From Catajapyx aquilonaris (lineage: Eukaryota): a stretch of DNA of 35,448 bases. The stretch lies in the NCBI GenBank assembly GCA_000934665.2, contig JYFJ02004026.1, positions 1 to 35,448 of the forward strand, in the 5' to 3' direction. The position numbers were made by a program, and so were the translations under genes. The notes beneath the pieces are model-generated. The model had not been told where the DNA came from. It ran no database searches and saw only the letters and a program-made list of their open reading frames with translations. Numbering within the stretch: position 1 is the first letter of the stretch; the number at the start of each line of letters is the position of its first letter. This document shows positions 1 to 35,448 of the stretch, piece by piece.

Positions 1-186
1 GCGTAGGTTAATTAATGGGTAAATAGGTAAATACGTCTGAGGATAAGGTGATGTCTGAGGTGGGCAGGGGTGGGGGGTGGGACAGGTTGTTTTTAGGCTC
101 TTTCTCATGTGTTTTATTAGTTCATATGTTGGGTTAGCTTGCATCTCCCTTCATCGCTGACTACCCCTCATAGGGAAATGTCGTGA

Positions 187-187
<1 letters not shown>

Positions 188-222
<35 letters not shown>
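188..222. repeat. (GTT)n microsatellite
   Basis: About 11 perfect GTT units. Confidence 0.95.
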
Positions 223-1292
223 CGCAGTGTATTCACAATATATTCTTGGGCATGTGACTGAGCAAGTGACAAATGAAATGCTGTAGAAATTCATTTTTAC
301 ATTTTAGAGGAAAACTAATTCCATAGGCGCATTGTCCTGGTGTTTCCCTTTCTTTTGATATATATGTTCATTTGGTTTTGACCACTTACACTAACCAAAA
401 GAAATTCTTCAAAAAAGGCCTCGTTTTAAGCCATTTCCAGATGTTTGCGATTTCCTTACCTCCTCTCTGGACATTCCAGCAGTTGCCCAAACCACAGCAG
501 TGGTGAAACACAATTAGCCTGGCCTTGTGCCTAAGTGCTTCAAATAATTCATGTTGAATCACTCCTATTGGAAAGGACTGACGCTGACGTCTCTCCGTCG
601 TAAGGAGAACAGCCCAATCTTGTAGTAGATATTATAAATGCATGTTTTGACCCTTGCTATCCGCCTCCCCCCACCATTCTCCATAAGCTGACCAGTAATT
701 ACTTCTCTGTACTCACTGTCTGTTAATATTTCATTGGCCACTCTAAACGGTTTCTGTTTGTGTCCAGATAATTATAACGCAGCGGGCGAGCGTTAAAAGC
801 TGGTTAAAAGCTGATCGTATCAGACTCAGTTCGGGGTATGGTCGTTTCCTCGCATTGACCAGTGCCGGAAGATCAATGACTCGTCATTTATTCAGTCCAG
901 TCCAGAGTGTTTCAAGTAGTTATTGTTGTATTCGTCTCGATATATTTCGCATTTGGCTTATTGTAGGCCTGCTTTTCTCTCTTGCTGAAATATCGAGGCA
1001 GGAGCCTATCATTTTTTGAAACAATCTTGCCTACAATCAGCTGAAAGTAAGACTGTAATGGTTTTTGTCAATCAGGACATTACAATTACAAGTATTGTGT
1101 GCTATAGACTGCAGTTTTATTCGGATAAACAGGCCTGTAATATGTTGATTACATGTGCATTTATTCGCCCATAATCTGTAATTCGCGGTCCTCTAGTAGT
1201 TGATGTGCAGACAGCCAAACCTTACAGCTGGTCGGTTTGGCAGCAGTGATTTCCATACAGTCGGTCGTCATCTCATCTCTCTGTGTCAACAA

Positions 1293-1703
1293 TCACTTCT
1301 GACCCTGGTCTTGGTCTCCTTCATCTGCGTCGCCCTGGCCTGGCACCCCTGGAGCGGCACCACCCGCTGGCATGGCTATGCCTGAATAATAATAGACACA
1401 TATAGTATACGTGGCAATATATTGAATAGCAACAATATTACAGTATTTCAATATTTATATGAAACAAACAAATAAAATGCAGACATATCAGTCAATTAGG
1501 CAACACTGCTATGTTGTGAACGCAGTACCACTTATCTCACATAGATGGCACACTACTGATGATGACTCACTGCAGACAAACAAGAGGCATAAGGCAATTC
1601 TAAACACAATACCTCCAGGGAATTGTGGCTCAGCGTAGGTTGCCACCACCATTGTTGCCAGGAGGATGGCCAGGATGGTCCACATTGTTGGGAAGCAAGC
1701 CAT
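1293..1703 (-). CDS. Small secreted Gly/Pro/Ala/Asp-rich peptide A, 59 aa, 2 exons (1703-1613, 1381-1293)
   Basis: Exon 1 MACFPTMWTILAILLATMVVATYAEPQFPG has a hydrophobic signal peptide. A phase-1 GT-AG intron leads to exon 2 GIAMPAGGAAPGVPGQGDADEGDQDQGQK*. The exon structure is conserved in the inverted paralogue. Confidence 0.8.
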
Positions 1704-2293
1704 GCCGACTAGTGTTGCGATGAGTTAGCTGGACAGTAGTATGATGTTAACTGTCGCTGCAGAGACAGTCAGATGCTGATGATGTGCTCCCCGTCATGTC
1801 GAGGCCGTTTTTATGGGCGCTTTTCTGATCACGTGATTGTTCGTATGGTGAGCTGTGATTGGGCCCAGTTGGCACAAAGTCACCGCTCGAATCAACTGCA
1901 ATTTACGATCAGGTGCACTGTGCCATCTCCTTGTCTGAGCGTGACAAGTACTGGACAGTTTTATTACCCGAATGGTGTATGATCTTTGACGTTGACTGTA
2001 ACATACGTGGGTCATAAAACAATACAGTTTTTCGGACATACATGACAGGCAAACAAAAAAGCATGAAGTGTAACCAATGTGCGCACCTGATCCAGAGAAA
2101 TACCCGTGACTTTGTGCCAACTGGGCCCATCAATCACAGGCTCACAGCTCACCCTGTACGAACAATCACGTGATCAGAAAAGCGCCCATAAAAACGGCCC
2201 CGACATGACTGGAGCACATCAGCATCTGACTGTCTCTGCCGCAGCTAACATCACTTCATTCTACCAAAGCTCATCAACGCAACACTAGTCGGC
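1704..2293. promoter_or_regulatory. Divergent promoter region with mirror-image core promoters
   Basis: 1704-1882 is an inverted copy of about 2106-2293. Each arm has the palindromic E-box ATCACGTGAT, a CATAAAA TATA variant (2187 on +) and an Inr-like ATCAGCA about 31 bp downstream. Confidence 0.6.
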
Positions 2294-2727
2294 ATGGCTT
2301 ACTTCCCAACAATGTGGACCATCCTGGCCATCGTCCTGGCAACAATGCTGGTGGCAACCTACGCTGAGCCACAATTCCCAGCAGCAGCACCAGCAGGTAT
2401 TGTGTTTAGAATTATTGTCTTATAGGTCTACGCCTCTGTTTGTCTGCGGTGAGTCATCAGAAGTGTGCCATCTATGTGAGATATGTGGTACTACGTTCAC
2501 CGTCGGCGGGCAGGGCAGTGTTGCCTAATTGACAGATATGTCTGCATTTTATTTATTTGTTTGATAGGAATATTGAAATACTGTTGTTGCTTCAATAATT
2601 TATTGTCATCTACTGTTGCGTCTATTATATTTCAGGCATGCCAGCCATGCCAGCGGGTGGTGCACCCTCAGGGTTGCCAGGTCAGAGTGGCAGTGGCTCA
2701 GATGAAGGATCGTCAGACCAACAATAA
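2294..2727 (+). CDS. Small secreted Gly/Pro/Ala/Ser-rich peptide B, 64 aa, 2 exons (2294-2396, 2636-2727)
   Basis: Spliced product MAYFPTMWTILAIVLATMLVATYAEPQFPAAAPAGMPAMPAGGAPSGLPGQSGSGSDEGSSDQQ*. Phase-1 intron GT..TTTCAG; AATAAA near 2852. Confidence 0.8.
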
Positions 2728-3423
2728 GGCCAAGATCAGCAGTAATATTGTTGGCACAGAGAGGGCTGTCTGGACTTCACTTATACATGGCCACACTCTG
2801 TGTATCGACTGGTATCGAATAAGGGAATATGAATCCCCAATCATATGTATGAATAAAACTGCAATGAAGTGAAAAACTAAAAAAAATATGTTCATTAATC
2901 CCATTTTTGGCATCGAGTTTGAACTTAGGAACACAACAATACAATATTTCGACATGAAAGTTTTATCCCGCTAAAATTTTGCATTTTTTTTTTTTTTGAT
3001 CTGACAATTCCAAATAACATAGGCCTACATTTGACCGAAAAAAATATGGCTTTGAAAAACGACAACAGCCAAAAACTTATTTATACTGTTGCATAAATAT
3101 GAACTTATTATTCATCGGAAGTTTGCAATTTGCAATTTTTCGGCATTGAAAATATCCACAAAAAGGCTCCAAAAAACGTTCCAGAATTTTATGTAAATTT
3201 TCATAAAATGATGATCAATTTGCCCATTTTATAGGTAGCGAATAACGTACTGCGATAATCGCTCTTGGCGAGAGTAGCAGCGTTTTTACGATAACAGCGA
3301 TGCGACTTGTAAATGACGTGAATCTGAACGCACCCCCAACGATTTCCAAGATGGCGTCATCTTTTTCCATCCGATGCTTTTCCTGCCTTGGTTTCCCCAA
3401 TTTCGGCCAAATCTGAGCCTGGA

Positions 3424-4573
3424 ATGGACCCAGGGGATGTTGAGGAGTGAGTATTACGTCTGCAGTAATTGTCGCACTCGCACTTGGGTGCGTACATAGC
3501 ACATTGATGGAATTGAGCTTGCGGATATGACAGGAAAGACACTTCATGTGTTACATGCTACTTTTTTTTTCCCTTCATATTTCACAGGAGCACAAGCATG
3601 ATGGAGGTGAAACAAGAAGGGCGTGGTGATGAGGATGTCGCTCTTGAGGAGACGTGGACACTTGCGAATGAGGACATCTCGCCACACCTTCATCCGCATT
3701 CAGTGGGAGCAGTGGAAGAGGTCAGCGGCATTGAGGTGGAAGAAGAAGCATCGGTTACCATATGGGATGCCCCTGATGATGAGGATGATCCCTTGGCCAT
3801 TACGGATCAAAGGACCAGCAAGGTGGGTAGGCATGTAGAACAAAACAAGACATAAGAAATCTAATGACTGTTTGTCAAGGATTTTACAATAAGAACAACA
3901 CCATCACGACATTTCCCTATGAGGGGTAGTCAGCGATGGAGGGAAACAGAAGGATTTTAATTTATAAATTGTTCGCAAATATCTTGTTACCATGCATTCA
4001 ATTGTATTCCAGAGAGAACGAAGGATGGCTGATGGAGAAATTCAGACTGGAAGCGGCTTGGAAAAGGACACACGGAGAACTCACACCCGTCGTATTTGCC
4101 CAAAGGAATTTCACGATGCTTGTAATTTGGGAAGGCATGAGCGCATACACACAGGGGAGAAGCCATTTAGTTGCGAAATTTGCAAGAGCGAGTTTAAGCA
4201 CGCGTCTACTTTGGAAAGGCATAGTATGGTACACACTGGGGAGAAGCCCTTCAGCTGCAATAAAAAGTTCAAGGACTTGACAGATTTGACACGGCATAGT
4301 AGAACTCACACTGGGGAAAAGCCATATGGTTGTCAGATTTGCAAGAAGACGTTTAGTGCACGATCTAGTTTGATGAGGCACAAGAAGGTGCATATATTTG
4401 GGGAGAAGCCGTTTACTTGTCAAATCTGCAACAAAACGTTCAAGCAATCAAAAAATTTGGATTCACATGTGAGGTGTCACAAAGAGTCTTCATTGTTAGA
4501 TTCGGAAGATTTATTTGGTCAGACATTCAAGGATGAATGTACCGGAGCAACTAAAGATTTGCAAGGAGAATAG
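3424..4573 (+). CDS. C2H2 (Kruppel-type) zinc-finger protein, 3 exons (3424-3446, 3588-3822, 4013-4573)
   Basis: Splices GA|GTGAGT..ACAG|G and AAG|GTGGGT..CCAG|AGA keep frame. Acidic N-terminus (MEVKQE..), then five fingers with TGEKP linkers; fingers 1 and 3 each lack a Cys. Confidence 0.8.
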
Positions 4574-4700
4574 TCCGCCTACACTGCTGTTTATTATTCA
4601 AGGTTGGACCACGTAAAAACGCCCGTTTTGTATGAGAAGTTAGCCGCATAGTAGTGTAGACTGGACTGCATGGGAATATTGATACACTTTGTATCTCACA

Positions 4701-5568
4701 CTAGCAGGTTACCCGGCGTTGCCCGGGTATGTTGGGGTGCTGGTAAGGGGTACATATACACTATTTTAGGAAGTGTGTTTGTTTGTAAAAATTTCCCTTC
4801 CGTACACTCGAAACTCGATATGTCTTAAAATAGGCCTTATAAGTTGCAATAAGCCAAAGTTTGTCACTCTCTGTGATAGATTACCTGCTTGTCTTATAGT
4901 GTAGTCGACACAGATATTCTGATTGGATGTGTAAAAAGAGGATTGCGGATGGAGTTGGCCCAAGAAAAGACTGCACAGCCTTGTGTTTTTTCCCCCTGCA
5001 TTTTTGACCCCTTGACCCCCCAACCCCACTTCACACCTCCATCTCGTTCCATATGTTTGCTTTGAAGAACTCTAGAAATGTACGTACAGACGTACAGATG
5101 CATGGTGGAAGAAATATTTTCAACACGGAGTAATATTAGTAAATACTGTATTATTTTATTGTATTTATTTTTGTCTGGAAGTCTACTTTCTAATCCCACA
5201 AAATCCCGGAATGACCATACGATACGAACTCACGTGAGGTGCCAATTATTAGCGCAATTGGTGCATGCGTTGAATTTACCGTCGATGGTTTAACTATTTG
5301 CTAGGTATTGAACTTGCATAAGGGCATTTCCATGGGAATTTGAATTGATATATTGTTGTAAGTTAATTGTTAAGGCCCGAGAAGAGAGAAGATTCGGGAA
5401 TATGCGTGTTGTGGGAGTTAGGTACATTTTCGGAAGCTGAAACATGCGGCATTAAATTCCTTGAAAAATGTAACCCCCGATATGCTAATTTAAGGCGGTG
5501 TAGGGGCCTTCCCCAGGATTTCTATAAGGGACAAACATCTGACAAACTTCCTTATTTATAGATATAGA
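4701..5568 (-). mobile_element. Non-autonomous Helitron (family A)
   Basis: The minus strand starts TCTATATCTATAAA and ends with hairpin ACCCGG-GCAACG-CCGGGT then ..CTAG. Inserted between A and T with no TSD, the Helitron hallmarks. Confidence 0.75.
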
Positions 5569-5680
5569 TGATTGTGAATAATAAACATTAAAAATTGGGT
5601 CCACACTTTTACTGTTTATTTTTTTTGTAACCTTGTAACGACATCTGTCAAGTTTTATGAAATAAAAACTCCTGATCGCC

Positions 5681-5822
5681 ACTACTACAGCTGTTACTAC
5701 TACTACAACGACTGCAGTAGCTACTTTTACGACTACTACTACTACTTTACAGTACTACCACTGCTACGTACTACTACTACGTACTACTACTAAGAGCTAC
5801 TACAGTAGCTACTTATACGACG

Positions 5823-5856
<34 letters not shown>

Positions 5857-6216
5857 ATAAGAGCTACTACAGTAGTTACTAACTACTACAGTAGCTACTA
5901 ACTACTACAGTAGCTACTTATACAACTACTACTACTACCAAGAGCTACTACAATAGCAACTAATACTGCAGTAGCTACTACTACTACTACTACGACTACT
6001 ACTACTACTACTATACTACTACTACAGTAGCTACTACTACTATCAAGAGCTAATTATTAGCTAGTTATTAGCCCTTGCTACTACTATACTACTGCTACTG
6101 CAGTAGCTACTACTACTTTACTACTACTACTACTGCAGTAGCTACTACTACTTTACTACTACTACTGCAGTAGCTACTACTACTATACTACTACAACTAC
6201 TACTACAGTAGCTACG

Positions 6217-6266
<50 letters not shown>

Positions 6267-6297
6267 ACAGTACTACTACTGCTACTTTTACTACTAC
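5681..6297. repeat. Degenerate (ACT)n microsatellite, about 615 bp
   Basis: Long ACT/TAC runs interrupted by recurring ACAGTAGCT and AAGAGCT units. Confidence 0.95.
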
Positions 6298-6414
6298 TGG
6301 ATAGGGAAGCTGCCGCCATCTGTTGAGGAATAAGACAACTAAAATGTCCTCAATTCAGCGCCGCCATGCGGGATATTTCCAGCCAGCCCTTTTCTGTTGG
6401 CAACACTTGCAGGC

Positions 6415-9020
6415 ATGGCATCCAAGATGGCGGCGCCCTTCAGGTGCGAAAATTCCTGGTTTGCATTGCGGTCTTGAAGCATAATTATTGTTGGGGCAAT
6501 TGGAGGGATGAGTGGCCAGTCTGGTTGGCTTAAGGAGGAGCCAGGATGCTGCGGGAAGGCACCAGGAGTAGAACCGGGCAGGTCAGGACACCACAGAGGC
6601 TTGCCCGCAGAGTAAGGATGAGAAGCCGGCCCAGCATGAAATAATGTCATACTTTGCGCCTTTCCACCAGTTGGAACGTGATGATGGACGGCGTGGCAGT
6701 CAAGACCGAGCTGGTCGATGATGCCCAAGACAGAGGAGGAGGAGGGCTTGTACCGGGCATTGGTCCGCAATGGGTGGTCAAGATGGAGGTGAAAGTGGAG
6801 CCGGAGGAGGTCGGGTTCGCTGGACAGCCGCAGGACATTGTTGTGGTCCAAGGTGAACCGAGCCGTTACCAGCAGGACGACGGAAGCCGGAGGAACAAGT
6901 GTCAGGATCAGGTGCGGTAATCTCCTGAGAATCAGTCGTAGCAAGATCAATAAGCCCATACTAAAAACTCTTGAAAACGCTTCATGCGAAAGATCATACT
7001 CGTACTGTAACGCTGTCTGTGCAACCGCAAAGCCTCCATTGTTTGCCAAACTAACTTAATCTTTAATTTCAGAAGCCAACAAGCTCACAACTTGGGAATA
7101 CATCACGCAACGAAGCCACGACTGGACACATTCTGTTCATGCCACTCGAAGTGAAACCCAAAGTGGTTGCTGATCAGTCCGTTGGTGTAGAGAAAGTTAA
7201 TTGGAAGAGGGCAGCTGCATATCAGGAGAAGCAAAAGGTAACTAGAGTGTGTCGCAGTACAGAGTACCTAAGTGGGTAGCTCAGTACTTGGGGAAGAAAT
7301 TTACTCCTTCACTTTGTGCACCTTTCGAACATCAAACCCTATTCTCGCATGGCTGCCACTTGGTTACTATTTGTTGCTATTTTTTCAGGGGTTACTATTT
7401 GCTTCCTATTTTTAATTGATCTGTAAAAATACTATAAAATAGTGTTGGGCAGTTCATCAGGGTTCATCTGGTCGGAACGACTATATAGTCTTGTGGCCAT
7501 TTCTGTTTAAGAGGGTTTTGATCGTCGTGAATTTTGCGGCCGGGCTCTTGCTCCTATTCCTTTGCAAAACAGCGTGCGGAGGAGAAGCGGATTCAGGCAG
7601 AAATGAAGGAGAAGCTTATCCGGGAGGTGAAGGCACGGCCCACCCTCTGGGACAAGCACCGGAAGGACCACAGAGATCGGGAGCTGGTTGAGACCCTGTG
7701 GGACCAAGTGGAGCAGGCCATGGCGGGCTCTATGACCAGTAAGTACCAGCTCCTGCCGAGGAGTCACTTAATCAATGGAAAATTTCGCGAATGTCAGGCA
7801 AATTTTCTGTGCCAGCAATGTCTCGTACTTACGAAGAATTCATACGTAACTTATCTGATGACATTTGGGAAACTTTTTTATTTAATTTTGTGGGTACGCC
7901 CCCAGCAGATTTAGTTACTTGAGACTAATTGCAATTCTCTAATTGTCAGAGGCCACATGCAAGTCGTTGTGGAGGAATTTGGTAGACATCAACAGACGAG
8001 CCTGCCAACAGGTCAGCATGGGAATTAAGAGTGGTCGGGAGGGCGTAAAGTCGCGGTTCTACGAATTGCTGGAATTCCTCGGGGGACGAGGAGCGAACAT
8101 GGAGTGAGTATCGCTACCAATGCAATACTTTACAGACCCTGTTGAGTCAATTTGCCGAGATTGTGATCATTACCAATATTTTGTGTTGTAAATTGCAAAT
8201 TGCGAATGTTCATTTTGCAAAGATGTAATTATGCACCTCTCTTTCATGGTAAAGGACTTCATGTAACGAAGTCCTCCCCAAGCGTGCATCAAACGGAGCG
8301 GAAGAAGAACTTGTGGCCATTACTAGCCCGGACTCGTTACAGACTGATGAATCATTAGACACGACATTAGCGGATGATCCTCTGAGAGTTGATTCTTTGC
8401 CCCTTCCCATGACTGAAACTACAGCCGTTTCCGCAACACCAACCTTTTCCAATTCCTCGACACAGACTCTCAACAATCATTCCCACGACATGGGACCTAA
8501 AAAGAAACGGAGAAGGATGGAGGGAGTGGCCACGCCGCAGACTGCTGCACCGACAGGGTCTGCACCGCTAACGTCAGTGGATCACCTTTTGATTGGATTA
8601 TTGAACAACATTCAAGCGTACGTCAGATGAAAAACTTCAGTATCTTTTCCCTCCAGTAACATGTCTTTTGTCAAATTTCCACCTGCAATCTTGCATCCGT
8701 AACAGTTCATTGTTATTTTACTTGATACGCCCTACATATTGAAACAGCATCGTCACACGTTCACAATGACTTGGTGCTGGGAAAGTCATCACGAATGTTG
8801 TTTTAATCGAGTAATCACACTCGTTGTTCATAATTACTGTTTTTTTCTTTCTTTCAGGTGAATTGTTCGGAAACCATCAAGATTCAAAAGCCTTTCGAAG
8901 TACGTGGAATCCATCTACTCGGAATTTCCAGATGACAGAAAGATGGCGTTCGAGCGTGAGGTCGTACAACTGGCGTGGGAGTACCGGGAAGAATTTGTAC
9001 CAATGACATTGGACAGCTAA
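6415..9020 (+). CDS. MADF-domain transcription factor with BESS-like C-terminal exon (exons 6415-6443, 6671-6911, 7073-7237, 7573-7738, 7950-8103, 8255-8617, 8858-9020; in-frame TGA at 8859)
   Basis: All junctions keep frame. KLIREVKARPTLWDKHRKDHRDRELVETLWDQV..CKSLWRNLVD..FYELLEFL fits the MADF pattern. LSKYVESIYSEFPDDRKMAFEREVVQLAWEY resembles a BESS motif. YY1-type CAAGATGGCGGC at the start. Confidence 0.75.
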
Positions 9021-9102
9021 TAAATGCCCAAAATCCCAAAACCTGAATCATAATGTACGATGTATGATAATGTACGATGTACGATGCATAATGTACAATG
9101 CA

Positions 9103-9241
9103 CAGTAGAATCTCGTTTATCTGAACTAGTAGAATCGCATTTCTTCTTAAATTGTCGGACGTTTCGGCTTAATATGAAAATCAGTTATGTAATACAAAGC
9201 TACTTAAAGCTCAAGCGCTTTTAATTAATGCGATTCTACTG
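9103..9241. mobile_element. Degenerate Tc1/mariner-pogo-type MITE
   Basis: Inverted termini CAGTAGAATC..GATTCTACTG; the TA TSD is not intact. Confidence 0.4.
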
Positions 9242-9509
9242 CGACGATAATGTTTCTTCTCCCAACGAACCACTTTTCCTTTCATACTAGTAACTTATTA
9301 AAAGCACATGTTGTAATGTTGTGTTAGTACATAATAAATATTTTTGCATTTTTGCAAGTAAACAATCTTGTGTGGCTGTTATTTTTTTTTTTAATATTCC
9401 ACTGGATTATTCCCCACTCAAAATTTGGACGGTTTGTATTATTATTATTTTTTTAATTATCACTTTTTGAATTGCGAGTTGCTCCTAAGTGACACCCTCT
9501 CAATTTCAG

Positions 9510-10701
9510 CATGTGGACCCCATCGTATTGTTGTACCAGCTTGTATACTGCGATGATTGTGACGGAGCTTTTGCTACCAAAAAGGACTTGGAACGTCATC
9601 GGTTGAGGAAGCATGTCACGTCTGCGGCTGAGGTGAGCAATTGTAATTGTATGAATTTTAATACTATGCTGTACATCATCAAAAGATGTGTAATCGTACG
9701 CGATGGTTGTTTTCGTTAGATCATCACATTTTTCAGCCAAAATAGCTGCCAATAATGAAAGAGCGAAACTGTTCCGCTATTGCAGATTTCATATGGGGAT
9801 TTCCACAATAATACACAATATGTAACATTGCCAGTACGGAGAAATAAATTGTACGTGCACATTTCAGGAAGGAGGACCAACAGCTGAGAGGACGGTGCAG
9901 AAGCCGGCACTGACGGATATACCACATCCCCGGGAACATGCGGAAGGAAAACCATGCAATTGTCTGATGTGCAAGAGTTCATCTCCGGTGTCATCTACTT
10001 TCAAAACGCATCCCGCAATTGGTTGCGAGATTTGCTCAAAAACGTTTAGGCAAACAGCTCATTTGACGAGGCACATTAAGACGGTGCATGCAGGGGAGAA
10101 GGCTTTTGTGTGTCAGATTTGTAAGAAAAGGTTTAGTGACAGGTCTTATTTGAAGAGGCATGAGACGAGTCATACGGGGGAGAAGCGGTTCAGTTGTCGT
10201 GTTTGCAAGAGAGAGTTTAGGGAATCGAATAATTTGACGTTGCACATGCGAGTGCACACTGGGGAAAAACCGTTCCGTCGTGGCGTTTGCAACAGACGGT
10301 TCAGTCAGTCGACGCACTTGGCCGTGCACAAGAGAGTGCACGGAGCTCAGATGAAGCGGTTCAGTTGTCACGATTGCGATGCGAAATATAAATATTCGAC
10401 CAGTTTGGCCAGGCATATGAAGAATCACGCTGGCGAGAAGCCTCACTGTTGTCAGATTTGCAAGAAAGCATTTGGCCAGGCATGTGATTTGAGGAAGCAC
10501 AGTAGAATTCACACGGGAGAAAAGCCTTTTAGCTGTGATGATTGCGATGCGAAATTTAGCGACTCGTCCAGTTTCGCACGACACAGAAGGCAGCACACTG
10601 GCGAGAAGCTTTACAGGTGCCAAGTTTGCATGAGAACGTTTAGCAGGTTGTCGTATTTGACAAACCACAAGAAGATGTGCAATGAGTTGCCTCGGAGCTA
10701 A
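9510..10701 (+). CDS. C2H2 zinc-finger array (about 9-10 fingers, some degenerate); exons 9510-9632 and 9868-10701; no start codon of its own
   Basis: Phase-0 exon containing YCDDCDGAFATKKDLERHRLRKH splices GAG|GTGAGC..TTTCAG|GAA in frame to a tandem TGEKP-linked array. AATAAA near 10765. Confidence 0.8.
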
Positions 10702-11264
10702 CGATGAGCAGTTATTTTTAACATGCGTTTATTAAGAGTTGTTCACAATTTGTAGGAATTTTGGAATAAAATTATATTAATATTTGGATCATAATTTTAC
10801 GTGCGAGCCAACTTTGGTCATTGAATACAGATGAGCAGCTGCCCTTTGCTGCGGAGGAAGTTGTGTGCGAGATGGCAAATTCATCTTGGGAGAAGCATTG
10901 GTAATTATGTATGAGCCACTTTGCAATTGTTTAGATCCACTCATTATTACGGGCTATTACAGAGCCAAAAGTTGTATTTCACAACAATGTTTGTGCCAAC
11001 AAACAAGTCGTAACTATGGAACCGGCACCACAGGGAAAAAAAACTCCAGGCCTAAACACATACGGACTACTTTTTTTTAGATAATGTCATCGTGCCTAAT
11101 TAATTCAGCTGAAATGAAATTGCCAAATTAACAGCCAAATCTGCAAACGGTTCGTATCCAATTTCCTCAGCGTTTTCAAGCATCGGGGATACTCAGAATA
11201 CCTTTTATACGTTGCAGGCGGATCATGAGAAGTGCAGCTTTCTGAAGGAGCCAACTGACGAGCC

Positions 11265-12188
11265 ATGCAACGATCCGTAGTGAAGCCAGGCCAGTGCGCC
11301 CACATCAGGAAGGTGCCTGCTTTCACCATCCAGGCGCTGCAAAAATGCACGAAGGTGATCCCTGCGCCATCGTCCAAATCCGCCAAACCAAGGCCCATTC
11401 CTCCGACGCTCTTCAGGAAAATGTATCTCAGAGGAGACCTACCCATTGGGCTTCTGAATACCTTCAAGGGATACAAGATATCCTGGAGGGTAAGTTCTTT
11501 CAATTGAACTTTGTGCACTACCGCATTGTTACGTACCTAGGTGAAGATTGAGAAGTTGGACTACGGTCACTACCTGCCGCTTTTTTTCGATGGACTTTGT
11601 GAGCTGGGTCATCCTTACAAGTTCTTTGCTAACCAGGGAATACGTGACATGCTGGATCATGGTGGGAAGAAGATTCTTCCGGTGGTTCCGCAGCTCATCG
11701 CTCCCATCAGAAGTACGTTGCACATACTGCAAAATAAGTCGCCTACTAACAACTGCGAATGTCATAATGTCTTTGCGAAAAGCACTTACTTCGATGAACT
11801 TATTTTCAGAAGCCCTGAACACCCGAAACCACAAGGTGATGTGTAATACCCTGAAGATCATGCAGATTCTCATCCGCTCCGCGGACATGGTTGGAGAATC
11901 CCTCGTGCCGTACTACAGGCAGCTTCTGCCTGTTTTCAACCTGTTCAAGAACAAGAATGGTAAGTCACAGTAAAGAGTTAACTTATTAGAATTATCGCCA
12001 TTACCAGCAGCACTTTCCTTTCAGCAAATGTGGGCGACTCCATCGTGTATGGGCAAAATAAGCGTGACAACTTGGCCGTACTTATCCATGAGACGCTGGA
12101 GCTTATGGAGCAATACGGAGGGCCATACGCCTACATGAACATTAAGTACATGATTCCAACATACGAGACTTGCGTCATGAATCTCTAA
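11265..12188 (+). CDS. PACRG: Parkin co-regulated gene protein (axonemal inner-junction protein); exons 11265-11489, 11541-11712, 11810-11959, 12025-12188
   Basis: Signature motifs [64 protein letters not shown] and [14 protein letters not shown] across three canonical introns. Confidence 0.95.
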
Positions 12189-13276
12189 AGGGATTCGCTA
12201 CACCTACGCTGCCTGTGCAAAAAATAATAAAATCGCAATAAATTCCCTCATACAAAACACAAATCGTGTGGTTGGTATCTCTTTAATATTACAGCAAATG
12301 TAATCCACTTGTATGAAATTACCAGTAAGGAAATTCATGAGCGATTATGTTGCTGCCAAATTTATGTGACGGAATAGCCGAATGTATGTGCAAGGACAGC
12401 AAACTCTACTTTTGAGCCACATACATTTCTATTTCAGTGTTCCGCCTCTTGATTATTCTCATTACACGTGTTATGCATACAAAAATCAACTGGCATAACT
12501 TTGTACCATAACCAACAATCATGAGCATACATTTTTCAACCAAATAAGCACCGGAAATCACATTTAGAACTAACAAACACATAAGTAGAAATGGCAGAAA
12601 ATATCAATCATCATAACAAGACCCAAGTGTCAATCATACGGATCTTATCCAGTTTCACGTAGACTTATTCAACTCAATATTTTAACTGCAAAATGTGCCA
12701 ACACTTTGCAGTTGTCGTACAGAGATTTGCAACTCCACACGGTAAGAACAGCTACTAAACTGAAACAAGCTGGCTCGTACGTTTAAGATTATAGCATACA
12801 AATAATAATAATGTTCTTAGGAACTGAAAGATCACGCATCTGTGATCTGTCATAAAATAAAGTGATGCTTTTATCACAACATGAAAATGGCACGACCAGT
12901 TAGACGCTCATTTAAAACAAACATATTTAAAAAAATAACACAGGTTCTTTCAAAAATTATCTGCACATGTTCTTGGCACAAATGTGAGAGAAATACATTC
13001 GGCAATATTTTTAAACTTGTGCATTTAAAAAAACAACAACATGAAAACTGTTGACTGTAACATTTGTGTACGCATGTGGCAGAAGAAATCATGACAGTAA
13101 GTCATGCCTTTTTACGGAAAAAATCTAAATGAGCAATAATTTTTGAGGTTAATACATCTTTTTGGCAAACATAACCCTTGCCAATCTGAACACCCAAAAT
13201 GACACAACTGTAATAATCATCCGGAATATTTTGACTGCTTGGAACAGGATTCTGCATATGTTTTCTCAGCTGAAAG

Positions 13277-14052
13277 TTACTGCCGCCTCCTTCTGTCAGG
13301 ACTCTTTGACCTTGCCCTGGTCCTCTCCCTTGGAGATGAGCTCCTCCTGGCTGGACGATAACGAGGTGGGCAGAGCTCCCTTCGGAATCTCAGATGGCCC
13401 CTCCACCTTCTGGGTGGTGTTGGTGGAAGCGGGATCCGCCTTGAACCCCACCTTCTTCCTACATAAGGCGGTGGTGCTGGTGGCAGCACTACTGATGACA
13501 AAGCCGGACCTGGTAGGACTTCAACCTCCCAACCATCAATTTGTCCTCCATCCATATGCTTAATAGCCTGTGCTGCTGACTCAGGAAACTCATACTCTAC
13601 GCAGGCATATCTGTTATGCGGATTGTACGAAGAGATGATATCCACACTCTTCACCGTTCCATACGAAGAGAAGATTTCCACCAAATGGTCCTGTAAATAG
13701 TGACAGTTTGTATAATAATTTTCTTTATTAATTCGGAACATCTCACCTTGTTAACGTTCCTTGTAAGGTGCATGACACGTATCTTGGTTGGTTGTGGTAC
13801 TGGCGGCCTCTCTTTGCGGCTTTGAGCATCCTTCTCACTTGTTGGCCTCTCAGCGTCAGAACTGTAGCTCGTCACGGTTGAAGATGAGGTTGTTGAGACC
13901 TCGGATGATGATGAAGAGCTTGAAGAGGATGAAAGGCTGCTGGAAGATGTGGTACTGCTGGAGTCGCTGTCACTTGAGGAATCACTGCTCGAGACATTCT
14001 TCGTCCGTGGCATCCTCTCTGCATCAGTACGTCGCTGCATCGTGCGACTCAT
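13277..14052 (-). CDS. RNPS1: RNPS1-like splicing/EJC factor (Ser-rich domain, RRM, Arg/Pro/Ser tail); exons 14052-13747, 13690-13277; upstream exon donor at 14271
   Basis: Poly-Ser N-terminus, then PTKIRVMHLTRNVNKDHLVEIFSSYG..AIKHMDGGQIDG, matching the RNPS1 RRM. 56-nt GT-AG intron in frame. Confidence 0.8.
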
Positions 14053-14090
14053 ATCTGCAGTTATAATATGCATGTAAATATTGTTCCATT

Positions 14091-14152
14091 GAAGGGCCAT
14101 GCCCTGGTACGGGGTACGAAATAAATAAAATTAAAAAGAAAACAAAAAATAA
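14091..14152 (+). mobile_element. 5'-truncated retroposon tail in an RNPS1-like intron
   Basis: Hairpin AGGGC-cat-GCCCT, ACGGGGTACG and an A-rich tail, flanked by 11-bp TSD ATTGTTCCATT (14080-14090, 14153-14163). Confidence 0.75.
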
Positions 14153-14369
14153 ATTGTTCCATTAACGAAATCTGTTTACACTTTTTGGAACACTTTCCCG
14201 AATGTTATTATATAACACCCCCGTTTCATGTGGAATGTTCTGGAACATTCCATACCCTTCCAGTACTCACCTGGACACAAACAGTGACGAATCCGAGGAC
14301 AATGAACGGCCGTAAAACGAACAAAGATCTCTTCCCAACTCGCAATAAGAACATCGAACTTATGACGAC

Positions 14370-14580
14370 CACCATCTTGAATTCGTGACGTCACATCTGA
14401 CGTCATCTGAGGGCAAAAAAAATACTAGGTTCTCAGCGCCACTTGTGGCGGATCCCTGAAACTGTAGTTCAAATATTAGTAGTTCCAAACGTATCCAACA
14501 GATGCCGCCACCTTACGTGTCAGTTGGCAACACCTTTATTATTTCTCTGTTGGTAACGCTGATTGCAAATGGCGGCGCTC
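14370..14580. promoter_or_regulatory. Putative bidirectional promoter between RNPS1-like and ankyrin genes
   Basis: About 200 bp between divergent first exons. YY1-like AAGATGGTGG (-) and AAATGGCGGC (+), TGACGTCA twice, and TTGGCAACAC (also at 6397). Confidence 0.5.
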
Positions 14581-14854
14581 ATTGAAGTGCTGACAGGTTG
14601 GTTTTTTGTAGGTTTTTGTGGACTGGGTGGACGCTAGGGGCAGGCCCCGGGGCGAGTGGACCCGGGGCGGATGGACAGCCCCGGGGCGAAGTCCTCAGGT
14701 TGATTTATAAGGTAGATAAACACGTGCAAGTACTTCCATGTACTGATAAGTGTGTATGTAGTGTGCTCCATATGGACATTGCTCATGCTTAAATATTAAA
14801 TATTAACAATATTAATTGTCTCTTTACAGTGCTGCCCAGTGTGTGAACCGCCAG

Positions 14855-15724
14855 ATGGGAAACTGCATGTGGTTGCCTTTCATTAGATACTCAAACGATG
14901 ACGTGCATCGTTCGGATGGGAACCGGCCAAGTACCGCCAAGAAAGAAAAGGTATCTTTTTCAGCTAATTTCTTGTCGCATCCGCATTGGTTGCTTCAGGG
15001 CGGAAATTCGCAAACTACATCATGGATTTTTCACTCAGGCGAAGCTGAAGGACTTTATCGGAGCCTGCAAGAAGGGGCGGCTGGAAGTCGTGATGGAACT
15101 GGTTGAGGAGAGCAAAGGGCACGACAGACAGTTGATTCCATTGTTGGAGAGCAAAGGTATGAGCGGGCTTGAGATGGCGGCACAGCACGGAAGGCATGAG
15201 GTGGTCGGCTATCTTCTGAGCAAAGGATGGCCGGCGGACAGGTGCAAAGATAAGTGCCGGGGCTTGACTGCCCTCCACTTGGCTGCCCAGGAGGGACACT
15301 TCTCCGTATGCCAGGCCCTGATTAAGGCTGGAGCACCCGTTACTAAACATGACCAACTCATGGATCAGCCCATTCACTATGCTTCGAGGTCAGGTCACAC
15401 GCAAGTCATTGACTTGCTCATGAAGGGAGGGGTCTCCATGGGTTGTGTCGGTCGCCTCGACAATACGCCCCTACATCTGGCGGCAGGGAGAGGTCACCTG
15501 GACACAGTCGTCATGCTTATCGACAGAGGCGCTGATCCAACGGTGAAGAATGGGCAGGGGATGACTCCACTGGAATGCGCCAAGCTGGCGAGAAGAACCG
15601 AAGTTATCTGCTACCTGGAAGAGGTGAGAGATGCGGCAGGAGGTGTTGACTACCTACCCAAAAATGGCGGTAAGCTCGTCTTAATAAACTGCTTAAATTT
15701 CAGATTGTGAGTGCAGCTCGTTAG
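14855..15724 (+). CDS. Ankyrin-repeat protein, about 233 aa, N-terminal MGNC; coding exons 14855-14950, 15039-15623, 15704-15724
   Basis: About 5-6 ankyrin repeats (GLTALHLAAQEGH, DNTPLHLAAGRGH, GMTPLECA). Phase-0 introns AAG|GT..TCAG|GCG and GAG|GT..TCAG|ATT. Confidence 0.8.
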
Positions 15725-16797
15725 CATTCAGGACAGCTTCAAACCTCATCATATCATATGCTCGTCCAATGCAAGGAGGATTAATCGCAGCATCCATGTT
15801 GTAAATTAAGTGCTGGTTGTACGTTCAATGCCTAATGTTCAAATGTGGAAATGTGTTCAATGTACCTGAAGCCAGTGGCATAGCTAGGGTATGGCAAGTG
15901 TGGCACGTGCCCTGGGTGAAACTTGATGCTCCGTCACATGTCCAAACATTTTGACCGCAACAATTAGTGATGTATTTGCGTAACATCAGTCGTATTCGGC
16001 GACAGACGTTGTGTTCCATACAAGGTTTAATATGTTCAGTTTTAAGTCTGGTTCATGCATGGCTCGCAAGAAAATATCAGACAACATTTCGCAGATATAT
16101 CCAGTAATTTTCGGGGGGTCCAAATTCTTGGACTCGTGATTGATGGAATGCCAACCCATTATTCTGGTTATATTTTTCAGGAAAACCAATAACGTAGACG
16201 CATTCTCCTCGACTTTCTCTTTCATTGGATATATTATATGTTTGTTGCGCAATTTCAGTGCTTGCCATATGTGCTATTATCCATAGATATGCCACTGCCT
16301 GGATCATAATTTGTGATAATTTGTCATTCATGTATTCAGTGTCGCTACCCAACATCATTAGATATGGTTTATCATAATTGAAGGTGATCATATGCTTCCA
16401 ATATGTTTTTATTTATTTTCGGGTCTAATTAATACTAACAAGCAAATCTGCCGCTGTTGGTAGTTTCGGCAGGGAAGGCTCTTCTAATCTGCCGACGAGA
16501 TGTCCGTTGTTCCTAGTATTTGCCGTTCATGCACTTCTTCATGCACTGGCGGTATTTACCTGAAATAAATTATGGCAGCGTTACATACTGATTGTTAACA
16601 GCAATTGCTCATTACCCGATTTCACACTTGACAGTACAGTAATGAAATCAGCATAAATGATCAGTGTTCATTGATTACAAATTGGCATTGTGACTAGTGA
16701 TCAGTGAAGCTAATTTGTATGTGGCTGCTCATTCATTGTTTCAGTAAGTTAAAGGAGTCGATTACTTACATCTGGTAGCGGCAAGGTGGGAATATCA

Positions 16798-18449
16798 CTA
16801 GAATCCATGGGCAAATCCATGGCGACGTTGGTGACCTCCCAAGTTCATGGCCCTTTTTCCATCTCGGAAGAGACCCTTTTCGGCTTTCAACAACTTGGAT
16901 CCCACGCGGCCCAGAATATTCTCCTCAGAAGATGAGCTGGAGCTACTGCTGGAGCTACTACTGCTGCTGCTTGAGCTACTGTGATGACGAGCCTTTGGAT
17001 GTCTCGTGGTGTGTTTAGGTCCGTGGTGACCAGGTCGTGTAGGCTTGGTTACTGGACGTTTTGTGGTGGGTGTGTGTCCTGGTCTCCTAGTTGAGCTCCT
17101 TGGGTGATGTTCTTCCGAGCTTGAGCTTGAGCTTGAACTGGAACTGGAGCTATGCCCATGTCCTGGCCGCTTTGTGGTGTGTTTGGTAGGGTGATGCGTG
17201 GTTGGCTTAGATGGTTTTCTGGTGGTTGGCTTAGTACTCGGTTGCCCCGTGGTGGGTTTGGTTGTAGGTTTGGTAGTGGGTCGCCTTGTGGTCGAGGTGC
17301 TTTTTGGACTATGTTCTTCTGAACTGGAGCTGGAACTGGAGCTGGAACTACTCCCACTGTCTCCAGATCCTGGCCGTTTTGTGGTGTGTTTGGTAGGATG
17401 ATGCGTAGTTGGCTTAGATGGTTTTCCTGTGGTTGGCTTAGTACTAGGTCGTCCTGTGGTGGGTTTGGTCGTAGGTTTGGTTGTGGGTCGTCTTGTGGTC
17501 GATGTACTTTTTATATCATGTTCTTCTGAACTGGAGCTGGAGCTAGAACTACTTCCACTGTCTCCAGATCCTGGCCGCTTTGTAGTGGGTTTGGTAGGAC
17601 GACCTGTGGTTCCAGGATGTCCAGTGGTAGGCTTGGTTCCAGGACGGCCGGTTGTAGGCTTGGTGCTAGGTTTCCCTGTGGTGGGTTTGGTTCCTGGTTG
17701 TTTGGTTGTAGGCTTGGTACTGGGTCGCCTTGTGGTCGATGTGCTTTTTGGGCCATCTTCTTCTGAACTGGAGCTGGAACTGGAGCTGGAGCTGGAACTA
17801 CTCCCACTGTCTCCAGATCCTGGCCCCTTCGTAGTGGGTTTGGTAGGACGACCTGTGGTTCCAGGATGTCCAGTGGTAGGCTTGGTGCTAGGTTTCTCTG
17901 TGGTGGGTTTGGTTGTGGGTCGCCTTGTGGTTGATGTGCTTTTTGGACCATGTTCTTCTGAACTGGAGCTGGAACTGGAACTACTTCCACTGTCTCCAGA
18001 TCCTGGCTGCTTTGTGGTAGGCTTTATGGTTGTTGAACTGGATCCAGGCTTCTTAGTGGTTGAAGTGGTTCCAGGTTTATTGGTGGTTGAAGTAGACCCA
18101 GGCTTGTTAGTGGTTGAAGTGGATCCAGGTTTTGTTGTCGTGGGTGTGGATCCAGGTCGATCTGTTGTACATTTAGTTCCAGGTTGGCTTGTGGTTGGCA
18201 TAGATCCTGGAGAACTTGTGCTGGAAGTCTCTGGCTGTTTAGTTGATGATTTACCTTCGTGAGATCCAGATTCCGAGCTGCTTGATGAGGACGATCCTCG
18301 ACGATCTGTAAGTGCAAATATGATTAAAGTTAATGTTGAATTGTAATCACCATTTTACAGGTCTTACCTGGATCATCTTGAGCGGATCCAGCTGCGATCA
18401 GTCCAATCACAACCAAGCAGAACACCACTTTCCTGATCTTTGAAGCCAT
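16798..18449 (-). CDS. Secreted mucin/glue-like Thr-Lys-Pro protein with poly-Ser-EE blocks, copy 1, 529 aa (exons 18449-18368, 18305-16798)
   Basis: Signal-peptide exon MASKIRKVVFCLVVIGLIAAGSAQDDP, 62-nt phase-1 intron, long repeat ORF with 6 S(n)EE blocks. CAATAAAAGG TATA-like box near 18505. Confidence 0.9.
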
Positions 18450-18754
18450 GTTGAGGTCCAGATCCCACTGCTGAGTGTGAGGATTAACCTAGGGACTCCG
18501 GCCTTTTATTGCCACAATTGCTAGGTACGTAATCAGTTGATATACGGTACGTCACACCTGGTTGGTTTACGGGCGGACATGAACATGTGCGAGCAGGAAT
18601 TACCATTTTGCTTGTACTGTACGTCTGTACTGGGGCGATTTATTACTACAGAAATGTCACACTCTTGCAATGAATGGCTGTGAACAATGTAGGAAAATTC
18701 TGAGCAGACATTTTTCTACCAGATTGAGTGATAGACTGATAGAGGAAACATGTC

Positions 18755-18906
18755 AGGTGTGTTTACATGTGAGCGATTTGAACAACGAAATCTTCACCGA
18801 GGCTGAAATCAACAATCGATTTTCGCCTCAAACCATATTGATTACTTGGGTTACTCAGCCACGGCGAACGTATCGCTCGTCAAATCGCTCACATGTAAGC
18901 GCAGCT
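18755..18906. mobile_element. PIF/Harbinger-like MITE (second copy at 24675-24826)
   Basis: Long imperfect inverted arms GTTTACATGTGAGCGATTTGA..TCAAATCGCTCACATGTAA. Superfamily assignment is tentative. Confidence 0.55.
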
Positions 18907-19856
18907 TCATAACCTACAATAGCATTACCCATAAGCAAAAATTGAAAATATCAACCATCAAAATCAAACCCAAGTATTAATATTTCGGATCTTATCCAGT
19001 TTCACTAAGACCTATTCAACTTCATGCGTTAACAATTTAACTGGCAAACTTGGAAAGGCCATAAGTAAAATATGTTATAGCAGTTGTATATCTATATCTA
19101 TAAACTAGCAGCGGTACCCGTTCTTCGCACGGGGAAAAAAAGAGCGTGGATAATTACACAGAAATCTTCTTAGATCTCAAGCAATATTAAATGCAAAACT
19201 GCTCATTCCCTTGCATAATTATGTAGGCGCTGGAAGGGTGTAAAAATGCTGGTTTGTTTGCGTAATAAAGAGCCACGCAACTATGGCTATGTGGTTTTCA
19301 GAATACAAAAAGGTGGGACAGATGGAGAGAGAAACAAAGAGGAAAAAGAAGAGAGGAAAGACTGGTATCTCTCTTAGTCCGTCTCCTATCCCAAAGACAT
19401 GTCCAACTTGGGCGGCCCTACCAGTAGACGAAACTACCGCCGGCATAGCTCTTCAGGATCATGAGAAAACGCATGCCCACCACCACGGCAAGGTGGAGAT
19501 ACATTGGGGGAAGGGGCCATTAAAAAATTTGGATAAAGAAATTGGGGGAAGTGCAAAATTTGAAACCATTTATAGGCCTGTTTCTATGGTAATCACCAAC
19601 AAAATTCTGTTGCCACAGGCAAACAAATGTTATTTTTTTGCTTTACATACGTAGATTATCAAAATATGTTATTTATTAAATAATTTATAGCAGCAAACCC
19701 GTGTGTAGTGTCTGGTACATATGTTGAACCTGGTGTCAGTCAACGTACACACAGAAGTGATCGAAAGCGGAGGGATAATTGGACAGTGTTATGCAATAAT
19801 GGGTCAACCCACAAAAATGTCAAAATTGAGCCAAGCCCAGGAACATACACCCAAAG

Positions 19857-19930
19857 CAGAGGTTCTTAACCTTTTCGGGCCTCCGCACCCCTTTGTAGAC
19901 AATATATTGGTCCTTGTCGCACCCCCTATA
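19857..19930 (+). mobile_element. hAT-Charlie-like terminal fragment
   Basis: CAGAGGTTCTTAACCTTTT resembles Charlie-type TIRs; no partner end found. Confidence 0.4.
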
Positions 19931-20387
19931 CCAGGGGTGATTGATTACGTTCATTACGCCATTCCACATTAACGCCGGTTTGAAAATGACATAAAATTTT
20001 TAAAGTGAAAAATTGTGATAACGTGGAAATTATGATAGCCTGCTGGTTGTGAAGTGGCCAAGAAAGATTTCCCATGCGGGAAGTACCCGTTTTATGCCGC
20101 TCCATTTTACGCCGTTTCGCATTAACCCTGGTTTTAAAATTACATTTGAAAATTTTGTATCAGAATTTTTTTAAAAAATATTTGATGACAACACAATCTG
20201 AACATGAAGGCATCACTTCAACACTTCTGATGAGACCAAACGGACGAACGTATACCTGCTCTTCTTTCCTCTGTGCCTTGTGGCAGGTTCTATCGATATA
20301 TGAACTGTGCAGTACTGTATTGTTCGGTATTGTTGATCTCGGCACTCCCCGAAGTACTCCAACCGTTAATTATTGTTACAATACCCT

Positions 20388-20549
20388 ACGTGTCAAGGGG
20401 GGTAATCACTCGACTGAAAAGTGTACACTGGAGTACCAAATTCAAGGAGTACCACGGAGTAATAAAGAGTGAGGTGTCTGAGGAGTACCAGGGATTACCA
20501 CTCCCAGGTGTACACCGGAGTACCGTAGTGATTACCCCCTTGCTACGTG
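20388..20549. mobile_element. Small MITE-like inverted-repeat element
   Basis: CAAGGGGGTAATCACT..AGTGATTACCCCCTTG inverted termini with internal GGAGTACC repeats. Confidence 0.5.
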
Positions 20550-20826
20550 TACTGCAATTATTATTCTTGCCAACCTGCCCGTTGTTCTATTGTTTTCATT
20601 GTTGAATATGCAATGTTGATTTCATTTTAGAACGTGAGTGAGAGAGGCAGATCCATCCTTTGGGCTTGTTGACAGCCAGGGTTGCTAGGCAATTGCTTAA
20701 TCTGCTGAAAACCCCCCGTAGACTCAAAAGAGTTCGAGTTTGGGACTTTTCTCGTGGTCAGTGATATGTAAGACATGGCTCTGAGAAATTTGAGCGCTCT
20801 CCGTACCCGGGAAGTGGCTTAATTAG

Positions 20827-22257
20827 CAGTGGCGGAGCCAGGAGGGTGCTAGGGGGTGCGCAAGCACCCCTTTGAATAACCTCCGCACCCCCTTTCGCAC
20901 ACCTAAAAACGTGTCAAATAAAAGAGCAATTTTTAAAAAAATGTTCAGTACGCATTTTCCGGTCGGCACTTTAATGCAGTAAGTATAGGCTATACAGTAC
21001 GCTACAGGGTATATACAGGGAGCATATCACATGGTGAGTCCGTAACCACTAACCAGGCATGGGCGAATCTGACTCAACAGCTAGCAAACTGCCGTCCATC
21101 ATTATTGCAGAACCCATGCAGCGCGGGGGAGAGGGGGGGGGGGGGGGNACTCGAAAAGGCCGTGTTTCAAGCAGACTTTGGCTTTGAGTTACAGACAGGC
21201 ACCGCTCCGGTACCGCTCTCTCATCTAGGGATGGTTGCGACGGGTCCACCAGATGCAACAACCCATCTGGAGATACCGGAAGGATGGCAGTTGTACAGTT
21301 CGATTTATGAAGCTTGTTAGAACGATCACGGGGTAGGCTAGTCCTGCTCAAAGGTATATAGGTCAGCATTTCTTCACCGAGAAGTGACACTTGACAAATC
21401 ACGGTACTTCGTTCCTGTTCCTAATGGCCCACGCGCACCTTTGCTGGAATAATAATAATAAAAGGACACAATAATAAATAACAAAAAATTCAACAACCCC
21501 GGGTACTTTTATGGGCGTCTCTTTGCATTTCTGCCAACAATACGAATCTCCTGGTGTCGGAAACATTTGCATAGTGATTCGTGCTGAAGACAAGCACCAG
21601 CATGATAGGGTTACTTTTTTTGTCTTCAGTGTAATAGTAATATTATGCTGGCGCTATTTGTGACATATCTGTCACGAATCACGTATGCAAAATAATGTTT
21701 CCGACACCAGGAGATTCGTATTTGTTGTCCGAAATGCAATAACGAGACGCCCATAAAAGTACCCGGTGTTGTTCAATTTTTTGTTACTTATTATTGTGTC
21801 CATTATTATTATTCCAGCAAAGGTGCGCCATTAGGAACAGGAACGAAGTTCCGTGATTTGTCAAGTGTCACTTCTAGGTGAATAAATCCTGACCTGTACG
21901 CCTACCTTTGAGCAGGACTTATACCCCGCGATCGTTCTAACAAGCTTCATAAATCGTACAACTGCCCTCCTTCCGATGCATGTTTCTCCGGAATGTTGCA
22001 TCCGGTGGACCCCCCCCGAAATGTTTTAAATAGCATTAGAAATTACTAATTCCTGATTTATTTATTTTTGAAAAAGTGCTACCAATTTCATCAAATACAC
22101 ACCCATTCAAATTTCACATATTCACCTAAACTCGTGTGACCTTGAACCCCCAAAAATTCCCCCCCCCCCCCNCCCCCCCCCAAAATCGAAGCATCTCTTG
22201 CTAACGTTCGAGTCCCTTAACCGCACCCCTTGATATCTGAGGCTGGCTCCGCCACTG
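20827..22257. mobile_element. Non-autonomous hAT element
   Basis: Perfect 15-bp TIR CAGTGGCGGAGCCAG / CTGGCTCCGCCACTG with perfect 8-bp TSD TTAATTAG (20819-20826, 22258-22265). Confidence 0.9.
21242..22012. repeat. Foldback element: about 340-bp inverted arms with about 90-bp spacer
   Basis: 21242-21583 is an imperfect reverse complement of 21673-22012; termini GGGTCCACC / GGTGGACCC. Confidence 0.85.
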
Positions 22258-22837
22258 TTAATTAGGCGTGACATACATTAATACGTACAAATATTGAGCT
22301 TTATATATATGGGGATTATCCATAGATATGCCACTGCCTGGATCATAATTTGTGATAATTTGTCATTCATGTATTCAGTGTCGCTACCCAACATCACCAG
22401 ATATGGTTTATCATAATTGAAGGTGATCATATGCTTCCAATATGTTTTTATTTATTTTCGGGTCTAATTAATACTAACAAGCAAATCTGCCGCTGTTGGT
22501 AGTTTCGGCAGGCAGGGCTCTTCTAATCTGCCGACGAGATGTCTGTTGTTCCTAGTCTTTCCCGTTCATGCACTTCTTCATGCACTGGCGGTGTTTACCT
22601 GAAATAAATTATGGCAGCGTTACATACTGATTGTTAACAGCAATGGCTCATTACCCGATTTCACACTTGACAAGTAGAGCAATGAAATCAGCATAAATGA
22701 TCAGTGTTCATTGAGTACAAATTGGCATTGTGACTAGTGATCAGTGAAGCTAATTTGTATGTGGCTGCTCATTCATTGTTTCAGTAAGTTAAAGGAGTCG
22801 ATTACTTACATCCGGTAGCGGCAAGGTTGGAGTATCA

Positions 22838-24369
22838 CTAGAATCCGTGGGCAAATCCACGGCGACGTTGGTGACCTCCCCAGTTCATGGCCCTTTTTCC
22901 ATCTCGGAAGAGACCCTTTTCGGCCTGCAACAACTTGGATCCCACGCGGCCCAGAATATTCTCCTCAGAAGATGAGCTGGAGCTACTGCTGCTACTGCTG
23001 CTGCTGCTGCTTGAGCTACTGTGATGCCGAGCCTTTGGCTGTCTGGTGGTGTGTTTAGGTCCGTGGTGGCCAGGTCGTGTAGGCTTGGTTACAGGCCGTT
23101 TTGTGGTGGGTGTGTGTCCTGTTCTCCTAGTTGAGCTCCTTGGGTGATGTTCTTCCGAGCTTGAGCTTGAGCTTGAACTGGAACTGGAGCTATGCCCATG
23201 TCCTGGCCGCTTTGTGGTGTGTTTGGTAGGGTGATGCGTGGTTGGCTTAGATGGTTTTCTGGTGGTTGGCTTAGTACTAGGTCGCCCCGTGGTGGGTTTG
23301 GTTGTAGGTTTGGTAGTGGGTCGCCTTGTGGTCGAGGTGCTTTTTGGACTATGTTCTTCTGAACTGGAGCTGGAGCTGGAGCTGGAGCTGGAGCTGGAGC
23401 TGGAACTACTCCCACTGTCTCCAGATCCTGGCCGTTTTGTGGTGTGTTTGGTAGGATGATGTATAGTTGGCTTAGATGGTTTTCCTGTTGTTGGCTTAGT
23501 ACTAGGTCGTCCTGTGGTGGGTTTGGTTGTGGGTCGCCTTGTGGTCGATGTACTTTTTGGATCATGTTCTTCTGAACTGGAGCTGGAGCTGGAGCTGGAG
23601 CTGGAGCTAGAACTACTTCCACTGTCTTCAGATCCTGGCCGCTTTGTAGTGGGTTTGGTAGGACGACCTGTGGTTCCAGGATGTCCAGTGGTAGGCTTGG
23701 TACTAGGTTTTCCTGTGGTTACAGGATGTCCGGTGGTAGGCTTGGTGCTAGGTTTCCCTGTGGTGGGTTTGGTTGTGGGTCGCCTTGTGGTCGATGTGCT
23801 TTTTTGATCATGTTCTTCTGAACTGGAGCTGGAGCTGGAGCTGGAACTACTTCCACTGTCTCCAGATCCTGGCTGCTTTGTGGTAGGCTTTATGGTTGTT
23901 GAACTGGATCCAGGCTTCTTAGTGGTTGAAGTTGTTCCAGGCTTGTCGGTGGTTGAAGTGGTTCCAGGTTTATTGGTGGTTGAAGTTGACCCAGGCTTGT
24001 TAGTGGTTGAAGTGGTTCCAGGCTTGATGGTTGTTGAACTGGATCCGGGTTTTGTTGTCGTGGGTGTGGATCCAGGTCGATCTGTTGTACATTTAGTTCC
24101 AGGTTGGCTTGTAGTTGGCATAGAACCTGGAGAACTTGTGCTGGAAGTCTCTGGAGGTTTAGTTGATGATTTGCCTTCGTGAGATCCAGATTCCGAGCTG
24201 CTTGATGAGGACGATCCTCGACGATCTGTAAGTGCAAATATGATTAAAGTTAATTTCGAATTGTAATCACCATTTTACAGGTCTTACCTGGATCATCTTG
24301 AGCGGATCCAGCTGCGATCAGTCCAATCACAACCAAGCAGAACACCACTGTCCTGATCTGTGAAGCCAT
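22838..24369 (-). CDS. Secreted mucin/glue-like protein, copy 2, 489 aa (exons 24369-24288, 24225-22838)
   Basis: Near-identical signal exon, intron and C-terminus to copy 1; 5 S(n)EE blocks. Confidence 0.9.
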
Positions 24370-24903
24370 GTTGAGGTCCAGATCCCACGGCTGAGTGTGA
24401 GGATTAACTGAGGGACTCCGGCCTTTTATTGCCACAATTGCTAGGTACGTAATCAGTTGATATACAGTATGTCACACCTGGTTGGTTTACGGTCAGACAT
24501 GAACATGTGCGAGCAGGAATTACCATTTTGCTTGTACTGCAGGTCTGTACTGTGACGATTTATTACTACAGAAATGTCACACTCTTGCAATGAATGGCTG
24601 TGAACAATGTAGGAAAATTCTGAGCAGACATTTTTCTACCAGATTGAGTGATAGACTGATAGAGGAAACATGTCAGGTGTGTTTACATGTGAGCGATTTG
24701 AACAACGAAATCTTCACCGAGGCTGAAATCAACAATCGATTTTCGCCTCAAACCATATTGATTACTTGGGTTACTCAGCCACGGCGAACATATCTCTCGT
24801 CAAATCGCTCACATGTAAACGCAGCTTCATAACCAACAATAGCATTACCCATAAGCAGAAATTGAAAATATCAATCATCAAAATCAAACCCAAGTATTAA
24901 TAT

Positions 24904-25186
24904 AATAATAATAATAATTCGTACCCCGTGACAAGCCGGCGGCTTTTTAGGGGATTTTTTTTGTTTTGTCTGGAACTCTTCGCTTTCACTTTTTACTTAG
25001 CTTTTTGGGATAGGATAGGGACGGAAGGCTGTGGCCTATTTTTACGGAAACAACTCCGGAATTCTCCTGGAGGAACCGTGGGAAACCACAGAAAACCACG
25101 GTTAGAGTTGCCGGCACCAGGATTCGAACCCAGGACCTCCCGATTAGCAGTCGGACTCCTTAACCACTACACCAACTGCTTCGGTT
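24904..25186 (-). mobile_element. tRNA-derived SINE, family A
   Basis: A box and B box (GGTTCGAATCC), (ATT)n tail, 15-bp TSD CCCAAGTATTAATAT. The empty site is visible in the paralogous sequence near 18968. Confidence 0.9.
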
Positions 25187-25686
25187 CCCAAGTATTAATA
25201 TTTCGGATCTTATCCAGTTTCACTTAGACACATTCAACTCCATGCTTTAACAATTTAACTGCCAAACTTGGAAAGCACATGAGTAAAATATATTATAGCA
25301 GTTGTATATTTCTTCGAAAATAATTGGTATATATGCTGCAATTGATAAATCTAATTTTTATTGTTGCCTTCATTGTTTTGCTCTTCATATCTCTAGAGAT
25401 ACACTGCCAAATCAGGTATATCGGGATATCGCAAGGAAAACAAAGATGTATGGAATATTGGAATGATAGGTGATCCCTGTACATCACCAACATAATCAGA
25501 TCATATTATGTTATTACAAAGAGGAACGGTTTTTTTCCCACTTCCATAACAAGAAGTGACCTTCCATAAAATGTTCTGGTACTTATTTCAACCTAAGAGA
25601 AATGTATTTTATTAGCCACTTCTGGAAACTGAGTCACGCTGGACTACACTTGGCAGGGATACGTATGTTAATTGTCAATCTTATTA

Positions 25687-25939
25687 GGGCAACACGGTGG
25701 CAGAGTGGTTAGCGCCGCAGCCTTCCACCTCTAAGGTCCCGAGTTCGATCCCCGGACCGGACAGAGTATGCTTATGTGGATAGAGTTTCGATGGGTTCTC
25801 TCCGTGTTCGCGTGGGTTTTCTCGGGGAACTCCCGTTTCCTCCCGCTATCAAAATCCATCACAGCGCAGGCAATGATTAAAGTCGGTTAAATAAAAGATG
25901 ATCCCCTAAGAGGCCCAAGGAGGCCTAGCACGGGGTATC

Positions 25940-26015
<76 letters not shown>

Positions 26016-26024
26016 GTTATTATT
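25687..26024 (+). mobile_element. tRNA-derived SINE with V/Meta-SINE-like core
   Basis: TGGCAGAGTGG A box, GTTCGATCCC B box, core GTTCTCTCCGTGTTCGCGTGGGTTTTCTCGGGGAACTCCCGTTTCCTCCC, long (ATT)n tail, 16-bp TSD ATTGTCAATCTTATTA. Confidence 0.9.
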
Positions 26025-26216
26025 ATTGTCAATCTTATTACACTCAAAATTGGTCAGAAGTTGGTCTGATCACATGCTTCATGTCCTCGGTGGAACTAAT
26101 TGTCTCTCTCTCAAAATCATGTTACGGCAATAAAAATAAGGATTGTTCTTAAATGTGCGCCGCGCCACTTCTTCGTGCAACATGTTCCTAGTGTATGCAA
26201 TGCGTGTAATCTATAG

Positions 26217-26300
26217 AAGCTCGTCAAACTGCTTATAAATTTCAGATTATGAGTGCATCTCGTTAGCTTTCAGGACCGTTTCAAACGTCATCATATCACA
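26217..26300 (+). pseudogene. Remnant of the ankyrin gene's last intron and terminal exon
   Basis: AAATTTCAGATTATGAGTGCATCTCGTTAGC aligns with 15695-15725; no upstream exons are present. Confidence 0.7.
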
Positions 26301-26317
26301 CATCCTTGTCCGATGTA

Positions 26318-26371
26318 TTTTATTCTATTTATTTTTAATTTAATTTACCCCGTGTTCGAGCCTTTGGCTCG
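26318..26371 (-). mobile_element. 5'-truncated retroposon tail
   Basis: CGAGCC-aaa-GGCTCG hairpin, ACGGGGTA, A-rich tail; 18-bp TSD ACATCCTTGTCCGATGTA. Confidence 0.8.
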
Positions 26372-26407
26372 ACATCCTTGTCCGATGTAAGAAGGTTGAA
26401 ATGTATA

Positions 26408-26708
26408 ATAATGATAATAATAATAATAACATCTTACCCCGTTATCAGCCTTTTTCGGCTCTTTAGGGGGGGGTTTTTGTTTTGTCTGGAACTCTTGCTT
26501 ACATGTTTACTTTTTGCTTTTTGGGATAGGATAGGGAAGGAAGGAGGCGGCTGTGGCCTTTTAAATTAGAAAGCAACCCCGGAATTCTCCTGGAGGGACC
26601 GTGGGAAACCACAGAAAACCATGGTTAGAGTTGCCGGCCCTGGGGCTCGAACCCAGGACCTCCCGGTTAGCAGTCGGACCCTATAGCCACTCCGCCAAAC
26701 TGCTTCGG
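26408..26708 (-). mobile_element. tRNA-derived SINE, family A
   Basis: Aligns with 24904-25186; near-perfect TSD TTGAAA(T/A)GTATA. Confidence 0.88.
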
Positions 26709-27305
26709 TTGAAAAGTATATTTCAACATGGAGGTCGTAAATTAAGTGCTGGTCTACTTGTATATTCAATACCTGTTTACAACATGCAATTTAAATGTGA
26801 AATGTGTTCAATGTGCATGGGGCATTGTGCTAATTTGTTGTTCATGTATTGAGTGTCATTACACAACATCAAGAGATATGGTTTATCATTAGTGAAGGAG
26901 ATCGTACGTTTCCAATATGTTTTTATTTATTTTAATGTCTAATTAATGCTAACAAGCTCATCTGCCGGTGTTTGGCAGCCAAGGCTCTTCTAATGAAATC
27001 TGCTGACGAGATGTCCGTCGTCCCTAGTCTTCGTCGGTCATGCACTTCTTCATGCACTGGCGGTATTTACCTGAAACGAATTAAGGCAGTGTTACATACT
27101 GATTGTTAACAGCAATTGCTCATTACCCTGTTTCACACTTGACACTACAGTAATGAAATCAGCATAAATGTCAGTCAGCAATGATCAGTGTTCAATGAGG
27201 ACAAATTGGCCTTTCTTGACTAGGACTACTTTTATGTGTCTGCTCATTGATTCAGTAAGTTAAAGGAGTCGATTACTTACATCCGGTAGCAGCAAGGTGA
27301 GGGTA

Positions 27306-29890
27306 TTAGTAGATACCTTGCACAAATCCAGGGCGACGTCGGCGGCCTCCCCAGTTCCTACCTCTCTTCCCACCTCGGAAAAGATCCTGTTCGCCCTTCA
27401 ACAACTTGGATCCCACTCGGCCCAGAATATTCTCCTCAGAAGATGAGCTGGAGCTACTGCTGGAGCTACTGCTGCTGCTTGAGCTACTGTGATGCCGAGC
27501 CTTTGGATGTCTCGTGGTGTGTTTAGGTCCATGGTGACCAGGTCGTGTAGGTCTGGTTACTGGACGTTTTGTGGTGGATGCGTGTCCTGGTCTCCTGGTT
27601 GAGCTCCTTGGGTGATGTTCTTCCGAGCTTGAACTGGAACTGGAACTGGAGCTATGCCCATGTCCTGGCCGCTTTGTGGTGTGTTTGGTAGGGTGATGTG
27701 TGGTTGGCTTAGATGGTTTTCTGGTGGTTGGCTTAGTACTAGGTCGCCCTGTGGTTGGCTTCGGTTGTGTTGTTGTAGGTTTGGTTCCTGGTCTCCTGGT
27801 TGAGCTCCTTGGGTGATGTTCCTCCGAGCTGGAACTGGAGCTGGAACTGGAGCTATGCCCATGTCCTGGCCGCTTTGTGGTGTGTTTGGTAGGGTGATGG
27901 GTAGTTGGCTTAGATGGTCGTACAGTGGTTGGTTTAGTACTAGGTCGTCTAGTGGTTGGTTTGAGTTGCGTTGTTGTAGATTTCGTAGTGGGTCGCCTTG
28001 TGGTCGATGTGCTTTTTGGACCATGTTCTTCCGAGCTGGAGCTGGAGCTGGAGCTGGAACTACTCCCACTATGCCCATGTCCTGGTCTCTTTGTGGTTGG
28101 CTTGGTAGGGCCAACTGTGGTTCCAGGATGTCCTGTGGTAGGTTTGGTTCCAGGATGTCCTGTGGTAGGTTTGGTTCCAGGATGGCCGGTTGTAGGCTTG
28201 GTGCTAGGTTTCCCTGTGGTGGGTTTGGTTCCTGGTTGTTTGGTTGTAGGCTTGGTACTGGGTCGCCTTGTGGTCGATGTGCTTTTTGGGCCATCTTCTT
28301 CTGAACTGGAGCTGGAACTGGAACTACTGCCACTGTCTCCAGATCCTGGCCCCTTCGTAGTGGGTTTGGTAGGACGACCTGTGGTTCCAGGATGTCCGGT
28401 GGTAGGCTTGGTGCTAGGTTTCCCTGTGGTGGGTTTGGTTGTGGGTCGCCTTGTGGTCGATGTGCTTTTTGGATCATGTTCTTCTGAACTGGAGCTGGAG
28501 CTGGAGCTACTTCCACTATGCCCATGTCCTGGTCTCTTTGTGGTGGGTTTGGTAGGGTGAGCTGTTGTAGGCTTGGATTCAGGACTAGCTGTTGTAGGCT
28601 TGGTGCTAGGTCGCCCAGTGGTAGGTTTGGAACTTGGTCGCCTTGTGGTCGATGTGCTTTTTGGGCCATGTTCTTCTGAGCTGGAGCTGGAGCTGGAACT
28701 GGAACTACTTCCACTGTGTCCAGATCCTGGCCGCTTTGTGGTTGGCTTTCTGGTTGTTGAACTGGAACCAGGCGTCTTAGTGGTTGAAGTAGTTCCAGGC
28801 TTGTTGGTGGTTGAAGTAGACCCAGGCTTGTCAGTGATTGAAGTGCTTCCAGACTTTATGGTTGTTGAAGTAGTTCCAGGCTTAGTGGTTGAAGTGCTTC
28901 CAGGCTTAGTGGTTGAAGTGCTTCCAGGCTTAGTGGTTGAAGTGCTTCCAGGCTTAGTGGTTGAAGTGCTTCCAGGCTTAGTGGTTGAAGTGCTTCCAGG
29001 CTTTATGGTTGTTGAAGTAGATCCTGGCTTGTGAGTGGTTGAAGTAGACCCAGGCTTCTTAGTGGTTAAAGTGCTTCCAGGGTTTATGGTTGTTGAAGTA
29101 GTTCCAGGCTTAGGGGTTGAAGTGGTTCCAGGTTTATTGGTTGTTGAAGTAGACCCAGGCTTGTCAGTGGTTGAAGTGCTTCCAGGCTTTATGGTTGTTG
29201 AAGAAGACCCAGGCTTAGTGGTTGAAGTGGTTCCAGGTTTATTGGTGGTTGAAGTGGTTCCAGGTTTATTGGTGGTTGAAGTGGTTCCAGGTTTATTGGT
29301 GGTTGAAGTGGTTCCAGGTTTATTGGTGGTTGAACTGGATCCAGGCCTCTTAGTGGTTGAAGTAGTTCCAGGCTTGTTGGTGGTTGAAGTGGTTCCAGGT
29401 TTGTGAGTGGTTGAAGTAGACCCAGGCTTGTCAGTGGTTGAAGTGCTTCCAGGCTTAGTGGTTGAAGTGGTTCCAGGCTTTATGGTTGTTGAAGTAGATC
29501 CCGGCTTGTGAGTGGTTGAACTGGATCCAGGCCTCTTAGTGGTGGTTGAAGTGGCTCCAGGTCTTGTTGTTGTGGGTGTGGATCCAGGTCGATCTGTTGT
29601 AGATTTAGTTCCAGGATGACTTGTGGTTGGCGTAGAACCTGGAGATCTTGTGCTGGAAGTCTCTGATGAACACGGGCGTTTAGTTGATGATTTGCCTTCA
29701 TGAGATCCAGATTCCAAGCTGCTTGATGTGGACGATCCTCGACGATCTGTAAGTGCAAATATGATTAAAGTTAATGTCGAATTGTAATCACCATTTTACA
29801 GGTGTTACCTGGATCTTCTCGAGCGGATCCAGATGCGATCAGCCCAATCACAACCAAGCAGAACACCACTGTCCTGATCTTTGAAGCCAT
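27306..29890 (-). CDS. Secreted mucin/glue-like protein, copy 3, 840 aa (exons 29890-29809, 29746-27306)
   Basis: Signal exon MASKIRTVVFCLVVIGLIASGSAREDP, expanded KPG(S/T)TSTT repeats, 7 S(n)EE blocks. Confidence 0.9.
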
Positions 29891-30655
29891 GTTGAGGTCC
29901 AGATCCCACTGCTGAGTGTGAGGGTTAACCGAGGGACTCCGGCCTTTTATTGCCACAATTGCTAGGTACGTACTCAGTTCATATAGGTCATAGCTGGTTG
30001 GTTTACGGTCGGATTTGAACATGTGCGAGCAGTAATTGCCATTTTGCTCGTACTGTAGGCCTACTGGGTATGTTCCGAACAATTTATTGCGACAGATATG
30101 TCACGCTCTTGCAATGAATGGCTGTGAACAGTGCTAGGGTTCATTGTTGGAAAAATTTGAGTGCAATTTATGGTCGCGGATTGGTCCTTGCCATTCCTAG
30201 TAAATTTAAACTGTCACAATATGACTTTTTTTTGGCGTTTAATAAATCATGTCGTAACAAAATTATGTGACATCTGTGATTTTGACATTTTCAGTACAGG
30301 AGTTGCTTATAATAATGTGTTGTGTAAAACATGTGCCTTTATACTTGATACATCATGCTGTATACGAAGCAAAAGAAAATGATTCCATATTTGATATTAT
30401 AAAATGTCAGGGATAAGTGTTTGGACGTAGGTGATGAAGCAAAGATTTGGTTATTTTTCTGGAACAAAAATATGGGCCAAAGACAAGGTAATGACAAAGA
30501 AATTGTACATTAAAATTCATATTTTAATGTTGTCGAATATTATGGTAAATGTTTTAACCATATTGTACTATACTAGGCATTTTTACACCACGAGGAAAGT
30601 CTGTAACTATAAAGAGATATTACAGTCATGTTGTAATTATTACATAATTAAATAT

Positions 30656-31020
30656 ACCATCAAACGGGGTGAGATTGTGCCACTTTTTGCGGTTTTTGGT
30701 TTGCAAGCAAACCAGAGTAATTGATATATCGAATCGAATATTTTATACGACATTGCTAGTCTCTCACCTTTCAGATCAAACTTGAAATTAATTTTTTTAT
30801 CTACTAAGAGAGGAGAGATATAAATTATTTTCCATGCCACAATTTCACCCCGTTGAGTGGGGTGAGATTGGGCCAGCCTATTTAAATTCTTGAAATGAGT
30901 AGGAAACTATAGTCATGGGTATACTCTCTGTAAAAATTAGCATCTTCAATATGTGATGATTTTTTTTTGAAACATGGCGCAATTAAAAACAGTGTAGTTA
31001 ACGAGGTGAGATTGTGCCAC
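30656..31020. mobile_element. DNA-transposon/MITE remnant
   Basis: TCAAACGGGGTGAGATTGTGCCA is inverted at about 30835-30856 and repeated near 30858 and 31002. The segment is absent from the paralogous block near 34730. Confidence 0.5.
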
Positions 31021-31248
31021 TGTGTTTCCCCAATTTCCCCCATTATTTCATTGATTTTCATGTGTGACAGTGATGGGAAAAGTTTACGTGAAGAAGTTCG
31101 GTCGGAATCTTTGGCAGAAAACATGGCTGACCGAATCACTGGCTCAAAAATATGAAAATTGCAATGGCATTAATTTTTCCTTTTGGGAAATGGCGCCGTA
31201 CGTGTGCCGTCCGATTTTTAATTGTCAACTCCACAGTCACAGTCGGTT

Positions 31249-31477
31249 GCCGAAGCAGGTTGGCATAGTGGATAGGGCGTCCGACTGCTAATCGGGAGGT
31301 CCTGGGTTCGAATCCCGGGGCCGGCAACCATAACCGTGGTTTTCTGTGGTTTTCCACGGTCTTTCTAGAATAATTCCGGGGTCACTTCCGTATAATAGGC
31401 CACAGCCGCTTCCTTCCTTCCCTATCCTTGGAGGTTGAATGGCAAATGCTGGGCCAACCTCCTTAAATATCAATTAA
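31249..31477 (+). mobile_element. tRNA-derived SINE, family A head with a different 3' tail
   Basis: TGGCATAGTGG and GGTTCGAATCCC boxes, same body as 24904; 14-bp TSD AGTCACAGTCGGTT. Confidence 0.9.
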
Positions 31478-32666
31478 AGTCACAGTCGGTTCGATCAGGT
31501 TCAAAGTTCACGAGCAATGTCACCAGAAGTCAAATGGAATATTTGCAACTTAAAACATTTTATTACAATAATTACACAACATTTTGTAGTTACGTCACTC
31601 TCATCTGGAGCCGTCACATTGTCATCGACTCCACTTCTCACAGGGTGAAGTAGTTTACTTTGAGGACAATAATTATTATTTGCTTGTATGACTAGTAGTT
31701 GTGACAACTTCACTGAAAAAAAACAACTGATTTATGCATAGGTAATCACAATACGAGATCAGGAGATTTTCTATCTAATTTAAGTCGATTCAAATTGTTT
31801 CACAGGCCTCTTCACATATTATTGTTAATTTTCAATCATATGTGAAGCAATATTAATAATTTTGTCACTGGCGATGAAGCTCATATAATTTTTCATTATT
31901 GTAAAAAAAATTATTTTGGTTCACAATATTGTGTAATTAAGCAAACAAGGCAGGAAAGAGCCTCACAGGGCTTTTAGCACCATGATATTCACAATTTTGT
32001 GAATTTTAATATATAAAATATTTATGATGGCTACTTATTAGAGCACCTTCTCACTCAATTTGTTGCACATTCATAGGTGTGATCGACTGCTTGAAGTGAT
32101 GGCATTCGTAGTGAACAGTAAACAATTTCAACAATCGACCTTGGCATTAATTGAAATTCAAGTTGCGAGAAGATTATTACATGGAAAATTTTGCATGATA
32201 AAGATTGGATAATGTTTGACTTTTCGACCAATTTTGCAGCCATGCTAGGATTGATCAATCAGAAATTGGGTTTTCCTAATCATGTGACATTATTTTGTAG
32301 AAACAATGTCAAATAATAGTGATATACTTGTCATGTAGCTGTCTGTTAAGTACGTACATTGCCTTTCATTACTTTCCAATGAGCTTTTTAAATATTTTTC
32401 TCTGCAGGACCCAAATATTTTTTTATCCATACACTTCAGATCACCTATACACAATAAATAGCATCATATCATTTTATCATGCCTTTATTATACTGATACG
32501 TGACTACAAATTAGCATTAATACTTTGACCCATAATTATGGACAGGTTTCAACATAATATAATTCCGATGACATTGCACACACTTGCATGGTACATTACA
32601 TTTTATATTATATTTCACATAATTTGTATAGTAATAATTGAAGAAAAAGTTGCATAAGTATGTATC

Positions 32667-33490
32667 TTACCCGAAGTTAGTCATTGCCTTAAACATTTTC
32701 TTGCCCGCGCTCATCATATCATCATTCTTTTTTCCCTTCTTGGAATCTTTACTTTCATCACTAATTGAAATGCTGATGCTGAAGGATTCTGATGAGTCAC
32801 TGGACTTATGTTTCTTATTTGAGCCTTTCTTGCCCGAGCCAGATTTGTCATCTGAAGACTTGTCCTGACCTCCAGGAAACAAATTATTCTTACCACCTTC
32901 CTTTGAAATGCTCATTGAGAAACTCTCATCACTACTTGGAAACTTGGCTGTAAAATCATCTTTCTTTGGAAAGCTGGCTGAAAAACTATCATCTGACATG
33001 CTCATTGACATGCTACCATCATCCTTTCCATTTCCGGACATTTCCTTACTGAACGAAATACTGAGTGAATCTGACTCTTTGGACTTGCTGGAATCGTCAT
33101 GTTTGGAGAAGTGATCTTTAAAGTCGTGTATCTTGTCCGAAATGTTGTGCTCCGCTTGATTCATTTTGCTGGCAGCGTCCTTTGCTTCTTCCGAGCTGAA
33201 GCTGGGCTTGCTGATGTCCATGCTGATTGATTCAGAAGAAGAGGATGAGCTGCTTGCATGCTTCTGCGATGCTGAAGAGTCGCCTTTTGACTCAGAAGAA
33301 GATGATGGCCTTTCAGTTGTCGGCTGGACCCAGAATCCTGTAATGATAAAAGGTGGCTTATTTTATCACAGGCACAGAAGACAGTTTGGATCCAAAAGCA
33401 ACCCCTTTTTAAAAAAAAAGTCTTACCCATGTTGCCATGAGCCAATCCTACAATGATGAGTCCGGCCAAGATGAACGAGAGAGGAGCCAT
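32667..33490 (-). CDS. Secreted Ser/Asp/Lys-rich protein with (Ser-X)n motifs, about 244 aa (exons 33490-33427, 33337-32667; 3' end may be spliced)
   Basis: Signal exon MAPLSFILAGLIIVGLAHGNM and phase-1 intron join in frame to the 184-aa ORF. GATATAAGG TATA near 33556. The apparent stop lies inside GG|GTAAGA, a probable splice donor. Confidence 0.85.
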
Positions 33491-34203
33491 GTTCTGCTTG
33501 GTTTGGTAGGGATCTGATTCCAAGTGTGAGTCTATCCATTGGAGGACCCTTCCTTATATCTCCAAAAATGGGGACGTCACACGGTGCTGAACACTTGCGA
33601 GGAGAAACATTGGGTGATATATAGTAGCAGAATGTGTCTGGCTGTGTTGACGAATGGCTGTTGGGCTAGGTGGGAACAATGGCTGGGTTGACTCCAGATG
33701 AAATTATGGGCGGATTTGATGTGACTCTGCGGTCATGGGCAGTCGCATGTCATCCTGGATGGGTTTATTTTGTCAAGGGCACATTTTGCGTCATACTACT
33801 CCAACAGATGGGATTGACGAGCGGATTTTGAAGTAGGCCTATGTATGCCTTTTTAGCTTTGGTGCTTTGTCTCTTTGGTGGAACGTTTTGTGGCAGCTAA
33901 TAAAGTTGTACTACAGTATAGGCACATTCATATTAGACTAGTAATATTCTGTACATAAGGGCAAACTATCAATGATATAATTGATGCTTTATTGGCTTCA
34001 AAAATGATAAAATACATGATTTAAATGATTATAAATCATTAAATTATAAAATGTCGGGGCAATGTTTTTGGACGTTGCTGGTGACGATGCAAAGATTTAG
34101 TTATTTTCTAGAACAAAGATATGGGCCAAAGACGAGATAATGACAAATATATTCAATATAAAATACATATTTTAATGTATTGTTGGATGCAACAGTGAAA
34201 TAT

Positions 34204-34573
34204 TATTTTTTAATTATTTTTATTTTTATTTTTAAATATTTCGTACCCCTTGATGGCCCTCTATGGGCCTTTCGGGGGGTGGCAGACCACCATACAGTTT
34301 TCTATTTAACTTCAATCTCCGTGCAACGACTGGTTCAGGATATAGGGTAGGGAAAGGGATTGTTGGGGAGGGGACACTTGTGCAGGTGCATTGTCCTATG
34401 GCTTTTGGGCCATGTGCAGTCCCCCAGGAGGTTAGGTTGCCAGACACCTCCTTGGTGCAGGTCAGAGACCCTCCCGACGCAGGTGAAAGGAAAGTTCCCC
34501 AGGCGGGGATCGAACCTGGGGCCTTTTCACTCAGCAAGCCGTGACGTTACCATCACGGCCACCACACCTCCCC
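34204..34573 (-). mobile_element. tRNA-derived SINE, third family
   Basis: TGGCCGTGATGG A box, GGTTCGATCCCC B box, hairpin+GGGGTACG+A-rich tail; 15-bp TSD GCAACAGTGAAATAT. Confidence 0.88.
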
Positions 34574-35448
34574 GCAACAGTGAAATATAAATCCGGTAGC
34601 ATTATTTCAGTGTTAATTTTTTAACATAAGAGTTTTAACCATATTATATATTAGGCCTTTTTACACAACAAGGAAGGTCTGTAGGCCCAACTAAGTAGAT
34701 ATTGATTGTTGTAATTATTACATACATGATAAAATACATGGTATTGTTAGTGCAAGAATTTTAGTTTCATCTATAGTTTGCAAATTTATGACGTAGACTA
34801 GACACGACACTCTAGCGTTAGGTTAAAATTATGATGAAATTATTGTGCTTTTTTGTTCTTGTTGTATTCTGTGCACATTTCTGTACATGAAGGAGCAAAG
34901 TCACCATTAGTCAAATGGAATATTTGCAACTTAAAACATTTTATTATTGCATACCATTTTGAAGTTATTACATCACTTTCAGCTGGACACGTCACAATAG
35001 CATCAACTCTGCTTGTATCAGGGTGAAGTAGTCTACCATAAGGACAATAATTATTGGCTTGCATTTTGTGTGACTAGTAGTAATTTATGTCAACTTCATG
35101 AAAATTCCGTCATTATGTGAAGGCGATCACAATACGAGATCGAGATATTTTCTTTGTAATTTCATTTGATTCGACTTGTCCCAAAGGTCTGTTCATATGT
35201 AGTCCATATTATCGATCGTATTTGAACAAATATTTATTTGGTCATTGGTGATGCCCACAGGAGTTTGCGATATTGTCAACATTTTATTTTCGTTCACAGT
35301 GGTATACTTAAAACGCACACAAGGCAGGATAGTCCGGAGGTTAAGCGACTTCACCTTGCATTTTGGTATTAAAGCATGCCGCTTTGCTGAATGACAATAT
35401 GGACCCTCCCCTTCATTTTAAGAAATGTTGCCACGGTCGGAACCCGTG

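Follow-up and report, generated by a model that had tools for sequence, protein, structure and literature searches.

Four serine-block genes in Catajapyx aquilonaris form a tandem cluster that may encode secreted phospho-mucins

What kind of secreted material is encoded by four neighboring, serine-rich reading frames on one contig of Catajapyx aquilonaris, and are these frames genes at all? The window analyzed here is the whole 35,448-nucleotide contig JYFJ02004026.1 (assembly GCA_000934665.2). The genome is not Drosophila-like, carrying tRNA-derived SINEs and a CpG observed/expected ratio of 0.66. An earlier note on this DNA had described four tandem minus-strand genes, each with a TATA-like box, a signal-peptide exon, and a phase-1 intron, and all of these elements were present at the coordinates listed below. 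The region runs from the stop codon of gene A (16798) to the ATG of gene D (33490) and holds four co-oriented genes encoding 529 (A), 489 (B), 840 (C), and 244 (D) amino acids. In each, a TATA-like box and signal-peptide exon precede a phase-1 GT-AG intron of just 62 or 89 nt and a single large coding exon, and joining the exons yields one open frame whose sole stop is terminal. The box reads AATAAAAG in A, B, and C (18510, 24430, and 29951), 61 nt upstream of the ATG, and GATATAAGG in gene D (33560). All four N-termini appear signal-peptide-like when inspected by eye; in that of gene A, the n-region carries Lys/Arg, the core is hydrophobic, and the c-region consists of small residues and ends in GSA. 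Transcript evidence was taken from the contigs of X1, the one public run found to contain the genes, which bears no tissue label.

18503..18510, minus strand: gene A TATA-like box, 61 nt 5' of the ATG
18368..18449, minus strand: gene A exon 1 coding part (ATG 18449), predicted signal peptide, ending in phase 1
18306..18367, minus strand: gene A intron 1, 62 nt, GTAAGA..ACAG, phase 1
16798..18305, minus strand: gene A exon 2 coding part, stop 16798-16800
16560..16769, minus strand: gene A 3'UTR intron, 210 nt, GT..AG, donor 28 nt past the stop; X1 joint 16555->16766, cut +4
16000..16559, minus strand: gene A exon 3, 3'UTR only; a 597-nt contig aligned to 16000-16553, and 16000 may not be the real 3' end
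24423..24430, minus strand: gene B TATA-like box
24288..24369, minus strand: gene B exon 1 coding part (ATG 24369), predicted signal peptide
24226..24287, minus strand: gene B intron 1, 62 nt, phase 1, spliced out in an X1 contig
22838..24225, minus strand: gene B exon 2 coding part, five Ser-run-EE modules
22599..22809, minus strand: gene B 3'UTR intron, 211 nt; X1 joint 22594->22806, cut +4
29944..29951, minus strand: gene C TATA-like box
29809..29890, minus strand: gene C exon 1 coding part (ATG 29890), predicted signal peptide
29747..29808, minus strand: gene C intron 1, 62 nt, GTAACA..ACAG, phase 1; a prediction, no X1 joint listed
27306..29746, minus strand: gene C exon 2 coding part, about 30 PGSTSTTNK-type 9-mers, then seven Ser-run-EE modules
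27071..27280, minus strand: gene C 3'UTR intron, 210 nt, predicted from homology to A and B
33552..33560, minus strand: gene D TATA-like box
33427..33490, minus strand: gene D exon 1 coding part (ATG 33490), predicted signal peptide
33338..33426, minus strand: gene D intron, 89 nt, GTAAGA..ACAG, phase 1, spliced out in an X1 contig
32667..33337, minus strand: gene D exon 2 coding part, Ser/Lys/Asp-rich acidic protein

The X1 contigs were spliced exactly at the junctions predicted for B and D, and they also showed removal of a 3'UTR intron downstream of A and of B. The gene B joint (24225->24288) reads CT..AC on the plus strand, at a contig depth of 41.5 that cannot be used to rank the genes' expression. 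At the gene D joint (33335->33426) a single letter lies between the two sides, as a synonymous A>G difference at 33336 would explain. Because A and B are ∼97% identical around the 3'UTR intron, one X1 contig may fit both places; gene D and one or both of A and B are therefore transcribed and spliced. Exon 3 of gene A also carries polyadenylation-type signals (AATAAA/ATTAAA) at 16417 and 16031. Among the 12 indels listed of the 25 between X1 and the window, the 3 in coding exons are each 3 nt long (16955, 32815, and 33119), and the 9 outside coding exons are each 1 to 2 nt long.

Purifying selection acts on the tandem paralogs A, B, and C (dN/dS, ∼0.25). Estimates ranged from 0.23 to 0.26 across 447 to 487 aligned codons, values that are approximate because the aligned sequence is repetitive. 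Gene C is 88 to 94% identical to A or B in coding parts and 82 to 86% identical in the promoter and 3'UTR, with 60 of 62 bases of intron 1 identical in every pair among the three. The A/B pair says little about selection, since its 95 to 97% identity holds in coding and noncoding sequence alike. Together with the in-frame coding indels, these data support constraint on A to D as proteins. They also bear on a reading of the frames as by-products of noncoding tandem repeats, suggested by repeats that also stay open when read in alternative frames or from the opposite strand, with overlapping ORFs of 80 to 432 amino acids. Minus-strand GT..AG contigs that link an ATG exon to the Ser/Thr frame, a single ATG-to-stop frame in four of four models, and promoter, intron, and 3'UTR structure kept across three paralogs refute that reading as far as this analysis allows, leaving its probability close to nil.

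What, then, do these proteins look like? The large exons of A, B, and C encode 22 to 27% Ser, 20 to 26% Thr, 11 to 12% Pro, 15 to 16% Lys plus Arg, and ∼5% His, and each mature protein has one Cys only. The description of three block copolymers in which cationic TTKP/TTRRP/His-rich arms alternate with poly-Ser-EE blocks was borne out. Arms of 43 to 77 Thr/Pro/Lys/Arg residues, with KPTT, STTRRP, and PGSTSTTNK repeats, alternate with Ser runs of 9 to 18, and EE directly follows all 18 runs (counted at 8 or more residues), although these are not 18 independent events because they lie in paralogous modules. Gene A exemplifies the order: its large exon begins with a short Ser tract and PGSTSTTNK-type 9-mers, continues through six modules (basic Thr/Pro arm, Ser run of 9 to 18, EE), and closes with a cationic C-terminus of 40 residues. 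Flanks of the runs are conserved, with GSGDSG or GHGH before and EEH or EED, then PKSTSTTRRP or PRSSTRRP, after. Each arm carries +9 to +14 Lys/Arg, and His per arm climbs from 1 to 2 up to 9 toward the C-terminus. Tyr is almost absent, as had been noted (0, 0, 1, and 0 residues in the large exons of A, B, C, and D), and so the DOPA curing of sabellariid and mussel cements is not available to these proteins.

Such a composition raises the possibility of ordinary protective or lubricating mucin-like glycoproteins, in which O-glycans retain water on an epithelium, the Ser runs are slippage-prone spacers, and phosphorylation is absent or incidental. Most PTS-rich secreted proteins are plain hydrating mucins. 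Like secreted PTS-domain mucins, A, B, and C have a signal peptide, 58 to 60% Ser+Thr+Pro, and tandem repeats whose copy number varies in a way typical of mucins (a regex for the PGSTSTTNK-type 9-mer matched 4, 6, and 30 times, the copies in gene C forming a 27-nt tandem array at 28756-29561). The Ser runs alternate AGY with TCN codons, with four to five distinct codons per run, and are built from an AGC-TCC-like hexamer, so that slippage may partly maintain their length; in three of five aligned runs, A and B differ in length, and the difference is always an even number of Ser. However, EE and its flanks were kept in 18 of 18 runs despite 14 to 18% divergence of the paralogs in noncoding DNA, and arm charge is roughly matched to block length. 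Regular phosphorylation-type Ser blocks and high Lys/Arg/His are likewise unusual for mucins.

Database searches speak to the same question. No homolog of A to D was found in Pfam, two very large protein collections, the ESM Atlas, or metagenome contigs; the only matches were generic Pro/Thr/Ser repeats in the PTS stalks of unrelated proteins, a result that a mucin would also give. The earlier note had singled out the termini as the place where an ordinary mucin family should show itself, and in Pfam and protein-collection searches they matched no characterized mucin, peritrophin, or other family. Gel-forming domains (VWD, C8, TIL, and cystine knot), SEA, and the chitin-binding peritrophin domain were not detected with Pfam. 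We therefore consider plain mucins unlikely, and A to D are best read from sequence as a lineage-restricted tandem family without detectable homologs.

The proposed link to Drosophila glue is one of resemblance only. Like the Sgs1, Sgs3, Sgs7, Sgs8, and Eig71Ee family, a disordered glycoprotein glue as described in PMC6352337, the cluster lines up genes for secreted proteins in tandem, each with a short phase-1 intron close to the signal peptide, and its Thr/Pro/Lys repeats of the KPTT type change rapidly in number. The resemblance of repeats did not extend to homology: protein-database searches gave no sequence match to Sgs proteins, whose conserved Cys-rich C-termini are absent here, whose intron interrupts the signal peptide rather than lying five codons past the predicted cleavage site as in A to C, and which lack S(n)-EE blocks.

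The Ser blocks themselves point to another chemistry. The suggestion that S-x-E/pS is the FAM20C site is backed by experiments in the literature: both S-x-E/pS motifs and polyserine are phosphorylated by kinases of the Fam20C type (PMC7948968; PMC12621633), with phosvitin among the substrates (PMC7948968). In Caenorhabditis elegans, FAMK-1 targets Ser runs that precede EE, and changing EE to AA lowered phosphorylation of six secreted lectins; CLEC-233, with 9 Ser before EE, responded to this mutation in the same way (PMC6829671). The S(n)-EE design of A to C is one that experiments, some of them in an invertebrate, have established as a target of secretory kinases of the Fam20C type. Following the S-x-E/pS rule as a chain, 85 of 125 Ser residues in A, 85 of 124 in B, 88 of 182 in C, and 28 of 63 in D are reachable, compared with means of ∼5 and maxima of 15 to 19 in 1,000 shuffles. 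Relative to the mature chain, this corresponds to 85/501, 85/461, and 88/812 residues in A, B, and C. As in CLEC-233, caseins, and phosvitin, a signal peptide is combined with a Ser run right before EE; whereas those known substrates have one or few sites in folded or unrelated proteins, A to C carry five to seven long, regularly spaced blocks that make up 16 to 27% of the mature chain.

The same architecture would suit mineral-handling phosphoproteins, of either a matrix or a sequestering kind, whose phosphoserine clusters bind Ca2+ or calcium phosphate/carbonate; these would be functional counterparts of caseins, phosvitin, osteopontin/DSPP, or invertebrate shell and skeleton phosphoproteins. 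A tandem row of small genes for secreted proteins, each with its signal peptide on an exon of its own, recalls the vertebrate SCPP/casein cluster, and phosvitin mixes its Ser runs with His, Lys, and Arg, as A to C do. Fam20C substrates are prominent in biomineralization, and shell formation in the pearl oyster has been linked to a Fam20 kinase (PMC7948968). Nevertheless, the long, strongly cationic, and probably glycosylated arms, which give A, B, and C an unphosphorylated net charge of +48 to +98, are atypical of acidic matrix proteins, and Pfam found no vitellogenin, casein, lectin, or known matrix domain. SCPP genes, moreover, are built from phase-0 introns, compared with phase 1 here. Mineral handling thus appears quite unlikely.

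The linkers and C-termini call for a third comparison, with processed precursors: proteoglycan cores bearing GAG chains on the Ser-Gly of GSGDSG, or pro-proteins releasing an amidated cationic C-terminal peptide. Ser-Gly beside acidic residues resembles GAG attachment sites, and GSGDSG precedes 8 of the 18 Ser runs. The final 40 residues of A, B, and C are conserved and nonrepetitive and contain Gly-Lys-Arg and Arg-Arg. Against this, 10 linkers lack an exact GSGDSG (GSEDSG in one, GSGHSG in one, and His-rich GHGHSG, GHGH, or ARHH in eight), no homology to peptide precursors or proteoglycan cores emerged from Pfam and protein-collection searches, and the dominant, conserved S(n)-EE modules would be left unexplained. 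A precursor is accordingly highly improbable.

Gene D was correctly described as Ser/Asp/Lys-rich (28% Ser, 14% Lys, and 11% Asp in the large exon). In addition to Ser-run-E tracts, it bears five alternating Ser-hydrophobic tracts ending in K-E, D-D, or D-E, three of them in an S-x-E register that permits chain phosphorylation. Ser-hydrophobic-Ser-hydrophobic-Ser words occur 10 times against 0.22 expected, a count reached by 0 of 5,000 shuffles. These tracts resemble the (pSX)n / [(SX)nE]m motifs of caddisfly H-fibroin, described as phosphorylated, metal-ion-stabilized beta domains (PMC6302954; PMC13267644). However, H-fibroin is ∼350 kDa, and gene D encodes a 244-residue Lys/Asp-rich protein without GGX or GPGX spacers and with no homology to H-fibroin in database searches; its single-sequence AlphaFold2 model, of low confidence, is mostly disordered (mean pLDDT, 52) and, unlike those beta domains, without strands.

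Sabellariid cement offers a further chemical comparison for A to C. The claim of poly-phosphoserine in sandcastle-worm Pc3 cement is supported for sabellariids in PMC12621633, which describes polyphosphoserine proteins with Ca/Mg and His-rich basic partners, FAM20C expression in cement cells, and condensation of polyanion and polycation with Mg/Ca, for which a pH switch is proposed. A to C share with Pc-3/Sa-3 the long Ser runs whose phosphorylation during secretion is either presumed or established in cement (PMC12621633). The differences are that A to C alternate polyanion and polycation within one polypeptide, whereas cement uses separate proteins; that their arms are Thr/Pro mucin-like instead of Gly/Tyr/Lys-rich; and that Tyr for curing is essentially missing. 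Protein-database searches gave no homology to sabellariid cement, Pc-3/Sa-3 being set beside A to D by description.

Taking these lines together, we propose, with a probability of roughly 0.4, that A to D make up a tandem family, restricted to one lineage, of "phospho-mucins": secreted proteins that are intrinsically disordered and act as block polyampholytes. Its parts differ in strength: the products are very probably secreted, the Ser blocks are probably phosphorylated, by analogy with known kinase targets, and O-glycosylation of the arms is likewise probable. Once the signal peptide is removed, the arms of A, B, and C, rich in Thr and Pro, would be O-glycosylated like mucin PTS domains, and a Golgi Fam20C-type kinase would phosphorylate each Ser run processively, backwards from its C-terminal EE primer: the Ser two residues ahead of Glu would be the first target, and each new phosphoserine would prime the Ser two residues before it. 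In the resulting chain, polycationic arms would alternate with polyanionic phosphoserine blocks, and the C-terminal rise in His would add pH-switched charge. Such a polyampholyte would be expected to condense with itself and divalent cations inside secretory granules and afterwards give an ionically cross-linked extracellular material. Gene D may supply a small acidic partner; if its Ser-hydrophobic tracts are phosphorylated according to the same chain rule, they could adopt a beta structure bridged by cations, like that of caddisfly silk. A role as adhesive, cement, or structural material, suggested by these analogies, is a tentative assignment that we hold with less than even confidence. If the phospho-mucin reading is true, the proteins of this cluster, with their many inherent sites for Ser phosphorylation, may give rise to a secretion that is glue-like or binds mineral.

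Four co-oriented genes lie on the minus strand between 16798 and 33490, as the earlier note had claimed, and these limits coincide exactly with the stop codon of gene A and the ATG of gene D. A, B, and C are tandem paralogs, and D is a separate small gene. The Ser/Thr/Pro-rich frames are carried on stop-to-stop open reading frames (ORFs) of 518, 478, 829, and 231 codons in A, B, C, and D, respectively. Upstream of each ORF is a short ATG-starting exon (ATGs at 18449, 24369, 29890, and 33490) that encodes a signal-peptide-like segment and has a phase-1 GT donor at its 3' end, in agreement with the signal-peptide exon and phase-1 intron previously proposed for each gene. Intron 1 is 62 nt long in A, B, and C and 89 nt long in D, with ACAG at its 3' end, and the joined exons of each gene read as one uninterrupted frame that closes with its only stop (529, 489, 840, and 244 amino acids for A to D). 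By eye, all four exon 1 products comprise a Met, a basic or short n-region, a hydrophobic core of 12 to 14 residues, and a small-residue cleavage motif, and we consider it very likely that the products of A to D are secreted. The TATA-like boxes reported for these genes were also located: AATAAAAG precedes the ATG of A, B, and C by 61 nt, and in D GATATAAGG precedes the ATG by 70 nt. Self-comparison of the window showed that the duplicated unit of A, B, and C spans from ~550 nt upstream of the ATG through an exon of the 3' untranslated region (3'UTR), and detected no further copies of this unit in the window.

Transcription was assessed with X1, the only public sequencing run with contigs matching part of the window (0.27 of sampled words). 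Its kind is unrecorded and it is kept as contigs, which we compared over positions 16000 to 35448; because these contigs are spliced, X1 was taken to be RNA derived. They skip the predicted intron of gene B exactly, from 24225 to 24288 (62 nt; plus-strand ends CT..AC, read as GT..AG in the orientation of the gene), and the intron of gene D from 33335 to 33426, with one extra letter at the joint that fits a synonymous difference at 33336. The contigs also skip ~210 nt just past the stop codons of A and B. The corresponding 3'UTR introns are 210 to 211 nt long and start 25 to 28 nt past the stop codon:

16560-16769, minus strand, 3'UTR intron of gene A, canonical GT..AG within a 4-nt joint ambiguity, skipped by X1 contigs that may fit A, B, or both
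22599-22809, minus strand, 3'UTR intron of gene B, canonical GT..AG within a 4-nt joint ambiguity, skipped by X1 contigs that may fit A, B, or both
27071-27280, minus strand, 3'UTR intron of gene C, conserved counterpart of the A and B intron

Since X1 skips predicted introns, it contains spliced transcripts: D is expressed, and so is at least one of A and B, which are ~97% identical there, so that one contig may fit both. The contigs on gene C could derive from its paralogs A and B and hence give no evidence specific to C expression. Bins without X1 cover (21192-21840, 29629-30277 including C exon 1, 33523-34171, and 34821-35448) are uninformative either way, and X1 depths were left out of any gene ranking.

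Coding constraint was evident in several comparisons. Among the 12 listed of 25 indels between X1 and the window, all three in coding exons are 3 nt long and all nine elsewhere are 1 to 2 nt long. The dN/dS ratio among paralogs is 0.23 to 0.26 over 447 to 487 aligned codons, an approximate value given the repetitive sequence. Gene C is 88 to 94% identical to A or B in coding sequence versus 82 to 86% in promoter and 3'UTR. A and B are 95 to 97% identical everywhere, apparently as a recent duplicate or converted pair, and the A/B pair is therefore uninformative about selection. The alternative that these are non-coding repeats instead of genes is contradicted by splicing, open frame, and selection, and we regard it as extremely improbable.

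Several noncoding features of the cluster were also recorded. Exon 3 of A, B, and C shows high conservation (97% for A versus B, 84% versus C) although none of it is translated. In intron 1 (18306-18367, 24226-24287, and 29747-29808), any two of A, B, and C agree at 60 of 62 bases. This exceeds the conservation of the adjoining coding sequence or of the promoter of C (82 to 94%); gene conversion may be responsible, as may an element that acts in regulation or splicing. The 9-mer GTGTGACGT, with a CRE-like TGACGT half-site, has just two occurrences in the window, at 18557 and 33582 on the minus strand, in the promoters of A and D, where it precedes the TATA-like box by 22 to 47 nt; it is mismatched in B and absent from C, and this sharing, noted post hoc, is not significant alone. 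A common promoter origin of D and A/B/C looked suggestive in a MAFFT alignment but was rejected by controls: a local alignment score as high as the observed 20 arose in 266 of 2000 shuffles and in 30 of 196 control windows of real sequence. Two single N bases (21148 and 22172) fall in the intergenic region between A and B.

The window as a whole (CpG o/e 0.66, GC 43%) also contains the following genes and short interspersed elements (SINEs):

3517-4573, plus strand, neighbor gene
7531-10701, plus strand, neighbor gene
11541-11846, plus strand, neighbor gene
13277-14130, minus strand, neighbor gene
14847-15710, plus strand, neighbor gene
24930-25200, minus strand, tRNA-Ser(GCT)-derived SINE
26440-26720, minus strand, tRNA-Ser(GCT)-derived SINE
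31230-31480, plus strand, tRNA-Ser(GCT)-derived SINE
34250-34560, possible tRNA-Ser(GCT)-derived SINE, aligns poorly

The neighbors are unrelated to the cluster. Two are C2H2 zinc-finger genes, one of them with a MADF domain exon ahead of it; the others are a PACRG exon, an RNPS1-like gene with an RRM and a Ser-rich exon, and an ankyrin-repeat ORF. The PACRG exon shares ~77% identity with its sea urchin and bovine counterparts, with about equal scores (100.8 bits for sea urchin, ~98 bits for mammals). Taken with the CpG o/e and the 62-nt introns, these scores suggest that the DNA probably comes from an invertebrate animal. A protein search with the ankyrin ORF gave 340 matches from bacteria to animals, with identities of at most 38% among the 120 matches listed. 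Rfam scores two of the SINE copies as tRNA (31 and 38 bits), ARAGORN calls one tRNA-Ser, and the SINE pattern had 0 matches in prokaryote genome contigs. X1 word depth is ~660 to 2300 in SINE bins versus tens elsewhere, suggesting that the SINE is highly repeated, transcribed, or both. The window further holds a (TAC)n-like microsatellite at 5695-6298 (~200 units, 68% matches), an (ATT)29 array at 25941-26027, and an inverted repeat (1277-1883 versus 2106-2763, ~680 nt, 78% identity), possibly transposon terminal repeats.

Past the signal peptide, the A, B, and C proteins share one layout: a short Ser tract, an array of PGSTSTTNK-type 9-mers (4 matches in A, 6 in B, and 30 in C), a series of modules (six in A, five in B, and seven in C), and a C-terminal segment. 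The 9-mers of C are encoded by the following array:

28756-29561, gene C, 27-nt tandem array encoding PGSTSTTNK-type 9-mers

Each module consists of an arm, a linker, and a Ser run of 9 to 18 residues followed by Glu-Glu (EE). The arms are 43 to 77 residues long, rich in Thr, Pro, Lys, and Arg, with KPTT and STTRRP motifs, and carry +9 to +14 from Lys and Arg with 0 to 3 acidic residues. The linkers are mostly GSGDSG in N-terminal modules and mostly His rich (GHGH, GHGHSG, or ARHH) in C-terminal ones, and the number of His per arm increases along the chain, from 1 to 2 in N-terminal arms to 9 in the final Thr/Pro arm. The alternation of cationic arms with poly-Ser-EE blocks noticed in three genes on first inspection is thus borne out in A, B, and C, as is the near absence of Tyr (0, 0, and 1 residues). 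All 18 Ser runs of at least 8 residues in these proteins end in EE, although they lie in paralogous modules and are not 18 independent events. These EE ends are kept although the paralogs differ by 14 to 18% in non-coding DNA. Within the runs, AGY alternates with TCN codons (4 to 5 different codons per run), and run length differs between A and B in 3 of 5 aligned runs, each by an even number of Ser. Taken together, the codon alternation and even length differences suggest that hexamer slippage alters run length with the protein-level pattern kept.

Tandem Pro/Thr/Ser-rich (PTS) repeats in a secreted-type protein, a criterion for mucins, are present in A, B, and C, and both the PTS content and the variability of the repeats would fit plain hydrating mucins. 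However, such a role leaves unexplained the invariant EE termini, the conserved flanks, and the charge matching, and we consider it rather unlikely. Gel-forming mucins and peritrophins differ in having VWD-C8-TIL, cystine-knot, or CBM14 chitin-binding domains, none of which was detected in A, B, C, or D with Pfam. The C-terminal ~40 residues of A, B, and C are conserved, non-repetitive, and cationic, and they contain Gly-Lys-Arg and Arg-Arg sites:

16801-16920, minus strand, C-terminal cationic segment of A
22841-22960, minus strand, C-terminal cationic segment of B
27309-27431, minus strand, C-terminal cationic segment of C

From their sequence, these sites resemble the signals for cleavage and amidation in prohormones, and the segment could fold as an amphipathic helix. 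That the proteins are proteoglycan cores or peptide precursors would leave the main modules unexplained and seems highly improbable.

PMC6829671 and PMC7948968 define S-x-E/pS as the motif phosphorylated by Fam20C, in support of its designation as a FAM20C site in the earlier note. A Ser stretch N-terminal to EE is a predicted Fam20C target because phosphoserine stands in for Glu; in Caenorhabditis elegans, searching the proteome for SSSEE pointed to secreted lectins, nine Ser precede EE in CLEC-233, and mutation of EE to AA lowered phosphorylation in 6 of 6 tested substrates (PMC6829671). Polyserine of phosvitin is phosphorylated by Fam20C without Glu (PMC7948968). The design of a Ser run directly before EE is a known working form of Fam20C-type kinase sites, beyond mere resemblance. 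Both sequence criteria for a Fam20C-type substrate, a signal peptide and S-x-E/pS, are present in A to D, and the Ser residues reachable by the S-x-E/pS chain rule number 85 of 125 in A, 85 of 124 in B, 88 of 182 in C, and 28 of 63 in D (shuffles, ~5). On balance, we consider phosphorylation of the Ser blocks somewhat more likely than not. With His excluded, net charge is +55, +48, and +98 in unphosphorylated A, B, and C, and the computed charge upon full phosphorylation (−2 per site) is −115, −122, and −78. Because the sign flips, partial phosphorylation would give near-balanced, block-segregated charge.

The same kinase logic would apply to mineral-handling phosphoproteins of the casein, phosvitin, or shell-matrix type. 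However, long cationic arms are atypical of these, and A to D are without vitellogenin structure or, by the phase-0 rule, SCPP-type structure, making this reading unlikely. The vertebrate SCPP/casein cluster consists of tandem secreted genes with SXE sites and phase-0 exons; in contrast, the introns of A to D are in phase 1, and a vertebrate origin is disfavored by the PACRG scores as well as by the CpG o/e (0.66). In phosvitin/vitellogenin, the polyserine domain sits inside a large lipid-transfer protein with Vitellogenin_N and VWD, whereas A to C are without a Pfam domain and complete at 489 to 840 amino acids.

Protein D is Ser/Asp/Lys rich, as had been described (Ser 28%, Lys 14%, Asp 11%), with Phe, Met, and Ile also present. 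It contains two Ser runs ending in E-S, one SSEE site, and five tracts in which Ser alternates with hydrophobic residues, with ends K-E, D-D, or D-E. The pattern S-hydrophobic-S-hydrophobic-S occurs 10 times versus 0.22 expected, a count reached in 0 of 5000 shuffles. A low-confidence, single-sequence AlphaFold2 model (mean pLDDT 52), in which most of the chain is unstructured apart from two helices at residues 48-77 and 206-219 of the exon 2 product, hints that D may be disordered. Caddisfly H-fibroin is giant, with conserved termini and (SX)nE motifs that alternate with Gly-rich spacers; D shares the (SX)n tracts, but at 244 amino acids it is without Gly-rich spacers, and no homolog was found in our searches. 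The Ser-hydrophobic tracts of D would be the counterpart of the (pSX)n motifs that, according to PMC6302954, form metal-ion-stabilized beta domains in caddisfly silk.

The Drosophila Sgs family is described in PMC6352337 as tandem genes with a phase-1 intron interrupting the signal peptide, KPTT repeats, and a conserved Cys-rich C terminus. The likeness to Sgs3 glue suggested earlier holds only in part: both have tandem genes, KPTT-type repeats, and an intron in phase 1 close to the signal peptide, but no sequence match was found. Unlike Sgs1/3/7/8, A, B, and C have their intron downstream of the signal peptide and one Cys per mature chain instead of a Cys-rich C terminus, and the Ser blocks of A, B, and C have no counterpart in Sgs. 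In sabellariid Pc-3/Sa-3, Ser runs are punctuated by Tyr, compared with 0 to 1 Tyr in A, B, and C, and general searches, with the Pc-3/Sa-3 sequences themselves outside the comparison, returned no homolog. Sabellariid cement pairs polyphosphoserine Pc-3/Sa-3 with separate basic His-rich partners, is Mg/Ca condensed and pH switched, and is made in cells that express FAM20C, as reported in PMC12621633. In A, B, and C, the basic part is instead fused into the same chain.

Database searches returned no relatives. Pfam matched no family in A, B, or C; its one match in D, to PdaC, was sub-threshold (18 bits; cutoff, 29.1). In a word-indexed search of 5.8 billion proteins, restricted to near lengths, none of the 7998 candidates scored for A and none of the 335 for D reached an E value of ≤0.001. 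ESM Atlas gave no usable match to A or D, and 0 of 539 pattern matches to the last 100 residues of A and 0 of 90 to D were confirmed in metagenome contigs. HMMER with A against 1.84 billion representatives returned 31 matches with E values of ≤0.001, all with best stretches in PTS repeat or arm regions. The 7 of 31 examined were rejected as homologs: they are unrelated PTS or short-repeat proteins, none with a Ser run before EE, and include an adhesion-GPCR-like protein with a mucin stalk and bacterial surface proteins. The collections gave no self-match, so the species' own proteome is apparently absent and the lack of relatives may partly reflect poor lineage sampling. When peptide strings were searched in full-text literature (outside figures and supplements), only a generic Ser-run-EE string matched, in a C. 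elegans FAMK-1 paper and its preprint. Regular fusion of polycationic arms and EE-primed polySer in one chain, with a His gradient, did not turn up in full-text keyword and peptide-string searches of open-access papers and preprints, figures and supplements aside. By sequence, A to D appear to belong to no known family; by their presumed function, they would join two groups already described, the secreted Fam20C-type phosphoproteins and the mucin-like proteins of glues.

We propose that A, B, and C are secreted phospho-mucin block polyampholytes, that D is a small acidic partner, and that together they would form an ionically cross-linked secretion; we give this whole chain of inference a probability of roughly 0.4. 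A glue, cement, or structural role is a tentative assignment. A further reading, which we consider unlikely, is the independent invention of a phosphoserine-based material with both complex-coacervate halves in one chain, clustered with an (SX)nE protein, D. Under this further reading, polycationic glycosylated arms would alternate with EE-primed polyphosphoserine, and the His gradient would act as a built-in pH trigger. The locus would then convergently merge sandcastle-worm cement and caddisfly-silk chemistry in DOPA-free form, as a natural single-component self-coacervating adhesive or fiber matrix.

Phosphoserine-rich secreted proteins are the basis of sandcastle-worm cement and caddisfly silk and also function in calcium handling (casein, phosvitin, and dentin and bone proteins). 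In all adhesive examples known to us, polyanion and polycation are on separate proteins. A natural protein that alternates the two in regular blocks of roughly matched charge, that carries a His gradient titratable by pH, and that needs no DOPA would offer a compact genetic blueprint for self-coacervating materials, and A, B, and C would lend themselves well as substrates for work on the processivity of Fam20C. If A to D prove to be plain mucins, the finding would be ordinary. The architecture of A to C stands out, and the proposed phosphorylation lends itself to a direct test. Given that no relatives are detectable, the locus would also illustrate how repeat proteins that are de novo or evolve fast can expand through tandem duplication.

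Follow-up and report, generated by a model that had tools for sequence, protein, structure and literature searches.

Introduction

Caddisfly silk carries a serine motif defined as (SX)nE (PMC10387566, PMC13267644), whose serines are phosphorylated and form calcium-stabilised sheets (PMC10387566, PMC4929942); a repeat described from a terrestrial caddisfly reads SESFSVSIE (PMC13045387). The calcium-bound (pSX)nE motif is regarded as a caddisfly adaptation to underwater spinning (PMC13045387, PMC10387566). The sequence S/T-X-D/E/pS is the consensus of the Golgi casein kinase, and the fly protein CG31145 is a kinase of this type (PMC3416761).

We analysed a window of 35,448 nucleotides (the whole stretch of DNA under study) that contains a gene for a serine-rich protein with a series of short blocks resembling the caddisfly motif. 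In our preferred reading, to which we give a probability of roughly 0.47, these blocks would be phosphorylated by Fam20C and would form calcium-bridged beta strands that, together with the products of neighbouring genes, cross-link a glue-, coat- or silk-like secretion.

Gene structure and predicted protein

The gene has two exons spanning 0.8 kb, and its product is 244 residues long (24 kDa). It comprises the following features.

33427 to 33490, minus strand: coding part of exon 1, with the start codon and a putative signal peptide of about 20 residues (hydrophobicity by eye)
33338 to 33426, minus strand: intron of 89 nt, GT-AG, phase 1 (splice-site letters and the join in a run-X5 contig)
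32667 to 33337, minus strand: exon 2, the mature protein (open frame and composition)
33105 to 33194, minus strand: predicted amphipathic helix, residues 70-99 (10-residue blocks with pLDDT as high as 90)
32670 to 32723, minus strand: predicted C-terminal amphipathic helix, residues 227-244, with a Gly end (model and hydrophobic moment)
32484 to 32489, minus strand: AATAAA poly(A) signal (3'-end contig of X5 terminating at 32481)

The signal peptide was judged by eye, no predictor being run, and the signal sequence of exon 1 is also retained in two paralogues, c2 and c4. The terminus of the 3'-end contig lies three bases beyond AATAAA. The mature part consists of 28% Ser, 14% Lys and 11% Asp, contains neither Cys nor Tyr, and has a net charge of -3; Gly accounts for 6.7% and Pro for 2.7%. 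The preliminary description had proposed a small secreted protein, with which the predicted signal exon and the length agree; its interval, 32667 to 33337, coincides exactly with exon 2 and leaves out exon 1 and the intron. We thus predict that this orphan gene encodes a small secreted protein.

A single-sequence fold model was poor overall (mean pLDDT 51, pTM 0.20). It places strands over blocks 2-6, at pLDDT near or below 50, and helices at residues 70-99 and 227-241, the former being its sole confident portion. The hydrophobic moment of residues 70-99 was matched by 5 of 5000 shuffles and that of the C-terminal helix by 9 of 5000; the Gly at the C-terminal end also occurs in paralogue c4.

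In the searches run, no relatives were detected outside the gene's own genome. Pfam searches with three proteins gave one sub-threshold match, to PdaC in a single protein (18 bits against a cut-off of 29.1), and a homologue search at E 0.01, confined to similar lengths, retained none of 382 candidates. There was no match to the 244-residue protein among 1.84 billion representative sequences. The Atlas held no usable match for it or for the neighbouring gene product N2, blanks in that resource meaning neither absence nor novelty. Two weak phage matches from a PDB profile search (E 0.034 and 0.44) were taken as chance.

Serine-alternating blocks

All six motifs named in the preliminary description lie in the minus-strand frame 33337-32667 and are real, the first being interrupted by Asp and the fourth having Ala as X. 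The acidic residue reported ahead of them is likewise present, Asp or Glu standing directly before five of the six and Gly intervening at the third. The blocks, which begin no more than 30 residues after the signal peptide, are as follows.

33216 to 33254, minus strand: block 1, residues 50-62, a Ser run and alternating Ser, (SX)6D
33042 to 33074, minus strand: block 2, residues 110-120, (SX)5E
32988 to 33014, minus strand: block 3, residues 130-138, (SX)4D
32967 to 32987, minus strand: block 4, residues 139-145, (SX)3 up to a Pro, without acidic cap
32898 to 32924, minus strand: block 5, residues 160-168, (SX)4E
32754 to 32792, minus strand: block 6, residues 204-216, (SX)6E

The five capped motifs are separated by 47, 9, 21 and 35 residues. 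When the composition was shuffled 100,000 times, five blocks of two or more Ser-hydrophobic units were reached in 5 cases, and the 15 units that those blocks contain in none. Local shuffles in windows of 15, 30 and 60 residues reached five blocks in 1, 0 and 0 of 20,000 trials, respectively. Among the non-Ser slots flanked by two serines, F, I, L, M or V fill 16 of 25, the overall figure being 38 of 161 (p 2e-6, hypergeometric). The pattern was defined post hoc from the sequence, which makes these p-values optimistic, not enough to matter. TCN and AGY serine codons are mixed within every block, and the array is therefore no simple DNA microsatellite; the motif pattern is real at the protein level.

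The distinctive feature is the capped hydrophobic alternation. Three (SX)4+E motifs with at least three hydrophobic X residues were found in none of 20,000 full shuffles and none of 20,000 Ser-fixed shuffles, and capped hydrophobic alternation was present in none of 120 kinase-family proteins, a weak control.

Acidic caps and predicted phosphorylation

Three blocks end in register with Ser-X-Glu and two with Ser-X-Asp, so that five of six carry an acidic cap (binomial p 0.003) and three of six a Glu (p 0.007). Since this Glu stands two residues after the last Ser, it would prime a phosphorylation relay along the strand. Applied to the 63 serines, the relay rule S-x-E/pS selects 28, compared with a mean of 4.7 in Ser-fixed shuffles, none of 20,000 of which reached 28. 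The preliminary description had drawn attention to the acidic element ahead of the blocks; the relevant one appears instead to be the residue behind them, as the mirrored Glu rule marks a single Ser against 28. With Asp included, the mirrored rule is mildly raised (28 against 14.1; 239 of 20,000 shuffles), and the three-residue spacings of CK2 and CK1 type stay at background level, with 11 and 15 compared with 14.1.

The genome encodes a Fam20C/CG31145 orthologue on contig C442. Thus, what was found is a putative secretory entry, a directional S-x-E/pS excess and a kinase gene in the same genome, and together these suggest that the protein is likely to be heavily phosphorylated. Its predicted net charge would then be -59.

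Paralogues, transcripts and probable contig adjacency

Three further copies of the window gene (c1) are present in the genome, all on contig C2025. Copy c2 is 95% identical to c1, which makes the conservation of blocks between the two uninformative. Copy c3 is inverted and has stops, and its signal exon was not found. Copy c4 is 55% identical and has an open frame given an alternative downstream acceptor. Pairwise dN/dS values among three copies are 0.41, 0.38 and 0.33. An extra intron occurs at C2025 16830-16890 (c4) and at about 3822-3890 (c3), where c1 and c2 have a continuous exon.

In c4, most of blocks 2-5 are missing and the final block has no cap in register; block 6 still alternates, with different X residues. 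The copy retains the Ser runs and the helix, and the relay rule gives a lesser signal for it (14 against 5.3; 140 of 20,000 shuffles). The array is therefore not essential to the family, and is either recent in c1 and c2 or lost in c4.

The gene family is transcribed and spliced: one contig of run X5 spans the intron junction in spliced form, with the letters of c2, whereas no contig of the DNA runs X1 and X4 is joined across the intron. X5 leaves the intron and the majority of intergenic bins uncovered. Its contigs match c1 without substitutions over 33033-33194 and over 32481-33062, the latter with one codon missing. The sequencing type of X5 is not on record, and its contig depth cannot rank genes.

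The end of the window bears on the placement of c2.

34893 to 35332, no strand assigned: second copy (72%) of 31512-31958 and start of the tandem unit that holds c2 on C2025 (alignment)
35330 to 35448, no strand assigned: one terminus of an element with inverted repeats and a target duplication of 3 bases, whose opposite terminus opens C2025 (depth)

Pieces on the upstream and downstream sides reveal a tandem unit about 3.4 kb long, and in DNA run X4 the interval 35330 to 35448 has a depth of 262 compared with about 20. One element supplies both the end of the window's contig and the start of C2025, as its two inverted arms, and the contigs are therefore very likely adjacent, with c2 a tandem paralogue of c1. 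That c2 is an allele was rejected, given that only about 1.9 kb aligned and that the contigs end in two arms of one insertion.

Several other features were recorded in these contigs. A tRNA-Ser called by ARAGORN at 31255-31326 sits in a very high-copy repeat, 31250-31428 (also at 25012-25184 and 26528-26708), with a summed depth above 200,000 against about 20 in run X4, and probably represents a SINE of tRNA origin instead of a genuine tRNA gene. Long palindromes, about 80% self-complementary and likely non-autonomous transposons, occupy 21242-22012 of the window and 21281-21615 and 28078-28409 of C2025. An ankyrin-repeat frame poor in introns, with a kinase-like frame after it, occurs twice on C2025, at 6523-9285 and 23855-26008, with more ankyrin frames nearby; from their motifs we take the kinase-like frames to be eIF2-alpha-kinase-like. 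The window also has an ankyrin frame similar to those of C2025 (14847-15710), plus-strand C2H2 zinc-finger arrays (3968-4573 and 9826-10701) and a degenerate (TAC)n array of 600 nt without open frame (5695-6298).

Neighbouring genes

Three genes in the window share promoter and signal-exon similarity with c1.

27306 to 29890, minus strand: N3, 840 residues, seven poly-Ser-Glu runs, a distant paralogue by promoter and signal exon
22838 to 24369, minus strand: N2, 489 residues, six poly-Ser-Glu runs (promoter and signal exon)
16798 to 18449, minus strand: N1, 529 residues, seven poly-Ser-Glu runs (promoter and signal exon)
33491 to 33790, minus strand: region upstream of c1, homologous to those of N1-N3 (global alignment)

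The 300-nt upstream regions of c1 and its neighbours align colinearly, with a TATA-like word near 33555-33560 and a 10-letter word common to the cluster promoters at 33652-33661. Global alignments between the promoter of c1 and those of its neighbours scored 128 and 132, and for neither N3 nor N2 did any of 832 real-DNA tiles attain the c1 score; c4 against N3 was weaker, 30 of 832 tiles reaching its score. For signal exons, the corresponding counts were 0 of 870 (c4 against N2) and 38 of 870 (c1 against N3). A genome-wide search with the promoter word gave 26 matches compared with 18 for the reversed control; six of the 26 are cluster genes, and the other 20 lack promoter similarity or a related gene. 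A single secretory gene is the likely ancestor of the cluster, whose members may be co-expressed. A Thr-rich gene on C2025 was rejected as a promoter relative (50 of 300 shuffles). At 12620-14210, C2025 holds a secreted-looking gene with an acidic Gly/Glu N-terminal exon and a Thr/Lys/Pro-rich exon that contains an assembly gap; its promoter is unrelated to those of the cluster.

At the position of the 62-nt intron of N3, an X5 contig is joined across; its letters are those of a sister copy. This join shows no more than the presence of both families in one sample. Past the last Ser run, at 16798-16870, 22838-22910 and 27306-27400, each neighbour has an amphipathic stretch with sites of Gly-Lys-Arg type, a possible processing site.

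The products of N1-N3 are rich in Thr, Ser, Pro, Lys and His, with 0-1 Tyr each, and carry charges of +48 to +98 when unmodified. Under the relay rule they would each receive 85-88 phosphates, giving net charges of -78 to -122 at neutral pH and of +49 to -13 at acidic pH. If phosphorylated, they would thus be polyampholytes, not plain cations. The preliminary description had paired the serine-rich protein with cationic neighbours. The link holds as common promoter and signal-exon ancestry, but "cationic" ignores the six to seven poly-Ser-Glu runs. Because the phosphate load reverses the neighbours' net charge, plain cation-anion pairing is doubtful; metal bridging in common, or a pH switch, fits better.

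Host lineage

We placed the host with a Fam20C tree of 33 rows, built from 32 of 120 matches, the named ones chosen across orders; three picked rows were dropped for short alignment, and the tree contains no caddisfly, moth or basal hexapod row. The host falls outside 23 winged insects (support 93/92) and outside nine crustacean-side rows (97/83). A lineage search with a RING-type gene gave 0 of 400, and matches to the COX1 family were fragmentary. Cuticle-protein matches were found for 66 of 70 candidates and gustatory-receptor matches for 107 of 111 scored candidates (714 candidates at first look). Only one weak match was obtained among 3 odorant-binding-protein candidates, and one among 15 for the odorant-receptor family, which scores higher as a gustatory receptor. 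Diplura have been reported to possess gustatory receptors in the hundreds while lacking odorant receptors (PMC13388675). On these sequences the host is not a caddisfly and is likely a wingless hexapod, a dipluran; springtails and proturans are compatible with the same tests.

Comparison with described systems

The likeness to the caddisfly motif is closer than originally claimed, in that three blocks are of the form (SX)4-6E and the caddisfly motif is itself (SX)nE (PMC10387566, PMC13267644); block 6 comes close to the terrestrial repeat SESFSVSIE (PMC13045387). As in trichopteran H-fibroin, the X residues are mostly hydrophobic or aromatic, n is about 3-6, the caddisfly definition giving 3-5, and the flanks are charged (PMC10387566, PMC13267644, PMC13045387, PMC4929942). 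H-fibroin genes likewise have a short first exon and a long second exon. In the caddisfly examples available, however, the last X ahead of the cap is hydrophobic, whereas here it is Lys, Asp or Met, and by our comparison it is charged in the three Glu-capped blocks.

In other respects the proteins differ. H-fibroin has about 8000 residues in repeated modules encoded by 18-30 kb (here 244 residues and 0.8 kb), and these modules number from tens to more than 100, against five capped motifs. Its spacers are rich in Gly or Gly/Pro, with 21-36% Gly compared with 6.7%. It also has a C-terminal Cys for linking L-fibroin, whereas this protein has no Cys. A conserved N-terminal domain of 105-117 residues is another feature of H-fibroin; the database searches with this protein gave no reliable match, to a fibroin or otherwise. 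H-fibroin belongs to Trichoptera and Lepidoptera, and the present host lies outside the winged insects. The L-fibroin profile PF05849 found no candidates in the genome, the control likewise being without a match anywhere. Its length, Gly content, lack of Cys and host lineage show that the protein is not an H-fibroin. A convergent origin had been suggested, and the likeness is indeed one of motif only; if the motif is functional, it probably arose independently of caddisfly silk.

The sandcastle worm cement proteins Pc-3A/B and the polycationic Pc-1/2/4/5 are secreted together and combine phosphoserine with Lys/His-rich blocks, comparable to the putative set here, and the Ser runs of 8-20 in the neighbours resemble, by description, the Pc-3B blocks of 6-12 (PMC9999432). 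That cement is Tyr/Dopa-rich and cured through catechol, unlike a protein without Tyr and neighbours with 0-1 each. Hydrophobic alternation is not described for Pc-3 in the available text (PMC9999432). Here, cationic and Ser blocks occur in one chain. The caseins and SIBLINGs, which are Fam20C substrates, are likewise secreted and disordered with S-x-E/pS clusters (PMC3416761, PMC8348777), to which the neighbours' poly-Ser-Glu-Glu runs may be compared; the likeness is one of pattern, and the hydrophobic alternation here suggests strands instead.

A proposed mechanism and its alternatives

In the preferred reading, the cap would prime the last Ser of a block, and each phosphoserine would prime the Ser two residues upstream, with phosphates coming to lie on one face of the strand and F, I, L and M on the other; we regard this relay as quite probable. 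Given the relay, the next step seems slightly better than an even chance. Phosphate repulsion would keep the chain soluble in the granule; after release, calcium or magnesium, or a rise in pH, would bridge the phosphate faces and the hydrophobic faces would pack together, much as has been proposed for the silk of caddisflies. In a third step, the mucin-like neighbours would supply hydrated, extensible bulk, bridged through their own poly-phosphoserine runs. For a dipluran-type host, we take a spermatophore stalk or egg glue to be candidate materials. In the literature searched, nothing usable was found on dipluran glands, stalks or silk, and the secretions of this group are almost unstudied at the protein level.

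Against this reading, c4 lacks most blocks, five motifs are few, the model strands are of low confidence, and there is no Cys or Tyr for covalent curing. In addition, the ordered calcium-phosphate spectrum of silk was not reproduced by a synthetic (pSX)4 peptide on its own (PMC4929942).

The protein could instead be a Fam20C substrate that stays disordered and acts as a sponge for cations or a granule scaffold, in the manner of caseins, SIBLINGs and granins, with the alternation serving only the relay. The S-x-E register signal and the predicted charge of -59 would be expected on this account, the model is mostly disordered apart from two amphipathic helices, and c4 keeps Ser runs and helix with few blocks. 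The scaffold comparison draws on granin biology. Yet a relay needs no hydrophobic X, and F, I, L, M or V nevertheless fill 16 of 25 slots, whereas the neighbours attain dense predicted phosphorylation by plain Ser runs; we consider this alternative unlikely. The same binary Ser/hydrophobic pattern would also suit amyloid-like self-assembly of unphosphorylated amphipathic strands, with phosphate as a solubility brake removed or screened at release; in the silks of spiders and silkworms, phosphoserine has been assigned the role of ending beta sheets or aiding solubility (PMC12976744). This seems improbable, as the relay would cover entire blocks, no phosphatase link was seen, and the capped form matches the caddisfly motif, in which phosphate is described as structural.

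There is only a slim chance that the protein is an acidic precursor of a short, amidated, amphipathic C-terminal peptide for defence or signalling, with the Ser-rich part as a masking or sorting propiece. Lys pairs precede the 18-residue amphipathic helix with its Gly end in c1 and c2, c4 also has the Gly end, Gly is the amide donor in C-terminal amidation, and the neighbours too have an amphipathic stretch past the last Ser run; however, the peptide would have a net charge of only +1 (+3 in c4), no family matched, and the blocks would go unexplained. Finally, it is most improbable that the blocks are a by-product, without special role, left by duplications inside a Ser-rich gene that evolves fast: blocks 3-5 do derive from a tandem unit of about 10 residues, of which c2 has one more, and these blocks are absent from c4, yet blocks 1, 2 and 6 differ in Ser codon patterns while having alternation and cap in common, and the alternation of block 6 persists in c4 with different X residues.

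Significance

By prediction, the protein would act as the caddisfly domain does, among phosphoserine/metal proteins of secreted materials. We propose, tentatively and as a rather doubtful claim taken whole, that a wingless soil hexapod independently evolved the caddisfly (pSer-X)n-Glu calcium zipper in a 24-kDa protein born within a cluster of paralogous secretory genes, and that the terminal Glu is the Fam20C primer in both animals. In the literature searched, which leaves most subscription papers outside, we found no link between Fam20C and caddisfly silk, although one may be in print. The proposal makes a direct prediction for caddisfly silk, namely that its Glu cap is the kinase primer. 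If true, the silk kinase would be named, and the toughening domain of caddisflies would gain a minimal model of recombinant size. Were the motif to have arisen a second time, in a small protein of a probable soil animal, it would count as a general solution that any secreted protein rich in Ser could reach given Fam20C.
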